From sequence record NC_025447.1: a DNA stretch of 64,000 nucleotides; one strand, written 5' to 3'. Positions 1 to 64,000 of this stretch are shown here, one piece after another (position 1 is the stretch's first letter; each line of letters opens with the position of its first letter). A program made the position numbers and the translations under genes. Under the pieces are notes generated by a model, which worked only from the letters and a program-made list of their open reading frames with translations, did not search any database and had not been told where the DNA came from.

Positions 1-1
1 G

Positions 2-100
2 GTCTTCATGTTGTACGTGAAGCGTGGATTACTTGCAATCAAGACATTAACTGAAGCAACTGATGAAGATATGGATGGTGATAATACCTTTACCATGTGA
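2..100 (+). CDS. 3' end of a gene truncated by the window edge
   Basis: Open frame from base 2 to TGA at 98-100 (..DEDMDGDNTFTM*). Confidence 0.55.
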   Translation, partial: VFMLYVKRGLLAIKTLTEATDEDMDGDNTFTM

Positions 101-108
101 GGAAATAT

Positions 109-186
109 ATGTCTGAAAAGCCAAAAGAACCATTAGATCGTGATGATGATTTTTATGACGAACGATATGGAGATGATGATGAGTGA
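109..186 (+). CDS. 25-aa acidic micropeptide (MSEKPKEPLDRDDDFYDERYGDDDE)
   Basis: SD GAGGA before ATG109; below ORF-track cutoff. Confidence 0.45.
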   Translation: MSEKPKEPLDRDDDFYDERYGDDDE

Positions 187-430
187 ACATAGTGCTGTGC
201 TTAAAAAGATTTTAAAGGAACTTGATGGTGAGTTTAATGTCACAGAAGAAGAATATCAGCATTGGAAGAAAGGTTTTGAACAACTAACCGAGTATGATAA
301 AGTGTTCAATATGATTGGCGTAATTAGCCAGTACTTACTCGGTGGAGGACGTGCAAGTGCTTCAATTCTGGCATCTGCAATCATCTGTACATCACGATGG
401 TGTGATGAAAAAAGTTTGGAAGATTTCTAA
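179..430 (+). CDS. hypothetical protein
   Basis: ORF track 140..430; SD GGAG 169-172 favours ATG179. Confidence 0.65.
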   Translation: MSEHSAVLKKILKELDGEFNVTEEEYQHWKKGFEQLTEYDKVFNMIGVISQYLLGGGRASASILASAIICTSRWCDEKSLEDF

Positions 431-482
431 ATAAGATGCTATAATATATTATAGTACCTTAACAATATAAAAAGGATTTTAT

Positions 483-1343
483 ATGAAACCTATCCGAGTA
501 CTTTCTCTTTTTAATGGAATGAGTGTGGGATATATGGCATTGCAAGATGCTGGTATCCCAGTTGAAAAATATTATTCATCCGAAATTGATAAGTACGCAA
601 TAGCTGAATCTCAATCTAACTTTCCTGATATTATCCAATTGGGTGATGTAACTAAGTGGAGAGAATGGGATATTGAGTGGGACAAAATAGATTTATTAAT
701 GGGTGGTTTCCCATGCCAAGCCTGGTCAGTTGCAGGTAAACAGGGTGGTTTAAATGATATACGTGGGCAGTTATTTTTAGTAATGGTTGAAATTTTTGAT
801 CATATCAAAAGTCTCAATCCTAACTTGAAATTTCTGTTTGAAAATGTTAAAATGAAGGAAGATTTCAAAGAATACATTAATAGTATTTTAGGAATCACGC
901 CAGTACTGATAAACTCCCAGCATTATACGCCTCACTTCAGGCAGAGATATTACTGGTACAGTACTGATAAGCTTTTTATACCACCTGCATTATCCAATGC
1001 ACCTAAACTTCAAGATATTATTGAAGATGGTTGGTACACTGACAGAACCGCTTCGTACTGTATAGATGCTAACTATTTTAAAGGTGGTGATTGTAACCAG
1101 TACTTTAATAAATCCAGACGACAATTGGTGTTTCGTGATCCAGTGATTAATCGTCAATATCTATTAGAGAATGGCAAAAGAAATATTGACTATAGACACT
1201 TAAGTGTAGTAGAATGTTGTAAATTACAGGGTGTTCCTGAAGATTTCTTTAAAGTGTCTAGTAAGACACAAGCATACAAAATGCTTGGGAATGGATGGAC
1301 TATGCCAGTTATATCACATTTACTAAGAGAGATATTCTTTTGA
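483..1343 (+). CDS. DNA (cytosine-5)-methyltransferase
   Basis: C5-MTase motifs: I (SLFNG), IV (GGFPCQ), VI (ENV), VIII (RQRYYW), X (LGNGW). Confidence 0.92.
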   Translation: MKPIRVLSLFNGMSVGYMALQDAGIPVEKYYSSEIDKYAIAESQSNFPDIIQLGDVTKWREWDIEWDKIDLLMGGFPCQAWSVAGKQGGLNDIRGQLFLVMVEIFDHIKSLNPNLKFLFENVKMKEDFKEYINSILGITPVLINSQHYTPHFRQRYYWYSTDKLFIPPALSNAPKLQDIIEDGWYTDRTASYCIDANYFKGGDCNQYFNKSRRQLVFRDPVINRQYLLENGKRNIDYRHLSVVECCKLQGVPEDFFKVSSKTQAYKMLGNGWTMPVISHLLREIFF

Positions 1344-1825
1344 ACATAAACAAATACCAAACTTATATAAAACGTACAGAAAGTTTCAAACGGCTGGCTG
1401 TAAAATCTGAATTAGAATTTAATTTGTATTATCCTAATATTGGTGATGAGGTATTTTATTGCTCTCATTCAAAGAATGGAACTTTACTTAAATCGGGTAA
1501 AGGAACTATTGTTGATATGACCGCAAATTTCAGAGGTAAACTTAATGTAATGTACAAAGTACAAGATTCAAGTACTGAGTGTATTCATGAAGTGATGCAT
1601 AACATACCTGCATATCCAAAAGATTTTGTTCAGCTAATATCTCGAAGGGAGAAACCTATGTTTTATTGTGGTTATGACAAATTAACCAAACAAATTATTC
1701 CTAATACTATGGGAAAATTTAAAAGTGATGTGAAATCTGAACTTGAAAAGAAATTTGGCACGTCATGGGAAACTGAAAACGAGTTTATCGAAATTCGTTT
1801 AATTGAAATTACTATACTTGAATAA
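1340..1825 (+). CDS. hypothetical protein
   Basis: ORF track 1295..1825; likely TTG start overlapping the MTase stop. Confidence 0.65.
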   Translation: MNINKYQTYIKRTESFKRLAVKSELEFNLYYPNIGDEVFYCSHSKNGTLLKSGKGTIVDMTANFRGKLNVMYKVQDSSTECIHEVMHNIPAYPKDFVQLISRREKPMFYCGYDKLTKQIIPNTMGKFKSDVKSELEKKFGTSWETENEFIEIRLIEITILE

Positions 1826-1829
1826 TTAC

Positions 1830-1854
1830 AAATCCACGCATTGCGTGGATTTTT
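1830..1854 (+). terminator. intrinsic terminator
   Basis: AAATCCACG-CATTG-CGTGGATTT hairpin plus T run. Confidence 0.75.
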
Positions 1855-1867
1855 CATAGGTGCATAT

Positions 1868-2383
1868 ATGCCAATTCCTTATGTTAAAATTATTAATAAT
1901 ATTCTCGATTCATGGGAAGATGTTATTACTGGTAAAAAGCAACCATCACCAGTACATGCTTTATCTGGGAAACTTCAATTCAGAATGTCAAACCAAACTG
2001 AAACATTTAATAATCATGATATTTGCATTACATTAAAAACACCTATTAGTATTGTAATTAAAAAAAATAAAGATGATGAATTGACATTATCTATTGGTCG
2101 TGATAAAATCATTTTAAGTAATTTGTCTGAAGAAGAATTCTTTCAAAGAAGTACTATTATCGATATGAAAGATTTCACATATGAATCATTGGTTGAACTC
2201 AATACACGTTTTAACGATATTCAGGAACGATTGCGACCAATTCTTCGTATCGAAGAAGAAGCCTGGATTGAAAGTATTAGGAAGATGCAAGAAATGTTGA
2301 AAGAAAATATTAACAATCTGGGTAAAGCTACAATGGAATTTGGTAAAACTTTTAAACTGAACTTTTCAAAGGATCGTAAATGA
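1868..2383 (+). CDS. EExxFQxS-motif family protein
   Basis: SEEEFFQRSTIID; start moved to ATG1868, past the terminator. Confidence 0.75.
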   Translation: MPIPYVKIINNILDSWEDVITGKKQPSPVHALSGKLQFRMSNQTETFNNHDICITLKTPISIVIKKNKDDELTLSIGRDKIILSNLSEEEFFQRSTIIDMKDFTYESLVELNTRFNDIQERLRPILRIEEEAWIESIRKMQEMLKENINNLGKATMEFGKTFKLNFSKDRK

Positions 2384-2835
2384 AAATTGATAATTTGATT
2401 CATGTTTTAGGATCTTTACATAAAATATTATCACATCTACATGAGATAAAGAAACTGGGATTTAACATCTCAAATTCAATTGAAACTACATTTAAATATC
2501 AATCAATTACTGGTGATGGTTATTACATAATCGAATATACCTATGAAACCGATCCAGACTTCTATCCTCTTACGTTGAGAATTTATCCAACAAATCCGAG
2601 AGGAATTCACGACATATCATCAATTTCACTTGATCCAGATGGTGAAACGAGTATTGAATACAATAATGATTCAAAACCAGAATTTTACATTGATGATATT
2701 AAAATGATGTTCAACGATGAATATGTGTTCCAGCAAAGTACTGTGCATGATGTTGGAAGTACTAATGGACAATTTTGGAATACATGTTATTATCATATGA
2801 TTGAAATTTGTAAATTACTAAAAGGCGATGATTAA
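2380..2835 (+). CDS. EExxFQxS-motif family protein
   Basis: NDEYVFQQSTVHD; ATGA coupling. Confidence 0.75.
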   Translation: MKIDNLIHVLGSLHKILSHLHEIKKLGFNISNSIETTFKYQSITGDGYYIIEYTYETDPDFYPLTLRIYPTNPRGIHDISSISLDPDGETSIEYNNDSKPEFYIDDIKMMFNDEYVFQQSTVHDVGSTNGQFWNTCYYHMIEICKLLKGDD

Positions 2836-3218
2836 TGAAATACAGCATTGAAGTACATTACACTACAGGGGACACTGAAAATTGTTATGACGTTCTTAAT
2901 ACAATTGATATTCAATGGTCTTCTAAAGAGGAAGCAGTTGCTGCTTTACAGTGCCTAAAAGAGCATTGGGTGTTTTATATGAAGCAAGATAATTGCTATA
3001 CTAAAGAACACGAAACTATCGTTGAAAATGCTAAACAAAAAGAGTGGTTTGACCCAATATCACCAGAATATTCATTCTTGGTTAAAGTTGGCGATGTGAC
3101 AGTTCCATTACGAACACCGTGGAACGGCTACTTTGAAACTCTTCATAATGCACGAGTTGTCGCTGTTGATAATCCTGAGCAAATCGATTTCGATTCATTG
3201 GACTGGAAAAAACTATGA
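2835..3218 (+). CDS. hypothetical protein
   Basis: ORF track; TAATG coupling. Confidence 0.75.
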   Translation: MKYSIEVHYTTGDTENCYDVLNTIDIQWSSKEEAVAALQCLKEHWVFYMKQDNCYTKEHETIVENAKQKEWFDPISPEYSFLVKVGDVTVPLRTPWNGYFETLHNARVVAVDNPEQIDFDSLDWKKL

Positions 3219-3658
3219 CAGTACTGCACCAATTGAAGAAGGTTAAGCATCCAGTTGTATACGAGGATTGGAAACGACAGAAATTGATGGGTGATTTTTA
3301 TTTCCCAAAATCTAAAGTTCTTGCGAATTCAAGATGTACATATGTCACACATAATTATAAAGATACAGTATTTGTTGAAATGGGTTTCAATCCATCAAAT
3401 ACAATGTTCAGTACTAACCAGACATTTTACAAATTTCATATCAATAAAGATTCATTTTCTATTATGATTATAAAATTTTTAGTTGAAGATCTGGTATACA
3501 GTGAAGAAAGAGTTCCTTTATCATTAGTGGATATTCCTTATGATAATTTAGAGGAAATGTACTTCCAACAGTTGACAGTGCAAGAAAACTTCGGTATGAT
3601 AGGACTTCAAGAGTTAGAGATGATTAAGCAAATTCGTGATATCTACTTTAAGGAGTAA
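3215..3658 (+). CDS. EExxFQxS-motif family protein
   Basis: LEEMYFQQLTVQE. Confidence 0.75.
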   Translation: MTVLHQLKKVKHPVVYEDWKRQKLMGDFYFPKSKVLANSRCTYVTHNYKDTVFVEMGFNPSNTMFSTNQTFYKFHINKDSFSIMIIKFLVEDLVYSEERVPLSLVDIPYDNLEEMYFQQLTVQENFGMIGLQELEMIKQIRDIYFKE

Positions 3659-3660
3659 CT

Positions 3661-3804
3661 ATGCCAGTACGTAACAGTACTTCACGCTTTACGCTTCAAC
3701 AGAAAGCAGATCTTTTGAATATGGCTAACAAAGATTCTAATTTTTACTATCTAGTACTCGGTGGGTCAGTAGAAAAGATTGACCTACGTGAGTGTATGAA
3801 ATAA
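3661..3804 (+). CDS. 47-aa hypothetical protein
   Basis: SD AAGGAG; manually translated. Confidence 0.6.
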   Translation: MPVRNSTSRFTLQQKADLLNMANKDSNFYYLVLGGSVEKIDLRECMK

Positions 3805-3820
3805 CAAAAGGGGACTAAAA

Positions 3821-3991
3821 ATGAGTCTACGTGAATCATGGGAACAATTTAAAGAAGAGATTGGTTATCGTGGTGTTAAGATTGAAAAAATCAATCGAAC
3901 CGAAAGCATCAAAGCCAGTACTAATGGCACTACCTATGATCGTTATGATGAAAAGTATGGTTTGCATTCTAAACCGAAGGATACTGAATAA
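3821..3991 (+). CDS. 56-aa hypothetical protein
   Basis: SD GGGG; manually translated. Confidence 0.6.
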   Translation: MSLRESWEQFKEEIGYRGVKIEKINRTESIKASTNGTTYDRYDEKYGLHSKPKDTE

Positions 3992-4134
3992 TGGTATACA
4001 CTAACATTTTTACTGGTATTATGCGTAAATTTATTAATGGTACTGGATACGTATCTAATGACAACGGTAGTACATGGGTAAAAAATAATACGTCTGAATC
4101 TTTAGTAAAAAGTCTTCCGTATTATAAAGCTTGA
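3991..4134 (+). CDS. 47-aa hypothetical protein
   Basis: TAATG coupling; manually translated. Confidence 0.5.
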   Translation: MVYTNIFTGIMRKFINGTGYVSNDNGSTWVKNNTSESLVKSLPYYKA

Positions 4135-4159
4135 CACATGAAAATGGAGTATATATAAT
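4131..4159 (+). promoter_or_regulatory. sigma70-type early promoter
   Basis: TTGACA-17-TATAAT. Confidence 0.8.
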
Positions 4160-4191
4160 ACTCCTATATTAATTAAACGAGGATATACGAA

Positions 4192-4764
4192 ATGGCTGGT
4201 GTTGATAAAATTTGTGAATTCAGTTCAGATTATGAAGGTTACGAGATGTACAAGTCCAAGCGTAATCACATTCAAGTACTGTCAAAGTACCGTAAAGAAT
4301 TCCGAGGCCACAAAGCAACATTGTATGTTTTTGAGAATGGATATTCTGAAGTTTTCACAAGTGGTGGGTACAGTACAGCTAACATGGCACATATCAACCC
4401 AAACCCAACTGAAGATGATTGGAATAGTGGTAACGCTTTTCGTATTTCAATTTTGAATAAAATGAATCGTTACGACCGTTATTGTACATTCTTTGAAAAT
4501 ATTTCAGAATACAAACAAGCATTAAAGAAATATAATCAACGCTTACTAATGAATTATGATTACATTCTTCATGTGCCAACTGTTCCAGGTCAGGTTAATG
4601 GTCTGTATACGAATAGTACACATGATTTAACTGCGGTGAAGCGTCGCCTCAAACGTATGTTGGGTTGTCGTAATTTAACAATCAAGGTTATGCGTAATGA
4701 ATCAATGTATAACTTTTTAGATGTACTACACTACACACTGAAGGATAATAATGGAAACGATTAA
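4192..4764 (+). CDS. hypothetical protein
   Basis: ORF track; SD GAGG. Confidence 0.8.
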   Translation: MAGVDKICEFSSDYEGYEMYKSKRNHIQVLSKYRKEFRGHKATLYVFENGYSEVFTSGGYSTANMAHINPNPTEDDWNSGNAFRISILNKMNRYDRYCTFFENISEYKQALKKYNQRLLMNYDYILHVPTVPGQVNGLYTNSTHDLTAVKRRLKRMLGCRNLTIKVMRNESMYNFLDVLHYTLKDNNGND

Positions 4765-4948
4765 GTTTATGTTTGAGGTGTTTGTTGCATTCATCTTATG
4801 TGCTGTGTCTCTTACTATTGCTTTAATCCCAGTAATCGTTTACCAAGTTAATGGTGGGACAGATCCAACAATTGATATTTTACTTCGTTGTTTCGGCTTT
4901 TTTATATGGTTGGCGATGTTTATGTACTACATGCATCTTGAGGATTGA
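4751..4948 (+). CDS. small 2-TM membrane protein
   Basis: Two hydrophobic segments. Confidence 0.65.
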   Translation: METIKFMFEVFVAFILCAVSLTIALIPVIVYQVNGGTDPTIDILLRCFGFFIWLAMFMYYMHLED

Positions 4949-5781
4949 TTATGTCATTAGAAAAAATAATCATTTCTGAATTCCGAAAGTATATCATGGA
5001 TTGTGATAGAGATGTGCAGCGTAAGTTCAATGAGTACCTTGACAAATATCCGTATTTGATGTTTAATCCGTTTGAAACTGATGATGATTTATATCTTGGT
5101 TTTTACATAGGATTTACTCAACGAATTCTTCATAAAGATGAAATGAAACAATCTGAGATTTGGGTAGAAACTGACTCATCAGAGTCTAATGTTTTTTATC
5201 TTTATACATATTATGCCGAAATTGTTAGAGATACGACACCTGATGGTTGTCTATTTATACAATCGTCTGATATTGAAAGAATATATATCGAACCTGTATC
5301 TTTAGATATGGTTGCCCAGCTTCCAACTATCCAACAGTTAGGTGCAGACGAATTAACTTATTCTGTATTTGAATATCTAGGTAGAGATGATTTGACTCAA
5401 GAAATTGATAAAATGGTTTCTAAATATACTTCATCACTTATTTCAAATGGTAAACTTAAATTAGAATTAATTTTTGAAGATACTAGTATTAATCCAGTAA
5501 GAGGGGTAACAATTGGAAAAGTTACCATACGTGTTGTTTACGATAATGAAGTATTAGGATATATTTCAAAACGTGGACATGATTTATGTATAATTAGTAC
5601 ATTCGTTGTTTCTCGTAAAAAATGGAATGATTTAATGCAAAAAATCGTGGACGGTAGTAAAATTCGTGATATAATATGTAATGACATGGTAATTATTAAT
5701 CCTGATGTTGACTGTGATGTATATTTTCCAGTTCCTGGATTTACACGAGAAAACTTTAGTAAATTGAAGGATAAGAAATGA
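4945..5781 (+). CDS. hypothetical protein
   Basis: 278-aa ORF coupled to neighbours. Confidence 0.8.
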   Translation: MIMSLEKIIISEFRKYIMDCDRDVQRKFNEYLDKYPYLMFNPFETDDDLYLGFYIGFTQRILHKDEMKQSEIWVETDSSESNVFYLYTYYAEIVRDTTPDGCLFIQSSDIERIYIEPVSLDMVAQLPTIQQLGADELTYSVFEYLGRDDLTQEIDKMVSKYTSSLISNGKLKLELIFEDTSINPVRGVTIGKVTIRVVYDNEVLGYISKRGHDLCIISTFVVSRKKWNDLMQKIVDGSKIRDIICNDMVIINPDVDCDVYFPVPGFTRENFSKLKDKK

Positions 5782-6068
5782 AAATTTTAGAAGTCTTGCT
5801 AGAAAAAGATGCATCTGGTACTCTTTATGTTGGTAATGAGTTCAGTCCAGATCCAATTGATATGTTACAGAGAATCCAAACACTGACTCAAAACATCTCG
5901 GTTAAAAAACCGTTTCAGAAAGAATTGGAAATCTTTTGTGATAAAGATATTGAACAGCATGATAATGTGATTTCAGATATTAAAAGTCTATTGACAAAAA
6001 ATGGTTATGTAGAGTATAATCCTCCTATCGTAATCGTTATTCCAGACTTCATGAAAGGAACAATTTAA
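5778..6068 (+). CDS. hypothetical protein
   Basis: ORF track; ATGA coupling. Confidence 0.7.
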   Translation: MKILEVLLEKDASGTLYVGNEFSPDPIDMLQRIQTLTQNISVKKPFQKELEIFCDKDIEQHDNVISDIKSLLTKNGYVEYNPPIVIVIPDFMKGTI

Positions 6069-6337
6069 TGACTAAAGAAGAAATGAAATCTCGCTTAAGC
6101 GAACTGAAGAAAGAACGTAAACTAGTACGTTTAGACTGGGATATCCTTAACAGGAAAGATGAGCAATCATATGCTAACTGGAGTTCTGATAAAGTACGAA
6201 ATGACCGTTCTAAAGAAGATGCAAAGCAATTCATGGCATTATCGAAGCGACTATCATCTTTGAACAGTGAAATTACTGGCCTTCAGAAAGAGATTATTTC
6301 CATTCTTAAAGCGGAGATTGAATCACTCTATGAATAA
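6068..6337 (+). CDS. coiled-coil hypothetical protein
   Basis: Heptad-like K/E/L pattern. Confidence 0.7.
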   Translation: MTKEEMKSRLSELKKERKLVRLDWDILNRKDEQSYANWSSDKVRNDRSKEDAKQFMALSKRLSSLNSEITGLQKEIISILKAEIESLYE

Positions 6338-6626
6338 ACATGAAGTAATTCATTTTGATGATAAGATCTATATTCCAAATATTGATAGTACTGAAACATA
6401 TTACCTAATCAATAAGATTATGGCTGAAACAAATACGTGTTGTCGTCAACAGCCAGGAAAATATGAGTTCAGTCAGACTATTGGTTATTACCGATATGAT
6501 ATGTTAGAATCATTTACAATTGATAAGTCTAAAGTTATTGACATTCTTGTACAGAATGGATATAATGAACAACGTGTAAATAATACAGATTTACCAGTTT
6601 CAAAAATTGTTCTTTCTAATAATTAA
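6330..6626 (+). CDS. hypothetical protein
   Basis: Start moved to ATG6330. Confidence 0.7.
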   Translation: MNKHEVIHFDDKIYIPNIDSTETYYLINKIMAETNTCCRQQPGKYEFSQTIGYYRYDMLESFTIDKSKVIDILVQNGYNEQRVNNTDLPVSKIVLSNN

Positions 6627-6741
6627 AAATTGGACAAGAACAGATATTGTGATATAATGTTTGTTATCGGCAGATATTAAAATGCAAACCATTCCTCAAT
6701 GATGAGGGTTTTTCATAAAAAAGAAATAAAAGGGTATTAAA

Positions 6742-6951
6742 ATGGCTAAAGAAACTAACGCACAAGTACTAGATATCACCGACTTCGACCGCACTGTGAA
6801 CTACATTCAATTCCAGATTCATCAAGCAGAAGAAGCTCTAGCAGTATTCCACGGTACTGGTGCAAGGCCAATCCGTTTTGCTCACTTGATTGCATGGAAG
6901 AAAAGTCTTCAAGAAGAACTATCTGAACTGCGTAAAGCAAATCGTAAGTAA
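6742..6951 (+). CDS. hypothetical protein
   Basis: ORF track; promoter-like TATAAT at 6653. Confidence 0.7.
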   Translation: MAKETNAQVLDITDFDRTVNYIQFQIHQAEEALAVFHGTGARPIRFAHLIAWKKSLQEELSELRKANRK

Positions 6952-6962
6952 TTTATCTTACC

Positions 6963-6989
6963 GCCTCATCATTTTTGATGGGGCATTTT
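6963..6989 (+). terminator. intrinsic terminator
   Basis: GCCTCATCA-TTTT-TGATGGGGC plus ATTTT. Confidence 0.65.
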
Positions 6990-7016
6990 AATCATATAAA
7001 GTAAGAGGATTTATAA

Positions 7017-7523
7017 ATGAGTGTTGAATATTGGTTTTTGTTTGTGTGTATTGGTACACTTGCATTAATCACCATTGGATTGATTTTCAATACCATGATT
7101 AGTGGAAGTAAGTACTTTAAGACATTCCAACTTTTAATGTCTGCTATGCCATATAGTGCTGATGCCGAAAAAACAATTTCTCTAATTTTAGATAAGTTCG
7201 ATGCAAATCTTTTGGTGGCTAAAATTTCAGCATGTGATACAAATATTTCATTTTACACTGTAGAGACAGAACAGAATGGGATTGATACACAATACTCAAA
7301 TCCAGTAGTTGCTGAAATTTTCATTGGTTCAAAATATTATGCCTATGGATATGTAAGAAAATATTATTCAGAAGCAAAAGCTGAGTTGACGAAGAAGCGA
7401 CCATCAATAAAAACTTTAAAACGCATCATTGCGTTGGAAAAATCACTTCGTGGTCAAACAAGCGTTAATGAGCCACCATCAGTGATTAAATCCAAAAAAA
7501 GTAATGTTGTGGAGTTGGAGTAA
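7017..7523 (+). CDS. N-terminally anchored membrane protein
   Basis: Hydrophobic residues 6-25. Confidence 0.75.
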   Translation: MSVEYWFLFVCIGTLALITIGLIFNTMISGSKYFKTFQLLMSAMPYSADAEKTISLILDKFDANLLVAKISACDTNISFYTVETEQNGIDTQYSNPVVAEIFIGSKYYAYGYVRKYYSEAKAELTKKRPSIKTLKRIIALEKSLRGQTSVNEPPSVIKSKKSNVVELE

Positions 7524-7813
7524 TGGAACCAGAAAAATCAAGAAAAATTCTTATTGATGTCCAAACTAAATTATTAGATATTATGGAAATCATCAATGAG
7601 TTACCACAGGGTTATCAGTACAAAGTTCGTGAAATGTTATCTTGTGCCGAAACCGTTGTTTCTATGTACGATGATATTCAACATGGTATTATCCCTGATA
7701 TTCTCAAAGATGACGTAAATATTAACACTGAGGTAAAAGAAACTAAATTAGAATCAGAAACAGTATCTAATAAAAAAGTTCTAGACCTTAGTGGTATAAA
7801 AATTAATATCTAA
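7523..7813 (+). CDS. hypothetical protein
   Basis: ORF track. Confidence 0.7.
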   Translation: MEPEKSRKILIDVQTKLLDIMEIINELPQGYQYKVREMLSCAETVVSMYDDIQHGIIPDILKDDVNINTEVKETKLESETVSNKKVLDLSGIKINI

Positions 7814-7835
7814 AAAACATCCAATAGGAGAAGTA

Positions 7836-7985
7836 ATGAGTAATCAAAAAATCGACTTAGTAGTAAAACTTCAAGAGATTCAAGCACTAGCTAAAGACCT
7901 TGATAACACACGTGCATCAGTAGTTGATTCACTATGTGCAACAATCCTGACTGTTTTTACAGATTACGAAAAGAAATCTGATTAA
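7836..7985 (+). CDS. 49-aa hypothetical protein
   Basis: SD AGGAG; manually translated. Confidence 0.65.
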   Translation: MSNQKIDLVVKLQEIQALAKDLDNTRASVVDSLCATILTVFTDYEKKSD

Positions 7986-7998
7986 ACGTTACTTTGTA

Positions 7999-8028
7999 AA
8001 TACCCAGTCAAGTACTGGGTATTTTTTT
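7999..8028 (+). terminator. intrinsic terminator containing AGTACT
   Basis: AATACCCAGT-CAAGT-ACTGGGTATT plus T run. Confidence 0.8.
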
Positions 8029-8039
8029 AAGGAAATAAA

Positions 8040-8432
8040 ATGACTGAATCAGAACTACACGAAATGATAGATTTCATTTATGAAATGGTGCAAGATAAAA
8101 ATAACATCAATACAATTACTACTGGACCAAGACAAATTGGTAACCAAATGACCTATTCGTTGTCTTTATGGTTACACCCGAACTTCAAGGTTGATTGTTT
8201 GTATTTCCGTCCTGATATTGATGCTTATTATTTTGTAAATCATGATGCATTAATGAAACCAAATAAGCGTACAGTTGATGATACCTTTGTGACACACCCA
8301 TTTTACCTGGCTGATTCCGAAGAAGATGAGTTTCAAAAGAACACAACGTTAAACCTAGGTGAAATTTGCATCCCTCACGAACTTAAAGATAAAATGAATC
8401 ACATCACAGAAGTTATGAAAACATGCTTGTAA
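8040..8432 (+). CDS. EExxFQxS-motif family protein
   Basis: SEEDEFQKNTTLN. Confidence 0.75.
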   Translation: MTESELHEMIDFIYEMVQDKNNINTITTGPRQIGNQMTYSLSLWLHPNFKVDCLYFRPDIDAYYFVNHDALMKPNKRTVDDTFVTHPFYLADSEEDEFQKNTTLNLGEICIPHELKDKMNHITEVMKTCL

Positions 8433-8480
8433 GTGCAATGAATCTCTAGTATAATACTATGACTTTTTTAAGGAGAACAT

Positions 8481-9050
8481 ATGAACTTTATTAAATTCAA
8501 CACATCTGAGTTAGAAGCATACTTTAATACAAATAATAAATTCAATATTATTCTTAAAGACGGAACAACTGTTATCGGAGTATCATTGCTTTCATTTGAT
8601 GGCGAAAAACTCAAAACTGTTTATAAATTCACCAATCTTGATGGTGATTACTGGGATACATCAGATGTATCTAAAATTTGTACACATTATGTATTTGAAT
8701 CAATTGAAGTTGGTGATGGATGGGCATTGACCTGTAATGGTAATAAAGTATTTTCTGGTAACATATTTGGGGTAATTTCAAGTAAAGAAATCGTAGACCA
8801 TCATCTTCATGTTCTCAATAATAACGCCAACACTTATACACCTGATAATATCAAAATTCACGATATTGTAACATATACTGATTATAATGGTTTCAGTCAT
8901 AAAGCAATCGTAACTGAAGTTAAAAAACCAAAAAATTATTTCGACCACGGTTTAATTGAAGTATATATGGTAGGTGGCGACACACAATACTTTGAACATT
9001 TCACTTATACTGGTTGGGATAGATTTCTAACCGTTATTGAGGAATACTAA
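8481..9050 (+). CDS. hypothetical protein
   Basis: ORF track; SD AAGGAG. Confidence 0.8.
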   Translation: MNFIKFNTSELEAYFNTNNKFNIILKDGTTVIGVSLLSFDGEKLKTVYKFTNLDGDYWDTSDVSKICTHYVFESIEVGDGWALTCNGNKVFSGNIFGVISSKEIVDHHLHVLNNNANTYTPDNIKIHDIVTYTDYNGFSHKAIVTEVKKPKNYFDHGLIEVYMVGGDTQYFEHFTYTGWDRFLTVIEEY

Positions 9051-9051
9051 C

Positions 9052-9540
9052 ATGCCTATTCGTGGTGTACCAGAGCCATTAAATGAAGTATTAAAATATG
9101 TTAATATTGAACTGCGAGATGTAAATCTTCGAAGAAATAATATATATTACTTTAAATCAACTGAAATGTGTTCAGTGCAAGTAATTATAGGTACATCTGT
9201 TAAGATAACTCGTGTACTTGATGGTAGTACAGATTTCGTCGAATACAACGTACTTACTAACAAAGTAACACACACATATAAATGGAGTGGGTATAAAACT
9301 ATTAAGTATGAGTTTGATGTTGCTAGAACTGAAGAAGAACGATTTATGTTAAGTACTATCAATCCAGCAAACTACCCTGAACTTGATACATTTTTGCTAA
9401 TTTTAAAACTGTATAATGAAGCAAATGGGAAAGCTAAGGAGTATGATAGAATTATGTATGAACGCAAAAAAGAACGTGCTCAGAAAAGTTATGATCTTTA
9501 TGATAACCCATATGTAAAATATAATAAGGGGAGAAAATGA
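9052..9540 (+). CDS. EExxFQxS-motif family protein
   Basis: TEEERFMLSTIN. Confidence 0.7.
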   Translation: MPIRGVPEPLNEVLKYVNIELRDVNLRRNNIYYFKSTEMCSVQVIIGTSVKITRVLDGSTDFVEYNVLTNKVTHTYKWSGYKTIKYEFDVARTEEERFMLSTINPANYPELDTFLLILKLYNEANGKAKEYDRIMYERKKERAQKSYDLYDNPYVKYNKGRK

Positions 9541-9941
9541 ATAACGAAGTTGAAATTATCATAACTCCACCTATACAAAGTCTTGATGTATCTATTAGTG
9601 ATTTTTTAGAAAAATATTATGAATGGTTTAATAATGATAATATCATTTATAATCATACATTACCAGATGGTTTCGTGGAGCTTATAGAATTAAATTCAAA
9701 ATCACTATACTTCTGTGTTGAATACAATGATTATATGACAGATGAAGCTTATCGTTTTCGTTGTACATTGTATCCGAATTATTTTTCAATAGGTTATAAA
9801 GACTACCAGTACTGCACCACTAACTACAGTGTAGAGGAAGAATTTCAGTACAATTTACTTTATCCAGATTTAGATTATACTATTGCAGTACTGTTATCTA
9901 AAATTATGGATTTTTATAAAGGTAAATACAGTGCAGCCTAA
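9537..9941 (+). CDS. EExxFQxS-motif family protein
   Basis: VEEEFQYNLLYPD. Confidence 0.7.
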   Translation: MNNEVEIIITPPIQSLDVSISDFLEKYYEWFNNDNIIYNHTLPDGFVELIELNSKSLYFCVEYNDYMTDEAYRFRCTLYPNYFSIGYKDYQYCTTNYSVEEEFQYNLLYPDLDYTIAVLLSKIMDFYKGKYSAA

Positions 9942-10116
9942 AACATTTGACGAGTGGTATCAAATGCATTACAATATAAATGCAGGTGATGTATACTTCT
10001 TTAAGTTGGAGTTGTTTTTATTGTTAAATGATCCCGAATCGTACTATAACAATATCATTTATTGTGATGATTTTAGTACATATTTTAGTATTGCAGTTAT
10101 GGATATAAAAAGATGA
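9931..10116 (+). CDS. MTHEEW-like microprotein (divergent, KTFDEW)
   Basis: GTG9931 in frame with ORF 9883..10116. Confidence 0.5.
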   Translation: MQPKTFDEWYQMHYNINAGDVYFFKLELFLLLNDPESYYNNIIYCDDFSTYFSIAVMDIKR

Positions 10117-10286
10117 CACATGAAGAATGGTTGGTACAAACTGAACACTTGGTTATAGCAAGTATGAAATTTTGAAATGAACAGTTGATGCACTTGGTAA
10201 GTAATAAAGCGTATTACGATGCATTCTTTGGGAAAAATGCTACAATTGAGGTTCATGTGTATTATGCTATTACATTTGGTGATTAA
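10113..10286 (+). pseudogene. MTHEEW microprotein with in-frame TGA
   Basis: MTHEEWLVQTEHLVIASMKF, TGA at 10173-10175, then 36 more in-frame codons. Confidence 0.55.
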
Positions 10287-10289
10287 TTT

Positions 10290-10457
10290 ATGAAATATGA
10301 ACATTTAAAATACTATGCTGATAGAATAAATTATTATCCCTTTTATATAAGATTAGATGCATTAATATCAAAAAAAGTTGTATATAAACGTTCTCAAGCT
10401 GATCTAACCAATATAGCATTCATTCTTGCAGTACTGTCTAAAATGGGATAATATTAA
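10290..10457 (+). CDS. 55-aa hypothetical protein
   Basis: Manually translated (MKYEHLKYY..). Confidence 0.5.
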
Positions 10458-10477
10458 ATTAAGATGGATATTAAGAG

Positions 10478-10654
10478 ATGACACATGAAGAATGGTTAGA
10501 TGAACTAAAATTCAAACATAATCCTTTTGGTTTTGGTATACGCCAAGGTCATTATGATGTGTTAAAAGATAAACAACTTTTCAAATCATTTGTACTTGAT
10601 GCGGATAGCAACCACTGGTTCATCTATGAGCTTGCAATTAGAGACAAAAAATAG
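10478..10654 (+). CDS. MTHEEW microprotein (58 aa)
   Basis: Manually translated; paralog of 10997..11179. Confidence 0.75.
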   Translation: MTHEEWLDELKFKHNPFGFGIRQGHYDVLKDKQLFKSFVLDADSNHWFIYELAIRDKK

Positions 10655-10659
10655 TAAGA

Positions 10660-10995
<336 letters not shown>

Positions 10996-10996
10996 A

Positions 10997-11179
10997 ATGA
11001 CACACGAAGAATGGATGTACAAACAGCATAAAGAACATGACTGCTTTGGGAATGGTATTCGTCAGGTACATTATGATATTCTCAAAGATATAAATTTATT
11101 CATAAAATATGTTTTGGATGAAAATAAACATTGGTTTATATATGAGATTGCATATAGAAACTCAAATAAACAAAAATAA
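10997..11179 (+). CDS. MTHEEW microprotein (60 aa)
   Basis: Internal ATG of ORF 10979..11179. Confidence 0.75.
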   Translation: MTHEEWMYKQHKEHDCFGNGIRQVHYDILKDINLFIKYVLDENKHWFIYEIAYRNSNKQK

Positions 11180-11193
11180 ATAAGGAATATATT

Positions 11194-11412
11194 ATGGAAA
11201 CAACGTTATTTGAAGTTATTCAAGCATTAAAAACTGGTGATGACATTCAAGTATTGCTACATGGTTATCGTTTAAAAGGCACTGTGGTTTTAGTTAATGA
11301 CACAACGTTAGTTATTGCCGAAACAAATCCATATGATAGTAATCAAGTTGCTAATATCCATATTGATATTAAAAGCATTATTGGTGTAGGCGTAAATAAA
11401 AATCAAGAATAA
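11194..11412 (+). CDS. possible Sm/Hfq-like fold protein
   Basis: 72 aa; beta-strand pattern IQVLLHGYRLKGTV..LVI..IHIDIKSIIGV. Confidence 0.45.
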   Translation: METTLFEVIQALKTGDDIQVLLHGYRLKGTVVLVNDTTLVIAETNPYDSNQVANIHIDIKSIIGVGVNKNQE

Positions 11413-11490
11413 CAAATGTTTTTGAAAAAAACCAGAAAATGAATGATTTTTTTGGACAACTCAAAAATATATGATATAATAATTAGTACA

Positions 11491-11580
<90 letters not shown>

Positions 11581-11584
11581 ATAT

Positions 11585-11680
<96 letters not shown>

Positions 11681-11689
11681 CTAAAAACC

Positions 11690-11854
11690 ATGACGCATGA
11701 AGAATGGATGAATGATATTAATTTTAGATATTCGGGTATCGGTAGTTGGCGAAAATATCATTGGGAAATTATTTCAGACCCAGCAGAATACGATAAACTT
11801 ATAAACCATGAAGTATATCCGTGGTTCTTTATTGAAATAATGGTACGAATATGA
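11690..11854 (+). CDS. MTHEEW microprotein (54 aa)
   Basis: Manually translated; tandem duplicate of the next gene. Confidence 0.8.
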   Translation: MTHEEWMNDINFRYSGIGSWRKYHWEIISDPAEYDKLINHEVYPWFFIEIMVRI

Positions 11855-12011
11855 CGCATGAAGAATGGATGAATGACATTAATTTTAGATATTCGGGTAT
11901 CGGTAAATGGCTAAAGTATCATTGGGAATTCATTTCAGAGCCACATATGTATGATAAACTTATCAACGATCCAGCATATGAAATGTACTTAATTGAACTA
12001 CTGGTACGAAT

Positions 12012-12015
<4 letters not shown>
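11851..12015 (+). CDS. MTHEEW microprotein (54 aa)
   Basis: First 18 aa identical to the previous gene; ATGA coupling. Confidence 0.8.
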
Positions 12016-12177
<162 letters not shown>

Positions 12178-12185
12178 AAAAAAAG

Positions 12186-12599
<414 letters not shown>

Positions 12600-12656
12600 C
12601 TAAATAATTCAGTACTGAGGATATTAATATGTTTAAAGATGAACGTCCAGATTTGT

Positions 12657-12694
<38 letters not shown>

Positions 12695-12715
12695 GAATTC
12701 CACAATCAGACGTAT

Positions 12716-13033
12716 ATGGTGTAAGCTACGTCGATGCAATCCAGAACAAGATCTCTGGTACTCTAGGAAGTGGTGAATGTTAACCTAGACGGGTTTGATA
12801 ATTGGACGATAGGCAATTATTACTTGACTAGCAGGTTGAAACTAGAGGTGACAGTCCTTCACCAAACTGGAAAACCGGATGGACTTTTATTTAAAAGGGT
12901 AAGGCGTGGAAATATGTTTACAGAAGTTGCTTTTAGTAGCCTGTACGCCCCACGACAAGGTAGCCGAAAGGTAAGTTAAAACGGGTGGTTATAAAGCTGA
13001 ATTAACAGCGGCGTTTAAAAGCGTCACCATCCA
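12716..13033 (+). ncRNA. candidate structured ncRNA, about 315 nt, with tRNA-like 3' end
   Basis: Own promoter; ATGGTG/CACCAT closing stem; many hairpins; ends in CCA then T7. Confidence 0.6.
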
Positions 13034-13056
13034 TTTTTTTAATTAAAGTTGGCGAT

Positions 13057-13809
<753 letters not shown>

Positions 13810-13826
13810 TTCACATGATATAGGGA

Positions 13827-14088
<262 letters not shown>

Positions 14089-14096
14089 GAATCTTC

Positions 14097-14498
14097 ATGA
14101 AAAAGAATGACTTGATCAAAATGCTCCAAGAGATTGACGGCAATCCAGAGATTGTTATTTGGAATGGCTATGTCGATGATTATATGAACATCGAAAAAGG
14201 CTTGACTAAAATCACACTAGTCAAAGAAACTGAACAGTTCCTTCTGAACGCATTAGAGCATGAATGGTGCGAACGTAACAAGACATTCGACATTCCAGAA
14301 GACCAACGAACTAAGATTGCAGAACGTGCTAAAGAACTTCATAAGAAGCGTGAATACGATTTCCAGAACCCATATGTTACTGAAGAAGAATTCAATCGCT
14401 GGTACGGAAAAAGAAAGTTGACAAAGTATGTTCTTTCACCTAAACTACGTGGTAAGACTTCTCTTGGTGTATTCAATGCATCTGACTTAGATTACTAA
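14097..14498 (+). CDS. hypothetical protein
   Basis: ORF track; SD AGGA. Confidence 0.8.
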   Translation: MKKNDLIKMLQEIDGNPEIVIWNGYVDDYMNIEKGLTKITLVKETEQFLLNALEHEWCERNKTFDIPEDQRTKIAERAKELHKKREYDFQNPYVTEEEFNRWYGKRKLTKYVLSPKLRGKTSLGVFNASDLDY

Positions 14499-14508
14499 GG
14501 AAAACAAA

Positions 14509-14829
14509 ATGATGTGGTATTCAAATGTACCGTGTGAACCTAAATATATTCAGATTTCACATAATGCACTGAAAGCGTTCTGTGATAATTGCAGTACTAA
14601 AGATTATCACTTCGAAGACTTCAGAACGTTGATTTATGACCATCACTGTCAGCCAGCAACCAAAGATGGTATGTTTGTAATTGAACAATTCTTTCATGGT
14701 AAGGTATTGCAAATTGTTGCTGATTATCTGAAAGCAATGGGATATATTATCAAAGATGATTATCTTGATTTAGAAGGTGAATGCATTGTTGATGGTTATG
14801 ATGGTGTACTGATGAATTGGACATGGTGA
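14509..14829 (+). CDS. hypothetical protein
   Basis: ORF track. Confidence 0.75.
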   Translation: MMWYSNVPCEPKYIQISHNALKAFCDNCSTKDYHFEDFRTLIYDHHCQPATKDGMFVIEQFFHGKVLQIVADYLKAMGYIIKDDYLDLEGECIVDGYDGVLMNWTW

Positions 14830-14833
14830 TGAA

Positions 14834-15136
14834 ATGATTGCAACAATGATGATTGTACTTATCCCAATAGTACTAGTAATTCTAGTGACTTCATATGGTG
14901 CAACCACAACTATTGAAGATCTAAAAACACATTACGCTATCGTCTTTAGTGAAGCACATGAAGACTTTGGTACAGTACTGACCGATAAGACTTATATTGC
15001 AACTAAATGTAAGTACTACCGATTCTGGGAACGTTCTGACAAATACCACTACAGAGATGAGAAAGGCGTGAATCAGTACTTAGACGTACTGGATGCATTC
15101 TTGAAACCTTACTATACAGTAACCGAGGTAAAATAA
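14834..15136 (+). CDS. N-terminally anchored membrane protein
   Basis: Hydrophobic N-terminus. Confidence 0.7.
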   Translation: MIATMMIVLIPIVLVILVTSYGATTTIEDLKTHYAIVFSEAHEDFGTVLTDKTYIATKCKYYRFWERSDKYHYRDEKGVNQYLDVLDAFLKPYYTVTEVK

Positions 15137-15137
15137 C

Positions 15138-15353
15138 GTGAAAGCTAAAGATTTGATTTCAATTTTACAGAAAAACCCAGAAGCAGATATTCTTATTCAT
15201 GCTTCGCCTTATGATGACTATGCGATTGGTAGTTGCGAAACTGCTCATTCATATCAAGCAGGGGACACCGCTGTTGAAGAGTCTGGTGAAGATTTTTCGG
15301 AATCATTTGATGAAGATGGAAAACTCTTAGTACCAGTCATCATTCTCTCATAA
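15138..15353 (+). CDS. hypothetical protein
   Basis: ORF track; GTG start. Confidence 0.7.
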   Translation: MKAKDLISILQKNPEADILIHASPYDDYAIGSCETAHSYQAGDTAVEESGEDFSESFDEDGKLLVPVIILS

Positions 15354-15360
15354 AAGAACG

Positions 15361-15630
<270 letters not shown>

Positions 15631-15632
15631 AA

Positions 15633-15661
15633 TTGACATAACTTTGAATGGAGTGTATTAT
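15633..15661 (+). promoter_or_regulatory. sigma70-type promoter
   Basis: TTGACA-17-TATTAT. Confidence 0.7.
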
Positions 15662-15704
15662 GTTCCAAGAAGAAAACTGGGGTTTTTAACATAACGGGGA
15701 ATGT

Positions 15705-15837
<133 letters not shown>

Positions 15838-15838
15838 G

Positions 15839-15889
<51 letters not shown>

Positions 15890-15895
15890 TAATTA

Positions 15896-15968
15896 GCCGA
15901 CTTAGCTCAGTAGGTAGAGCGTTCCTCTTGTAAGGGAAATGTCACCAGTTCAATTCCGGTAGTCGGCA
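15896..15968 (+). tRNA. tRNA-Thr(UGU)
   Basis: GCCGACT/AGTCGGC, TTCCT-CTTGTAA-GGGAA; no encoded CCA. Confidence 0.92.
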
Positions 15969-15980
15969 CAAAATAAAGGT

Positions 15981-16421
<441 letters not shown>

Positions 16422-16429
<8 letters not shown>

Positions 16430-16787
16430 TCTAATAGTACGTATAATGCAAGATGTTTGTAATAACCTTTATACAGGCAATTTTGACGATCCGAACATAA
16501 AAATATTATGTTATGATGGTTTTACAATGGTACATCCAGCCTATTCAAATAATATCTACGTAGCATATACAGGTGAAAATCTATTGTATCAATTTGATAT
16601 ATATAGTACAATGACAAAGATAATTTTGGATGCATCTAAACCAGCAATCTTTATTGCTTCTCATGATTACCATTACACGGAAGAATCACTATTTCAGTAC
16701 TCAATGATTAATGACATTGGTGGGTTGACATTGGATGAGGTTAATGCTATACTAGCTGTCTCACGTTTGGTTAAAACCCACAATTAG
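16422..16787 (+). CDS. EExxFQxS-motif family protein
   Basis: TEESLFQYSMINDIGGLT. Confidence 0.8.
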
Positions 16788-16796
16788 GAGATTCAT

Positions 16797-16988
16797 ATGT
16801 TCTGGAATTTATTATGCTTGTTTGGTCGCACATTAGTACTTGCAATTATTCATACACCTGGCATTCGTAATTATGTTTCTTATGAATTTAAGAAAGATTA
16901 TCACAACGGTACTGAAGTACGTGCCACTAAAATGTGCAAAGACTTCAATGTATCCGTTCCTCCATTTAAGAAGTACGAGGATGAATAA
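16797..16988 (+). CDS. hypothetical protein
   Basis: ORF track; SD AGGAG. Confidence 0.7.
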   Translation: MFWNLLCLFGRTLVLAIIHTPGIRNYVSYEFKKDYHNGTEVRATKMCKDFNVSVPPFKKYEDE

Positions 16989-17272
16989 TGGAATTCATTG
17001 TTGCACCTGATGAACTTAAAACATTCACGTTCAGAGATAATAATAATTATCCTTATACAAATCATTCATTGAATTCATTACATGTTATTTCAATCATTGC
17101 ATCTGAATATAGAGATAATCCATGTATTGATTTTAAAACCACTGATGGTGAATATACATGGGTGATCCCAAAAGATAAATATAGTTATCAAGGGGCAGTA
17201 GATATTCGTGACTCGATTCTAAAACAAATCGAAGATGGAAATACTCATCCTAAACTAAAAACTCAGTACTGA
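16988..17272 (+). CDS. hypothetical protein
   Basis: ORF track. Confidence 0.7.
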   Translation: MEFIVAPDELKTFTFRDNNNYPYTNHSLNSLHVISIIASEYRDNPCIDFKTTDGEYTWVIPKDKYSYQGAVDIRDSILKQIEDGNTHPKLKTQY

Positions 17273-17459
17273 AATCGTTTAACCCGATAGCTTCTAGTCA
17301 GTACTGATTCCTCCTTATGTATAGAAGCTATCACTTTTTACGTATAATGATATTACCCTCAAATTCATTATATTCGTTACCCTCTAACAGTATCTTTTTA
17401 TTCCTCTTGGATGCTGTAATTTAGAAGTTGACATTTTAACTTCTTATATGTTATACTTA

Positions 17460-17487
17460 AGGCTGATTCAATGAATCGGCCTTTTTT
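17460..17487 (+). terminator. intrinsic terminator
   Basis: GGCTGATTCA/TGAATCGGCC plus T6. Confidence 0.7.
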
Positions 17488-17496
17488 CTTATATAG

Positions 17497-17925
17497 GTGA
17501 ATGCAATGAGTTATTTGTTTACTTTAATTGATAAGTATGTTGACATTGTATACCGTCAAGTTTGTAGTGATACGTTTGAAACAAAAAACCCAATTAGAGA
17601 TGGAATTTTTGATGTTGCCGTTGGATCATTTTTGAATGGGTACACCGAGTCATTATACAACAGTAATAATATTTTTATTTCAGTTCAATCAAGGCATACA
17701 TCAGACTATGCTGTTAGCATTGATATTTGGGAAAATAATATAGAAATAGACATAACGGAACATACTAACATTTGTGTTGATGATACATTTAATCAATTAA
17801 CTGAAGAAATGTACTTGCAGTTGAATTTTGTACATGATCTTACAAATATCAGTTATGATACATTAAGGAAAATATGTTTTCTTAGTGGGGTGATTCGTAG
17901 TAATATGAGTAAGTATGGGAAGTGA
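17497..17925 (+). CDS. EExxFQxS-motif family protein
   Basis: TEEMYLQLNFVHDL. Confidence 0.75.
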   Translation: MNAMSYLFTLIDKYVDIVYRQVCSDTFETKNPIRDGIFDVAVGSFLNGYTESLYNSNNIFISVQSRHTSDYAVSIDIWENNIEIDITEHTNICVDDTFNQLTEEMYLQLNFVHDLTNISYDTLRKICFLSGVIRSNMSKYGK

Positions 17926-18343
17926 AATGTTAAAAATTCCACCTAAGTCGTTAACACATCTTATTGAATGTGGTGTAATATTTTCCGAAGGTGATACCTC
18001 ATCATACACATCGGTCGATGAACCTTATAATTTTTCATACCAATCTTATAAAAATAATTCTAAAATTTCTTGTAGAGAGGCTGAAAACATATTAATAGAT
18101 GTTTCGTTACATAATGTTCCGAAATTTTACATTGATATCTTTGGTGATTCTTTGACAATTCGAACATATGATTATTTTATTAACAAAGACCTCTTGAATC
18201 TTCCAATTGAACATGATAGTATAGATTCAGAACTTTTCTTTCAACTATCAACTGTTTATGATTTACAGGGTTTAACTGTTGAACAGTTGAATGGTATTTT
18301 TGAGATTTCACGAAACATACGAAGCAGGAACACAAATGTCTAA
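17915..18343 (+). CDS. EExxFQxS-motif family protein
   Basis: DSELFFQLSTVYDLQGLT. Confidence 0.8.
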   Translation: MGSEMLKIPPKSLTHLIECGVIFSEGDTSSYTSVDEPYNFSYQSYKNNSKISCREAENILIDVSLHNVPKFYIDIFGDSLTIRTYDYFINKDLLNLPIEHDSIDSELFFQLSTVYDLQGLTVEQLNGIFEISRNIRSRNTNV

Positions 18344-18746
18344 TATTTTAAATGAAAAAACAGTTGATGTTGCTATTGGCGTTCTTAACACCGCAACTTC
18401 ATTTCAGAAGAAACACAGTGTTGTATACTTTGGTGAAGATTGTTGGCTGAACTATACTAATAATTCGTTTATAATTCGTGTAGAGGCTGATGATATTGGA
18501 TTAACCGTTCAGGTAGGATATACCAAAACTGGTAAACAAATCACTGTCATTGTCGATAAACTTACGTCTTCTTTTTATGATAGTATAAATGATTGTGAAC
18601 ACTATAGTTCAACATTTTATGATACCGAAGAAGAACATTTTATGGATAGTACTGTTAAAGAGTTAGCTATTCCATATAATCTAATGAAAGCCGTGAGTGA
18701 TTTAATTTTAAAATATAAAAAAATAGGAGTTACTAATGCAATTTAA
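18336..18746 (+). CDS. EExxFQxS-motif family protein
   Basis: TEEEHFMDSTVKE; start moved to ATG18336. Confidence 0.75.
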   Translation: MSNILNEKTVDVAIGVLNTATSFQKKHSVVYFGEDCWLNYTNNSFIIRVEADDIGLTVQVGYTKTGKQITVIVDKLTSSFYDSINDCEHYSSTFYDTEEEHFMDSTVKELAIPYNLMKAVSDLILKYKKIGVTNAI

Positions 18747-19182
18747 TGGTAAAGTTTCCAAAGTAGGTTTGGTTTTTGAAAACTGTGAATTTGTTGATAT
18801 TGATGTAAAGAATGTTTTATGGATGCATATTGCTGATGAGAAGACTCTTTGTAGCCGTTTTTCAAACGGACTGACAATTAGTACTGTTATCGGTGAGTTT
18901 GGTATTGCTTTACGCAGCAATACACCATCTGATTTCATGGATAACTCTACATTGTTGGAACGTTTGAAAATGCGTGACGTGACACACGTTTATCTTTATG
19001 ATACTAACGGTGTTATTCAACGTTATGTAGTCGAATGGGCTGATTACAACCTTAATGGGCAATATTCAGTTAACCAGCGTGTTCAACTAACGCCCGGTGG
19101 AAATATTGTGTTTGTTAGTTCAACTGGCAAATTAATCAGTGTAGATGATAAAAACATTGACCTATTCACAGCATATAACTAA
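18736..19182 (+). CDS. hypothetical protein
   Basis: ORF track; SD AGGAG. Confidence 0.8.
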   Translation: MQFNGKVSKVGLVFENCEFVDIDVKNVLWMHIADEKTLCSRFSNGLTISTVIGEFGIALRSNTPSDFMDNSTLLERLKMRDVTHVYLYDTNGVIQRYVVEWADYNLNGQYSVNQRVQLTPGGNIVFVSSTGKLISVDDKNIDLFTAYN

Positions 19183-19193
19183 TACGAGCTTCT

Positions 19194-19613
19194 ATGAAAA
19201 CAATCAAAATTCATTTCAAAGACACTTGGACAGAAGTAAGTACTGGTAATATTCAGGATATTTTATATAGTACTGAAACTATTCATGTTTATGATGAAGA
19301 AACTGGTGCCGAGCAGTTAAAAGTTTTGCATCGTAGTGTTGGTGAGCACACTGAATATGGAATTAAACATACTCGTGAATTACTTAATACTAATCACATT
19401 GAAACCCGTAAAGCAAACTTATCAAAAGAAGAAATGTTTGATTTCATCCTGAACCATAAAGTTCATATTGAACCTGATGGGTCGATATGGGAGAACACTG
19501 CTGGACAAAAAGTGCTGAAAAAATATCATGTTTCTATTGATAATGTAAAAATGTCAGGGTATGATTTGGAAGATGCAATTAATGAATATGTATCTAGGCA
19601 GAGGGCAAATTGA
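19194..19613 (+). CDS. hypothetical protein
   Basis: ORF track. Confidence 0.75.
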   Translation: MKTIKIHFKDTWTEVSTGNIQDILYSTETIHVYDEETGAEQLKVLHRSVGEHTEYGIKHTRELLNTNHIETRKANLSKEEMFDFILNHKVHIEPDGSIWENTAGQKVLKKYHVSIDNVKMSGYDLEDAINEYVSRQRAN

Positions 19614-19984
19614 TGAGCTTGATCACATTTACAATTATTTGTTGCATTACTATTGTACTTTGTCGCCTGATTCATGTATACTCATATCATAAAGCGTTGC
19701 GAATCGAACAAGAGATTTACAACGAAAACCGAGAACCAGAACCAGTCAAGAAGCCACCTTCCCCTTATGGGTTGAAACGTGAGATGCATTCTCAAAGTAA
19801 AAAGTGGGGTTATGCAATTACTAAAAATGGCTACATCTACACTGCAAGTAATGGTTATTTTCAAATTCACCACGAATTAGAAGTGGCAGTTCAAATTTTG
19901 TGGGAGATGGAGGACATTGGTGGTTATGAGCGTACTAAGTTTGAATTCATATCAAATGATCCAGGAACTTCACGAGAAACATGA
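19610..19984 (+). CDS. N-terminally anchored membrane protein
   Basis: Hydrophobic N-terminus. Confidence 0.7.
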   Translation: MMSLITFTIICCITIVLCRLIHVYSYHKALRIEQEIYNENREPEPVKKPPSPYGLKREMHSQSKKWGYAITKNGYIYTASNGYFQIHHELEVAVQILWEMEDIGGYERTKFEFISNDPGTSRET

Positions 19985-20129
19985 TATAATTGTTGATGTG
20001 GAGAAGAAGGAAGTCGTTATGAAAACGCAAGCATATAGAATTTTAGAAGACTTCCATCTAAAAGCATTTATAATGAAGTTCTGTACAGATGAACATCTTA
20101 CCGGACGAGTAATACGTAAGGAGTTGTAA

Positions 20130-20471
20130 ATGAACTTAAGTTCAACAATTCAGTACTTGAGCAGTAACTTCGAGAAAATTATTTCTCGCGGTGGGATGAT
20201 TGTACACCCAGAAACAGAGGAAATGTACATCATTGGATTTGATAAAAATTCTTATGATCAAGTACTTGTAATTTCCAAGTTAGAAAGTTATAATGAAGTT
20301 GTTCAGTTTTGCTGTACCGAATTTGGTATCTATATTAAAGACGCTGAAACTAATACAATTTCGCATTATTTTTACCACACACTGATGGGTACTAAAGATT
20401 TCGGATTGAAGTTCAATGATTTAGTACAATGTCACTATATGTTTAAAACCTTCCCAGCTAGTGGGCACTAA
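20130..20471 (+). CDS. hypothetical protein
   Basis: ORF track; SD AAGGAG. Confidence 0.75.
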   Translation: MNLSSTIQYLSSNFEKIISRGGMIVHPETEEMYIIGFDKNSYDQVLVISKLESYNEVVQFCCTEFGIYIKDAETNTISHYFYHTLMGTKDFGLKFNDLVQCHYMFKTFPASGH

Positions 20472-20485
20472 GGAGTATATCAATA

Positions 20486-21273
20486 TGAGCAACATTTTCT
20501 TCAAAACTATTTCTTTCAAAAAAGCATCTTACTCCTACGCCTACGTTGATGGTAAAGTGCTTAATATTGTACTGGATGGTGTTGATGTACCAGTTGAATT
20601 TAAAACACATGAAGAAGCAGTTGAAGGTGCTAAAGAATTGAATTCAATTCTTAATGGTGAAGTAAGTCAAAAACAAAATGTAAAATCTGATTTAGATGTA
20701 CTTTTGGAAAAAATCAAAACTGGTGAAGTATTAGAAATTTTAGACAACTGTAATGAAAAACTTCGTAATGTAGTTAATAATGTTCGTGACCAGATTCAAG
20801 AAAAAGCACTAGAGCAAGCATTCAAACATGTATCCAAGAATGCTGAATCTCGTATTGATGGTATGGTTAAAAATCTTGATGATGTACTATCCCATCTCTT
20901 TACTAAAGAATACGAACAAGAAGTTGAAGAAGAACCAGTAAAAGAAACCAAAAAAGAAAAACGTAGCTTTGGTTCAGGTGATGATGTGTTTGGCTTTACG
21001 AATGTCCGAACAAGTGCAGATGAACCAAAAGAAATTAGTGAGATGCTCATTGGTGACATGACAACTAAGCAGCTTCGTAATGAAATTGACAAGTTTGTAA
21101 CTAGTTGTATCAAATCAGAACGTGCACAAAGTATGTTTAAAAGCATTAGTGAGAACTTTGGTCCAGAAGCAACTGAGCAGGCACTAACTGCATTTAAAGA
21201 ATTGATTTATAATGTAGCCATTAGCAATCCAGATAAAACACTTGAAGAAGTTCTACGTGACAATTTCAAATAA
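20486..21273 (+). CDS. hypothetical protein, helical/coiled-coil
   Basis: Start moved to ATG20486 (SD AAGGAG). Confidence 0.8.
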
Positions 21274-21285
21274 TTAGATAAAATT

Positions 21286-21314
21286 AAAGCCACTACAATG
21301 TAGTGGCTTTTTTT
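21286..21314. terminator. bidirectional terminator
   Basis: AAAGCCACTAC/GTAGTGGCTTT hairpin between convergent genes. Confidence 0.85.
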
Positions 21315-21315
21315 A

Positions 21316-22470
21316 TTATGCGTTGTAACCAACTATTACGACTGAGCAGTCAAGCGGTTCTACTACTTTTAAAATCACATTATCATCTTCATCCACTTGT
21401 ATTTCGCTATGAACTACATGATTGTCTGAAGAATATAATTGAACTTGTGGTAGTGCTTTACCATGTTCAGTTACTGGAACTGAGATAGAGTACATAGAGT
21501 CTTCACCGAGAACCCACTCACTTAAAGTATATTCTTTATGGAAAGGAGTAGTATGCAGTGTTTTTCCGATTATACTCAAAGAAACAGGTAAATTATCAGT
21601 TTGATACACAGTAATATTACCTTCTGCGTCTACAGAAAGATCTACACCAACTTGATATAAGTCACCACTGTATGCTTGAAGTGCTAAGTACTGTCCACGA
21701 TCATGAACATCAAATGGAACAACCGCAGAAAATACACCTTCCGAAACAGGTTCAAATTGGGATAGAAGAACTGATGTAACAAAATCAATATCCTCACCAC
21801 TTTCAAGAACATCAAATTCCACCACTTTAGTGTTATAATATGGAGAAGTGAGCGTAGCAGTACCTTTCCCTGATTGTGTGATAACATCAACTGGAATTGT
21901 AAATGCATCATTAACAAATTGGGTAGTAAAGTATTCTGTCCCGTCTGGTAATACGATTGTTATTACCATACCGTTAGTATCAATTTCTGAACCAGTGTTG
22001 AATAATTTACCACTAATTGAGTCATTACCAACAAATACTGGTGAAATGAGAATATTATCTATATCACGATCTATAATACCACATTCAGGTGTATACATAT
22101 GATACAAGGTTTGTGAACTACCTAAAATTGTTTTATGTAGCATGAATTTATATACAAATCCAGTATCAGTTTCTTGTGGCTCTTCGGAATATCCACGAAC
22201 AAAGAAACAATTTTTATTAATTTCACTTAATAGTTGGTCATTAGTTTTATTGTAATTTAATAGATAACCTTTATTATCTTTAGTTGTTATTTGTACTTTA
22301 CGATATATTATATTAGTTCTGGGATCAACTAAATCATATAATCTATGGCTTCTTTGGCGATAGATTCTAATATTTTTTAGTCTAGTTCCATCGTTGAGGA
22401 TTGCACCATCAACAACATAACCACATTCACCAAACTTATAGCGTCCAGCCGCAGCAATTGACCTTGACAT
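21316..22470 (-). CDS. 384-aa beta-rich protein, probably late/virion-associated
   Basis: Only minus-strand gene before 55 kb; SD GGAGGG; TAAATA upstream. Confidence 0.8.
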   Translation of the reverse strand: MSRSIAAAGRYKFGECGYVVDGAILNDGTRLKNIRIYRQRSHRLYDLVDPRTNIIYRKVQITTKDNKGYLLNYNKTNDQLLSEINKNCFFVRGYSEEPQETDTGFVYKFMLHKTILGSSQTLYHMYTPECGIIDRDIDNILISPVFVGNDSISGKLFNTGSEIDTNGMVITIVLPDGTEYFTTQFVNDAFTIPVDVITQSGKGTATLTSPYYNTKVVEFDVLESGEDIDFVTSVLLSQFEPVSEGVFSAVVPFDVHDRGQYLALQAYSGDLYQVGVDLSVDAEGNITVYQTDNLPVSLSIIGKTLHTTPFHKEYTLSEWVLGEDSMYSISVPVTEHGKALPQVQLYSSDNHVVHSEIQVDEDDNVILKVVEPLDCSVVIVGYNA

Positions 22471-22530
22471 TTATCCCTCCATTGGTATAATTATTATAAC
22501 GTATTTATTATGCATATCCAAAAAATGAGC

Positions 22531-22559
22531 TTGACTGGTGTATGATTTGGTGTTATCAT
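22531..22559 (+). promoter_or_regulatory. sigma70-type promoter
   Basis: TTGACT-17-TATCAT. Confidence 0.7.
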
Positions 22560-22586
22560 GTAGTGAATGAATAATGAGGTGTTTTT

Positions 22587-23171
22587 ATGAATGTTATTGA
22601 TAATAGATTAGTACTGAAAAATGGAAAAATGACTGTTAAGTTATATAAAGATGAAGCAGATTCTTTCATGGCAAAAGCGATTGAAAAATCAGAACGATAT
22701 AAACTTTTGGCTCCAGCCAGTAAATCGCCATATGGTTTTAATCATGCACATAGTCATTTTGTTGGTATGGTATGTGAGCACGCATCTTTAGTACTTTTTA
22801 ATGAAATTGAAAACAATACTGGTATTAAACTTAATATCGATCCAGCATTCCAAAATGAAGCACGTGACGGTGAATGTGATATTAAGGTAAACAACCTTCG
22901 TATTGAAGTAAAAGGTATCAAGTATAAATCATGGACTGACTTTGGACCATGTGTTAGTACTCGACAGTTAAAAAATATCCAGAAAAAAGCTGACGTAATA
23001 CTATGGGTATTGTATAATGAGAAAAAACAAGAGTTCACGTTTGAGGGATTCAACTATGTAAAAGATATTAGTTCTATCCCAGTTATCCTCACTGGTGTAC
23101 CAGGGCGACCAATGATTGAAAATCACCCAGTACTCGGTATTATGAAACCACTACAGGAGTTACCATTGTGA
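22587..23171 (+). CDS. PD-(D/E)XK nuclease-fold protein
   Basis: GMVCE helix followed by CDIKVNNLRIEVK. Confidence 0.55.
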   Translation: MNVIDNRLVLKNGKMTVKLYKDEADSFMAKAIEKSERYKLLAPASKSPYGFNHAHSHFVGMVCEHASLVLFNEIENNTGIKLNIDPAFQNEARDGECDIKVNNLRIEVKGIKYKSWTDFGPCVSTRQLKNIQKKADVILWVLYNEKKQEFTFEGFNYVKDISSIPVILTGVPGRPMIENHPVLGIMKPLQELPL

Positions 23172-23395
23172 TTACTGCAACTGTATATCAAGATATCAAT
23201 GAAGAATTTCATTCTAAAATTGCGTTCTTATCATTTCCTGTACTCCCAGCAGTTGGGTCAACGTTGAATCTTACCATTTGTGGTTTTGAGAAATATTATA
23301 AAGTACTAGATATTGAGTACTGTGCTGATGTATATTCATGTAATAGTGAAATTGCAATTCCAGTATCAATCGATATTATTGTAAAAGAGGTTTGA
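23168..23395 (+). CDS. hypothetical protein
   Basis: ORF track. Confidence 0.65.
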   Translation: MITATVYQDINEEFHSKIAFLSFPVLPAVGSTLNLTICGFEKYYKVLDIEYCADVYSCNSEIAIPVSIDIIVKEV

Positions 23396-23853
23396 TTATG
23401 TTTAAGAATTTTATGGTTATCGTAGCAGTACTGTTTGGTACATCATGTTTCATTTCCCCAGTACACGCAGAAGAACAACGTCAAACTATTAAAACTATTG
23501 GGACTGGTAAAACTCCCCCTAAACGTACTGCTGAAGAATACATGCCTGAAATGCGTGAACGTTATCGTCAGACATACAGGGAAAAACATGCTAATGATAA
23601 ACCCATCAAGAAGCATAAATGGGAAGTTGTTAAATCTCCTTCATTTTGTGCTGGATATGCTAAAGTAAAGATTGAGCAGCACAAAAACCAGTACTATAAA
23701 GATATGTATTCCTTCTATGACTCCAGAATTTCTGACACAGATATGATGGCAGGGAAGGTTGATAAAGAAGAATTTCTACAAGGCTATGATATGATGGACG
23801 ATGACAAAATCATGGAATGCGTTGAAGTGTATGAAAAATACAGAGGCTTCTGA
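23392..23853 (+). CDS. secreted protein (signal peptide)
   Basis: Hydrophobic core plus VHA cleavage site. Confidence 0.7.
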   Translation: MIMFKNFMVIVAVLFGTSCFISPVHAEEQRQTIKTIGTGKTPPKRTAEEYMPEMRERYRQTYREKHANDKPIKKHKWEVVKSPSFCAGYAKVKIEQHKNQYYKDMYSFYDSRISDTDMMAGKVDKEEFLQGYDMMDDDKIMECVEVYEKYRGF

Positions 23854-24329
23854 TGTTAACAATAGTGTTGTTGGTTAGTCCATTTGTGTATTTTGTGCTG
23901 TATAATATTTTTAGTAATGCTAATCATTTTAAATATGCACAAACAATTGCAAAGCATGAAGGTTTTTGGAATTTTTTCCCAGCATTACTATGCTCATATC
24001 TATACCATGAACGCTATTTCATTTTTCCTGAATATAAAAATTATGGTTATGATTCTAAAGTAAATGGTATAATTGAGTACTGTATAAGAAATTATATTAA
24101 TAATAATGATAACGTCCAAGTAAGAATAGGAAATGGTAATATATCAAGAATAGTTTTCATACCTGATATACAAGACCCAATATACTTATATCCATATGAT
24201 TATAGTATTAGTGTAGGTTGTTCGATACATGGTAGTAAATCTATGTACGATTATTTTATCTTACCACCAACACAAATTAGATTAATAGAAAAATATTTGA
24301 GGGAAAAGTTTGACAACAAAGATTCTTAG
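23853..24329 (+). CDS. membrane-anchored hypothetical protein
   Basis: ORF track. Confidence 0.7.
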   Translation: MLTIVLLVSPFVYFVLYNIFSNANHFKYAQTIAKHEGFWNFFPALLCSYLYHERYFIFPEYKNYGYDSKVNGIIEYCIRNYINNNDNVQVRIGNGNISRIVFIPDIQDPIYLYPYDYSISVGCSIHGSKSMYDYFILPPTQIRLIEKYLREKFDNKDS

Positions 24330-24370
24330 TATTATAATTAACACACCAAGTAACCCAAGGGGGATGGAAA

Positions 24371-24829
24371 ATGGATGTATTAGCTACAAATTTCAAACGT
24401 AACACAGAAGAGCGTGAAGGTTATTTGAGTATTAGTGAAGTTGTCGATGACAATTTTAAACAATACATTTTTAATAGTGCAATTAAATTAAAATGCACAA
24501 AAGATTCACCTGATCGTAGCTTTACTAAATGGATTGCGTATTGGGAAGATTCACCAGTTGCAATTGAAATGACTGTGATTACAACAGTACTTGAAACAGG
24601 TTACATCAAAGCCATTATAGTTGATAAGAAAGTCCGTACTCTTGATGAAATTAATCCATATACAGCCCGAAATTCTAAAGTTTTTGGTGTGTTGGTTGAT
24701 GGTAAATTTATGATAGAAAAAGATGCAAAGGAATATGTAATTAATAAACTTCAAACTACATCAGAAAAAAAGGAAGTAGTGGACCAAAACTCTGTTGATG
24801 CAATCAAAAAAGCATGGGGACTAAAGTAA
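24371..24829 (+). CDS. hypothetical protein
   Basis: ORF track; promoter TTGACA-17-TATAAT at 24310-24338. Confidence 0.8.
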   Translation: MDVLATNFKRNTEEREGYLSISEVVDDNFKQYIFNSAIKLKCTKDSPDRSFTKWIAYWEDSPVAIEMTVITTVLETGYIKAIIVDKKVRTLDEINPYTARNSKVFGVLVDGKFMIEKDAKEYVINKLQTTSEKKEVVDQNSVDAIKKAWGLK

Positions 24830-24830
24830 T

Positions 24831-25253
24831 ATGTTCACACTAAGTAATGCAAAATATCTTTTTCTTATTAGTATTATTGGTTGGGTTATGGCTCCAGTGC
24901 TAAATGCACTGGGGTTTTCCGATGAACATAAACTTTTAAATGTTTCAGGTTTAATTCAGGGTATTTCATGGTATACATTAATTATATTTTCAGTGTGCAT
25001 CAATACATTTGCCCGTGATTATCGACGTTTGTTATATCTGAAAGTATTTGGAACTACACGATATAGTTTTGTTTACACTTTCATTTTAGTACCGTGTATG
25101 TTATATGCATTTGTATTTGATTACTATACATATCTATGGGTATGTGGAACTATGTTTGTTATGTTGGAATACATCAGAACTGTTCAAAACTCATATGCCG
25201 ATGAGTTTCATGATCTAGAAGTTAAACGAAAATTAACGGAGCTAAACAAATGA
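24831..25253 (+). CDS. multi-TM membrane protein
   Basis: Four hydrophobic segments. Confidence 0.7.
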   Translation: MFTLSNAKYLFLISIIGWVMAPVLNALGFSDEHKLLNVSGLIQGISWYTLIIFSVCINTFARDYRRLLYLKVFGTTRYSFVYTFILVPCMLYAFVFDYYTYLWVCGTMFVMLEYIRTVQNSYADEFHDLEVKRKLTELNK

Positions 25254-25675
25254 GAGGCTATAATAAGATTTGTATTTTTGTATTTTTAGTTTGTGCATTC
25301 AATTCGTTTGGTTACTACTGTACAGAAAATAATATTTCATATGGTTTAAATCCTTTGTGGTTTACAATTTCCAATGTAGCACAAATTGGTATTGCTCTTA
25401 TGTCTGCACTTATGTTCTGTCCAATTGTCACTATGGATACTGATCATGAAAGGCTTGGATTTCTCCGTGATACTGGAGACGAACCTTACAGTAGATTGAT
25501 TGTGTTGTATCCATTTATTGTTATTTTAGGTACTAACATCCAACTTGGGTCATTATCTAATAGTGTTACATCAGCAGCTATTGCTATATTTGCATTCACA
25601 TTTTTTATGGTACACAAATCAGTACTTAATTGGTATATCACAAAAATGGCAGAAGAAGGTACTAAAAATACTTGA
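25250..25675 (+). CDS. multi-TM membrane protein
   Basis: Four hydrophobic segments. Confidence 0.7.
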   Translation: MRGYNKICIFVFLVCAFNSFGYYCTENNISYGLNPLWFTISNVAQIGIALMSALMFCPIVTMDTDHERLGFLRDTGDEPYSRLIVLYPFIVILGTNIQLGSLSNSVTSAAIAIFAFTFFMVHKSVLNWYITKMAEEGTKNT

Positions 25676-25734
25676 CATAATTTAGTATGTTATATATAAT
25701 TATTTTGTTAAAAACAAATTAGAGTAAGGAACTT

Positions 25735-25986
25735 ATGAACATCGATAAGGTCAAAGAACTTAGTGCTGCACTAATTAAGAATGAAGAAGTTTGTGAAGAA
25801 CTTCGCAGTACTATCAAAGTTGAGTACGCACGACTCCAAGGTATGCTTCAAGAATCAGAATGGGTAGTAACTAAATCTATCGAAGCAATCTATAAGGATA
25901 TCGAATCCCTTTTCAACAAGAAAAGTAAGATTGAATCTGATTCATATAACAAACGTAAAGAGTTATCTACTGCACTTGGTATCTAA
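25735..25986 (+). CDS. coiled-coil hypothetical protein
   Basis: Own promoter TTGACA-17-TATAAT at 25672-25700. Confidence 0.8.
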   Translation: MNIDKVKELSAALIKNEEVCEELRSTIKVEYARLQGMLQESEWVVTKSIEAIYKDIESLFNKKSKIESDSYNKRKELSTALGI

Positions 25987-26060
25987 AAGTATTTGACATA
26001 ACAAATAATATGGAGTACAATGTGCTCCTAATTTAATTATCAGCTAAAAAGGAAAACATT

Positions 26061-26321
26061 ATGAAATCTATTCTCGTTGCAGTTAACCTGGTTGCTTCCC
26101 CATCTTTCAACTTCAAACAAGTTGTTGCTGATAATCTGAAGAAGATCTGTCCAAACGCTGAATTGACTTTCTGTGTATTTGATTCAGAAAAAGTAACTAA
26201 AGTTGATCTAAACTATCTTTTGAACGAAGTACAAAGCGTTTCTGGTGAAAGTAACTTAAAAGTTCTTCATGAGATTGCAGAAGATTATGATGACACTCTA
26301 GTAATTTCGGAGAAATTCTAA
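26061..26321 (+). CDS. hypothetical protein
   Basis: Own promoter TTGACA-17-TACAAT at 25993-26021. Confidence 0.8.
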   Translation: MKSILVAVNLVASPSFNFKQVVADNLKKICPNAELTFCVFDSEKVTKVDLNYLLNEVQSVSGESNLKVLHEIAEDYDDTLVISEKF

Positions 26322-26326
26322 ATCAA

Positions 26327-26746
26327 ATGATTACATTCATTCAGTACTTAATCATTAAATTTTTTGGCTATTATACGATTGAGGGCAAAGCTACGCTTGC
26401 ACATAAAATCTTTGTAGCATTATGTACGGGTGATTATGACGTATTGAATAAGTACTGTAAATCTAAAGAATGTATTGATATAATGGCACTTCGTATCTAT
26501 GAGTGCCGATCCAATAGATACAATTTTTACCAGTACAGATTTGATAAAGAAGAATTTGATAGCATCAAAATGCTAAAGAATTTATGTAACAATAAAAAGA
26601 ATATGCATATATCAGAATTTGTTGCTTTGTATTTTTATTTAAAAAGTTCATTGTATATGAACACGATGCAAAGATTCGATACTAGAATTAATGTATTCAC
26701 CGATAAAGAATTTTATATATACGATAAATTCTTAGATAAGGTTTAA
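26327..26746 (+). CDS. hypothetical protein
   Basis: ORF track. Confidence 0.7.
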   Translation: MITFIQYLIIKFFGYYTIEGKATLAHKIFVALCTGDYDVLNKYCKSKECIDIMALRIYECRSNRYNFYQYRFDKEEFDSIKMLKNLCNNKKNMHISEFVALYFYLKSSLYMNTMQRFDTRINVFTDKEFYIYDKFLDKV

Positions 26747-26747
26747 T

Positions 26748-27245
26748 ATGACAACTGTTTATATTGATAAACGATTAAATTTATTGATTACCGATTCTAG
26801 AGTTACGTCAACTATACCACGAAACTTATTTGGTTTTTTCCCACTAAGACCAAAATATCAATATGGAGTTGTTAATCAAAAAACTTTATATGTACATGAC
26901 CGTTTATTCAGTGCTAGTGGGTCAGTAAGTGAAATTGATAAAGTACTGGATTGGTTAATTAATAAAGTACCAGTTATACCTGACAGAAAGTTAAGTTGCC
27001 ATTGTGTGCTTCTTTCTAAAGATTATGTTATTCATATGATTTTAACTAAAGGAAAGTTTATTAAAAAACTTGAATATCTACATGAAGACTACACTTTCTT
27101 TATGGGAAGTGGTGGAGAATACATGGTAGATGCTGCTATTCATGAAGAACATACAACTTTATATGATAAAGTGTTTAGTACTTTCATGGATGTGCATAAC
27201 CATGATTGCTTCACAGATGATAATATTAATGTATATCGATTTTGA
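26748..27245 (+). CDS. Ntn-hydrolase / proteasome-beta (HslV)-like protein
   Basis: N-terminal (M)TT, DSRVT, ASG and FMGSGG motifs. Confidence 0.6.
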   Translation: MTTVYIDKRLNLLITDSRVTSTIPRNLFGFFPLRPKYQYGVVNQKTLYVHDRLFSASGSVSEIDKVLDWLINKVPVIPDRKLSCHCVLLSKDYVIHMILTKGKFIKKLEYLHEDYTFFMGSGGEYMVDAAIHEEHTTLYDKVFSTFMDVHNHDCFTDDNINVYRF

Positions 27246-27266
27246 TTTCGTCATTAGGAGATGTAA

Positions 27267-28232
27267 GTGAAAAAGCTTGATTTAAATACAATTGCCGAAG
27301 AAGTTCTGGATGAATGTTTTTCTAATGAAGAAGTCAACACACTAGAAGCCTTAGATTTCGTTGAAGATAAAGATGAAAATGAAGGTAAAGTACAAAGCAG
27401 TTTCAAATATAATATTACACTTAAGCGACCACCAAATGTTTCCAATGAAGATCTAATTCGTGATATTCAAGCTGGTATCAATGTAAAGAAAAACACTGAA
27501 CTGTTAGTTCGTTACAATTATGGACTTATTATTGATGTAGCAAGTAAATGTACTTGTTATATCCCATTTGAAGATAAGATTTCATATGGTGTTGAGGGGT
27601 TCATGAGAGCACTAAAAACCTTTGATCTTAATAAGAATGTGAAGTTCATTACCTATGCTTCTTCTAGTATTTACATGACAGTTTATAACGAAAGTTCTGA
27701 CGCTAACTATATGGTACACTTCCCACGTTATATGAGTGTTCATAAGATCAAAGTAAAAAGATTCTGTCAGGAATATATGCGTAAACATGGTGTTCGCCCA
27801 ACTCCTGAAATAATCTCAGAGGGTACTGGGATTGAGATTCAGCATGTTAATAACTGTTTGTTATTTCAAAGCGAATACACTTCTCTGGATGCACCATTAG
27901 ACGGTGTTACCGATGGTACACTAGGTGACATTATTCATTCACCTGCTTCTGATTTTAACCTCAATGTTGATAGTATTCGTGCACCTTTACGTTATGCTAT
28001 CAATGAACTGACTAACGAATTGAGTACTAAAGAACGTGAGATTATCCAGCGTGTTCATGGTCTAGGTGAATATGAACCTGAAACGCTTCGTGAGATTGCT
28101 GATAATGGTTTTGTTGATGATAATGGAAAATATGTTAAATCCCGTTCATCAATACATCGAAAGTACAGTGAAGCTATGCAAAAGCTTAAGAAGCTAGTAC
28201 TTGCAAAAGGGTACGAATACGAAGATTTCTAA
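27267..28232 (+). CDS. RpoD/RpoS-like sigma70-family RNA polymerase sigma factor
   Basis: Region 2 (LVRYNYGLI..GFMRALKTFD..KFITYA), region 3 (PTPEII..SLDAP), region 4 (LSTKEREIIQRVHGL..TLREIA). Confidence 0.9.
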   Translation: MKKLDLNTIAEEVLDECFSNEEVNTLEALDFVEDKDENEGKVQSSFKYNITLKRPPNVSNEDLIRDIQAGINVKKNTELLVRYNYGLIIDVASKCTCYIPFEDKISYGVEGFMRALKTFDLNKNVKFITYASSSIYMTVYNESSDANYMVHFPRYMSVHKIKVKRFCQEYMRKHGVRPTPEIISEGTGIEIQHVNNCLLFQSEYTSLDAPLDGVTDGTLGDIIHSPASDFNLNVDSIRAPLRYAINELTNELSTKEREIIQRVHGLGEYEPETLREIADNGFVDDNGKYVKSRSSIHRKYSEAMQKLKKLVLAKGYEYEDF

Positions 28233-28234
28233 AG

Positions 28235-28265
28235 AAAAAAGGTTGGCTTATGCCAACCTTTTTTT
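28235..28265 (+). terminator. intrinsic (bidirectional-type) terminator
   Basis: A6-GGTTGGC-TTAT-GCCAACC-T7. Confidence 0.85.
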
Positions 28266-28299
28266 ATGGGATGAAGTAAAAGTTTGTGATATAATTATC

Positions 28300-28780
28300 T
28301 TGTACAATTCTGTTGGCATGATATTCATGTACCTGATCCACTCGAAAACGTAGAGGGCAGTTGAGCAGTCCGACAGTGCGAACAGCAAAAGAAACCCGTT
28401 AGATGTGGGCATAGTTTGAACCCCTCACGGCAATGCGGCTGTATAAAGAACCACGTTAGGATAGCTGGTGGTTCCTTGATAGACATATAAGGATAACACC
28501 TTACGAATTATCTAAGGGAGAGTTATCAAATTTTGTACAGGAAAGTTGCGTCCAGAATTTGAGTACTCACATTAAGTATTTGATTGCATAGATACTTAAT
28601 GAAGATACACTATGTTTAAAAGTGTAGACCGTCATATGAAACTGAAGTAGAGAGAAACAGGATGACCCGCTTTCGCACTCGTTATGAGTAATCTTCAATG
28701 CAATAGCTCTGATACCATCAGCGTCAAATTTCCCTCCTTGTGGGGGGAAGAAAAATCCCTTCCTCAAATCCCGTCAATAT
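28300..28780 (+). ncRNA. candidate large structured ncRNA, about 450-480 nt
   Basis: Extended -10 (TGATATAAT 28287-28295); no credible ORF; at least 9 stems with plus-strand G-U pairs. Confidence 0.6.
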
Positions 28781-28789
28781 TAAAAGTCC

Positions 28790-28818
28790 TTGACAGTTAT
28801 TAATCATTCGCGTAGAAT
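28790..28818 (+). promoter_or_regulatory. sigma70-type promoter
   Basis: TTGACA-17-TAGAAT. Confidence 0.75.
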
Positions 28819-28882
28819 ACGTAGTATTAGAAGCGAACAGACATCTCGAAGAGATGGATGATTAACCATTAAGGAATATCCA

Positions 28883-29092
28883 ATGAATTCAGTAATCTTT
28901 TTAGTAGTCGCTTTCTCTGTTAATTCCGGTATACAAATAACCCCAATGAATTCCATGAATCAATGCATAGCAGTACGTGATAGTACATACGAACAAGTAA
29001 ACAAAGATATTTGGATTACAGTTAATAAAGAACAAATGTGGTGTTACAATAGTAATACTAACACAAAGCTTATTGTAGGACAAACTCAATGA
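28883..29092 (+). CDS. small exported hypothetical protein
   Basis: Hydrophobic N-terminus, two Cys. Confidence 0.65.
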   Translation: MNSVIFLVVAFSVNSGIQITPMNSMNQCIAVRDSTYEQVNKDIWITVNKEQMWCYNSNTNTKLIVGQTQ

Positions 29093-29319
29093 GTTATGGT
29101 GTTCGTTTTGAGATTCGTTCTATTGTCATCGATGCAGAGAAACAAGTATCGTTAGATGGTGATATACGTGAAATTTATCTATCATGTATCCGTGCGAAAT
29201 CTGAAGCAGATGCCTTAGTACAAATGTATAGTTTTAACTTTTCAAATGGATTCTATTTGGTACGAGTTGTTGAAGTTAAAAAAGTAATTCTTGGTTGTTG
29301 CATAGAAGGAATAATGTAA
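29089..29319 (+). CDS. hypothetical protein
   Basis: ORF track. Confidence 0.7.
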   Translation: MSYGVRFEIRSIVIDAEKQVSLDGDIREIYLSCIRAKSEADALVQMYSFNFSNGFYLVRVVEVKKVILGCCIEGIM

Positions 29320-30108
29320 ATGAGCACTATCGATGAACTGATTCAACGGAATTCAAAATATTACCAACCATCAGAAATTGTGGATAACATTACTAAATCT
29401 GAGTTTGGACCGAACACACGCAAACTCATTCATGTAATGTCACGTGATGGCTTTAAATGTGATTGTTGTGGTGAATCAAATGTAGTATTCACTTTACACA
29501 AGCACAGTACTAAAGAACGTTATAAATTCAGACCTTATGTACTTAAAGGGAAACGCCTTGTACGCATGACGTTAGACCATAATGTACTGGACTGTCTTCA
29601 GGGCGGTAATGATAAAGAGAACATGACTGCATTGTGTGAAGATTGTAACGCATTACGCCAGCATAAGTTTGCTGAGTACAGTGAGTTTAAACACTGGTAT
29701 CATAACGCGGATCGTTCAATCGAGCCTGACGTTAACTACTGCTTCATTGAGTACATTAAGAATGCCAAAGATACATACATTCTTAAATCAATGTCACCTA
29801 TTACCGTGTTTCCTGAGAACCTATTCACTACATTAAAGAATAGTTTTATTGTCGGTGATATTGATGCATTCAAGTATTTTGACAAAGGTGCAAAACATTT
29901 TGAAATTCAATGTCTTAGTACTGCACTATGTAAACTCATTAAAATTTACATAAAAGAGTATTTGGGTATTGACAATGTACGTGTACCAGAGTATACTTTT
30001 TCTATTGAATTCGATTGTGAATCAATTAAAGAGTTTGGAATTCTTTTCAATAAACAAATAGAACTTGCAATTCAAAACGAAATCAAGTACTATACTACTA
30101 ACATTTAA
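29320..30108 (+). CDS. HNH endonuclease-domain protein
   Basis: RDGFKCDCCG..TLDH..GGNDKENMTALCEDCN. Confidence 0.75.
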   Translation: MSTIDELIQRNSKYYQPSEIVDNITKSEFGPNTRKLIHVMSRDGFKCDCCGESNVVFTLHKHSTKERYKFRPYVLKGKRLVRMTLDHNVLDCLQGGNDKENMTALCEDCNALRQHKFAEYSEFKHWYHNADRSIEPDVNYCFIEYIKNAKDTYILKSMSPITVFPENLFTTLKNSFIVGDIDAFKYFDKGAKHFEIQCLSTALCKLIKIYIKEYLGIDNVRVPEYTFSIEFDCESIKEFGILFNKQIELAIQNEIKYYTTNI

Positions 30109-30123
30109 TCAGAGGAAATTATC

Positions 30124-30306
30124 ATGCAAATTATCATTCTTATCGTTGGCATCATGCTGGGTGTTTACGGTCACTCCTGGATGAACGAGAAGTTTCCTAA
30201 TACGCGTCCTGAGTATTGCAGTACTAATGTATTCCAGAATGGTGAGAAACCAAAGGAAAGTATTGGTAAAAAGCTGGACAAAGTACTTGATGTGATCAAT
30301 GAATAA
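30124..30306 (+). CDS. small membrane-anchored protein
   Basis: SD GAGG; hydrophobic N-terminus. Confidence 0.65.
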   Translation: MQIIILIVGIMLGVYGHSWMNEKFPNTRPEYCSTNVFQNGEKPKESIGKKLDKVLDVINE

Positions 30307-30517
30307 GGGCCATAAAATGTTTAAACCGAATTCCAATGTTGGAAAGAAAGTTCAATTACTTGAGGATGTATCCACTCTGAGTGGAATTTTCCCAAGAGGT
30401 CACATCATGACTATTATTGCCGAAACATCCCGTGGTTGGGACTTGGAAGATGCTGATGGTAATCGCATCCTTGAAGCTGGCTTCTATGGTCATCGTGAAT
30501 ATAAAATTATCGATTAA
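30299..30517 (+). CDS. hypothetical protein
   Basis: ORF track. Confidence 0.7.
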   Translation: MNKGHKMFKPNSNVGKKVQLLEDVSTLSGIFPRGHIMTIIAETSRGWDLEDADGNRILEAGFYGHREYKIID

Positions 30518-30614
30518 GGATATAAAATGATGTTAGAGGCTATCGTTGGTATTGTTAGTTTTAGTCATCTGTGTTGCTTGCTTTGGGTATATGATGATTT
30601 TTGGTGATTAATAC

Positions 30615-30642
30615 TTGACAGAAGATATCAGTACTGTATAAT
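30615..30642 (+). promoter_or_regulatory. sigma70-type promoter with AGTACT in spacer
   Basis: TTGACA-16-TATAAT. Confidence 0.7.
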
Positions 30643-30687
30643 GTTTATATCAAACGAAATCCACTTTAACAAATGATAGGAAATATT

Positions 30688-30966
30688 ATGTCTTTTTCTA
30701 AAGAAGAACGTGACCTTATTAAAAAAGCAATTTGGTTTTATGCTAATGAAGGGAAGTGCGATGAAGAAAAAGCACGTGAACTGTGTAATATCCTTGAGAA
30801 GAAACAAGAACTGAAAGTGTATCGTATCCGTGATTTGGATGAAGGGGATCGTATTGTCCTAGCTGAAACAAAAGAAGAAGCAGAACAAATCTTCACTGAT
30901 AAAAACGAAAATCCACATTGGATGGAAGAAGTCTGTGATGTTAAAAAAGGTACTTATATCGATTGA
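30688..30966 (+). CDS. hypothetical protein
   Basis: Start moved to ATG30688. Confidence 0.75.
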   Translation: MSFSKEERDLIKKAIWFYANEGKCDEEKARELCNILEKKQELKVYRIRDLDEGDRIVLAETKEEAEQIFTDKNENPHWMEEVCDVKKGTYID

Positions 30967-30991
30967 CAGTACTGAATAATAGCAGTATAAT
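30963..30991 (+). promoter_or_regulatory. sigma70-type promoter
   Basis: TTGACA-17-TATAAT; AGTACT overlaps the -35 box. Confidence 0.8.
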
Positions 30992-31000
30992 GTTTATATC

Positions 31001-31063
31001 AAAGGGAATGCAGTGAAAGGAAAGACAGCATAATCGTACTCGTCACTGCGTTCCCGCCCTTTT
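31001..31063 (+). ncRNA. leader hairpin / small RNA candidate
   Basis: 13-bp stem GGGAATGCAGTGA/TCACTGCGTTCCC, then GCCCTTTT. Confidence 0.5.
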
Positions 31064-31084
31064 AAATTAAATGAGGAATTAACT

Positions 31085-31393
31085 ATGTTTCAAACTAACA
31101 CTCAAGGTTTTGTAATCATCGATTTGAATCAAAACAGCGGTTATTGGATGAAACCTACTGACGCATGTATGCAGTTTGATTTCTTAGGTTACAGAATTAG
31201 TGTAAGTACTGGTGCTTCTGTACTGAGAGGTGGTTGTATCGTTGAACATCTGGTAACTGATCCAGAAGGTCGTGAGTATGAAATCGCAGGTTCAGTACAA
31301 GATGCCATTATGTTTGTATGTCAGCGTGAAATGAATGGTTCGAACTCAAATGCACTGACTCATGCTCTTTCTCAAGAAGTGGAGGTTCGTTAA
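31085..31393 (+). CDS. hypothetical protein
   Basis: ORF track; SD GAGG. Confidence 0.75.
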   Translation: MFQTNTQGFVIIDLNQNSGYWMKPTDACMQFDFLGYRISVSTGASVLRGGCIVEHLVTDPEGREYEIAGSVQDAIMFVCQREMNGSNSNALTHALSQEVEVR

Positions 31394-31644
31394 TGAAATA
31401 CATTGTAGCAGTACTCGTCGCATTTTTACTCACTGCATGTGATGCTTCAACCAAAGAACGCACAAGTGATTTTGAACTCCCTACTGAATTAAAAGAAGCA
31501 GGATGTAAGATTTATCGTATGCAACAGGAAGGTGCTGGTGCAACGTTGTATACAGTTTATTGTCCTAATGCAAACACCAGTACTGGATACACTAGCGGAA
31601 AAACACGAATCAACACTTCAGTGATTAATGGAGTACAACAATGA
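31393..31644 (+). CDS. lipoprotein
   Basis: Lipobox LTA-C. Confidence 0.75.
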   Translation: MKYIVAVLVAFLLTACDASTKERTSDFELPTELKEAGCKIYRMQQEGAGATLYTVYCPNANTSTGYTSGKTRINTSVINGVQQ

Positions 31645-32009
31645 GCCTTGATACAACCCGTGCAACAGATTTATTCACTCGTCTGAATGATGAAGAATAT
31701 CTTGCTGAAATAAAGTACAAGCTTGAAAAACTGGCTCGAAGTGCTGAAGTAATTGAAGTTAAAGGTCATTTACCAATGGATCAATTCCATACGTTCAAAG
31801 AAGATATGGTTTATTATCCAAATGAAATTTGGATTGAGTGGGAACATTGGACTAACAAAACTCTACGCATTGAAGGTTATTGTGTGAATTATGAATCTGA
31901 ACCTGGTGATGTTACAAAAACTCTCTCCATTTGGTGTACAAAAACACATGAACTAGTTGAGGTGAATTTGAATTATATGAAAGGTTTCCGTTGGGGTGAT
32001 ATTCAATGA
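31641..32009 (+). CDS. hypothetical protein
   Basis: ORF track. Confidence 0.75.
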   Translation: MSLDTTRATDLFTRLNDEEYLAEIKYKLEKLARSAEVIEVKGHLPMDQFHTFKEDMVYYPNEIWIEWEHWTNKTLRIEGYCVNYESEPGDVTKTLSIWCTKTHELVEVNLNYMKGFRWGDIQ

Positions 32010-32281
32010 TTAAAAAACTATTGACAGTTGTCTTTGTATTCTGTACAATGTTTCTTACAGCATGTAATGATGACGGCAGGTTTAGTGCAAAAGACTTAGT
32101 TCGTCAGGATTGTACATTCACAGGCAAGTCTTTTATTAACGAGTATGAAATATGTACACAATCAGGTCGTATCTGTGGTGGTTGGGAAAAACGTCAGGAG
32201 CGATTGTATGTATATGAATGCCCTGGACATCACAACAAAGTACTAAGCACACACAAACTTGTTTATGATAAGGTTGAATAA
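32006..32281 (+). CDS. Cys-rich lipoprotein
   Basis: Lipobox LTA-C; four further Cys. Confidence 0.7.
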   Translation: MIKKLLTVVFVFCTMFLTACNDDGRFSAKDLVRQDCTFTGKSFINEYEICTQSGRICGGWEKRQERLYVYECPGHHNKVLSTHKLVYDKVE

Positions 32282-32496
32282 TGACTACCAATGAAATGAT
32301 GCAGGTTATTTGGGATAAAGGTTGTGATATTAAAATCACCAGTACTGAAGTTCGTGTATTCAAAACAGAATATATGGAGTACTTGGACCTTGATACTTAT
32401 AATAATATTGTATCAATTGAACACAAAGGTGCAGTACTGGAAACGATTGATGTAGTTCTCAAGAAAGCTACCGACCTATTAGGAGTGGTAGTGTGA
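32281..32496 (+). CDS. hypothetical protein
   Basis: ORF track. Confidence 0.7.
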   Translation: MTTNEMMQVIWDKGCDIKITSTEVRVFKTEYMEYLDLDTYNNIVSIEHKGAVLETIDVVLKKATDLLGVVV

Positions 32497-32639
32497 ATAA
32501 CAAAGAGTGGGAAGATTACCGCAAGAAGTGCCGAGAGTTTGATAAAGAACTCACAGGTGCAGTGAACGCGGTAATGTGGGTATCTGCAATTATTGCAGTA
32601 CTTGGTTTGGGTGCTATTATTATTAATAAATTATTCTAA
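32493..32639 (+). CDS. 48-aa C-terminally anchored membrane protein
   Basis: GTGA coupling; SD AGGAG; manually translated. Confidence 0.55.
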   Translation: MNNKEWEDYRKKCREFDKELTGAVNAVMWVSAIIAVLGLGAIIINKLF

Positions 32640-32647
32640 GGACTAAT

Positions 32648-32848
32648 ATGTTTACTTTATATCTTGCAGTAGTACTAACTAATGGTGAAATCACTCGCAC
32701 CGTTGGTGAAGGTGTATATAAAACACCTGATCAGTGTTACTCTGCAACTCATTGGCCTCGTGATGCTGGTGATGAAACTCGCACTGAATACAAATGTATG
32801 AAGGTTAAAGGTGACTTTGTAAATCTAAAGGTTATTGAGACTAAGTAA
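32648..32848 (+). CDS. hypothetical protein
   Basis: ORF track. Confidence 0.7.
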   Translation: MFTLYLAVVLTNGEITRTVGEGVYKTPDQCYSATHWPRDAGDETRTEYKCMKVKGDFVNLKVIETK

Positions 32849-33366
32849 TGGATATTAATGAGTTGTTGAAATTAGTGTTTAATCGTGAACGCCGCGATAC
32901 AAGACCAATTGAATATCAAGATGTGATACGCATTGAAACTGATTTCTGTTATGGTAAAACAACTCATGATCTTTTGAATCTCTCTGGAAAACGCTATGCT
33001 GATGTTTGTTTTTCAGAGAGAAGTGATGGTTCAGAAATAACAAGTACTGATATTGTTTGTTACGCACGCAGTGCTGATAAATCTTATGAAATAGAACTTA
33101 TATATTCCCCTAGTTCTAAAACAAATCATCACCGCCATATTTTATATGATGTTTACACACCACCTGGTATTGCTGAATATTTTGTTATTGATTATAGTAC
33201 TGAAGAAAATGTGTTTCAACAAAGTTTGATTCATAACTTTGAGGTGAATGATCCATTAGTACCAAAGTTGTTCAAACTACTTGACACCATCGATGTTGAC
33301 TTTGAATTTGTTATGTGCATTAGAACTTCTTTATTCAATGAATTCATGGAACTTTTTAATATATGA
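32848..33366 (+). CDS. EExxFQxS-motif family protein
   Basis: TEENVFQQSLIHN. Confidence 0.8.
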   Translation: MDINELLKLVFNRERRDTRPIEYQDVIRIETDFCYGKTTHDLLNLSGKRYADVCFSERSDGSEITSTDIVCYARSADKSYEIELIYSPSSKTNHHRHILYDVYTPPGIAEYFVIDYSTEENVFQQSLIHNFEVNDPLVPKLFKLLDTIDVDFEFVMCIRTSLFNEFMELFNI

Positions 33367-33584
33367 ATAGATACTATGTTGTGTATGAACACGTCTCTGA
33401 ATTTAATAACATACGCGGGTTTTCCAGAGTAGTCACCAAGATGGATGTATTCATTCGTGCTCTTAGTGAAGTAGATGCACTGTTTAAATTGTTTGATGAA
33501 ATTACAAAGTATAACACACCCAAAACACACCGCTATGTGGAAACTGTACATAGCATTATGCTAACTGAAAGTGATGAGGAATGA
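33363..33584 (+). CDS. hypothetical protein (triplet member 1)
   Basis: ORF track. Confidence 0.7.
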   Translation: MNRYYVVYEHVSEFNNIRGFSRVVTKMDVFIRALSEVDALFKLFDEITKYNTPKTHRYVETVHSIMLTESDEE

Positions 33585-33587
33585 TAA

Positions 33588-33806
33588 ATGAATTTATATC
33601 TAGTTGAAGGTTTAGTACAAGTCTATAAACCAGAAGGTGAAGGTCAACGTTTTTCACACGTAGAAGAATTTAAGTACGTTGTACAGGCTGATGGTCAGTA
33701 CGATGCGGAAATTCAAGTAGATGAATCATTCCGTAAGAAAAATGAAATTGGTAAATTTCAATACCAGAACTTACAATACAAAGTATGGCCTAGCATAAAT
33801 GACTAA
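33588..33806 (+). CDS. hypothetical protein (triplet member 2)
   Basis: ORF track. Confidence 0.7.
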   Translation: MNLYLVEGLVQVYKPEGEGQRFSHVEEFKYVVQADGQYDAEIQVDESFRKKNEIGKFQYQNLQYKVWPSIND

Positions 33807-34014
33807 GATGTGGTGGTGTCATGGTGTATATAACGTGTATGTAAATGGTAGATATAAAATGTCTAGTACCTATGCAAGACGTGTTAATGCGAACAACCAA
33901 GTTGATGCTGCCTGTGAGATCATTGAGTGGTATGCTGAGTTCAATGCACCTGACTATATGTACGAAATAGTTACAATAAATGTTGTACAAATAGATACAT
34001 TTTTGATACAATAA
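33799..34014 (+). CDS. hypothetical protein (triplet member 3)
   Basis: ORF track. Confidence 0.7.
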   Translation: MTKMWWCHGVYNVYVNGRYKMSSTYARRVNANNQVDAACEIIEWYAEFNAPDYMYEIVTINVVQIDTFLIQ

Positions 34015-34120
34015 CCACATCAAAAAATTGCATCTGAGGATACTTATGTTAGTTAATCTTAATTTCATCACTTCACCTGACTGGGCATTACGTGGGGTTT
34101 CTTTAAACTTCAAGGAAACT

Positions 34121-34708
34121 ATGTTTGATTACATTGGTGAGTGTACATTGGTAAATGCAACTTTTGACCCAAATCATCCGTTCTGGGCTGAAATTCATGA
34201 TCCAACTGTAAACAACAATACATCTGTTATGACTATTGTCCAGACTAAACATGCAGGTATCCTTGCAGGTTATCGACCTGGACATGCAATTGAACACTTC
34301 ACTGATTACGATGTAGTGGATGAATACCCAATGATCCATGAAGATGGAAGTCTATACACATCTGAAGACTTCCGTGCTATCTTTAATAGTACTGATGATA
34401 TTCTACCAAGTGGACGTCCACGTCCTGAGTCTTATCTTATGCATCCATCTTATGGTGTAGCAGATACGCTTGAACAGATTATGAATAAGTACAAGAACCT
34501 AATTGAAGGTCCAGAAGAAATTGTCCTGTGCTATCACCCAGTACTTAAGTCTGAACAACCAAAGGATGGTGGATGGCGTTGGCATAAGAATGGTGAGTAT
34601 ATCGGTACTAAACGAAGTAAAGAACGTTTTGAGTACTTGTATGATGAACCAGATGTTGATGTGGTTTTGTGTTATAATTTTATTAAGGTGAAAAAGAAAT
34701 GTATCTAG
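34121..34708 (+). CDS. hypothetical protein
   Basis: Start moved to ATG34121 (SD AAGGA). Confidence 0.8.
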   Translation: MFDYIGECTLVNATFDPNHPFWAEIHDPTVNNNTSVMTIVQTKHAGILAGYRPGHAIEHFTDYDVVDEYPMIHEDGSLYTSEDFRAIFNSTDDILPSGRPRPESYLMHPSYGVADTLEQIMNKYKNLIEGPEEIVLCYHPVLKSEQPKDGGWRWHKNGEYIGTKRSKERFEYLYDEPDVDVVLCYNFIKVKKKCI

Positions 34709-34941
34709 TACTAAGTTTTGTTGTTGCACTATTGTTTATGTTCTATCCTACACTAGTGGCATTAGCCACTAGACGAACGATGGTAGATCTCACTACTGTA
34801 TTCTTGCTAAACGTGGCATTAGTACTGGTGTCTATTATCATTCCAGTGAGCTTTACAGTTATTGATATTATTTCGGTATTACTCTTCGTGTTAAGTTATC
34901 TTATGCTTATTGAAGAAACAAATGTTGACAAACGTTCGTAG
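34699..34941 (+). CDS. small membrane protein, weakly T4 Imm-like
   Basis: FYPTLVALATRR..VFLLN pattern. Confidence 0.45.
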   Translation: MYLVLSFVVALLFMFYPTLVALATRRTMVDLTTVFLLNVALVLVSIIIPVSFTVIDIISVLLFVLSYLMLIEETNVDKRS

Positions 34942-34952
34942 TACTGTATAAT
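34925..34952 (+). promoter_or_regulatory. sigma70-type promoter with AGTACT in spacer
   Basis: TTGACA-16-TATAAT. Confidence 0.7.
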
Positions 34953-34998
34953 GGTTCCTGTAGTCTGAAACTTAACACTTAAACTTGAGGTAAAAAAT

Positions 34999-35325
34999 AT
35001 GCTATCAGTACTAATTTCAATTCCGTCTTTAATTCTGATTTGGCTTCTGGTTTACGAATGCTTTATTACTGATGATAATGATAAAAAAGAGTTCTCTGAG
35101 TTGTTTATGCTTGATTCACCGATTGTGCGTATTTTCTATACAGTCGTTGTGGTTTCAGTAATTGTATGGGTTTTGAGTTTTATCTTCCCACTCGGTGCAG
35201 TAGTTAAAACTTTGGATTTAGTTGAGAACTTTGTTGCAATTATGTGGCTAATCAAAGCACTATTTGCAGGAAATGTTAAAATTTGGATTGATATTATCAA
35301 ATTCAAGTTCACGAATAAGATGTAA
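34999..35325 (+). CDS. 3-TM membrane protein
   Basis: Hydrophobic segments; SD GAGG. Confidence 0.75.
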   Translation: MLSVLISIPSLILIWLLVYECFITDDNDKKEFSELFMLDSPIVRIFYTVVVVSVIVWVLSFIFPLGAVVKTLDLVENFVAIMWLIKALFAGNVKIWIDIIKFKFTNKM

Positions 35326-35350
35326 CAGTGAAAATATCTCTATAGTATTA

Positions 35351-35385
35351 AATACTTCTGTACATATATATAGTACAGAAGTATT
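35351..35385. terminator. 13-bp inverted repeat, terminator-like
   Basis: AATACTTCTGTAC/GTACAGAAGTATT. Confidence 0.55.
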
Positions 35386-35403
35386 TCTCGTTAGAGGTTT
35401 GTT

Positions 35404-35763
35404 ATGAAGAGTTATATAAAATTAATAGCACTTGTGTGTGCATTATTTTCATGTTTTAGTTATGGTGCAGCAGCAGAAACATATTGTCGTAGTACTAAGG
35501 GAACGTGGCATGTATTGACTAACGACCCTAGAAATGGTAAAAATATAGTTGTTGATGGTGTGATTTATCGTTTTAAAGTAGAAAGTATTATCGGTAATAA
35601 AAAAATCTCGACTTATAGAGATGATTCTGGTACATTAGCAAACGTAATATTAATTGTAGACCCAAGAACTGGTAATGGTGATATCTATATAGTAATTTAC
35701 TTGGACTCATCGGTACGCCGTGACCTAGATATAGATAAATTGAACTTACACTGTGAAATATAG
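35404..35763 (+). CDS. secreted protein (signal peptide)
   Basis: Signal peptide; VDGVIYRF motif. Confidence 0.75.
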   Translation: MKSYIKLIALVCALFSCFSYGAAAETYCRSTKGTWHVLTNDPRNGKNIVVDGVIYRFKVESIIGNKKISTYRDDSGTLANVILIVDPRTGNGDIYIVIYLDSSVRRDLDIDKLNLHCEI

Positions 35764-35774
35764 GACTTAAAAAA

Positions 35775-36152
35775 ATGGTAAACACTATTTTACTTTTGTT
35801 GTTGAATATTCCAATTATTCTGTCTTTTTTAATTTCTATTTTTATGGCAGGATATTGTTTAGTTGCAGTAATTCATTTCATTTTAACAAACAAATATGTC
35901 CTAATTTCTAAGCTTGATTCTATTTTTGCTTGCGATTCGATTGCTTATAACTTGTGGTTAATTTGTTCTTGCATTATGGGAGTAACTTTCCTTCTGCATG
36001 TATTTGATGTCCTTGACCAAAAGTTCGTATACATCAGTACTGGATTGGCTCTTTATCCTGCTACGTGGTACTTGATTTACGTTGGTGATATATGGTATAG
36101 TACTTATAAAGAATATCAGTACAAGAAATCACTTAACGTTGGAGGAAAATAA
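35775..36152 (+). CDS. 3-TM membrane protein
   Basis: Topology like the 43.8 and 51.6 kb arrays. Confidence 0.7.
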   Translation: MVNTILLLLLNIPIILSFLISIFMAGYCLVAVIHFILTNKYVLISKLDSIFACDSIAYNLWLICSCIMGVTFLLHVFDVLDQKFVYISTGLALYPATWYLIYVGDIWYSTYKEYQYKKSLNVGGK

Positions 36153-36154
36153 TC

Positions 36155-36505
36155 ATGAAAATTATTTTATTTTTTGTATGTATGTTAATGTGTGGATTGT
36201 CATATGCTGAACCATTGGAAGGTTTAGTTTGTACAGATGGTAATATTAAACATATCTATCAAGGTGATAGTGACGATAGAGATATTGTATATATTGATGG
36301 ACAATCATATACGTTTGTTAAAGAGCATACAGTAGGCGACATTAGCTTCACTGAGTTTTCTAACGACACAGACCCTAACTTCTTAGCGTTTATTGAAGTA
36401 GATGTATATGAAGATAGTAATGGTACACAATATGCTAAATTAGTTATGATGCGTCGTGGTGCTAAAGAAACTAGTTTTGGTGGCTTGTGTAAATATAAGG
36501 ATTGA
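36155..36505 (+). CDS. secreted protein (signal peptide)
   Basis: SYA cleavage site; IDGQSYTF motif. Confidence 0.75.
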   Translation: MKIILFFVCMLMCGLSYAEPLEGLVCTDGNIKHIYQGDSDDRDIVYIDGQSYTFVKEHTVGDISFTEFSNDTDPNFLAFIEVDVYEDSNGTQYAKLVMMRRGAKETSFGGLCKYKD

Positions 36506-36509
36506 TATT

Positions 36510-36701
36510 ATGTTGATTTATCAAGGTGATAATATTCGTGTTATGCAGCATCCCTACTTACAAATCTTTGATGTGCAGCAGTATATGGAAGGTGATGACC
36601 CAAGAACCTATGGTCGTAAGTATGATTACTTCACTGTAAAGCAGTGTAAAAATATTAACGAAGTACGACAATTAGTTCAAGAACTTCAAAACAAAGGTTG
36701 A
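36510..36701 (+). CDS. hypothetical protein
   Basis: Start moved to ATG36510. Confidence 0.7.
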   Translation: MLIYQGDNIRVMQHPYLQIFDVQQYMEGDDPRTYGRKYDYFTVKQCKNINEVRQLVQELQNKG

Positions 36702-36727
36702 CTTCGGTCAGCCTTTTTTGTTATAAT
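36693..36727 (+). promoter_or_regulatory. terminator-promoter hairpin cassette, copy 1
   Basis: AAAGGTTGAC-TTCG-GTCAGCCTTT; TTGACT-18-TATAAT. Confidence 0.85.
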
Positions 36728-36755
36728 TCTCTTAATAAATTAGAGGATTTTAATT

Positions 36756-37196
36756 ATGTATGTATATCGTTTTGAACTTAAATTTAGTTACATTGAACCT
36801 AACTTAGATCCTGCACGAACTGTAGGTCCGTTTGCACGGTATTCAACCAGATACAGTACTAAAAATGGATTTGACCGTTTGCTCATGACTACACCTTCTC
36901 AATTCCAACCTGAACCAACTGAGGATGGGATCTATTCAATCAAAAGTGGATGGGTATTTGGCTGTCAAAGTTTGAAAGATTTGTTCAGATTCTTCACTAT
37001 GGACTTAGGTAAATTGCATCGTGCTGGGTTTGCTATATCTGTATATGAAGTTCCAGACCACCATGTAGACATTGGTCGTAATCAGGTTCAGTACTATTGC
37101 GGTAGTGCTAAATTAGTTCGTATCATGTCAGTTAAGGAAGCAAAGGATGAGTTCCGACAAAGTAAAAGAGAAACACATGAGGTAATATATGGATAA
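36756..37196 (+). CDS. hypothetical protein, possibly ADP-ribosyltransferase-like fold
   Basis: VYR..GPF..FGCQS..GF.ISVYEV..QV pattern. Confidence 0.35.
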   Translation: MYVYRFELKFSYIEPNLDPARTVGPFARYSTRYSTKNGFDRLLMTTPSQFQPEPTEDGIYSIKSGWVFGCQSLKDLFRFFTMDLGKLHRAGFAISVYEVPDHHVDIGRNQVQYYCGSAKLVRIMSVKEAKDEFRQSKRETHEVIYG

Positions 37197-37533
37197 AACT
37201 CAAATAGAATTAAAGAAATTTGTTTCATTCTATCTTCCTGATGACCCACGTAATTCACAAAAAGATATTGAATATTATAATATCCTATCTAAACAGTTAA
37301 TGAGAAAGTTTCAACAGTGTTTAACTATATTCAATACAGATGGAAGACGTAGATACCGAATCGTTTCAATGAATGATGAAAACGCAAATTTCTTTGATTA
37401 CGATGTGGTTTTTAGAGCATATAATGATGATCGTATAAAATTAAATTATGATCAAATTATACTTGACCTGAATGTTATATGTGTTATAATCACTCACGTA
37501 GCCGAACTTAATGGTTTTAAAGAATGGTATTGA
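37189..37533 (+). CDS. hypothetical protein
   Basis: ORF track. Confidence 0.7.
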   Translation: MDKTQIELKKFVSFYLPDDPRNSQKDIEYYNILSKQLMRKFQQCLTIFNTDGRRRYRIVSMNDENANFFDYDVVFRAYNDDRIKLNYDQIILDLNVICVIITHVAELNGFKEWY

Positions 37534-37547
37534 ATAAAGGATAACAT

Positions 37548-37814
37548 ATGAAGCTTAAATTACAATATAATGGATTTACTTTACGTAATGATACTGAATT
37601 TATTAATCGTTCTCCTGGTGCTGAACTGTTTTTACGAGAGATGAACATTCCTTTCATCATTACTACAGTGGGCGACCGTGAAGTTCTACAATACGCAGAG
37701 CATCCGATCATTGATGTTCCTTGGTACTCTGAGCATATGTACATGGATATGGCACGTCGCTACAACTGTAAGTTCGTAGTTGAAGGTGATAAAATTACAG
37801 TCGAATTTAAATAA
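37548..37814 (+). CDS. hypothetical protein
   Basis: ORF track; SD AAGG. Confidence 0.75.
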   Translation: MKLKLQYNGFTLRNDTEFINRSPGAELFLREMNIPFIITTVGDREVLQYAEHPIIDVPWYSEHMYMDMARRYNCKFVVEGDKITVEFK

Positions 37815-37825
37815 GGTAAATTAAA

Positions 37826-38119
37826 ATGATCAGTACTTCAGTTAATGAAAGCATCGTCGCTGACGTAGAAATGGTTAAAGAATGTGCAGATGAAACTCTT
37901 CGTGATATGTACATTAATGATTTAATTACTGAATACGGTAGTCGTGGTGTACACGAATTTATTCGTTTAAGTGGAGAGTTGATGAAAAATCGAATTCGTA
38001 TGAAGCTTAACGTACATCCAAAAGCATGGGCATTTACATTAAAATACGCAGAAGATATTGTGAATTTGCGTCGAACTGAAGTATATGAACGTTTACACAA
38101 TGGTATGTTAGATAAATGA
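37826..38119 (+). CDS. hypothetical protein
   Basis: ORF track. Confidence 0.75.
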   Translation: MISTSVNESIVADVEMVKECADETLRDMYINDLITEYGSRGVHEFIRLSGELMKNRIRMKLNVHPKAWAFTLKYAEDIVNLRRTEVYERLHNGMLDK

Positions 38120-38128
38120 TTGTAAAAT

Positions 38129-38154
38129 AGGAATTCTTAAATGAATTCCTTTTT
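38129..38154 (+). terminator. intrinsic terminator
   Basis: AGGAATTC/GAATTCCT plus T run. Confidence 0.65.
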
Positions 38155-38171
38155 GTTTATAAGGTATAGTA

Positions 38172-38393
38172 ATGAAATATATAGTACTTGTACTGATATT
38201 ATTCAGTACTGTTGTAAGTGCTAAACAAAAAGAATATGTTAAATGTATAAATTACGAAGAGAAATATGTTGAAACATATAAAAAAAGTATAATTAAAAAC
38301 GTTTCTATTACTGACCGAGGAACAATCATTGTACTTAAAAATGGGTTAATTATGTTATATAAACCACACGTTAAATGTGAAATTATTAATTGA
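38172..38393 (+). CDS. small secreted protein
   Basis: Signal peptide with VSA site. Confidence 0.7.
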   Translation: MKYIVLVLILFSTVVSAKQKEYVKCINYEEKYVETYKKSIIKNVSITDRGTIIVLKNGLIMLYKPHVKCEIIN

Positions 38394-38400
38394 GGAAATT

Positions 38401-38973
38401 ATGAATCGTAAAGGTCGTTTTAAAGTATCAAAAAAGAACAAAAGTTCTAGGTTTAAACCTATTGTTTTAACAGTTAAATCTAACAAAGATTTAACTGCAC
38501 TTAGTAAAAAGATAATTTCATCTAAGATTGAAGTATCATACGTAAATTCATTAAAATATATGAATGTCAAACCACTGGACCAACTCATTTCACTTATATT
38601 TGAACGTAATGATTTTGAGATATCAGTAGATGATTATAGAGCCTATAATGCTGGTTTCATTAATGTTACTTGTAATAAAAAACTAACTGAGTTGGAAAAT
38701 TTGTCATGTATAATAAATCTAGATAAAGGTGTTGTGAAGTACCATTTTGTACATTTCACTAATATCAATAATGGAATGGGTGTACAATCCAGACCTATAG
38801 TGCCTACGTGTGATGTTACTAAATTAGCAAAGCTCAATGATGAAGAATATTTTCAAGAAAGCATTGTAACTGAGCATTTAGATGATATAATAGCTACTTA
38901 CAAAGAATGCATATGGGTGTTGAATGCTATAAAACCTAAATTGTGTTTAATGAATATTGTTCGTGATTTATGA
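38401..38973 (+). CDS. EExxFQxS-motif family protein
   Basis: NDEEYFQESIVTE; start moved to ATG38401. Confidence 0.75.
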   Translation: MNRKGRFKVSKKNKSSRFKPIVLTVKSNKDLTALSKKIISSKIEVSYVNSLKYMNVKPLDQLISLIFERNDFEISVDDYRAYNAGFINVTCNKKLTELENLSCIINLDKGVVKYHFVHFTNINNGMGVQSRPIVPTCDVTKLAKLNDEEYFQESIVTEHLDDIIATYKECIWVLNAIKPKLCLMNIVRDL

Positions 38974-38986
38974 ATGGGGAATCGTA

Positions 38987-39430
38987 ATGAGTTGGGTAAA
39001 TGTTAATAGTATTGAACTTAACGAACAAGATATTTTTGCATTTGTAAATTTAACTAATAACACAGTACTAAAAGGGCGTTTGTTCAGTGCTAGTGATGGG
39101 TACAAATGGATCTCTTTGATGGATGATAGTGGTGTGATTTATAATGTAATGCAATTACCCCAATGGGTATATAGTAACACTGCTGACGATGTTCTTACCG
39201 CAGTTATGCGTGAGTTTGAAAAACTCCCAGGTGGTGATATCAAAAACAAAGTTTTTAATGCAGAACGTAAAAATTATACAGCACAGCAATTGGAATCCCT
39301 TGCCATTGCTGCTTATCAAGCTGCTATTAAGAAGCCAGAGTGCGTTATTCTTAAGTATGTACCAGACTTAAAACTTACGTTGGAAGACATGGATGCATTC
39401 ATTTTTACATCTGAACTTGAACAGTACTAA
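38987..39430 (+). CDS. hypothetical protein
   Basis: Start moved to ATG38987. Confidence 0.75.
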   Translation: MSWVNVNSIELNEQDIFAFVNLTNNTVLKGRLFSASDGYKWISLMDDSGVIYNVMQLPQWVYSNTADDVLTAVMREFEKLPGGDIKNKVFNAERKNYTAQQLESLAIAAYQAAIKKPECVILKYVPDLKLTLEDMDAFIFTSELEQY

Positions 39431-39501
39431 TTTAACTTTGGGACAACCATTCTTATTATGATATAATGTTTTATGTCATTCGATATAAATGACAACGGAA
39501 C

Positions 39502-39509
39502 TATAAATA
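39502..39509 (+). promoter_or_regulatory. T4-like late promoter motif
   Basis: TATAAATA 37 nt upstream of ATG39546. Confidence 0.5.
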
Positions 39510-39545
39510 TTATAGTAAAATTTATCTCTTATAGGAGTTATAAAA

Positions 39546-39929
39546 ATGGTTGATAAATGGAATAAGAAAGATCCATCACATGATGTTGATATTTCTGGTC
39601 TAGACAATGCACATAAGCACAAGTATCTAGATTCACTAGGTCTTCTAAAACCAGACCAAAGTCTTGCACATGATCGTCCATCCCGTGAAAAAGCATTTAG
39701 CCTAGAATCACTAGGTCATGAGCTTAATCGTGTGTTTGAGGATCACCCAATCTATGTACGTGATATTATCGAGAAACTTAAAGTAACTCCTAAAGAGCAC
39801 TTTAAAGCAACTGTACACTCTGCATTCCGTGCATTACATGAATCTCTAAAGAAAACTCACAATCTTCGTAAAATTCATGATGAAATCGTGAATGCAATCG
39901 AAAGTGAAAAACATAAGTTCAAGAAGTAA
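39546..39929 (+). CDS. helical H/K-rich protein, paralog of the 40199 N-domain
   Basis: KYLDSLGLL vs RYVNSLGLL; SD AGGAG. Confidence 0.8.
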   Translation: MVDKWNKKDPSHDVDISGLDNAHKHKYLDSLGLLKPDQSLAHDRPSREKAFSLESLGHELNRVFEDHPIYVRDIIEKLKVTPKEHFKATVHSAFRALHESLKKTHNLRKIHDEIVNAIESEKHKFKK

Positions 39930-39930
39930 T

Positions 39931-39968
39931 AAAAAGGGTTGACTAAGGTCAGCCCTTTGTTGTATCAT
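39931..39968 (+). promoter_or_regulatory. terminator-promoter hairpin cassette, copy 2
   Basis: AAAAAGGGTTGAC-TAAG-GTCAGCCCTTT; TTGACT-18-TATCAT. Confidence 0.8.
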
Positions 39969-39997
39969 AACTTCTCAATATAACTGAGGTATCATAT

Positions 39998-40111
39998 ATG
40001 CAAGGTTTAAAATTTGTAGTTGCTGCACTCATCGCCGCAGTACTGGTTGGTGGTGTATTCTATGTAGTGGATCAAAAAGTAAATCCACCTGCACAAGAAC
40101 AATCTAAGTAA
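39998..40111 (+). CDS. 37-aa single-TM microprotein
   Basis: SD GAGGT; MQGLKFVVAALIAAVLVGGVFYVVDQKVNPPAQEQSK. Confidence 0.7.
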   Translation: MQGLKFVVAALIAAVLVGGVFYVVDQKVNPPAQEQSK

Positions 40112-40117
40112 CAAAAT

Positions 40118-40157
40118 AAGGTTGACTTCGGTCAGCCTTTTCTTTATACTATAAATA
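40118..40157 (+). promoter_or_regulatory. terminator-promoter hairpin cassette, copy 3, plus TATAAATA
   Basis: AAGGTTGAC-TTCG-GTCAGCCTT; TTGACT-17-TATACT; TATAAATA at 40150-40157. Confidence 0.8.
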
Positions 40158-40198
40158 TAGACATAGAGAAAAAAATGAAATCTATGGAGAGAAATCAA

Positions 40199-41686
40199 AT
40201 GCCAAGTAATTTTACTGATAAAAATGGTGGTAACATGGCTGGTCACTCTGATAAATGGAGTGAACGCAACCGCCGTCCAAATAGTTATCAAGCAGGTCAA
40301 GGTTCACGTGGGTCACGTAACCAAGGAACTGGTCTAGCTGGTAAAGCAAACGCAGAAGCAGGTGAAGTTAAGAGTACTGAGAACATGACTGAGCTAGAAA
40401 AGCTACGTTATGTTAACTCATTAGGTCTTCTTAACGCAACACAAAAACAACGCCTTGCTGATATGGAACGTGCTGAGAAAGAACAAGCAGTTCCTAAAGA
40501 AGAACCAAAAGCAGAAGTACCTAAAGCTGCTAACCCTGTTAAAGAGTTATCAGATAACTTAGGTAAGATCTTTGCTAACAAACCACAGTTGATTCAGGGT
40601 ATTGTCAAAGCACTACAGGCAGTTCCTAAAGAAGAACTCAAAGGTAAAGCACAAGCTGTACTTGATGTAATGAAAGGTAATAAGAGCACTGAACCAACTG
40701 AAGTATTCAGTACTATCATGCGTGCACTTGAAGGTACACACAAAGAAGATTCCAAAGAACCTGAACAGGGTGAAGCAAGTCTTGATGGTATTCTTAAAAC
40801 TTTTGATAATATTGGTAAAGCAGACCGTGCTAATGCCCAGCAAGTCAAGAATGTACTGGCTAAACTTGAAAACCGTTTAGAAGGTAAAGACGATAAGGTT
40901 AAGCTCGTATCAGATGCAGTTAACAGTGCACTTAAATCTTATGTACAAGGTGAGAAAAGTCGCTTCGTAACAGCTATGGATGCTGCATTCAACACTATGA
41001 AAAAGTATGAAGCAGAACATGGTGAGAAGGTAACACCAGATGGTTATCTAAAGCGTGCAGATGAAGAGGGTGCAGTTGAACAGAAAGATGTTGAGCCTGA
41101 GCAAGAAGAAATACCTGATACCGTTGATATGGATGGATACATTCATCGTCCTGAGATGGAAGAGTTTGGGTCAGATAAAGAAGGTTTTGAACATGCAATG
41201 GCAGTATATAAAGCATTAGTTAAAAATCCAGATTATGCTAACCGTTTTGTTGACGAGTTTGATAGTGCATGGAATAACTACAAAGAGAAAGGTTATGACT
41301 TCCCTGCTGAAGCTGCATTCTTTGAACTTGGTAAACTATTAGCTAAACATGGAATTGACGTTGGTTCATCTGATTCCGAAGGTATGGAAGAAGAACATCT
41401 TGAAATGACCGATAAATCAATTCATGAACTTCAAAAGCTAATGATGTGGATATCCGAGATTGGCAAAAAAGCAGGTGCTGATCGTAAAAGTATCAACAAA
41501 AACATTAGTTGGATTAAAGATAATGTTGGTAACAATGCTCGTAAACTTCAAAAGGCGTGGGCTGATTTAGTAAATGGTGCAGATGATGTTGACATTGAAT
41601 CACCAGAAGCATATGAGTATGCACTAACTACACTTGATAACTCATTCAAAGAGTACGACAGTGGTGTTGGAAAGGATAAAAAATAA
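40199..41686 (+). CDS. about 495-aa A/E/K-rich helical protein, possibly an internal virion protein
   Basis: Long ORF; late-type motif upstream; SD GGAG before ATG40199. Confidence 0.8.
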   Translation: MPSNFTDKNGGNMAGHSDKWSERNRRPNSYQAGQGSRGSRNQGTGLAGKANAEAGEVKSTENMTELEKLRYVNSLGLLNATQKQRLADMERAEKEQAVPKEEPKAEVPKAANPVKELSDNLGKIFANKPQLIQGIVKALQAVPKEELKGKAQAVLDVMKGNKSTEPTEVFSTIMRALEGTHKEDSKEPEQGEASLDGILKTFDNIGKADRANAQQVKNVLAKLENRLEGKDDKVKLVSDAVNSALKSYVQGEKSRFVTAMDAAFNTMKKYEAEHGEKVTPDGYLKRADEEGAVEQKDVEPEQEEIPDTVDMDGYIHRPEMEEFGSDKEGFEHAMAVYKALVKNPDYANRFVDEFDSAWNNYKEKGYDFPAEAAFFELGKLLAKHGIDVGSSDSEGMEEEHLEMTDKSIHELQKLMMWISEIGKKAGADRKSINKNISWIKDNVGNNARKLQKAWADLVNGADDVDIESPEAYEYALTTLDNSFKEYDSGVGKDKK

Positions 41687-41692
41687 ACATTT

Positions 41693-41718
41693 AAAAGGTT
41701 GACTTCGGTCAACCTTTT
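41693..41718 (+). terminator. hairpin cassette, copy 4
   Basis: AAAAGGTTGAC-TTCG-GTCAACCTTTT perfect stem. Confidence 0.85.
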
Positions 41719-41757
41719 TTTGTAAATATAAAAGAGGAATTAAGAAGAGGGATTACA

Positions 41758-42343
41758 ATGAAAAAATATATTATATTTGGAATTGTATTATTTTCCAGTA
41801 CTAGTTATGGTGCAGATTATCATTGCTCCGTAGCAAGACAGGATTTCAGAAATGGGGATTTCTATACCACTTCATACACAAAAGGAATAATACACGACAT
41901 CGACACAACTATTGGATTTAATGCATTTGATAACAAAGATTCATATACTTCAGGTATACTATCTGAGCGTAAGACTGATGTAATGGGAATAGAAAAAGAG
42001 TTCCGGTGATTCAGTAGCAATGTGCAATGACATTGAAAGTACTAAAACAATTTATTATAATAATGAACGTAATTATCGTTTTCATAATTTAACCACAAAT
42101 AAAAGTTTACTATTTTACAATTGTAAAGAAGTAAAACTCCCACCCGACAATAGCTGTAACCCGACGAACCCATCACCAGCACAATGTAATACTCAATCTG
42201 AACCTGATAACAATAAAAAAGACAAAGATAAAGATAAAAAAGAAGACAAAAAACCTTTAAAAGATAAAAAGAAAGATAAAAAACCTAATCCGTTTAAAAA
42301 TAATAAACCAGCACAACCCGATATGACGTGTAAAATAAAATAA
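41758..42343 (+). pseudogene. secreted protein with K/D-rich tail, split by a +1 frameshift (or sequencing error)
   Basis: ORFs 41758..42009 and 42020..42343 fuse if one A is removed from GAAAAAG at about 41993-41997. Confidence 0.6.
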
Positions 42344-42352
42344 GGATATATA

Positions 42353-42772
42353 ATGAAAAAGATTTTTTTAAGTATTATTTTAGTACTTTTTAGTTTTAAT
42401 GTATATGCAGCAGATGCTAAACAGGTTGCAAATACAGTAAAAGATGTTATAGTAGATAATGCTCCTACATTAGAGGAAATTGGGGTAAAAACTTGTGATA
42501 TTGTAATATATAATTTAGTTAATGATGAACGAGTTATGTTGAATACGTATGAACAAGTAGTCCCATTGGTTGAATCTGGTGATGCTTTTAGCTTTACATA
42601 TAAAGTTAAATTAACAGGAGGGGTTGAAGTTAATCTTGACATTGATACCGCTTCAGTACTAAAAGATAAACTAGGATATGTGTTCAATCGTATTCGTGAA
42701 GAAGGTCATCTTAAGTATGTTTATGAAAGTAAAATACTAAAACGTGCAATAGTTATAGAAAACTGTAAATGA
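42353..42772 (+). CDS. secreted protein (signal peptide)
   Basis: VYA cleavage site. Confidence 0.75.
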   Translation: MKKIFLSIILVLFSFNVYAADAKQVANTVKDVIVDNAPTLEEIGVKTCDIVIYNLVNDERVMLNTYEQVVPLVESGDAFSFTYKVKLTGGVEVNLDIDTASVLKDKLGYVFNRIREEGHLKYVYESKILKRAIVIENCK

Positions 42773-42776
42773 TAAT

Positions 42777-42813
42777 AAAAGGGTTGACTTCGGTCAGCCT
42801 TTTTTGTTATGAT
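42777..42813 (+). promoter_or_regulatory. terminator-promoter hairpin cassette, copy 5
   Basis: GGTTGAC-TTCG-GTCAGCC; TTGACT-18-TATGAT. Confidence 0.85.
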
Positions 42814-42841
42814 GTTGATATTAACTACAGAGGATAAAGTA

Positions 42842-43483
42842 ATGACTAAGCAAGAAATATTCAAAACTTTAATTGACATTTTGCGTCCATCAAAAACTCG
42901 TTGTGCGATGGAGTTTGATATTCCTTATGCTGAACGCGTAATCTTTCCACAAGTTAAAGCTGCTGGACTTACTTTGCTTGGAATGGGGATGTACTCTGTA
43001 GTAGTTGAACATAAAAACTATCCTGGGCGTGCATTTAAAGTAACCACTTCACGCTGGGATGGTTTTCGTGCTTATGCAAAGTACTGCATTGAAAACGCAG
43101 GAACCAAGTTTCTTCCAGTGATCTACAGTGCCAACGAACAAGGAAACTTTGGATGGTATGAGATGGACAAGTACTATCCTATAATTAAACAAAAAAATAA
43201 TTATGATGACTTTGTTAGTACTAAAATTGGAGATTTATATTCTTATGCACATGCTGGTCAGTACGCTACTTCAGTGAATGATATGCGTGGTAATTCTGAA
43301 GAGATTGCTATTGCAACGGTCGCTGCTAACATCATGAAAGAGTTTCACGGGCGTTTTGTACCAGACATTCATTCAAGTAATGTAATGATGGATAAAGATG
43401 GGAATGTATTCATTACTGATCCTCTTTCGTGTGATGTGCGTAGAGAAATACCAATTACTGAAGAAGATCCAGTTTTTTATTGA
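42842..43483 (+). CDS. Ser/Thr protein kinase, T7 gp0.7-like catalytic domain
   Basis: LGMGMYS Gly-loop, AFK lysine, DIHSSNVM catalytic loop, ITDP. Confidence 0.85.
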   Translation: MTKQEIFKTLIDILRPSKTRCAMEFDIPYAERVIFPQVKAAGLTLLGMGMYSVVVEHKNYPGRAFKVTTSRWDGFRAYAKYCIENAGTKFLPVIYSANEQGNFGWYEMDKYYPIIKQKNNYDDFVSTKIGDLYSYAHAGQYATSVNDMRGNSEEIAIATVAANIMKEFHGRFVPDIHSSNVMMDKDGNVFITDPLSCDVRREIPITEEDPVFY

Positions 43484-43544
43484 CAGAACTGATGTTCTGG
43501 TGTATTCTTAATAAACCATAAAAATTGCGGTAAAGGATAAAATC

Positions 43545-43826
43545 ATGCGTTCATTTGAAAACTTAATAGGTAAGCATCTTTTATCTGAAATTGATGCAGA
43601 CGTTAAAGAATTATCCAAATCAAAAAGTTACATTCATTTGGATGAACTGTTTATTAAGTACGGTGAGATTGGTTTTAAGTCATTATTTGTTTTTACTATG
43701 AAAGTACATAGTTTAAAGTACTTCGATTTGAGTACTAAAGATGGTGAACCGAATCTATATTACATGTATTACCTTAAGAACAAAGATGAAGCTAATACAT
43801 TACTCTCTGAATATATATTGGGGTAA
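43545..43826 (+). CDS. hypothetical protein
   Basis: Own promoter TTGACA-17-TATTCT at 43480-43508. Confidence 0.75.
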   Translation: MRSFENLIGKHLLSEIDADVKELSKSKSYIHLDELFIKYGEIGFKSLFVFTMKVHSLKYFDLSTKDGEPNLYYMYYLKNKDEANTLLSEYILG

Positions 43827-43828
43827 AA

Positions 43829-44167
43829 ATGGAACAATATTTTGAATTAATAAACAAAGTATCATTTTATGTAGTATCTTTGGTTTGGGTGTATTATATG
43901 TTTTGCTATATTATTGCATTCTTCCGATATACTACTTTATATGAACGTATCTACTATGATGCCCCAATTTCATTCTTGATGTTTTGTGCCTGTACGTGGG
44001 GAATATTAGAAGTACTGATATGTGGGTATAGTACTGATGAATTAAATCTGGTATCGGTGTTGACTGGGTTTTCATTTGTTGTTATGATAGCTGCCGTTCC
44101 AGTATGGTTGTTCTTTGGACTAGTTCATCGCATTGATATATGGCGTTCTAATATCCCTGAAAAGTAA
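43829..44167 (+). CDS. 3-TM paralog family, array 1
   Basis: Three TMs; tail RSNIPEK. Confidence 0.75.
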   Translation: MEQYFELINKVSFYVVSLVWVYYMFCYIIAFFRYTTLYERIYYDAPISFLMFCACTWGILEVLICGYSTDELNLVSVLTGFSFVVMIAAVPVWLFFGLVHRIDIWRSNIPEK

Positions 44168-44176
44168 GGATTGGTA

Positions 44177-44518
44177 ATGATTTATTACACTAACATGTTT
44201 GCCTATGCTGTTGCTTGCATTTACATTGTTTACTTCTTATTCGGTGGAGTACTGTGCTTCTTTAAGTACAAAACGTTGTTCAACCGAATGTACCCAAATC
44301 ATCCAATTGTAGTTGTACTTTTGATTCTTTCAGTTTCTCAAATAATCGTTGAAACTACAATGGGTATCAGTAGTGTACATTATAGTTTTGGTACTATAGT
44401 AATTATTACTATGCTTATTGCATACATTTTAGTACTTGGATATGGTATCTTTGGTAATATTGGTATGAAAATGTATCATCGAATTAAAACATTACGTGAT
44501 AATCTACCGGAGCGTTGA
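44177..44518 (+). CDS. 3-TM paralog family, array 1
   Basis: Three TMs; tail RDNLPER. Confidence 0.75.
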   Translation: MIYYTNMFAYAVACIYIVYFLFGGVLCFFKYKTLFNRMYPNHPIVVVLLILSVSQIIVETTMGISSVHYSFGTIVIITMLIAYILVLGYGIFGNIGMKMYHRIKTLRDNLPER

Positions 44519-44519
44519 T

Positions 44520-44864
44520 ATGTATAATTTGAACCTAATCTCATATATTATAACAACACTGTTTACATTCTATGCCTTTGTTGGTATAATCCTACTGTAC
44601 TTTAAATTTTATAAAGTGTTTAACCGTTTCTATCCTTCAATGGAGAATGAGTTTTTCTTTGTGTTGTACGTAGGTTACACATTAATGGCTACATGTTTCA
44701 CTGTAGCCGATGGTGTCATCGGCATTAAAACTGATTCCCCAAATGGTAGTACGCTGGTTGCATTTATTCTTACTGGATTCCTTGCAACTTATATTGCCTT
44801 CATTACAACATGGTCAGTGGTTGAATTTCTCTTGCGACTACGAAAGAATATGCCGAATCGATAG
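44520..44864 (+). CDS. 3-TM paralog family, array 1
   Basis: Three TMs; tail RKNMPNR. Confidence 0.75.
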   Translation: MYNLNLISYIITTLFTFYAFVGIILLYFKFYKVFNRFYPSMENEFFFVLYVGYTLMATCFTVADGVIGIKTDSPNGSTLVAFILTGFLATYIAFITTWSVVEFLLRLRKNMPNR

Positions 44865-44873
44865 GAGACATAT

Positions 44874-45128
44874 ATGTTTGCGTTGCGTAATAAAAACACT
44901 AAAGAATTATTATGTATTGATACCGTATGGGATTGTGCGGGTTCAACTACAGTTCTTGAAGAAGGAACTGGATATTGCGTGTTTGTTGTACATGATAGGA
45001 ATGAACTCGAATTATTACTTGCTGAGTTCAATGCTGGTGGTAATCCTAACAGTACTGAATACCCTGAGATTATCAATCCAGCACCTCCAGGTTCATATGA
45101 AATCCTACCACTATGGGTGTTGAAATAA
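44874..45128 (+). CDS. hypothetical protein (paralog of 47000..47269)
   Basis: MFALRNK..EYPE..YEIL. Confidence 0.75.
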   Translation: MFALRNKNTKELLCIDTVWDCAGSTTVLEEGTGYCVFVVHDRNELELLLAEFNAGGNPNSTEYPEIINPAPPGSYEILPLWVLK

Positions 45129-45508
45129 TGCGACAAATGTACAAAGTAACCGAGCTAAACAAGCGTCTGGTTAAACAATCTATGTTTGAGGATAAAGAGT
45201 CTTACTATAACTTTAAACGTGCTGTAGAGGCTGCTATCCACATTCAGAAGCTTAAAGAACGTGGTTGTATTATTCTGGAAAATGGTTCGGAAGTTGTAAC
45301 GGATGACTTTAGTGTAGCGTTTGATGTTTCACCTGATGGGACGCTATCAATGCCCCGCTTAGGAACTGGAAACATGACTGTTTGGGTTGGCTTCACTATG
45401 GGGAATGTACCTGGTACTGTGTACGTAGATGATGCGGAATTGAAAGACAGTTTCAAAAACTTATCTTATCTTGAACCACAATACGCACATGAAATGAATT
45501 TATTTTGA
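45128..45508 (+). CDS. hypothetical protein
   Basis: TAATG coupling. Confidence 0.75.
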   Translation: MRQMYKVTELNKRLVKQSMFEDKESYYNFKRAVEAAIHIQKLKERGCIILENGSEVVTDDFSVAFDVSPDGTLSMPRLGTGNMTVWVGFTMGNVPGTVYVDDAELKDSFKNLSYLEPQYAHEMNLF

Positions 45509-45509
45509 G

Positions 45510-45537
45510 TTGACAAACACATTCAGTACTGTATAAT
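45510..45537 (+). promoter_or_regulatory. sigma70-type promoter with AGTACT in spacer
   Basis: TTGACA-16-TATAAT; leader hairpin GGGATGA/TCATCCC. Confidence 0.7.
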
Positions 45538-45584
45538 GCTTATCAAGGGGATGAACTTCTCATCCCTACAATCGAGGAACTACC

Positions 45585-46139
45585 ATGATTACTTTTAAGA
45601 AAACTGCTAACCACATCCATGAAATCTACATTAACGGTCATAAAGCTGGCCTTCTTCGTTTACTCGCCCATCACCCTGATGCTACCGTATCTGATAATGA
45701 ACCTAAAGATTGGCGTGTCTTTTTCTTTGGAAAGTACAGTGATTTTCAAGTATCAAACCTGAAGAACATTCGTTCAGTATGCACGTTAACTGAAATTAAA
45801 GAAAAGTTAGCACAAGCATTGAAAACTAATCCAGATGGTGTTCTTCCACCTGATAACTTTGTAGAGAAAGGTTATGCCTTAGCTCATTTCAAAGATGGTA
45901 CTATTCAATCTATCAGTACTGAATATGAATATCATTGGACTGAGTACTTCACTTATGGTTCGAGTAATACATTGATGGATTCACGTAGTAAATTGGAAGA
46001 AGTACTGACTCGTATGAATGAACGCGAGCGTCAGTTATATGACAAACCAGAAATGTGGAGTTCAACTTACATTGACCGTATTGACTATGTTATTATGACT
46101 CCAATCTTTGACACTGCTTACTATGATTCTTTGAAATAA
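45585..46139 (+). CDS. hypothetical protein
   Basis: ORF track; SD GAGG. Confidence 0.8.
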   Translation: MITFKKTANHIHEIYINGHKAGLLRLLAHHPDATVSDNEPKDWRVFFFGKYSDFQVSNLKNIRSVCTLTEIKEKLAQALKTNPDGVLPPDNFVEKGYALAHFKDGTIQSISTEYEYHWTEYFTYGSSNTLMDSRSKLEEVLTRMNERERQLYDKPEMWSSTYIDRIDYVIMTPIFDTAYYDSLK

Positions 46140-46150
46140 GGATAACTTAT

Positions 46151-46327
46151 ATGAAACTACGTACTCGTAATCGACTGATGGATGCACTGTACCATGAACA
46201 GCTTTCACTGAATGAAGTGAAGCGTCAGTTAATGTACACATATCAGTTTCCCGCTCGCATTGCAAAACAACGTGCTAAAGAATTGCTGAAAGAAGCAATC
46301 GAGTACTGGGAATCTGATTCGTACTAA
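46151..46327 (+). CDS. 58-aa hypothetical protein
   Basis: SD AAGG; manually translated. Confidence 0.65.
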   Translation: MKLRTRNRLMDALYHEQLSLNEVKRQLMYTYQFPARIAKQRAKELLKEAIEYWESDSY

Positions 46328-46366
46328 TATTACGTGATATGTCACGTTAATTAAGTGAGGCGATAA

Positions 46367-46618
46367 ATGAAAATATTATTAGTTCTAATACTACTAATAG
46401 TTTTACCATTTACTTTAGTATCCCCTGGACTTGCATGGAATGTATTTGTGTACTTAGTATGTACTATTGTAGTAAATGGTATCTTGTTCTTAGTTCTATT
46501 CATAAATGGAATAGGACACGGTGGAGGATGGACCAGTACTGCTGATATTGTACATAAAACCACTATGTCTTTATTTGTAATGTGGAATTTGTTCTGGACT
46601 TGGTTTGTGTTCTTCTAA
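46367..46618 (+). CDS. 3-TM small membrane protein
   Basis: Hydrophobic; SD GAGG. Confidence 0.65.
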   Translation: MKILLVLILLIVLPFTLVSPGLAWNVFVYLVCTIVVNGILFLVLFINGIGHGGGWTSTADIVHKTTMSLFVMWNLFWTWFVFF

Positions 46619-46626
46619 TTAAAAAT

Positions 46627-46998
46627 ATGAATATAGATTTGAAAGGTGCAACACGAACTGTTATCCTCATTGGGGAATATGCTATCAAGATTCCAACCTT
46701 TAAAAGTTGGAAGCTATTCTTAACAGGGATGATAGCTAACCTCAATGAACGTTCGTGGATGCAGTACTCCAATCGTAGTGATAGTAGTATCTGTCCTACG
46801 TTGTGGTCATCATGTACTGGACTAGTAACTGTACAGAAACGTTGTAAGCCAGTGCAACATAGGGGTTTATTTTGGGTGGAGTTGTGTGCATTAGCATCTA
46901 AATCAGAGTTGAGTACTGACTTCTTCTATTCAGATGCGAAGCCAGAAAACTTTGGGTATCTGGGTGGTAAGTTAGTTAAACTTGATTATGGAGATTAA
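46627..46998 (+). CDS. minimal protein-kinase-like domain protein
   Basis: GATRTV, YAIKIP, DAKPENFG, LDYG. Confidence 0.65.
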   Translation: MNIDLKGATRTVILIGEYAIKIPTFKSWKLFLTGMIANLNERSWMQYSNRSDSSICPTLWSSCTGLVTVQKRCKPVQHRGLFWVELCALASKSELSTDFFYSDAKPENFGYLGGKLVKLDYGD

Positions 46999-46999
46999 T

Positions 47000-47269
47000 A
47001 TGTACGCACTGTATAATAAAGAAAAGAAACGATTTGCTAAGGTTGAAATTTCGATTGATACATTTGATATGTTGGAGTACTGTATTGTAACTGACCTATA
47101 TGCTAACTTGTATTACGTTCTTGATGACGTATCAGTACTGCAACGATTGCTTGAGAATTCCAAAAGTCAATGCCAGGGCATCCATGATGGTTCATCTTAT
47201 GAAACACCTGAGTGTTCCTACGGCTATCTGGACGGGTATGAGATTGTGAAGTTGGGGATCATTGAATAA
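47000..47269 (+). CDS. hypothetical protein (paralog of 44874..45128)
   Basis: MYALYNK..YETPE..YEIV. Confidence 0.75.
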   Translation: MYALYNKEKKRFAKVEISIDTFDMLEYCIVTDLYANLYYVLDDVSVLQRLLENSKSQCQGIHDGSSYETPECSYGYLDGYEIVKLGIIE

Positions 47270-47272
47270 AGA

Positions 47273-47319
47273 AAAGGGTTGACTTCGGTCAGCCCTTTTT
47301 GCTATAATTATTTCATCAA
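47273..47319 (+). repeat. terminator-promoter cassette, copy 6 (47-bp perfect repeat A)
   Basis: AAAGGGTTGACTTCGGTCAGCCCTTTTTGCTATAATTATTTCATCAA. Confidence 0.9.
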
Positions 47320-47336
47320 GACGAGAGGATGAATAC

Positions 47337-47852
47337 ATGACACGCATTAACTTAGTACACGTTAAAGAACTTGCTGACCAACATCTGATGGCTGAATATC
47401 GTGAACTCCCACGTGTATTTGGTGCTGTACAAAAACACGTTCAAGCACGTAAGCGTGTACGTGATTTCAAAATTAATAGTACTTATCTGTTAGGTTCAGG
47501 TCATGTGACATTCTTTTACGACAAGTTATTGTACTTACAGAAGCGTCATATTGATATTGTCAACGAATGTCTGCGTCGTGGTATGAAGATTCAAAACACT
47601 GAAGTAAACGACATTAGCGGCTTCCCTGCTGAGTTTTGTAATGACTACGTACCAACGGAGTCAGAGATTAAAATGTCTCGTGATCGTTTGATTGAGAAGC
47701 TCCAGATGAAGCCTACGTGGTATAAGTTTACTGATGTTGAATGTCCACAGTACGTTAAAGATATGCAGAACGTAAGTAGTAAGAACGAATCTAGTACTGA
47801 TATGTTCGACGAAATTGAAGAACAAATCAAAGATGAAATGAATAATTATTAA
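47337..47852 (+). CDS. denV: pyrimidine-dimer DNA glycosylase / endonuclease V
   Basis: [36 protein letters not shown]. Confidence 0.95.
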
Positions 47853-47855
47853 AGG

Positions 47856-47872
47856 AAAGGGTTGACTTCGGT
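47856..47872 (+). repeat. truncated cassette, copy 7
   Basis: AAAGGGTTGACTTCGGT; 3' arm and -10 box missing. Confidence 0.75.
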
Positions 47873-47890
47873 TACACAAAGGAACATAAC

Positions 47891-48085
47891 ATGTTATTAG
47901 TATATTCAACGCGTTTCTGGATTTCTTTTATTGTACTATCGCTAATCGGCTTCGGTTTGAGTATACTCTTTTCGTGGGATGAATTGGGTACATGGTATTA
48001 TGAAGTCCCGTGGTACATGAAGATAGCTCCTTGTTATGCGGCATTGTTCGTGTCATTCCTTATTGTTGTCTTCAGCGAGGATTAG
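47891..48085 (+). CDS. 2-TM small membrane protein
   Basis: SD AAGGA; hydrophobic. Confidence 0.65.
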   Translation: MLLVYSTRFWISFIVLSLIGFGLSILFSWDELGTWYYEVPWYMKIAPCYAALFVSFLIVVFSED

Positions 48086-48191
48086 TTGATGTAGTATGTG
48101 CTACACCAAAGTATTTGGATATTTTAGATATAAACATTGACACCTGTTATATCTTTCTGTATTATGTACATCACCAAATGAGGAATACAAC

Positions 48192-48551
48192 ATGGCATCT
48201 TTAAGTGAAATCGCAGAATACAACCCACTAACAATCTCAACAATTCAACGTACAAAAACTTTTTATTTCCGTCCTGCTGATGGATGGAAACGTGGAATGA
48301 ATGGTGACTATCGAGTACTGGAAGATTCACTAATCGAGCGTATCAACTCTGAACTACAGAAGTATGAAGGTGTTAAAGTTGTGCGTTCAACTTCTCGTTA
48401 TTTTGAGTACTACATTGAGTCTTCAACTGTAAATGAAAACTCATCATTCTCGGTGGACAACACTGATATTCTTCGTAATGCAGTTGGTCTGTTATGCAAC
48501 ATTGCAGAAGAAATGGGCTTAACTATTACTACTATGAGTGAATTAGAATAA
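48192..48551 (+). CDS. hypothetical protein
   Basis: Own promoter TTGACA-17-TATTAT at 48137-48165. Confidence 0.8.
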   Translation: MASLSEIAEYNPLTISTIQRTKTFYFRPADGWKRGMNGDYRVLEDSLIERINSELQKYEGVKVVRSTSRYFEYYIESSTVNENSSFSVDNTDILRNAVGLLCNIAEEMGLTITTMSELE

Positions 48552-48554
48552 CAT

Positions 48555-48601
48555 AAAGGGTTGACTTCGGTCAGCCCTTTTTGCTATAATTATTTCATCA
48601 A
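48555..48601 (+). repeat. terminator-promoter cassette, copy 8 (47-bp perfect repeat B)
   Basis: Identical to 47273-47319. Confidence 0.9.
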
Positions 48602-48616
48602 CACAAGAGGTAACAA

Positions 48617-48856
48617 ATGAAACTATCTTTTATACGATTAGCTGAATTCTTCGGTACTGATATCATTACTTTACAACAAATTGCAGACAATACTTCATTA
48701 AGTATACAAGAAGTACTTGACTTAGATGTAATTCAGTGCGATAATACTTCAATCGATTTCAAAGAAGGTCTTGTCGAAAAAGATAAGATTCAGGCTAAGA
48801 TTAATGGTGCTGGACGGGTTCAGTACTGGAAAGGTATATTATCAAATTCAATTTGA
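48617..48856 (+). CDS. hypothetical protein
   Basis: SD GAGG. Confidence 0.75.
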   Translation: MKLSFIRLAEFFGTDIITLQQIADNTSLSIQEVLDLDVIQCDNTSIDFKEGLVEKDKIQAKINGAGRVQYWKGILSNSI

Positions 48857-48899
48857 AATTTTTTGTTATTCATCATATGATAATGAATGGGAACCATAA

Positions 48900-50363
48900 A
48901 TGTATAAAGTATATCGTTCAATTGAAGTTGAAAATGCATTAAGCTTGGCAAAAAGTGAAGAAGCATTTAGAATTTCGTTATTCATTCTTCGTGAAAAGCA
49001 TCCACAATTGCCAATTCCTGATTCATTTGATCAATTGGAGCAGGATACTAATACAGAATGTGATGAAAGTCTGTTGGGATTAATTCGAAATCCAAAGACC
49101 AAAGCTAAGTTCTATCTTAAAATTTGTAAAATTTGTGCAAATGATGTTCAATTGCATGGTTTGGGTGTGTATATTATTGCACAATCGTCATATTTGAATT
49201 CAATAATTCCATGTGGTTGTAGTGAGATACCAAAATGGACTCGTTATCAATATATTATTCGAATAGAAAGAAAAATTTCAAAAACTGGAAAGAAATTATT
49301 ATCAATACCAACTGGTATAATTAAAAGTAATACATATAAACCAACTCTTGTATGTGAACATCACCCAGATGAACTCATGAACAGTGCAACTATAAATGGT
49401 ATTTTATTTGGTTCGAATGGTACAAATGATGGATGTGTTAAATGTGGGAATGAAAGAAAGAAACAGTATCATCGTGAAAGTAATAACGGATTGGAAAATC
49501 ACATTAACGAAATAATGAATACTGGTAAGTTTCATCCAAAGACCACGTTCAAGCGTAGTGATACAGTTAATGATTATGGGAGATTTAGTAAACTTGTATA
49601 CTCATGTCCAATTTGTGCAAACGATGAATATACAAAAAATGGTTTATGTACTGGTGAATTTGAGCAAGAAATGCACACACTCAAACAGGGGCATTTAAGT
49701 TGTCGCTGTACTGGCGGGTTTCGTTGGACAAAAGAACAGCGTGAATATCAAATTAAAAAAGAATTATGTAATCGCTCAACTGATGAAGTGATGTTTACAT
49801 TTATTGGCTGGGACGGTGAATACACTAATTCCCGTAGTGTGTTTTTATATTCACGTAGTGATAGTTCAATTCAACAAAAAATTAATATTGCAGATTTTTT
49901 CAGTTTTGAATATGGTTTTTCAATGTATAATGAGTACGGGTTTAAGAAAAACAAACCTACACGTTCATATATGAACGTTGATCAAACAAACGAATCGGAT
50001 AAATTCGGAATAACCCAACAGGGTAACAGTATCAAACCCCGACTTAAAAAAATTAACAAATCTTTTTTAGAAGAGTATGGTGTTGATAATTTTTGGACTA
50101 ATGTATTAGTTATTTTTTTTCACACCGAAGAAGGGGGATTTTTGGCATCGGAGTTGGAAACACAAGTCCATACTGTTGCATTGTGTGGAAAACCACATAA
50201 AAATATTGGCTATTATAAAAGAGGTGATGGTTATACTGAAACATACAACAACATACATCGTCAAAATGTAATTGAAGTAATAAAACAATTCTTAGCCAAA
50301 CATGAAGGTGAGTACATTATTGAACGTGATATTAATGGTATTTTTGGTGAAGTAATTTTATAA
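48900..50363 (+). CDS. putative free-standing homing endonuclease (Zn-binding repeats plus C-terminal GIY-YIG-like domain)
   Basis: Duplicated CxxCAND..CxC..WT..Q unit; C-terminal Y..KFGIT..R..E motif. Confidence 0.55.
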   Translation: MYKVYRSIEVENALSLAKSEEAFRISLFILREKHPQLPIPDSFDQLEQDTNTECDESLLGLIRNPKTKAKFYLKICKICANDVQLHGLGVYIIAQSSYLNSIIPCGCSEIPKWTRYQYIIRIERKISKTGKKLLSIPTGIIKSNTYKPTLVCEHHPDELMNSATINGILFGSNGTNDGCVKCGNERKKQYHRESNNGLENHINEIMNTGKFHPKTTFKRSDTVNDYGRFSKLVYSCPICANDEYTKNGLCTGEFEQEMHTLKQGHLSCRCTGGFRWTKEQREYQIKKELCNRSTDEVMFTFIGWDGEYTNSRSVFLYSRSDSSIQQKINIADFFSFEYGFSMYNEYGFKKNKPTRSYMNVDQTNESDKFGITQQGNSIKPRLKKINKSFLEEYGVDNFWTNVLVIFFHTEEGGFLASELETQVHTVALCGKPHKNIGYYKRGDGYTETYNNIHRQNVIEVIKQFLAKHEGEYIIERDINGIFGEVIL

Positions 50364-50383
50364 AATAAAAGAGGTTAATTAAA

Positions 50384-50710
50384 ATGAAAAAGTTAATGTT
50401 AGTTATGTTAATGTGTTTATCAACAACAGTGAATGCAAAAAATGAATCATCAACTACTTGTAAATCTTCAAAAACTGATACGATTTATCAACTGTATTTG
50501 GATGTTTCAACAAAAACTGCTAAAATTGATGGAAAGAAATTTATGTTCGAAAGTCAAGAAGTTTTTAAAGACGGGAGTGGTTCATATACTATTTTTTCAA
50601 ATGATAAATTAAATCAAAAATTAAAAGTTTTTGTTATAAAACCAAATAAGATAAAATATATAATTACCTATAATGGTAAAAATATTGATATGGGTAATTG
50701 TGTGTATTAA
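50384..50710 (+). CDS. secreted protein (signal peptide)
   Basis: VNA cleavage site; IDGKKFMF motif. Confidence 0.75.
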   Translation: MKKLMLVMLMCLSTTVNAKNESSTTCKSSKTDTIYQLYLDVSTKTAKIDGKKFMFESQEVFKDGSGSYTIFSNDKLNQKLKVFVIKPNKIKYIITYNGKNIDMGNCVY

Positions 50711-50722
50711 ATATGTTTATAA

Positions 50723-50769
50723 AAAGGGTTGACTTCGGTCAGCCCTTTTTGCTATAATTATTTCATCAA
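50723..50769 (+). repeat. terminator-promoter cassette, copy 9 (47-bp perfect repeat C)
   Basis: Identical to 47273-47319. Confidence 0.9.
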
Positions 50770-50786
50770 CTGATGAGGATAACGAA

Positions 50787-51557
50787 ATGACCAGAGAAGC
50801 ACGCAGCATTCAAATTCAGAAAAACTTCAACTCCATGATGGTTGCTCTTGAGTGTTTGCTCGATGATAGCAGTACTGTAAAAAGTATGGTTGTCAGTGGT
50901 GCTCCTGGTGTTGGCAAGACTTACACCCTGTCTAAACGCCTCCAGAAAGCTCATGACGCAGCAGAATGGAACGTAGCTACCATCAGTGGTAAAATGACTA
51001 CTCTGGCTCTGTACGAAGTTCTGTACAAGAATCGTCATAGCACCAACGTATTAGTACTGGACGATATGGACAGTATTTTTGATTCTGAAGACGGTATGAA
51101 CCTGCTCAAAGCAGTACTGGATAGTGGTAAGCGTACCGTGTCTTATATGACTAGCTCTAAGTACTTGAGCACTAACGGAATTCCTAATAGCTTTGATTTT
51201 AATGGTCGCATCGTATTCATTACTAACAAAGATTTAGCGTTAGATGCTAAAGCTAAAACTAAAATGTCTGCTCATTATGCTGCTCTTATGTCTCGTTCTG
51301 TGTACGTGGATTTACAGATTCAGACTAAAAGTGATATCATGATTCATATTGAGAACGTGATGAATCAGACTAACATTTTAGAATCTAAGGGTATTAACCG
51401 TAATGGTAGTAAAGCAATTCTGAACTGGATGTTGAAGCACGAAGATTCTCTTCGTTCACCTTCACTGCGTATGCCACTGTTGATTTCGGCAGTATATAAC
51501 AACAACCCATACGATTGGGAAGAACAGTGCGAAAACTTGTTCCTTGAGAAAATTTAA
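50787..51557 (+). CDS. AAA+ ATPase
   Basis: Walker A GAPGVGKT; Walker B VLVLDD. Confidence 0.85.
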   Translation: MTREARSIQIQKNFNSMMVALECLLDDSSTVKSMVVSGAPGVGKTYTLSKRLQKAHDAAEWNVATISGKMTTLALYEVLYKNRHSTNVLVLDDMDSIFDSEDGMNLLKAVLDSGKRTVSYMTSSKYLSTNGIPNSFDFNGRIVFITNKDLALDAKAKTKMSAHYAALMSRSVYVDLQIQTKSDIMIHIENVMNQTNILESKGINRNGSKAILNWMLKHEDSLRSPSLRMPLLISAVYNNNPYDWEEQCENLFLEKI

Positions 51558-51564
51558 TTCAATA

Positions 51565-51593
51565 TTGACAGTACTAACAACGTGTAGTACTAT
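51565..51593 (+). promoter_or_regulatory. sigma70-type promoter with two AGTACT sites
   Basis: TTGACA-17-TACTAT. Confidence 0.6.
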
Positions 51594-51622
51594 AACAAAA
51601 GTTTAATCACTGGAGACACTCA

Positions 51623-51964
51623 ATGCGTGAGTTTTTTGAATCTAATATAATGCTTGGTATCACACTGATATACATGTTTGTATTCTTGTTTTATCATTCA
51701 ATTGTAATTAGTCTTTGGTATTTTAAAAGGAAAGTTGTTTTTAAATTGTATTCATATAATAATGTATTCTTGGTTGTATATAGCATTATACAAGGTGGAT
51801 TTATTTTATTTGGTGTGATGACATATGTGATTTACATGTTACAAATTGATAACACACCACACATTACACAATATGTTGTGTTTTCAGGACTAATCGTCTG
51901 GTTATTGGTGTGTACTATGTACTTTATTATTAAAGCTCGTGATAACTTTAAATGGGGATTCTAA
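51623..51964 (+). CDS. 3-TM paralog family, array 2
   Basis: LWYFKRK; tail ARDNF. Confidence 0.75.
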   Translation: MREFFESNIMLGITLIYMFVFLFYHSIVISLWYFKRKVVFKLYSYNNVFLVVYSIIQGGFILFGVMTYVIYMLQIDNTPHITQYVVFSGLIVWLLVCTMYFIIKARDNFKWGF

Positions 51965-52302
51965 TGTTAGAATTTTTTAAATCAGATACAATGATTAGTA
52001 TTACTTTGATTTATCTTTTTGGTTTTTTCTTTTATCATGCACTAGTTGTAGTACTATGGTATTTTAAAAAGAAAATTGTTTTTAAACTGTATCCAGTGAG
52101 GAATTCATCACTAGTTCTTTACACACTTGTTCAAGGTTTGTTTGCAATTGTTGGTCTTATGGCACACTTAATTTATTGTGCTAATCCTCACTTGAACTCA
52201 ATCTCACAATATATTGTATTCTTTGGATTGTTCATTTGGTTAGTTGCATACTTAATCCATCTCATTATTCATGGTAGAGATAAAATTCGCGGAGACTTCT
52301 AA
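51964..52302 (+). CDS. 3-TM paralog family, array 2
   Basis: LWYFKKK; close paralog of the previous gene. Confidence 0.75.
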   Translation: MLEFFKSDTMISITLIYLFGFFFYHALVVVLWYFKKKIVFKLYPVRNSSLVLYTLVQGLFAIVGLMAHLIYCANPHLNSISQYIVFFGLFIWLVAYLIHLIIHGRDKIRGDF

Positions 52303-52649
52303 TGTTTGAAGCTTATCTTGAGTTTTTAAGGAGTAGTCCAGTTGCACATTCACTTGCAGGGATTATTCTAACAACTTATGTATCATTTTGGGTAGTTATG
52401 TTTCTAGGATGGTATTTTAAACGACAATTCTATAAACGTAATGGTGAAGATTTTATGAATTCTGTCATTAATCAATCGTTGTTTGCATCAACATTGATTG
52501 CATGTATTGTAGCAACACTCACAGGAAAGGTACTACCAGCTTTTTCCGCAGTTTACGGCACACTTGGGATGATATGTTTAACTTTTATATTGACCATTAA
52601 AATTTGTTGTGTTATGATTGAACTTCGAAATAAGATACCGGAGGAATGA
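52302..52649 (+). CDS. 3-TM paralog family, array 2
   Basis: GWYFKRQ; tail LRNKIPEE. Confidence 0.75.
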   Translation: MFEAYLEFLRSSPVAHSLAGIILTTYVSFWVVMFLGWYFKRQFYKRNGEDFMNSVINQSLFASTLIACIVATLTGKVLPAFSAVYGTLGMICLTFILTIKICCVMIELRNKIPEE

Positions 52650-52984
52650 TGGAGTACTTTATTGATTTACTGCCGTGGTATATGAAAGTTAGTACCATGT
52701 ACTATATTATTAGTGCTGGATTCTACTTTCTGATGTGGTTCTTTAAACGACCAATTTCAGTATTCATCGCTGATAACATGCTGCAATTAAAATTACACGC
52801 ATGGTTTGGTATGGCGATGATTATGCCTATTATTCACTACTCAATGATTAGTAGAGGTTTCCGTTCTAATGGTGAACCAATTGTATTAGTATTCTATTGG
52901 GGTTCAACTATTGCATATGTAAGTTTGTTGTTGTTCCCAGTCGTTCATAAGTTACGTGCTAAAGTTCCTGATGCGAGGTACTAA
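52646..52984 (+). CDS. 3-TM paralog family, array 2
   Basis: MWFFKRP; tail LRAKVPD. Confidence 0.75.
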   Translation: MMEYFIDLLPWYMKVSTMYYIISAGFYFLMWFFKRPISVFIADNMLQLKLHAWFGMAMIMPIIHYSMISRGFRSNGEPIVLVFYWGSTIAYVSLLLFPVVHKLRAKVPDARY

Positions 52985-53299
52985 TGGATATAGTAACATT
53001 GATTTACACGTTGTATTCATTCTATTTCATTATGTGTTGGGTTGGATTTTTATTTGTACTCAAGATGTTTGATTATGTTGAAAAACAGATAAAAGAATTT
53101 TGTATTCCTTTTATCGGTTCAACCATTATTAGTGTTTCTTGTGTGTATTTTTTTGGTTTTTGATCCACCAGATAACACTGCAATGATTGACTTGATGTTA
53201 CTACCAACAACTGTTACTTTTTTATGTAGTCTGATGCCGCCGATTAGCCGTGGACTAACAGAATTTAGACGCAATCAAAAGCGTAAACGAGGGATGTAA
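52984..53299 (+). pseudogene. 3-TM paralog split by a +1 frameshift in a T7 run (or sequencing error)
   Basis: Removing one T at 53148-53154 gives a 104-aa ORF ending KRKRGM with TAATG coupling. Confidence 0.65.
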
Positions 53300-53667
53300 T
53301 GGAAATTGCTCTTATTATCTTAACTGCTATGCTGTTTATTAGTACTGTGGTTATAATTGGTAAATTCTTTTGTGTATCATTTTTAGAAACGGTATACGAT
53401 GAAATTGCTGATGATTATGAATTCCAAGCCGGATTTTTCATTACGTATTGGCTTAGTTTATTTTGTCTAGTCATTGCTTGGATTTTACATATCTTTAAAT
53501 GGGGTATGGTAGACGGTGATCCTATTATGGCAATTATTGTTCTAGTGTTTGGTATCCTTGGTGGTGCAGTGCATAATCTAATGGTTATCTGGCAAACTGT
53601 TCAATATGTTTTGGTTCCCTATTTCGAAAAGATGCACAGTACAATTAAAAAACGTAAACGAGGTTAG
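53299..53667 (+). CDS. 3-TM paralog family, array 2
   Basis: IGKFFC; tail KKRKRG. Confidence 0.75.
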   Translation: MEIALIILTAMLFISTVVIIGKFFCVSFLETVYDEIADDYEFQAGFFITYWLSLFCLVIAWILHIFKWGMVDGDPIMAIIVLVFGILGGAVHNLMVIWQTVQYVLVPYFEKMHSTIKKRKRG

Positions 53668-53668
53668 T

Positions 53669-54031
53669 ATGAACGGGATAGAATTATCTTTCGTTGGTCA
53701 ATTACTAGTAATGGCGTATACATTTATCTTCTCACTGAATGCATTCGTGTGCATTGGGAAGTACTTCCATAAGCGACCATTATCAAATATATATGATGTA
53801 ATCCAAAAGAGATATAGTCCAGCATATACTGTGTTGGGTACAGTATTCAATTTTGGTTTTATTGTATTAATAATTGGACTGTTCACATCCTCTTTGAATA
53901 CAATAACCTTCGGTCTTATGATATGTTCATTGGTATTAGCCGTAATTATATGTTGTTTAGTACTGCACCTTGTGGTACTATTGTATATAAAGATCTCTGA
54001 AATCCACCAACGTTTGGGTATGAGGAAATAA
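53669..54031 (+). CDS. 3-TM paralog family, array 2
   Basis: IGKYFH; start moved to ATG53669. Confidence 0.75.
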   Translation: MNGIELSFVGQLLVMAYTFIFSLNAFVCIGKYFHKRPLSNIYDVIQKRYSPAYTVLGTVFNFGFIVLIIGLFTSSLNTITFGLMICSLVLAVIICCLVLHLVVLLYIKISEIHQRLGMRK

Positions 54032-54032
54032 T

Positions 54033-54404
54033 ATGAGTTACCGTGAGATATTTTCCATTATTTCAATTATTATGTTCAGTACTGGAACACTGGTATGGTT
54101 ATTATACTTCTTCTGTATTAATCCAGTGTATAATATGTTATGTAATATTAAATCAAGTGCCGGATATATCACTTTTATGGTCTTTATGGGATATTATTGT
54201 CTAAGCATTTTAGGTGTTGTTTTGGTTGTTATATTTGATGTGGGACCAAATAGTGATGGTATGGAAATACATGAATTAATAACCATGTTTGGATGTATGA
54301 TACCAACAGCACTACTGTTTGTAGCTACTGGTAGTGGATTGATAAAATTATATAATTATTTAAAATCCATTCATAATTCCATTCATAATAAGCGTATGTC
54401 ATAA
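54033..54404 (+). CDS. 3-TM paralog family, array 2
   Basis: LLYFFC; tail SIHNSIHN. Confidence 0.75.
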   Translation: MSYREIFSIISIIMFSTGTLVWLLYFFCINPVYNMLCNIKSSAGYITFMVFMGYYCLSILGVVLVVIFDVGPNSDGMEIHELITMFGCMIPTALLFVATGSGLIKLYNYLKSIHNSIHNKRMS

Positions 54405-54405
54405 T

Positions 54406-54434
54406 AAAAATCCAGTACTTGATAGTACTGGATT
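54406..54434 (-). terminator. minus-strand terminator built from two AGTACT sites
   Basis: TCCAGTACT-TGAT-AGTACTGGA with A5 on its left. Confidence 0.7.
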
Positions 54435-54445
54435 AATAAGGAGTT

Positions 54446-55108
54446 ATGATGAAAACAAAATTAGGTTTGTTTTATAAAAATTATTTCGTTAAACAGCGTA
54501 AATTTATAAAAAAATATTTCTCTGGTGAGAAGTCTAGTCCTATAATTTTTAAAAGACCAAGTTATAATACTTACTTAGCTGGTGCTAAACAGTCTAAGAA
54601 ATTTATTACTCTTTTACATAAAAACAAAATTAAAGCTTCTTATGTTGAAACGAGAAGAAACTCATCAATAACTCCTGGTGATTTTATTGAGTACGGATGT
54701 TTCAATATTAAGTACAATGATAATACATACTTTATGGATATTGATTGTAATACATCCAATCTTTTTAACATTGTAGTAAATCCATTAAAACAATATAATG
54801 TTTATGGTGATTCTATTATCAAATTAATCAAAAACAAAGATAGCTTTGATTTTGAAATAAATGTTTTAGATGATAATTTTGACGAAGTACCAGTAAACCC
54901 TGAAATCTGTGATATTTTAAACAGTTTAAAAGGTAGTACCTACAATATATCATCTGATTTAATGTTTCAGTACTCATTAATCCATAAAGATATTGAAAAG
55001 TATATTGAATGCTCCAAAATTTTGAATTATCTTTACGATGAATTTAAAAAGAGTTCTAAAATAACCGCATACACTTTGTACAATATTCCTAAAATGGTGA
55101 ATCTTTGA
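54446..55108 (+). CDS. EExxFQxS-motif family protein (divergent)
   Basis: SSDLMFQYSLIHKD. Confidence 0.7.
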   Translation: MMKTKLGLFYKNYFVKQRKFIKKYFSGEKSSPIIFKRPSYNTYLAGAKQSKKFITLLHKNKIKASYVETRRNSSITPGDFIEYGCFNIKYNDNTYFMDIDCNTSNLFNIVVNPLKQYNVYGDSIIKLIKNKDSFDFEINVLDDNFDEVPVNPEICDILNSLKGSTYNISSDLMFQYSLIHKDIEKYIECSKILNYLYDEFKKSSKITAYTLYNIPKMVNL

Positions 55109-56241
55109 CAAATACAGTACTGGCAACTCCACCGTCTGTAATATATTGTCCAGTACTGTAAATTTGTATACCATCGGTTAAGTAAGTTCTGTATAAAGTT
55201 GCTGTAACATATACGTTATTCATATTCATCTCTATTGGTAGTACACATTTGGTATAGGCCGACACATCTGTTTGTGTACCTATACCTAATTGACCTGCGT
55301 TATCGCCTGTGTTATAACCAGTTGCGTAAACACCTAATGAAGTTATAATATGATTAGAAAAATATGAATAACCCACACTGCTTCTTATTATATCACCTGG
55401 TGCTTGTGTTGTTTGTCTTAACGAAATATATGTTTGTGATGTAGAACCATTTGCTAACTGACCAAAGTATTGTCCACCACCATGATATGCAAATAATTTA
55501 TTAGTACTATTATTACTTGCTATAGCAAAAGCGAAGTAACTTGAGTTTGTTGTATAATCTTTCACCGTATAGGTATTAGTTATTTGAGAACATAACGTGT
55601 ACTTTGAATATAACGTCATGTCGGTTGTACCTACGCCTGATATTGCACCAGTATAATACAATCTCCCATCGGTTCCAATAAATCCTTGCATAAGAAAATT
55701 TGCCAGTATTTTGGATGGTGTTACTCCAGTAGGTACTGTTCCTTGTACAAATGATGAAAGTGAATCGGTACTTCTACCATTTCCCAGTTGTCCATAACTA
55801 CCATAACCCGTATTCCATATCGTGTTGTCTGTACATAATACGCTTAATGCACCTGCACTAACTGCAATTTGTTTTATTGTTTTTCCAAGTGCTGTTATTC
55901 TATCAAACACTATCTTTGCAGAAGCCCACGTTGTTGACTTATCAGTTGATAAACCGAATGATGCACCATTTCCAGCATACCACATCGTATTATCTTTCTT
56001 TTTAATTAATGTTGACTCATACCCGAACCCATAGATCTTCTACGTTTGTATTGCACAAAACCCATTTGGTTTGTGTTATAATATTACCTATACCCATTTG
56101 CCCAAACTCTTGAGAGCCTCTACTGTACAACGTACCATCTGACATAAGGGCAAAAACTGTTGTATCAGATGAAGCTATTTTTGTAACAGAAGGTTGTATG
56201 TTCTTTTTTGATGATGTGATAATTCTTCCAAAGGGTAGCAT
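55089..56241 (-). pseudogene. RCC1/BLIP-II-like repeat protein with MLPF tag, split by a +1 frameshift (or error)
   Basis: 56017..56253 and 55089..55985 fuse at TGG-G-TTC (about 56025-56031); YGQLG motifs. Confidence 0.7.
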
Positions 56242-56280
56242 TGTATCCTCCAAATGTAAATCGTTATTATATTTAGGACA

Positions 56281-56309
56281 AAAAAATGCCAGTACTTTAG
56301 TACTGGCAT
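56281..56309 (-). terminator. terminator with twin AGTACT
   Basis: ATGCCAGTACT/AGTACTGGCAT plus T6 on the minus strand. Confidence 0.8.
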
Positions 56310-56321
56310 AGTTTTATAGTA

Positions 56322-57431
56322 TTATTTCGGCATTGTAATTGCAGACCATGAGTTCGTGGTGATAGGACCTGGTACATACAAAAAAGAACCACAAGCATAA
56401 ATTTGATTATTACCATCAAATACTATACTAAAATGTGCACATGTGTATAATGATGATTTTTCTGGGTTGTAATTATCTAAAGTTAGTGTATTGGTGAATC
56501 TACTCAAACCACCTCCCGAACCATTTCTACCAAATTCACCAGTACTGTATATCTTTCCTTCGGTTGTTGCGTACATATTAACATATGAAGTCGAACTTGA
56601 TTTTGATATTTTATGTATCTTACTATCAATAGGAGTGGAGTTAAATGTAAATGGATATACTTGTGTGTTCGTTGTAATACCGTTACCAAGTTGACCAATA
56701 TATTGCCAACCTGCGTTGTATATATTGCTGGCTGAATAAGCAAGAGTACCAGTACTGTTACCACCAAATAGTTTAACACTTGTTAACCTGCTTACTAGTG
56801 TAGTATACTGTCCGGGACTTACGCCAAGTGAACCATACCCACTGCTCCCGCAACCGAGAAGTTCATTATTTGATGTTAATATTAATGTGTTATTCTGTGT
56901 ACCCAATATATCAAGGACTGTATTAGCTCCGGTATTAACAACTGAAACAAAAGTACTCTGAGCAGTGGAATACCCACCACCGAGTGAATAGTTACCATTC
57001 ATGCCTCTACCATAAACAATCGAACCACTAGCATCAACGTAGTGCATTGTATCTGCACCAATTGATATCATTTTAATATTAGATATATGTGGAAATGAAG
57101 AAGTAACATTTAAACCACCCAACGGAATCATAGTATTTCCTGTGCCTAATTGTGTGGTAACTCCATGCATTATGAATTCTTCACCCTTGAGATAAAGAAT
57201 ATTGTACGCACCAGCCCATGCATCAGTAACACCTTCTGAAATTAATATCCAAGTATTTCTTGTTGCTGTATTTTCAACGTTTAACTGCAAATACGTATTA
57301 ACCCCACAACCATAAAGTGAACCATCGCCATAGAGGACGTACAAATTATCAAGACCGCACAGTACTTTCTTTATCTTTGGTGCTTCAGGTGCAATATTTC
57401 CGTACTTAACCATTCTTGTGAAAGGTAACAT
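56322..57431 (-). CDS. RCC1/BLIP-II-like beta-propeller protein with MLPFxRMxKYGN tag
   Basis: LYGCGVNTYLQL, GNYSLG, IGQLGNG repeats. Confidence 0.8.
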   Translation of the reverse strand: MLPFTRMVKYGNIAPEAPKIKKVLCGLDNLYVLYGDGSLYGCGVNTYLQLNVENTATRNTWILISEGVTDAWAGAYNILYLKGEEFIMHGVTTQLGTGNTMIPLGGLNVTSSFPHISNIKMISIGADTMHYVDASGSIVYGRGMNGNYSLGGGYSTAQSTFVSVVNTGANTVLDILGTQNNTLILTSNNELLGCGSSGYGSLGVSPGQYTTLVSRLTSVKLFGGNSTGTLAYSASNIYNAGWQYIGQLGNGITTNTQVYPFTFNSTPIDSKIHKISKSSSTSYVNMYATTEGKIYSTGEFGRNGSGGGLSRFTNTLTLDNYNPEKSSLYTCAHFSIVFDGNNQIYACGSFLYVPGPITTNSWSAITMPK

Positions 57432-57441
57432 AATTTTCTCC

Positions 57442-58621
57442 TTAAATTTGTGGCAATTGGTATTCAGTTAAAGTCCATGTACCAACAACTGTCCCTACTG
57501 GAGACATACCAGTGTAGTATAATTTCCCATTCACATATGCAAATAATGCATTGTCATTCGCAGCAACCAACGATGTTGACGGATCATAAACTACAGAATT
57601 TGGAAATTGTGCTTGGACGAAAATTGAAGCATTATTAGATGAATTGTTACCAAGCTGTCCATAATTATTATACCCTGTTCCAAAAATACGACTTCCATTT
57701 CTATATAATAATCCCCTAGGATTTTGTGAATATGTTTGTATAAATTCAAAATCGGAAACATTAGTTAATTGTAAATAAGTACTTTGTGGCGTTAAAGATA
57801 TCTTATTAGTATTAGATAGAACACCATTTCCTAATTGTCCGTGAATTTTGTGACCCTACACCATATAGCGGATAAGTATTATCTACATTAAGAACTATAC
57901 CCAACATATTGTTATATGAAATTATATCAACGGGGTACTGGCCTGTAGGAAAACTATACTTTGTCCAACTCGACAAAGTATCAGTAGCAGAACCAGTTAA
58001 CAATGTACCAGTACTAGTTTTACCACATCTCCATGCTGAATTATCATTTTTAATTATCCAAGTTGGACTATTGAAAAATGAACTAACCTTTTTAACATTA
58101 ATATTAACCTGTGTAAATGATGTAAGTGTAGATGAACTACTACCCAACTCATAGGTTGAATTATCACCTATTGCGTAAAGAACACTATCATTTGTTAGTA
58201 AAAACATATTACGAACATTTGGATATATCTCCTTGATATTATCCACATTAAAACCTGAAAAATAAGACGTACAATCAACAAATGTAGTACTTTGAACTGC
58301 ACTAGATGTACCAGTCCAAAGGTTCCAACCTGCATAATAAAATTTATTATCATTGGTCTGAACTAAGCTATATGAAGCATTCCTTGTGCACCAAAAATTT
58401 TTCACATTTTGCATTAAGCGAACCCATTTGGTCTGTGTCGTTGTATTTCCAAGACCGAATATACCAGCATTGTTACCGCCAATACCCCACAAATCACCGT
58501 TCTTATACAGAATCATCAATGTGTTGTTGGTAAAAGCCGATGGTGCTTGCATTTTAATTACACTAGATTCATATATAGGTGCTATATTCCCGTACTTAAC
58601 CATTCTTGCAAAAGGTAACAT
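57442..58621 (-). pseudogene. RCC1-like MLPF-tag protein split by a +1 frameshift (or error)
   Basis: A second frame from 57840 to TAA at 57442 encodes 132 aa starting GQLGNG. Confidence 0.7.
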
Positions 58622-58687
58622 AAATCCCTCCTTTATTTGTTATACTATATTTAATACAAAAAAGAAAAGCCAGTATCAAGTACTGGC
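58622..58687 (-). repeat. array intergenic cassette (terminator, TAAATA/TATAA, SD)
   Basis: Near-identical copies at 59911-59976, 61135-61200, 62354-62417, 63163-63227. Confidence 0.85.
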
Positions 58688-58730
58688 ATTATGTTAATTA
58701 ATAGTGTCTTTCTAAACACATTTCGTGCCT

Positions 58731-59910
58731 TTATTCAGGTAGTACCAATTTCTTCATTGTAACTTGTTGTGTACCTGGACTCTGTTCCTGAAACATAGAC
58801 CCGTTACCACACCAGTACACCTCATTAGTCCCCACTAACGCGTATAACACACCAGAACCACCTTGTACTGAAAATGCATTAACATCTGGTGCAACATCCA
58901 TATCCTCATATTGTACCTGGTGGTAATAAGATCTTTCTGATGCAGTAGTAACAGGCCAACCAAGAGGAACACCACTACCACATGTATAAAGTTTACCATT
59001 CTGTGTCATTGCCATTATAAAATAATTCAAACTGTGATTGTTCATCGACCCAGCATCTGGTATAATACCACTAATTTCGGGAGTAGCACTAAATGGACTC
59101 ATTGTAACCTTCGTGTCTCCATACCCAATTCCTAAACAATAATCAGTGTTTATCCCAGCAGTATATACTCTAATATTACCCTTATTCGATGTAAGTACTG
59201 AAGTCGTCAAATTAGTACATGAAATACCAATAACTGTTCCAGATATATCAGTACTTACTGTAAATGTGGATAGTTTAGATGCACTTGTACCTAGGTTATA
59301 ACTTGCGTTATTACCACATCTGTAATATTGACCATTTTTAACATAATGTAAAGCACCACCAAAGTGTGTACCAGCAATCATAGTAACACCAGTATCAATC
59401 TTAATCGGTGTCGCTTTTGCACCAGAAACACCCAGTTCACCTCCAGTATTACTACCTATCCCGTATAAATCACCATTGCTTAACATAATTAATAAAGTAC
59501 CATTTGAAGCGACAGTCTCAGTAGAAGCTATATCTTGAACTGTAGTAAGGCTTGGTATTGTAGACAATATTGATGTAATATTTGTCCATCCTGGAACAGG
59601 CGATTTGACCACACCAAGGTATCCCATTTGTCCTGCTAAGTAAAATTCTCCTTCAGTCGTAAGTATAATGGTCCCTGCGGATAAACACCAAACATTAGCA
59701 ACTTTATATGGACACTGTATCCATCCATCCATTTTGTAAATACGCAGTACTATCATTTCCTAGCCTATATTGTGCACCATTACCACGTAGATATAAATTG
59801 CCACTATCGAACAACATACCCACATGTGTTGTAGATGTAGCAATCTTCAGTACACCCGAAGGTGCTGGTTTAACATTCCCGTACTTAACCATTCTTGTAA
59901 AAGGTAACAT
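58731..59910 (-). pseudogene. RCC1-like MLPF-tag protein split at (ATGG)3 (or error)
   Basis: 59704..59910 and 58731..59756 fuse by removing 1 or 4 nt at about 59720-59732. Confidence 0.7.
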
Positions 59911-59976
59911 AAATTCCTCCTTTATTCATTATACTATATTTAATACAAAAAGAAATGCCAGTACTTGAGTACTGGC
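59911..59976 (-). repeat. array intergenic cassette
   Basis: GCCAGTACT/AGTACTGGC hairpin, TATTAAATATAGTATAAT, SD. Confidence 0.85.
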
Positions 59977-59982
59977 TTTATG

Positions 59983-61134
59983 TCAATAAACATCCCAAGG
60001 TAATGGTGTCTTTCTAAACCCATACCTAGTTGCGTTCTGCCCATCTCCGGCAATGTATCTACCGGTCCCACACTGATATAATTCAGTACTGCTACATATC
60101 GCACCACCAATAGTACCACTACACCACTGTGTTATATTAGAATATAATATTGGTAAATCACTACATTTGGTATATAATGCAACAGTGGCAGCCCCGCTCG
60201 GACCACCAAACACACTTCGGTTCGAACCCGTGTAATATATGCCGTCTGGACTCATAAATGCAGATGTATAAGTTGTACTGCAATCCACTGGACTTCTTAT
60301 ATTATTAAGATCGCTTGGGTATGCTCTAGCACCATATGTGTATACATTACCAGCAGTAGTAATACCATTACCTAACTGACCATCATTTTGTCCACCACAT
60401 GTAACCAACGATGCAGTACCGGAAACAATTGCAGTAGCATTATACGAAGTACCTATAGCAATAGAAGCACCCGCCCTTTGGGATGGGGTAGGAACTGCGG
60501 CTGCGTTCCCCTGACCTAATTCACCATTGACATTTCTTCCCCATCCATATACCGAGGTGGTATCTAATTGACATAGTACTGTACCATAACTAAACGTATA
60601 TCGTATATCTTTCACAGCCGATGGTAAACCACTAACTTTAGTTGCAACACTAATAACTCCAGAAATACCAGTAACTCCAGCGTTTGCGTTCATATTACGT
60701 CCATATGCGTATAAAGAACCATCAGCAGTTTTAATATGCATCATGCCATCTGTGCAATATAATGCATCGATGCTATCCACTACAACCGCTCCCATACTAG
60801 ACGTTATATCGTTCCACCCAAGCGTTGTAGTACTAGAAATTAAGTTATTTCCGGCGTAAAGTATTCTATTATCATTTGTAACAACTACAGTATAATTGGT
60901 AGTAACGCCAATTAATCTAACATTCTCATGTATCTTAGACCACATTCCTATTGAATTTGTGTTAGCGTCCAGAAATCCCAACTGACCAGCGGTATTATAT
61001 CCAATACCCCACACATCACCTTCACTGTCCAATAACACTTCATGTGAAAAGCCAATCTTAAAATCTTTTATTGTAGGAACTACCGGAACTGGTGCAATAT
61101 TCCCGTACTTAACCATTCTTCCAAAAGGTAACAT
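59983..61134 (-). CDS. RCC1/BLIP-II-like protein with MLPF tag
   Basis: True start ATG61134; GYNTAGQLG, GRNVNGELG, GQNDGQLG. Confidence 0.85.
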   Translation of the reverse strand: MLPFGRMVKYGNIAPVPVVPTIKDFKIGFSHEVLLDSEGDVWGIGYNTAGQLGFLDANTNSIGMWSKIHENVRLIGVTTNYTVVVTNDNRILYAGNNLISSTTTLGWNDITSSMGAVVVDSIDALYCTDGMMHIKTADGSLYAYGRNMNANAGVTGISGVISVATKVSGLPSAVKDIRYTFSYGTVLCQLDTTSVYGWGRNVNGELGQGNAAAVPTPSQRAGASIAIGTSYNATAIVSGTASLVTCGGQNDGQLGNGITTAGNVYTYGARAYPSDLNNIRSPVDCSTTYTSAFMSPDGIYYTGSNRSVFGGPSGAATVALYTKCSDLPILYSNITQWCSGTIGGAICSSTELYQCGTGRYIAGDGQNATRYGFRKTPLPWDVY

Positions 61135-61200
61135 AATTCCCTCCTTATTCATTATACTATATTTAATACAAATAAGAAAGCCAGTATCAAGTACTGGCTT
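61135..61200 (-). repeat. array intergenic cassette
   Basis: Hairpin, TATTAAATATAGTATAAT, AAGGAGGG. Confidence 0.85.
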
Positions 61201-61204
61201 TAAT

Positions 61205-62353
61205 TCATTGTATAAATGACATATCAACTTCGGTATATCTTGTAGTGTACTGCCCAGAACTTCCACCCATTACTAGATTGGAAAAACCAGTATAAAATAA
61301 CTTACCTTCATCTGTGAGAATCAAACTACCGATGTTATTCAGTACTAAACTGTAAGAACTATTAAAATTTTCATAAGACTTGGTATAATAGAACTGATTT
61401 GTAAGATTACCAACACCCAATTGCCCACCAGTGTTAACCCCAGTTGCAAATATTGTAGTCCCAAATCTGAGAATATGTGAAGCCATATTACCAACACAAC
61501 AGTATATATTCTGTACATCCGAATTCAATAAAGTTGGTGTTGTGTATTGCTTAAGTGTTGTGCCTGTGCCGAATTCATTACCATATGATAGTCCATATTG
61601 TGTACCACAAGCGTACAATTTATTATCATCTTTAATAAAAAATGTACTCTGATAACTTACATCGACATCTATAACATTAGTCTGTATTCTAACAACTCCA
61701 GTACTAGCAGTTTGATTGCCTGTCCCTAACTGATAGTAAGTGTTAATACCACAACCCCATAATGTATTATCTTCTTTTAGGTATATGTTACCAACAGCTT
61801 TTTTTACCGATGATATGGCTTCAATCTTAACAAAGGCGTTAAATGAATTTGTATTTGTGCCATTACCAAAAGATGATCTGGTTGATGTGCTGTTTGTTCC
61901 GCAGCAATATAAAGTACCATCAGTTGTTATCAAATTCACTTTAAGATCACTGTAACTACTCATGTATTTTATATCAGAAACATTAATACCACTGGATGTT
62001 ATCCATGAAGTACAATCTGTCCACGTGTTATAATATGCACCTGAACCAGAAAACGCACTCGGACTTCCAGTTATAAACACTTTTCCAGTACCGTCTTCTT
62101 CATATAATTGACAACCACTACTGTTATTTTCCAAAAGGACTCTTTTAACATTAGTCGCACTAAGAATAAATTTACTCGACGCTACACCAGTTCCAGTACC
62201 CTGACTGACTGCCGCTGATGCATACAAATTTTTCGTGTATGTATCATGAAAATACATAGCACTACCGCCGGAATATATTTTAAAACGTGTACTAGGATCA
62301 GGCGGGTTAGGTGCAATATTCCCGTACTTAATCATTCTAACAAAAGGTAACAT
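61205..62353 (-). CDS. RCC1/BLIP-II-like protein with MLPF tag
   Basis: True start ATG62353; GINTYYQLG, GVNTGGQLG. Confidence 0.85.
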   Translation of the reverse strand: MLPFVRMIKYGNIAPNPPDPSTRFKIYSGGSAMYFHDTYTKNLYASAAVSQGTGTGVASSKFILSATNVKRVLLENNSSGCQLYEEDGTGKVFITGSPSAFSGSGAYYNTWTDCTSWITSSGINVSDIKYMSSYSDLKVNLITTDGTLYCCGTNSTSTRSSFGNGTNTNSFNAFVKIEAISSVKKAVGNIYLKEDNTLWGCGINTYYQLGTGNQTASTGVVRIQTNVIDVDVSYQSTFFIKDDNKLYACGTQYGLSYGNEFGTGTTLKQYTTPTLLNSDVQNIYCCVGNMASHILRFGTTIFATGVNTGGQLGVGNLTNQFYYTKSYENFNSSYSLVLNNIGSLILTDEGKLFYTGFSNLVMGGSSGQYTTRYTEVDMSFIQ

Positions 62354-62417
62354 ATTTCCCTCCTTATTCATTATACTATATTTAATACAAATAAGAATGC
62401 TAGTATCAAGTACTGGC
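62354..62417 (-). repeat. array intergenic cassette
   Basis: Same cassette sequence. Confidence 0.85.
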
Positions 62418-62424
62418 CTATATT

Positions 62425-63162
62425 TTAGACTGAATTGTTAGGATAATATCTCCCACGTCCCCATATTATTCGCACAGCACCACCACCAGCAGCCGTATAA
62501 GAAAAATTATCCCATATACTACCACCACCACCATACATCTTACCAGCACCACCACTACCAGCACCACCATTATATGAACCATCGTATCTACCGCCAATAC
62601 CATTAGCACCTTGAACAATGATACCAGTACCACCACCCGTACCAATGAACGAGGTATTATAGAATGCACCACCACCACCGCCGCCGCCAGCACCATTTTC
62701 ACCAGTGATTGCATCTCCGTTACCACCTTTACCAGTGTAGCCACCAGCACCACCACCAATGACTGCACCACCACTTACACCAGCGTTGCCCCCATTACCA
62801 CCACCATCATTAATAGCGTTAGCAGCTTTCCCACCTAGTCCACCAACCCTATATTCACCAGTGAAGCTAACACATAGTTTTTCAGTTCCACGATATAAAC
62901 CGTTTTCAACTGCTGTAGTAGTGTTGGGATGTGTAAGAGAAACACTTAAGTACTCACCACTAGTAACCGGAATATTATTACGCCACGATAAGCCGCCACC
63001 AGCACCACGTTGACCACCCGGCGAAATAACACATACTGATATTTCGGTAACGCCAGCAGGAACTGTAAATTGTGTTGTTCCTATTGTCGTGATTAATTGT
63101 TCACCATCTGGCTTATATTCAATTTTATTCCCGTACTTTACCATTCTTCCAAAAGGTAACAT
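62425..63162 (-). CDS. glycine-rich protein with MLPF tag
   Basis: True start ATG63162; GGG-rich body, GAVRIIW near the C-terminus. Confidence 0.8.
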   Translation of the reverse strand: MLPFGRMVKYGNKIEYKPDGEQLITTIGTTQFTVPAGVTEISVCVISPGGQRGAGGGLSWRNNIPVTSGEYLSVSLTHPNTTTAVENGLYRGTEKLCVSFTGEYRVGGLGGKAANAINDGGGNGGNAGVSGGAVIGGGAGGYTGKGGNGDAITGENGAGGGGGGGAFYNTSFIGTGGGTGIIVQGANGIGGRYDGSYNGGAGSGGAGKMYGGGGSIWDNFSYTAAGGGAVRIIWGRGRYYPNNSV

Positions 63163-63227
63163 ACTTCCTCCTTTATTCATTATACTATATTTAATACAAA
63201 TAAGAAAGCCAGTACTTTGTACTGGCT
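63163..63227 (-). repeat. array intergenic cassette
   Basis: Same cassette sequence. Confidence 0.85.
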
Positions 63228-63233
63228 AAATTA

Positions 63234-64000
63234 TTACAATTGTCTAGGTGTATCCAGTACATATCTATTTGTAGTAGGACCACCATCATCATATGTTCCG
63301 GTTGAATATATATTTTTCATATCAGCAGTTAGGAAAGTACGATACGAACCGCGATATATTTTTATTTTATCATACATAGAATATGTTATTCCTGACGGCA
63401 ATGGACATGCAGTAAATTTACCAATAGTAACATTAGAACCAACACCCAATGAACCAGCATAGGCACTCGCATTTAAACCAGTTGCATATACACCTGTACT
63501 CGTAATTAGTATACTAGATTGTGTTGGGTATCCAGTATGAATTGAATACAAAGTACCAGGTGGTAGAGTAGTACTGTTATTTCCTAAAACTCCATTAACA
63601 GTGCTAGATGTAGTGTTATTTCCCCATGCTCCATTATTAGCTAACCCACCCACTAGGAACTGACGTGCTCCTGTATTTGGATTTTCAACTAAAGCACTTA
63701 CTGCACCAGTTGAGCATCCTGTGTATTGTAACGTTTTTGTGTATGTTGTATTTGGTTGATATAAAGTATATTCATTATATGAAGTCCATGTAGTCGCGGA
63801 ACTTATACCGGATGTAACACCACCAATATATAAATTATTTTGTTTATCAAACAACAATACACAGTTATTTGTTGACTGTATTTGTGCAATATCAACATTA
63901 GGTGTGACCGCTTTTACAAATGAACCATCGGTTATTTCATAAGTAGTTCCCGTTCCATCGGCGAATTGTCTAGCACTGTTCCACCCTGTACTCCATATTG
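63234..64000 (-). CDS. RCC1-like array protein, 5' end beyond the window
   Basis: Frame stays open from 63857 to the window end (IWSTGWNSARQF..). Confidence 0.8.
   Translation of the reverse strand, partial: IWSTGWNSARQFADGTGTTYEITDGSFVKAVTPNVDIAQIQSTNNCVLLFDKQNNLYIGGVTSGISSATTWTSYNEYTLYQPNTTYTKTLQYTGCSTGAVSALVENPNTGARQFLVGGLANNGAWGNNTTSSTVNGVLGNNSTTLPPGTLYSIHTGYPTQSSILITSTGVYATGLNASAYAGSLGVGSNVTIGKFTACPLPSGITYSMYDKIKIYRGSYRTFLTADMKNIYSTGTYDDGGPTTNRYVLDTPRQL

Follow-up and report, generated by a model that had tools for sequence, protein, structure and literature searches.

An unannotated gap downstream of a phage sigma factor gene

What is encoded in the gap that follows the sigma factor gene of Escherichia phage 121Q (KM507819.1)? 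The window analysed here is a 64,000-nucleotide stretch of this genome (record position = window position + 62000; window positions are used throughout), in which a gene with Sigma70 r2, r3 and r4 domains (27267-28232) is separated from the next open reading frame (28883) by DNA that carries no annotation. A first-pass annotation, made from the letters of the sequence, had proposed that a novel large phage RNA lies here, perhaps acting with the adjacent sigma factor or as a scaffold or decoy. The flanking signals that it described are all present on the + strand: an intrinsic terminator (28235-28263), consisting of the hairpin GGTTGGC/GCCAACC and a T-run, that belongs to the sigma factor gene, carries a terminator annotation in phage G17 and lies upstream of the RNA gene, outside the RNA; an extended -10 element (TGA TATAAT, 28287-28295); and a promoter (28790-28818, TTGACA-17-TAGAAT), also outside the RNA, that serves the downstream early genes.

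The promoter of the RNA in the window, hereafter copy A, occupies 28268-28295 and combines a weak -35-like GGGATG with the TGn and TATAAT of the extended -10, placing the probable start site near 28301. The 5' leader (28300-28331) is not conserved and varies among paralogs; it contains a small hairpin (CATGA, 28317-28321; TCATG, 28325-28329), and the leaders of copy C and of a bacterial island copy contain a hairpin too. The conserved element extends from 28330 to 28788 on the + strand, sequence conservation stopping at approximately 28785, just past a repeat designated R2. No + strand intrinsic terminator that would define the 3' end of copy A was found between the element and 32.5 kb, and the RNA may form the beginning of a longer early transcript. 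The phage tRNA cluster, at 11.5-16 kb of the window, does not adjoin the element.

Evidence for a conserved noncoding RNA

Collection of homologs yielded a comparative set of 95 distinct full-length sequences, for which pair counts were computed by script. Against a family profile built from homologs, the segment 28330-28788 gives a full-length match of 343 bits (E 4e-103), the only profile match in the 64-kb window, and the window copy contains the invariant blocks CGGCAAUGCGGC (the search pattern by which the homologs were recovered), GAUAGACAUAUA, GACCGU, AGAAAC and ACCCGC. In the proposed fold, 84% of cells are canonical, versus approximately 40% when partners are slid by one to three columns; compensatory changes are found at 74 of 104 pairs, and 11 helices are 88-100% paired and kept by such changes. 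When all 89,253 column pairs are ranked by APC-corrected mutual information, the top ten all belong to the fold, as do 27 of the top 30. RNAalifold yields three of the helices (P11, P12 and P13), and many nucleotides at the junctions are invariant and unpaired. Folding energy alone is no better than chance (z = -1.2 for the + strand, -1.5 for the - strand).

The claim that G-U pairs work only on the + strand is borne out: G-U cells far outnumber A-C cells in the best helices (84 v 17 in P8, 51 v 0 in P11, 29 v 0 in P12), and therefore the RNA is the + strand. A translated small open reading frame, which the first-pass annotation had named as an alternative that would speak against an RNA, is excluded by stops in all frames: no open reading frame is conserved, every frame of every homolog containing at least 2-5 stops; indels are not multiples of three; and substitutions track base pairing, not codons. 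Thus, 28330-28788 is a conserved noncoding element and not a set of chance stems. The proposal of a novel large phage RNA is upheld by covariation that includes pseudoknots, by the lack of a conserved open reading frame, by a promoter of its own and by the lack of a match in Rfam.

Architecture of the RNA

The 5' domain begins with the hairpin P1 (28332-28360; pairs 28333-35:28358-60, 28338-39:28356-57 and 28341-43:28353-55), which encloses a conserved loop GAAAAnGUA and is 90% canonical with compensatory changes at seven of eight pairs. Next come a conserved UGAG and the 3-bp hairpin P2 (28365-28379; 28365-67:28377-79), 100% canonical, in which C-G, U-A and A-U exchange at 28366:28378. The P3 domain (28382-28442) comprises P3 (28382-86:28438-42, 99% canonical), P3a (28396-99:28427-30, 98%) and a variable hairpin P3b (28402-28426), the last aligned by eye in six sequences and outside the pair counts; the invariant block CGGCAAUGCGGC lies in this domain at 28428-28439. 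GCAAUG (28431-28436) could pair with CGUUGC, which in the majority of copies makes up the 5' strand of P10. P5 (28448-28474; 28448-54:28468-74, GAACCAC/GTGGTTC) is 88% canonical, has compensatory changes at all seven pairs and contains the top-ranked covarying pairs.

A single-stranded junction, CUnGAUAGACAUAUArG (28476-28491), invariant in the alignments, leads to P6 (28492-97:28522-27, GATAAC/GTTATC), which surrounds P6a (28499-503:28513-17, CCTTA/TAAGG) within 28492-28527. The arms of P6 vary among copies while their complementarity is kept (GATGCA/TGCATC, GATCGCA/TGCGATT, GATACTAC/GTAGTATC and others), and an invariant UAAGGGAG follows; P6a is almost invariant, so that covariation neither supports nor refutes it. 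The P6a loop (28509-28512) pairs with the P5 loop (28460-28463) in a kissing loop which, as judged by eye, differs between paralogs yet stays complementary (AUCGUU/AACGAU, UACAU/AUGUA, AUACU/AGUAU, GAUA/UAUC). Since the P5 loop of each paralog complements its own P6a loop and not that of another paralog, hetero-oligomers formed through these loops were rejected. The domain closes with the P7 module (28528-28560), an 8-bp stem (28528-35:28553-60, AAATTTTG/CAGAATTT) with a conserved 17-nt loop UACAnnAAAGuUgCGUC; P7 is 68-81% canonical, with poor alignment register, and several clades carry a second P7 module at the tip of P13.

The 3' core opens with P8 (28570-28601; 28570-79:28592-601, CATTAAGTAT/ATACTTAATG), 89% canonical with compensatory changes at all ten pairs. 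Within its 12-nt loop, 28583-28589 forms the pseudoknot PK1 with the strand AUGCAAU at 28698-28704, 3' of P12; PK1 is 98.5% canonical and has compensatory changes at seven of seven pairs (0-1 in slid controls), and an alignment-free partner scan of the P8 loop peaks at 28698-28703 (mean run 7.9 vs 3.8 +/- 1.2). P9 (28606-28632; 28606-10:28622-26, TACAC/GTGTA), 90% canonical and compensatory at five of five pairs, leads into the invariant GACCGU (28627-28632). In the core pseudoknot (28631-28697), P10 (28631-35:28662-66, GTCAT/ATGAC) crosses both P12 (28643-47:28693-97) and P11 (28650-54:28670-74); P10 and P11 are 100% and P12 99.6% canonical, with compensatory changes, the junctions AGAAAC and ACCCGC are invariant, and the region also holds the hairpin P13 (28677-80:28686-89, ACTC/GAGT). 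The pairs of PK1, P10, P11 and P12 all form in the window copy, and the most divergent members of the family retain the 3' domain. Three tertiary pairings are thus supported: PK1, the P10/P11/P12 pseudoknot and, by eye, the P5/P6a kissing loop.

Nine of the ten stems listed by the first-pass annotation correspond to conserved helices (P5, P6, P6a, P7, P8, P9, P10, P13 and P15, the last as TTCCCTCC/GGGGGGAA). The tenth, CTGAT/ATCAG (28709-13:28717-21), is specific to copy A, where it is a possible alternative hairpin, other copies having a different short hairpin; P1, P2, P3, P11, P12 and all three tertiary pairings were absent from that list.

Two direct repeats that change together

The tail consists of the repeat R1, the hairpin P15 and the repeat R2, in that order, preceded by a P14 (GAYGn/nCGUC in other copies) seen by eye only, which with R1 makes up 28711-28727. 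P15 (28730-28749) has a 5' arm UUCCCUCC that changes C/U only and a 3' arm GGGGGGAA with an invariant G-run; its 178 G-U cells versus 12 A-C cells are the signature of a + strand RNA hairpin. R1 (28717-28727, AUCAGCGUCAA) and R2 (28768-28777, AUCCCGUCAA) are 10-nt direct repeats on the + strand, near the 3' end. At their variable positions the two agree in all 95 of 95 homologs, among them the window copy, and joint substitutions amount to at least nine independent events with no discordant one.

Column covariation, ungapped complement scans and flank scans found no consistent complementary partner for the repeats inside the element or within 1.5 kb. The 5' half of R2 is weakly complementary to the G-run of P15. 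R2 may also be complementary over 9 nt to the universal 16S rRNA region around 917-925; pairing with 16S rRNA is contradicted by a joint G-to-U change in RaK2-type copies. Such like-with-like change of two repeats is an evolutionary signature beyond the known rules of RNA pairing, and it points to a process that an explanation by a trans-acting RNA leaves unspecified.

Distribution and promoters of the phage copies

Profile matches occur at 147 loci and cover every Rak2-like jumbo phage of the collection. Among jumbo phages of Escherichia, Klebsiella, Salmonella, Erwinia, Serratia, Yersinia, Cronobacter, Pectobacterium and Xanthomonas, nucleotide identity of approximately 70% is limited to the element; the flanks do not align between phages. 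The 121Q genome has four full-length copies on the same strand (at 90.3, 192.8, 247.5 and 326.7 kb of the record), as does each Asteriusvirus genome, dispersed 55-110 kb apart, and related genera have up to five places per genome by blastn. Paralog clades are each kept across genera and the paralogs are syntenic across genera, which implies no recent mobility. No neighbouring gene is common to all copies; a conserved partner protein beside the phage copies was rejected, neighbours reflecting the synteny of each paralog position, and nearby HNH genes are better explained as homing endonucleases beside a conserved target.

The layout GRGACA-N16-TGnTATAAT is found 5' of copies B, C and D, as for copy A, and 80 of 92 copies have an extended -10 no more than 130 nt upstream, compared with 5% of background windows. 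Copies A, B and D are upstream of genes on the same strand. Copy C, which has a promoter and a terminator of its own, is flanked by the minus-strand genes for endonuclease VII and a baseplate hub, and only opposite-strand genes follow it for 1.3 kb. Of 92 copies, 42 have a terminator within the conserved unit, 5' of P15 and R2; these internal terminators do not fit a simple single-RNA picture.

Copies in bacterial defence islands

Full-length copies also occur in enterobacterial integrative islands with anti-phage defence genes, as searches of E. coli and metagenome sequences showed; two loose sequence patterns had given mostly chance matches, with no true member among those listed from genome contigs. 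A chromosomal island of E. coli has a full-length copy (338 bits) whose helices are kept through compensatory changes and whose promoter, GGGATGAA...TGTGATATAAT, has the same TGTGATATAAT type as the phage copies; no phage homologs of its flanking proteins were found, and a phage-type sigma factor gene is absent from the island. RNA-bearing islands carry PDC-M45 or Lamassu, and sister islands with only a remnant of the RNA carry SMODS and PDC-M45. In sister islands of Klebsiella the RNA core is lost, and the RNA is therefore dispensable there. Genes for replication or packaging were not seen in the islands, nor, by Pfam, a reverse transcriptase among the neighbours of the RNA, and 0.7-1.5 kb without a called gene follows the island copies.

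What the RNA may do

The reading that we favour, with a little better than even confidence, is that the element is a gene, transcribed by the host, for a self-contained structured RNA that belongs to a new class, acts in trans and probably has a role in phage-host conflict. Copy A would be one of four paralogous, independently transcribed genes for an RNA of approximately 430-480 nt. Its + strand sequence folds into a 5' domain (P1-P7), which includes the P5/P6a contact, and a 3' core (P8-P13) held together by two pseudoknots; the tail R1-P15-R2 follows. Host RNA polymerase would transcribe it from the start of infection at the sigma-70 type extended -10 promoters of the copies, and the RNA is therefore probably early. 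The folded RNA may act in trans and by itself, neither as an mRNA leader nor through a neighbouring gene, its invariant core binding or acting on a partner encoded elsewhere. Since defence islands carry this RNA too, under a promoter of similar kind, the most likely partner is a component of the host or one that many phages share, and the most likely role is one in phage-host conflict, as the genomic context suggests: in the phage perhaps counter-defence or takeover, in the islands perhaps that same activity or a decoy. The RNA might work as a binder or sponge, as an oligomeric particle or as a ribozyme, and the scaffold or decoy role proposed by the first-pass annotation is likewise possible. 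A bolder version, which we consider rather unlikely, is an RNA-only conflict module of giant phages and defence islands, approximately 450 nt long, possibly catalytic and equipped with two identical 10-nt sites, used by the phage against its host and by the islands as a mimic against the phage; its activity would depend on R1 and R2, for example by site-specific cleavage or ligation or by template-jump copying of the R1-P15-R2 unit.

The repeats could instead mean that the RNA or its DNA is copied or processed in a reaction that needs two identical sites, with the fold as machine or scaffold: polymerase template jumping, as in DRT2, whose noncoding RNA template is bounded by matching motifs; cleavage or ligation by a ribozyme whose one catalytic core reads both sites; or site-specific recombination between core sites that excises the P15 segment. 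The identity and joint substitution of R1 and R2, their lack of a complementary partner in or near the element and the unrelated genomic contexts in phages and islands all speak for such a process, as do the invariant unpaired nucleotides at multi-helix junctions and the pseudoknots, features typical of ribozymes; however, there is no reverse transcriptase among the island neighbours or annotated in the parts of 121Q examined, the syntenic paralogs indicate no recent mobility, and no Rfam ribozyme or intron matches, so that we regard this process as unlikely. Spacing of same-strand copies every 55-110 kb under host-type promoters, in a phage with an annotated T4-like replisome, UvsW-like helicase and RNase H, would also suit four or five origins of replication in a T4-like genome, at each of which the structured transcript would stay hybridized to the DNA and prime the leading strand. 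The origin transcripts of T4 oriF and oriG form persistent hybrids, and ColE1 RNA II is a structured primer RNA with a contact between a G-run and a C-run, to which the invariant G6 run beside the C/U-rich arm of P15 is a parallel; islands could use such an origin to exploit a helper phage. This explanation is improbable: GC skew is unchanged at 28.5 kb, three covarying tertiary pairings and the deeply conserved unpaired bases exceed what is known of origin transcripts, the islands lack replication and packaging genes, and we know of no comparable conserved element shared by T4 origins.

A cis-acting transcription element, by which the RNA would modify its own polymerase (processive antitermination like that of HK022 put) or insulate neighbouring units, would account for the terminator after the core and the promoter 3' of each element; the layout of promoter, element, internal terminator (in the 42 copies), tail and next promoter agrees with it, as does the motif that follows the element in other genera, of the TGAAC type found in the middle promoters of CBB and GAP32 (PMC5259590). 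The opposite-strand genes downstream of copy C, the gene-free DNA after island copies, the strong promoter that each downstream unit has of its own and a size 6-7x that of put RNA nevertheless make it very improbable. Partnership with the sigma factor encoded next to it, in which the RNA might be a 6S-like decoy of RNA polymerase, was suggested by the position of copy A directly 3' of the sigma factor gene, but this adjacency is confined to copy A of Asteriusvirus: the other three copies of 121Q adjoin unrelated genes, other genera and island copies have no sigma factor neighbour, and the E. coli island has the RNA without such a gene. There is, moreover, no match to 6S RNA and no long duplex with a central bubble, and the proposed partnership is highly implausible. 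Hardly credible is the view, implied by several GenBank records, that the region encodes small proteins: some records place three to four 'hypothetical protein' CDS over the element, and 121Q gene 516 lies inside copy D, yet all frames contain stops, indels are non-triplet, substitutions follow pairing, and the candidate open reading frame after the G-run, which lacks a start codon in copy A, shifts frame from copy to copy.

To our knowledge, few bacterial or phage RNAs longer than 400 nt have comparable conserved tertiary structure, and earlier large RNAs (RNase P, group I and II introns, tmRNA, OLE, ROOL, GOLLD, omega RNAs) have each revealed a machine or a new principle. The 121Q RNA is common in sequence space, with 147 loci and four paralogs kept in each Asteriusvirus genome, and has moved between giant phages and host defence islands without a protein partner. 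It offers a tractable genetic entry into the biology of jumbo coliphages that are therapeutic candidates and grow on E. coli K-12, and recognizing it allows dozens of deposited genome annotations to be corrected.

Comparison with known RNAs

The first-pass annotation could assign the RNA to no known family, and the covariance models of Rfam 15 agree: none matches the region at gathering scores, only terminator-like sRNA noise appears at E<=10, and 13 divergent copies give no consistent match. RNase P, tmRNA, 6S RNA, ROOL, GOLLD, group I and II introns, HEARO, and hairpin and hammerhead ribozymes were rejected for want of an Rfam match; OLE, raiA, HEARO (IscB omega RNA), ROOL and GOLLD do not reach the gathering score. 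ARAGORN finds no tmRNA in 28100-29000. The multi-domain pseudoknotted fold also argues against 6S RNA, and an intron is contradicted by the intergenic position between terminator and promoter and by the lack of a domain V-like hairpin. Resemblances to the motifs AGAAACA, GUC, CUGAU...GAAA and CAGUGC..ACAG (RNase P-like) are superficial, and ribozyme or RNase P assignments based on them were rejected, helix topology not fitting. No description of a 121Q-type RNA was found in the literature, and the UE-S1 record marks the element merely as 'repeat_region'. By sequence and predicted fold, the RNA is of a new class.

Like RNase P RNA, tmRNA and group I introns, the RNA combines covarying helices, pseudoknots and invariant unpaired junctions in 350-450 nt; unlike them, it has no covariance model match, tRNA-like domain, tag open reading frame or exon context, nor a P4-type long-range helix joining the ends, and its helices are not ordered as in the P3-P8/P7 topology of group I. 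In the DRT2 noncoding RNA, a template for rolling-circle reverse transcription, and in the immunity RNAs P4 CI and P1 c4, which have duplicated target sites, two short sequences must match each other or a common partner; these RNAs, too, are found on mobile elements that take part in phage-host conflict. By analogy, the 121Q RNA has matching short sequences (R1 = R2), but no complementary 'seed' was found for it, nor a reverse transcriptase among the island neighbours. The prohead RNA of phi29 resembles it in two loops that stay complementary as the sequence drifts (here those of P5 and P6a), a likeness of covarying loops only, which implies neither intermolecular contact nor prohead location for the 121Q RNA; phi29 pRNA is a single-copy RNA of 174 nt without pseudoknots from small podophages, and its Rfam model does not match. 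The ornate RNAs ROOL and GOLLD, which phages and prophages encode and cryo-EM has shown (PMC12286853), are likewise very large, highly structured, carried by phages without an obligate neighbouring protein gene and provided with loop-loop contacts that could be intra- or intermolecular; in contrast to them, the 121Q RNA has no sequence or structure match, lies away from the tRNA cluster, has four copies per Asteriusvirus genome with their own promoters and also occurs in enterobacterial defence islands. In the jumbo phage PA5oct, a distant relative of the Rak2 group, RNA-seq revealed ncRNA002, of 451 nt and approximately 5% of phage reads (PMC7318152); comparison of PA5oct ncRNA001 and ncRNA002 with the family profile by nhmmer gave no sequence similarity, and the likeness is that of an unannotated noncoding RNA of approximately 450 nt carried by a jumbo phage.

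Locus and conservation of the element

By blastn, the region is 100% identical to Escherichia phage 121Q (KM507819.1; record position = window position + 62000), an Asteriusvirus and Rak2-like jumbo myovirus, in which the element occupies an unannotated gap between a sigma-factor gene (27267-28232; Sigma70 regions 2, 3 and 4) and gene 168. The terminator, promoters and stems listed by the first-pass annotation are present in the sequence: a terminator after the sigma-factor gene (28235-28263), an extended -10 promoter (TGA-TATAAT, 28287-28295) and, downstream of the element, a consensus promoter (28790-28818). Five near-consensus sigma-70 promoters (TTGACA-16/17-TATAAT-like; 28790, 29969, 30615, 30963 and 32021), all on the + strand in the 3.3 kb that follow the element, suggest that this is an early region transcribed by the host polymerase. 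The sign of the GC skew flips near 55 kb (window about 54000-64000), a change likely due to a coding-strand switch.

The core of the element (about 28332-28783) is approximately 70% identical by blastn across jumbo phages of eight host genera (Erwinia, Serratia, Pectobacterium, Cronobacter, Yersinia, Salmonella, Klebsiella and Xanthomonas), among which its flanks do not align. In pairwise and five-way alignments, helix strands co-vary between invariant single-stranded blocks, the textbook signature of a structured RNA. A profile search together with pattern scans of IMG/VR and metagenomes yielded 147 loci and 95 distinct full-length sequences. No reading frame is conserved, and stop codons interrupt every frame of every homolog, which disposes of the alternative of a translated small ORF. 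Thus, the small 'hypothetical protein' genes annotated inside RNA copies, such as 121Q gene 516 (247799-247954, minus strand), and the CDS that cover the element in OR699182.1, PQ330092.1 and similar records, are probably false calls.

Secondary structure

The minimum free energy lies 1.2 SD (+ strand) and 1.5 SD (- strand) below dinucleotide shuffles; thermodynamics alone is an insufficient basis for calling a structured RNA. All 89,253 column pairs were scored by APC-corrected mutual information without an assumed structure. In a 42-sequence run, most top-scoring pairs show only Watson-Crick or G-U combinations (100%), of two to four types each, and outline the helices; with 52 sequences, the proposed fold holds 10 of the top 10 and 27 of the top 30 covarying pairs. 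Among 95 sequences, P2, P3, P3a, P10, P11, P12 and the pseudoknot PK1 are 98-100% canonical, P1, P5, P8, P9 and P13 are 88-90% canonical, and compensatory double changes occur in 74 of 104 pairs; the whole fold is 84% canonical, versus 39-44% in controls with the 3' partners shifted one to three columns. RNAalifold recovers P8, P9, P11, P12 and P13 from 30 diverse 3' domains; for 25 of its 32 predicted pairs, one or more sequences differ on both sides. MAFFT aligns P6 and the kissing loop poorly, and both are complementary in individual sequences despite quite different letters. That the element is a structured RNA is secure, and the first-pass claim that it is read from the + strand holds, because G-U cells greatly outnumber A-C cells in well-aligned helices.

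The 5' domain comprises P1 (28333-43 with 28353-60); P2 (28365-67 with 28377-79); P3 (28382-86 with 28438-42), which encloses P3a, a variable hairpin and the invariant CGGCAAUGCGGC; P5 (28448-54 with 28468-74); the invariant junction GAUAGACAUAUA between P5 and P6; P6 (28492-97 with 28522-27); P6a (28499-503 with 28513-17); and P7 (28528-35 with 28553-60). A kissing contact joins the P5 loop (28460-63) to the P6a loop (28509-12). The 3' core comprises P8 (28570-79 with 28592-601); P9 (28606-10 with 28622-26), next to an invariant GACCGU; P10 (28631-35 with 28662-66), which forms a pseudoknot by crossing P11 (28650-54 with 28670-74) and P12 (28643-47 with 28693-97); and P13 (28677-80 with 28686-89). 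In the second pseudoknot, PK1, the P8 loop (28583-89) pairs with 28698-704; an alignment-free scan finds exactly 28698-703 as the best partner of this loop (mean run 7.9 versus 3.8 +/- 1.2).

The P7 hairpin module (28528-28560), an A/U stem with a 17-nt conserved loop ending in CGUCC, occurs a second time at the P13 tip in copies of several paralog clades (e.g. retrieved locus L378:2880-2915), which suggests a modular element for tertiary contacts or protein binding. The invariant GCAAUG (28431-28436) is complementary to CGUUGC of the P10 5' strand (28630-28635) in most copies, copy A (that of the window) being an exception; this pairing may represent an alternative conformer or a coincidence.

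The 3' tail

After the core come R1 (AUCAGCGUCAA, 28717-27); the hairpin P15 (28730-49), whose G-run is invariant and whose 5' arm varies between C and U (178 G-U versus 12 A-C cells); and R2 (AUCCCGUCAA, 28768-77), a direct repeat of R1. The variable positions of R1 and R2 are identical in 95 of 95 sequences: 28718/28769 is UU in 60 and CC in 35, 28722/28772 is CC in 90 and UU in 5, and 28723/28773 is GG in 93 and UU in 2. With these columns excluded from the tree, at least 6 + 2 + 1 independent joint substitutions are required, with no discordant case. No complementary partner of R1 or R2 was found inside the element or within 1.5 kb; the pattern is that expected of two sites that must match, not of a helix. 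An intrinsic terminator lies between R1 and P15 in 42 of 92 copies; copy A is not among these and has no + strand terminator for several kilobases. Therefore, there are two isoforms of the RNA, or else the tail serves a function of its own.

Paralogous copies and promoters

A profile scan of a whole genome near-identical to 121Q locates four full-length copies, all on one strand. In 121Q these are copy A (90.3 kb) beside the sigma gene; copy B (192.8 kb) beside a dam methylase and two unknown genes, at a position whose conservation extends to RaK2 itself; copy D (247.5 kb) beside a structural-protein gene; and copy C (326.7 kb) beside endonuclease VII and baseplate hub genes. In other genera, blastn finds up to five matching places per record. 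Gene neighbours differ from copy to copy, so that the partnership with the sigma factor proposed in the first-pass annotation is an accident of one copy's position. Both neighbours of copy C are on the opposite strand; copy C is thus its own transcription unit, with a promoter (GAGACA-16-TGcTATAAT) and, after the core, a canonical hairpin and U-run. B and D have this promoter layout as well, and A has a weaker form of it; for 80 of 92 distinct copies, an extended -10 is present in the 130 nt upstream, versus 5% of random windows. The tree of copies contains several paralog clades with many genomes in each, indicating that the duplications are old and every paralog is retained. At 19 loci (e.g. 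gp170, window 29320-30108, and gp513, 121Q 246019-246630), HNH endonuclease genes from a single sequence cluster are found no more than 4 kb from RNA copies, which belong to several paralog clades; these genes probably encode free-standing homing endonucleases beside a highly conserved target.

Copies in bacterial islands

Of 5,426 complete E. coli genomes searched, two contain a match. The copy in strain LR-29-1 (L476:7000-7547; NZ_AP027515.1 about 3478767-3479314, complement) aligns end to end with the RNA profile at 338 bits, has its own copy-A-like TGTGATATAAT promoter, includes the internal terminator, P15 and R2, and preserves helices through compensatory changes. It lies in an integrative island beside ffs, within 2 kb of sequence whose sole annotated ORF is 44 aa. 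Elsewhere this island encodes a DNA invertase, a split integrase and the candidate defence system PDC-M45, and it contains IS3. One Serratia phage BF paralog is about 80% identical to this copy over the element only, and the adjacent island proteins have no homologs in these phages.

Seven metagenome loci share this arrangement, in which the gene for a predicted membrane protein (L476:8257-9030; homologs include L397:6290-7273 and L392:10159-11019) follows the RNA on the same strand at a distance of 0.7-1.5 kb. The protein (about 260-340 aa, no Pfam family) always follows island RNA copies and is widespread in Enterobacterales (Klebsiella, Raoultella, Yersinia, Enterobacter, Cronobacter, Pectobacterium); some islands encode it with only a decayed RNA remnant, and Klebsiella sister islands retain only a decayed RNA tail. 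These islands carry integrases or large serine recombinases and a DNA invertase, with PDC-M45 (DuOB, DUF488, mSLOG-DUF4326), Lamassu and SMODS as defence cargo. In E. coli, Klebsiella and Yersinia islands, the membrane-protein gene is also preceded by another conserved non-coding block (L476:7565-7655; L477:3480-3567 and 5249-5341; L483:5240-5348), which is about 110 nt long (CGAATTAACTACC ... GTGAGTACTTGATAG) and contains inverted repeats. Klebsiella has two copies of this block, one on each side of a gene for a 498-aa protein. The block may be a further RNA or may mark the edge of a cassette.

Interpretation and alternatives

The most economical reading is a self-contained RNA gene that would be transcribed by the host polymerase, act in trans and move between mobile elements without a protein partner; its genomic company points to a role in phage-host conflict. 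The identity of R1 and R2 lends real weight to a minority reading in which the mechanism is a reaction, by a ribozyme or through template jumping. That the element is itself copied or processed is unlikely. A replication origin is less probable than that, and no sign change in GC skew occurs at the RNA locus; antitermination is the most doubtful of these models.

Comparison with known RNAs

Neither at gathering scores nor at E<=10 does any Rfam family match the element, and no Rfam 15 family matches any of 14 tested copies; no published description was found in the literature searched; and in deposited genomes the element is unannotated, marked as a repeat or covered with small hypothetical CDS. 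Accordingly, we rate it a new RNA class, and the first-pass description of it as novel stands. The nearest reports concern ncRNAs of a distantly related jumbo phage, PA5oct (PMC7318152), that were detected by RNA-seq; by sequence, they are not homologs of the 121Q RNA. ROOL and GOLLD adjoin a tRNA cluster, whereas the 121Q RNA does not: the five clustered tRNA genes that Rfam identifies in the window (11491-15968) are about 12-17 kb upstream.

Follow-up and report, generated by a model that had tools for sequence, protein, structure and literature searches.

Coliphage 121Q (Asteriusvirus), a giant E. coli phage with a genome of 348,532 bp, carries in a 14-kb region nine copies, one of them a half copy, of an intergenic cassette in which the DNA of a predicted terminator hairpin also supplies the -35 hexamer of a predicted promoter. 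Indel breakpoints among relatives are concentrated in the gene junctions that bear these cassettes. We regard them as PeSL-type composite elements with roles in both regulation and recombination, a reading to which we give a probability of about 0.8. The PeSL-type element is already known in T4-like phages; what is new is its occurrence in another phage group, and the literature searched contained no description of PeSLs in Asteriusvirus or RaK2-like phages.

The window, meaning the whole 64,000-nucleotide stretch that was analysed, corresponds to bases 62001-126000 of the 121Q genome. The core sequence TTGACTTCGGTCA, allowing at most one mismatch, has eight matches in the window, all on the + strand and starting at 36698, 40122, 41699, 42784, 47279, 47862 (one mismatch), 48561, and 50729; by chance 0.06 matches are expected from shuffles, and none of 100 shuffles contained eight. 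Genome-wide, the core is found in the 14-kb stretch and at one other site, genome position 144923, with four related cassette copies at 144.9-153.8 kb. Together with the copy at 39931, identified by its hairpin, this confirms the nine places listed in an earlier note on this DNA, including its description of 47856 as a half copy: only the 5' arm and loop remain at this site, with no 3' arm to pair with, and the sequence does not fold (-1.7 kcal/mol, z +0.7). The TTCG loop claimed for all nine places stands except at 39931, where the loop is TAAG; the eight full hairpins comprise seven with a UUCG and one with a UAAG loop. Every copy is intergenic, with + strand open reading frames on either side and a Shine-Dalgarno sequence and ATG downstream, and the majority of adjoining genes are annotated as hypothetical proteins. 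The copies at 47273, 48555, and 50723 are, as the earlier note had it, identical over 47 bp (AAAGGG through CATCAA), with start-to-start distances of 1282 and 2168 bp.

The eight full hairpins have folding energies between -12.4 and -19.0 kcal/mol (z from -4.5 to -5.6), which none of 200 shuffles equalled; each is followed by a T tract, and ARNOLD terminators are annotated at the same sites in the G17 record. The T tracts are interrupted in the copies at 39931 and 40118, which may be weak terminators. The 5' arm GTTGAC, containing the -35, is invariant across 15 genomes (113 full copies), and variation in the 3' arm is confined to exchanges between A and G. These changes keep G.U pairs in the + strand RNA and give C.A mismatches in the - strand RNA, and the + RNA folds better than the - RNA by 4-7 kcal/mol in seven of the eight copies. 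The strand-specific pattern is that of a single 18-bp sequence satisfying two constraints, one on RNA and one on DNA.

In seven of the nine copies, TTGACT is followed by a spacer of 17-18 bp and a -10 box, a claim of the earlier note that held when each copy was read; five have the TG of an extended -10. The -10 is TATAAT with a spacer of 18 at 36693, 47273, 48555, and 50723, TATCAT at 18 in the copy at 39931, TATACT at 17 in that at 40118, and TATGAT at 18 in that at 42777. A -10-like hexamer (at least five of six matches) occurs at that spacing at 2.1% of random genome positions. A generic promoter scan gave 90 hits compared with 91.9 in shuffles and is therefore no evidence by itself; the fixed spacing to the hairpin alone is informative. 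Between the T tract and the -10 are 2-3 bp, and the predicted start follows the T tract by ~12-15 bp.

All copies lie on the + strand. The first (36693..36755), kept in all 15 genomes, has the hairpin AAAGGTTGAC-UUCG-GUCAGCCUUU (-13.4 kcal/mol), TTGACT at 36698, TGn-TATAAT at 36722, a predicted start near 36734, and a Shine-Dalgarno sequence at 36743 before the ATG of gp192 at 36756. The second (39931..39997; -17.3 kcal/mol, -10 at 39963) precedes the 38-aa gp200, and the third (40118..40174; -12.4 kcal/mol) precedes gp201, a virion structural protein. The fourth (41693..41757), before gp202, is a perfect palindrome, GGTTGAC-UUCG-GUCAACC (-14.2 kcal/mol), followed by a 7-T tract. Having no convincing -10 (best TGTAAA/TAAATA), it is best read as a putative terminator only, with a possible late-type TAAATA box. 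The fifth (42777..42841; -14.8 kcal/mol) has TGn-TATGAT at 42808, a Shine-Dalgarno sequence at 42830, and, at 42842, the ATG of gp205, a gp0.7-like protein kinase. The sixth (47273..47336; -19.0 kcal/mol, TGn-TATAAT) stands before denV (gp217, Pyr_excise), and the half copy (47856..47890), with no usable -10, adjoins the gp218 ATG. The last two, at 48555..48616 (-16.6 kcal/mol, before gp220) and 50723..50786 (-18.6 kcal/mol, before gp223, a homologue of T4 NrdC.10), both have TGn-TATAAT and form the left and right ends of the gp220-222 module.

This anatomy suggests how a cassette would work. In the + strand RNA, the G+C-clamped hairpin and its U tract would stop transcripts arriving from upstream. 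In the DNA, the hairpin 5' arm would double as the -35 hexamer TTGACT and the T tract as the spacer to the (TGn)TATAAT that follows, so that host sigma-70 RNA polymerase could restart ~10-15 bp beyond the termination point. The new transcript would run through a short conserved leader (AUCAAC... or AUCGAAACGA...) and a Shine-Dalgarno sequence into the next gene. Stopping and restarting at each cassette would thereby divide the 14 kb into eight insulated, predicted self-expressing units. Because the copies closely match one another, over up to 47 bp, and point in the same direction, they would also provide portable homology for general homologous recombination of the phage. Recombination between two copies would delete, insert, or replace the intervening genes and would also homogenise the cassettes. 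The RecA/UvsX-like protein encoded by 121Q supports a putative capacity for such recombination; the phage's own enzymes would presumably perform it, perhaps by way of circular intermediates.

Among 14 relatives, we distinguished 34 indel or replacement events in 18 kb, CMSTMSU being excluded from the breakpoint statistics for its UNVERIFIED_ORG status and frameshift-ridden annotation. Nineteen events touch a cassette-bearing junction, five of them running cleanly from cassette to cassette, and 15 do not touch a cassette. The coincidence of breakpoints with cassettes on which the earlier note had staked its proposal is found: cassette-bearing junctions (850 bp) contain 24 of 62 breakpoints, where 2.9 are expected (P=3e-16), and the same 24 exceed the 8.1 expected when all gene junctions serve as the baseline (P=2e-8). 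Counted by junction, eight of nine with a cassette and seven of 31 others were struck (Fisher P=6e-4).

Crossovers lie inside cassettes in SP27, UE-S1 (three events), and BF17, and the EcMJ clade has a replacement between two cassettes. The resulting hybrid cassettes join the left flank of one copy to the right flank of another, with overlaps of 68-71 bp (SP27, UE-S1), 44 bp (UE-S1 at gp200), and 17 bp (BF17), and the crossover position varies: in the 5' arm, anywhere in the 47 bp, or in the leader. A deletion between 47-bp repeats in an assembled genome, as in SP27, might conceivably be a shortcut taken by the assembler; this is impossible for the events in which non-identical copies overlap by 17-44 bp, and for the replacement alleles common to three independent assemblies. 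The leader alleles are mosaically distributed over paralogous copies within genomes, which, as judged from the alleles, is gene conversion between paralogous cassettes.

Comparison of gene content between cassettes in the 14 relatives reveals modules that are deleted or replaced from cassette to cassette. SP27 and UE-S1 lack the gp220-gp221-gp222 module (48617..50710, + strand) precisely from one cassette to the other, with a hybrid cassette in its place; gp221, annotated as an endonuclease, contains a CapR-homology domain. In other relatives, the gp221-222 part of the module has at least six other alleles or is deleted. Three more modules are deleted or replaced between cassettes. UE-S1 has a deletion of the gp200 module (39998..40117, + strand), and other genes stand in its place in UB and in the EcMJ/BF17/Ecwhy_1 clade, the cassette at 39931 being a breakpoint of three events (UB, UE-S1, EcMJ clade) and that at 40118 the right-hand partner in deletion and replacement. 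The gp202-204 module (41758..42776, + strand) is deleted in UE-S1 between the cassettes at 41693 and 42777, the latter as right-hand partner, and BF17 has lost gp218-219 between the half copy at 47856 and the next cassette, with the 17-bp overlap. The earlier note had supposed that recombination would excise or amplify the denV or the endonuclease module. Removal of the endonuclease module is seen in SP27 and UE-S1, whereas none of the 14 relatives shows whole loss or duplication of the denV module or amplification of any module.

Part of the breakpoint enrichment may be survival bias, because cassette junctions are both the longest gaps and operon boundaries, where indels are best tolerated. 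Taken to its end, this argument would make the cassettes transcriptional insulators only, with indels accumulating there as phages survive such changes only at operon boundaries. The cassettes do all lie at the largest intergenic gaps, indels also fall at seven non-cassette junctions, some of them gene-precise (for example, the gp214 deletion at 46330-46624), and bacterial coupled elements exist without a link to recombination. However, the hybrid crossovers fall in 17-71 bp of shared cassette sequence, in contrast to overlaps of only 1-8 bp of microhomology at the other deletions; the enrichment persists when the comparison is restricted to gene junctions; and leader segments have been exchanged among paralogous copies within genomes. 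We therefore consider a purely insulating role unlikely, though it is the strongest of the competing accounts.

The endonuclease gene upstream of the cassette at 50723 is the most variable spot, with at least seven alleles (annotated as endonuclease, HNH, homing endonuclease, or GIY-YIG-like). That cassette is the right breakpoint in all replacements at this slot, and the left breakpoint coincides with the gp220 end and not with a cassette, so that part of the variation must be credited to mobile endonuclease genes. The 5' edge of the cassette at 47273 carries three different insertions in relatives, and in six relatives the sequence immediately 5' of it is an HNH gene (404 bp) or what remains of one (77-86 bp); a nuclease gene also precedes the denV cassette of RaK2. 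These associations would fit free-standing homing endonuclease genes as the main driver, with the cassettes merely landmarks or targets alongside. We think this very improbable, as the gp200, gp202-204, gp218-219, and whole gp220-222 events begin and end in cassettes and have no endonuclease gene at their boundaries, and homing leaves the mosaic leaders unexplained.

The cassettes, being repeats, interrupt the Logan contigs of three DNA runs. Among these contigs, of a kind that drops rare forms, no joint leading backwards and no circular or duplicated form appeared; in the raw RNA run X21, 0 reads matched the stretch. Contig 'loose ends' were rejected as recombinants, being the flanks of other cassette copies; likewise, module depth lower than that of the flanks (X1, X7) reflects mixed alleles in metagenomes and was rejected as within-strain recombination. 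A 1994-bp ECO103 4-12-1 contig with two cassettes was rejected as a circle, being an assembly fragment of the denV module with other repeats at its ends. One contig joint, 48581 to 50721 (X7, depth 6.7, side 29), fits an SP27-type deletion and falls below the reliability guide.

The same design, including the leader, is present in KVP40, nt-1, RaK2 (where the cassette precedes denV), CR3, and Aeromonas phage 65. The cassette type spans Asteriusvirus, Alcyoneusvirus (RaK2), KVP40-/nt-1-like Vibrio phages, Aeromonas phage 65, and Certrevirus CR3, and both leader alleles occur in E. coli and in Vibrio phages. We tentatively raise the idea, for which we see something of a chance though we doubt it, that the cassette and its non-promoter leader (AUCGAAACGA or AUCAAC) form a 'universal linker' circulating among unrelated large Gammaproteobacteria myoviruses. 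If true, homologous recombination within ~45 bp of shared sequence could carry promoter-equipped units from one phage family to another. Convergence is an alternative, given how little freedom the design allows (a -35 in a UUCG-type hairpin, a T-tract spacer, and a preferred start).

Under the reading of the cassettes as PeSL-type elements, PeSL-mediated modular shuffling would extend from T4-like Straboviridae to the RaK2/121Q jumbo phages, and the 14 sequenced relatives supply natural recombinants at nucleotide level: hybrid cassettes, a reused half-copy scar, and gene conversion. For the annotation and engineering of therapy-candidate phages, a practical rule would be that genes between two cassettes are dispensable, predicted self-expressing units. 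Cassettes serve as markers of operon boundaries, too, and some start codons are corrected by them.

In integrons, a tyrosine recombinase acts at a fixed point of the folded single-stranded attC, and the cassettes share a single promoter. The 121Q array resembles attC cassettes as an array of small genes, bounded by hairpin-forming repeats, whose units are gained and lost singly; it differs in its predicted promoter per unit, in crossovers that are spread out and not at a fixed point, and in the lack of any annotated integrase-type gene in 96.5-115 kb of the record. Although a directly repeated array of hairpin-forming sites with a small gene after each invites the thought of a dedicated, integron-like site-specific recombinase, a comparison made by Arbiol et al. 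themselves (PMC2839356), we find this hardly credible given the scattered crossover points and a hairpin tuned for RNA, with G.U pairs on one strand only.

A PeSL-type design recurs in Vibrio phages. The KVP40 and nt-1 copies read AAAAGGGTTGAC-NNNN-GTCAGCCCTTT, then GTATTAT, often with the same leader ATCGAAACGA as 121Q; their loops are mostly AGAT and their -10 is TATTAT, as opposed to UUCG and TATAAT in 121Q. We infer that they are the elements listed by Comeau et al. (2014, PMC4122927), whose text describes a PeSL stem consensus of A3-4 G3 - loop - C3 T3-4, a stem-loop 'just upstream' of the promoter, and a -35 of TTGYVH.

The strand-specific pattern in turn links phage PeSLs to newly described bacterial promoter-coupled terminators, in which stem-loop DNA serves as the -35 and the -10 follows the T tract, shown to work both ways, and in which transcription ends ~8-11 bp short of the next start (Fletcher et al. 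2026, bioRxiv 10.64898/2026.08.19.745784). The geometry predicted for the 121Q cassettes would fit this layout, with the T tract as spacer and the -10 close behind it. The bacterial elements are single chromosomal sites for which no recombination is claimed, whereas those of 121Q are a repeated family; promoter-terminator interference was measured in the former, and the 121Q geometry is read from sequence.

The closest counterparts are the PeSLs of RB49/phi1, for which reporter assays showed both promoter and terminator activity and which give rise to mini-circles (Arbiol et al. 2010, PMC2839356). There are ~50 in five subclasses, in one of which the stem-loop overlaps the -35 (PMC2839356), compared with ~9 (+4) copies of one very uniform type in 121Q, a 348-kb Asteriusvirus outside Straboviridae. 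Activity and mini-circles were measured in RB49/phi1, whereas the 121Q cassettes are known here from their sequence. The analogy drawn in the earlier note is borne out in composition: both are repeated composites of ~50-70 bp in gaps between small early genes, both combine the sequence of a sigma-70 consensus promoter with that of a G+C-clamped stem-loop terminator followed by a Shine-Dalgarno sequence and ATG, and both are clustered in a variable region where the crossovers of close-relative indels fall inside the element.

Over 15.5 kb spanning the cassettes, the sequence matches Escherichia phage 121Q (NC_025447, Asteriusvirus) at 100% identity. A motif search of the window (bases 62001-126000, + strand, of the 348,532-bp 121Q genome) with the cassette core TTGACTTCGGTCA yielded eight matches with at most one mismatch, all on the + strand, against 0.06 expected by chance. 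Across the whole genome there is only one further copy, at genome 144923, and the remainder all lie within a single 14-kb stretch. The earlier note had described hairpins with a TTCG loop at nine places (window 36693, 39931, 40118, 41693, 42777, 47273, 47856, 48555, and 50723), and this holds for their positions and anatomy, except that the loop of copy 39931 is TAAG; in the half copy at 47856, the 3' arm is missing. As had also been claimed, seven copies carry a -10 box 17-18 bp past TTGACT with at least five of six matches, a quality found at 2% of random positions, and in five of the seven it is preceded by TGn; copy 41693 has no box of this quality at that distance. Copies 47273, 48555, and 50723 are identical over 47 bp, with the reported spacings of 1282 and 2168 bp both reproduced.

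The cassettes are distributed among ~37 small genes, all on the + strand and the majority annotated as hypothetical. The annotated genes of the stretch, likewise on the + strand, include two virion proteins, a T7 gp0.7-like protein kinase (gp205), denV (gp217; Pfam Pyr_excise, E 6e-15), and gp221, an annotated "endonuclease" with a CapR-homology domain. 3' of the last cassette lies gp223, a homologue of T4 NrdC.10, itself a gene from T4-type variable regions.

All eight full copies fold into hairpins of 9-13 bp with energies from -12.4 to -19.0 kcal/mol (z -4.5 to -5.6), a stability equalled by no shuffle, and every one is followed by 3-7 T, whereas the half copy 47856 gave no hairpin on folding. 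Orthologous sites in phage G17 were annotated as ARNOLD terminators by the authors of that genome. In 15 Asteriusvirus genomes, with 113 full copies between them, the 5' arm is GTTGAC throughout, and the 3' arm occurs only as GTCAG, GTCAA, or GTCGG; these transitions keep G.U pairs in the + strand RNA and produce C.A mismatches in the opposite RNA. In seven of the eight copies, folding of the + RNA is favoured by 4-7 kcal/mol over that of the opposite strand. Such a substitution pattern would be expected of a hairpin working in the + RNA, with its 5' arm under a second, DNA-level constraint. From this pattern, we also infer that no TTGAC arises on the opposite strand.

Downstream of the -35, which sits in the hairpin arm, the order of elements is a T tract as spacer, an extended -10, a conserved leader, an SD, and the ATG. 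This fixed geometry places the predicted start ~12-15 bp past the T tract, so the hairpin would be absent from transcripts of the cassette promoter. Orthologues retain the -10 boxes, with substitutions such as TATGAT to TATCAT. On the strength of these sequence features, polymerase is predicted to stop and restart at the cassettes.

The annotated start of one gene falls inside such a promoter. In the 121Q and PBECO4 records, gp205 begins at window 42809, an ATG that lies 5' of the predicted start of transcription, within the -10 box TATGAT of cassette 42777. The annotations of G17, SP27, and JP4 have the equivalent of a start at 42842, with a GAGGA SD 12 nt ahead; of the two forms, this shorter one of 213 aa is probably correct.

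The window also has hairpin-less sigma-70 consensus promoters, at 12175, 12584, 12654, 13413, 30614, 34924, and 45509, and all seven share an AGTACTG spacer motif immediately 5' of TATAAT; those at 34925 and 45510 (12/12 matches) are located within or next to the cassette region. A look-alike hairpin at 28233-28278, AAAAAAGGTTGGC-TTAT-GCCAACCTTTTTTT, situated after a sigma-factor gene, has TTGGCT in its arm and no -10, and is probably a plain terminator. Beyond the window end (genome 126000), four related hairpin-promoter cassettes are found at genome 144925, 148619, 151917, and 153841, among them the core copy at 144923. They have the form AAAAAAGGGATTGAC-TCCG-GTCAGTCCCTTTGCTATTATATA, with a UCCG or UCCA loop in three of four, and downstream of each comes no gene but a conserved non-coding motif that includes CCCACAGGGTGC; RaK2 has an equivalent cassette-plus-motif at 238.8-243.3 kb. 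A second repeated unit, on the - strand at window 57396-63233, consists of the hairpin GCCAGTACTTGATACTGGC, a T tract, TATAGTATAA, and an SD, with a conserved start, MLPFARMVKYGN, fused to it ahead of 5-6 paralogous genes.

In the syntenic regions of all 15 other Asteriusvirus genomes compared, cassettes occupy the same junctions. One refutation test named in the earlier note was whether indel breakpoints in relatives coincide with the cassettes, and they do. Chained BLAST of window 34100-52000 against 14 relatives, with one unverified record (CMSTMSU) excluded, resolved 34 separate indels or replacements, each 40 bp or longer. Of these events, 19 have one or more breakpoints in a cassette-bearing junction, and in ten every breakpoint lies in such a junction. 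Cassette-bearing junctions, 850 bp in all, contain 24 of the 62 breakpoints (2.9 expected if uniform, P=3e-16). The excess persists when only the 36 gene-junction breakpoints are considered (8.1 expected at cassette junctions, P=2e-8), and eight of nine cassette junctions are affected versus seven of 31 others (Fisher P=6e-4). Part of this enrichment may represent the survival of tolerable changes only.

Several events are clean exchanges between two copies. The endonuclease module gp220-222 is missing in SP27 and UE-S1, replaced by a single hybrid cassette with the left flank of copy 48555 and the right flank of copy 50723. Two further units, gp200 (copies 39931 x 40118) and gp202-204 (41693 x 42777), are missing from UE-S1, BF17 has lost gp218-219 by exchange between half copy 47856 and copy 48555, and in EcMJ, BF17, and Ecwhy_1, gp200 is swapped for three other genes between copies 39931 and 40118. 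The proposed excision of modules fits the loss of the endonuclease module; the whole denV unit, also put forward, is absent from none of the 14 relatives. The SP27 junction, lying between 47-bp identical repeats, could be an assembly shortcut, an explanation that cannot apply to the other clean cases. Junction overlaps measure 17-71 bp at clean cassette events versus 1-8 bp at deletions elsewhere, which is indicative of homologous recombination between cassettes and of illegitimate recombination at the other sites.

The part of the cassette after the -10 has two main forms, ..CATCAAC.. and ..CATCGAAACGA.., in a mosaic distribution. The denV-type leader is found on the gp220 cassette in UB, SHEFM2K, and phAPEC6, the EcMJ clade has, on its first cassette, the leader of the trio at 47-50 kb, and the 121Q denV cassette is a chimera of both forms. 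The copies therefore exchange sequence among themselves. 121Q has a RecA/UvsX-like gene, and by work that Arbiol et al. cite, homology of <50 bp is enough for T4-type recombination (PMC2839356).

Mobile endonuclease genes contribute to the variability as well. The endonuclease slot at window 48857-50722 holds one of at least seven alleles or is empty, its right breakpoint never more than 10 bp from copy 50723 and its left where gp220 ends. In JP4, UB, and EcMJ, an HNH gene sits immediately 5' of copy 47273, at 47261-47272; ELP22, SHEFM2K, and phAPEC6 have HNH remnants of 77-86 bp there, and BF17 and Ecwhy_1 an unrelated ORF of 89 aa. Both sites are hot spots of free-standing endonuclease genes, each directly upstream of a cassette. 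An additional gene is inserted at copy 48555 in JP4 and another in EcMJ; that of JP4 (203 aa) is flanked on the left by a decayed cassette remnant, AAGGATTCACTTCC, and on the right by an intact cassette (JP4 sequence 18441-18483), and resembles a scar left by the insertion of a cassette together with a gene. In a bovine-gut metagenome and one other sample, contig depth over the gp221-222 segment (48914-50700) is ~1/4-1/3 of that of the flanks and an alternative sequence branches off at 48834, indicating that several slot alleles coexist within one sample.

The reading of these cassettes as similar to promoter-early stem-loops (PeSLs) proved correct. The definition of PeSLs comes from RB49/phi1, where they are recurring cassettes that combine a sigma-70 promoter with a stem-loop terminator, both activities having been seen in reporter assays; they lie at indel breakpoints, form rare mini-circles, and fall into five subclasses by stem-loop position, one overlapping the -35 (PMC2839356). 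They were afterwards found in PST/T4 and nt-1/KVP40; the nt-1/KVP40 stem has the consensus A3-4G3-loop-C3T3-4 (PMC4122927). A 53-nt cassette query matched 178 phage records. The pattern GGTTGACNNNNGTCARCC occurs seven times each in KVP40 and nt-1 and 16 times in RaK2, where the copies cluster at 202-243 kb and one precedes denV; CR3 and Aeromonas phage 65 have it as well. The reversed control pattern gave zero matches. By sequence, the copies in these five phages share the 121Q layout, often with an identical leader. With their predicted transcript ends, the cassettes would have the geometry of bacterial promoter-coupled terminators, in which common bases were shown to serve both functions (Fletcher et al. 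2026, bioRxiv 10.64898/2026.08.19.745784). Hence, the architecture and the shuffling role were both already known. The literature searched contained no published account of such cassettes in 121Q/RaK2 jumbo phages, and what is new here is their presence and predicted activity in that group.
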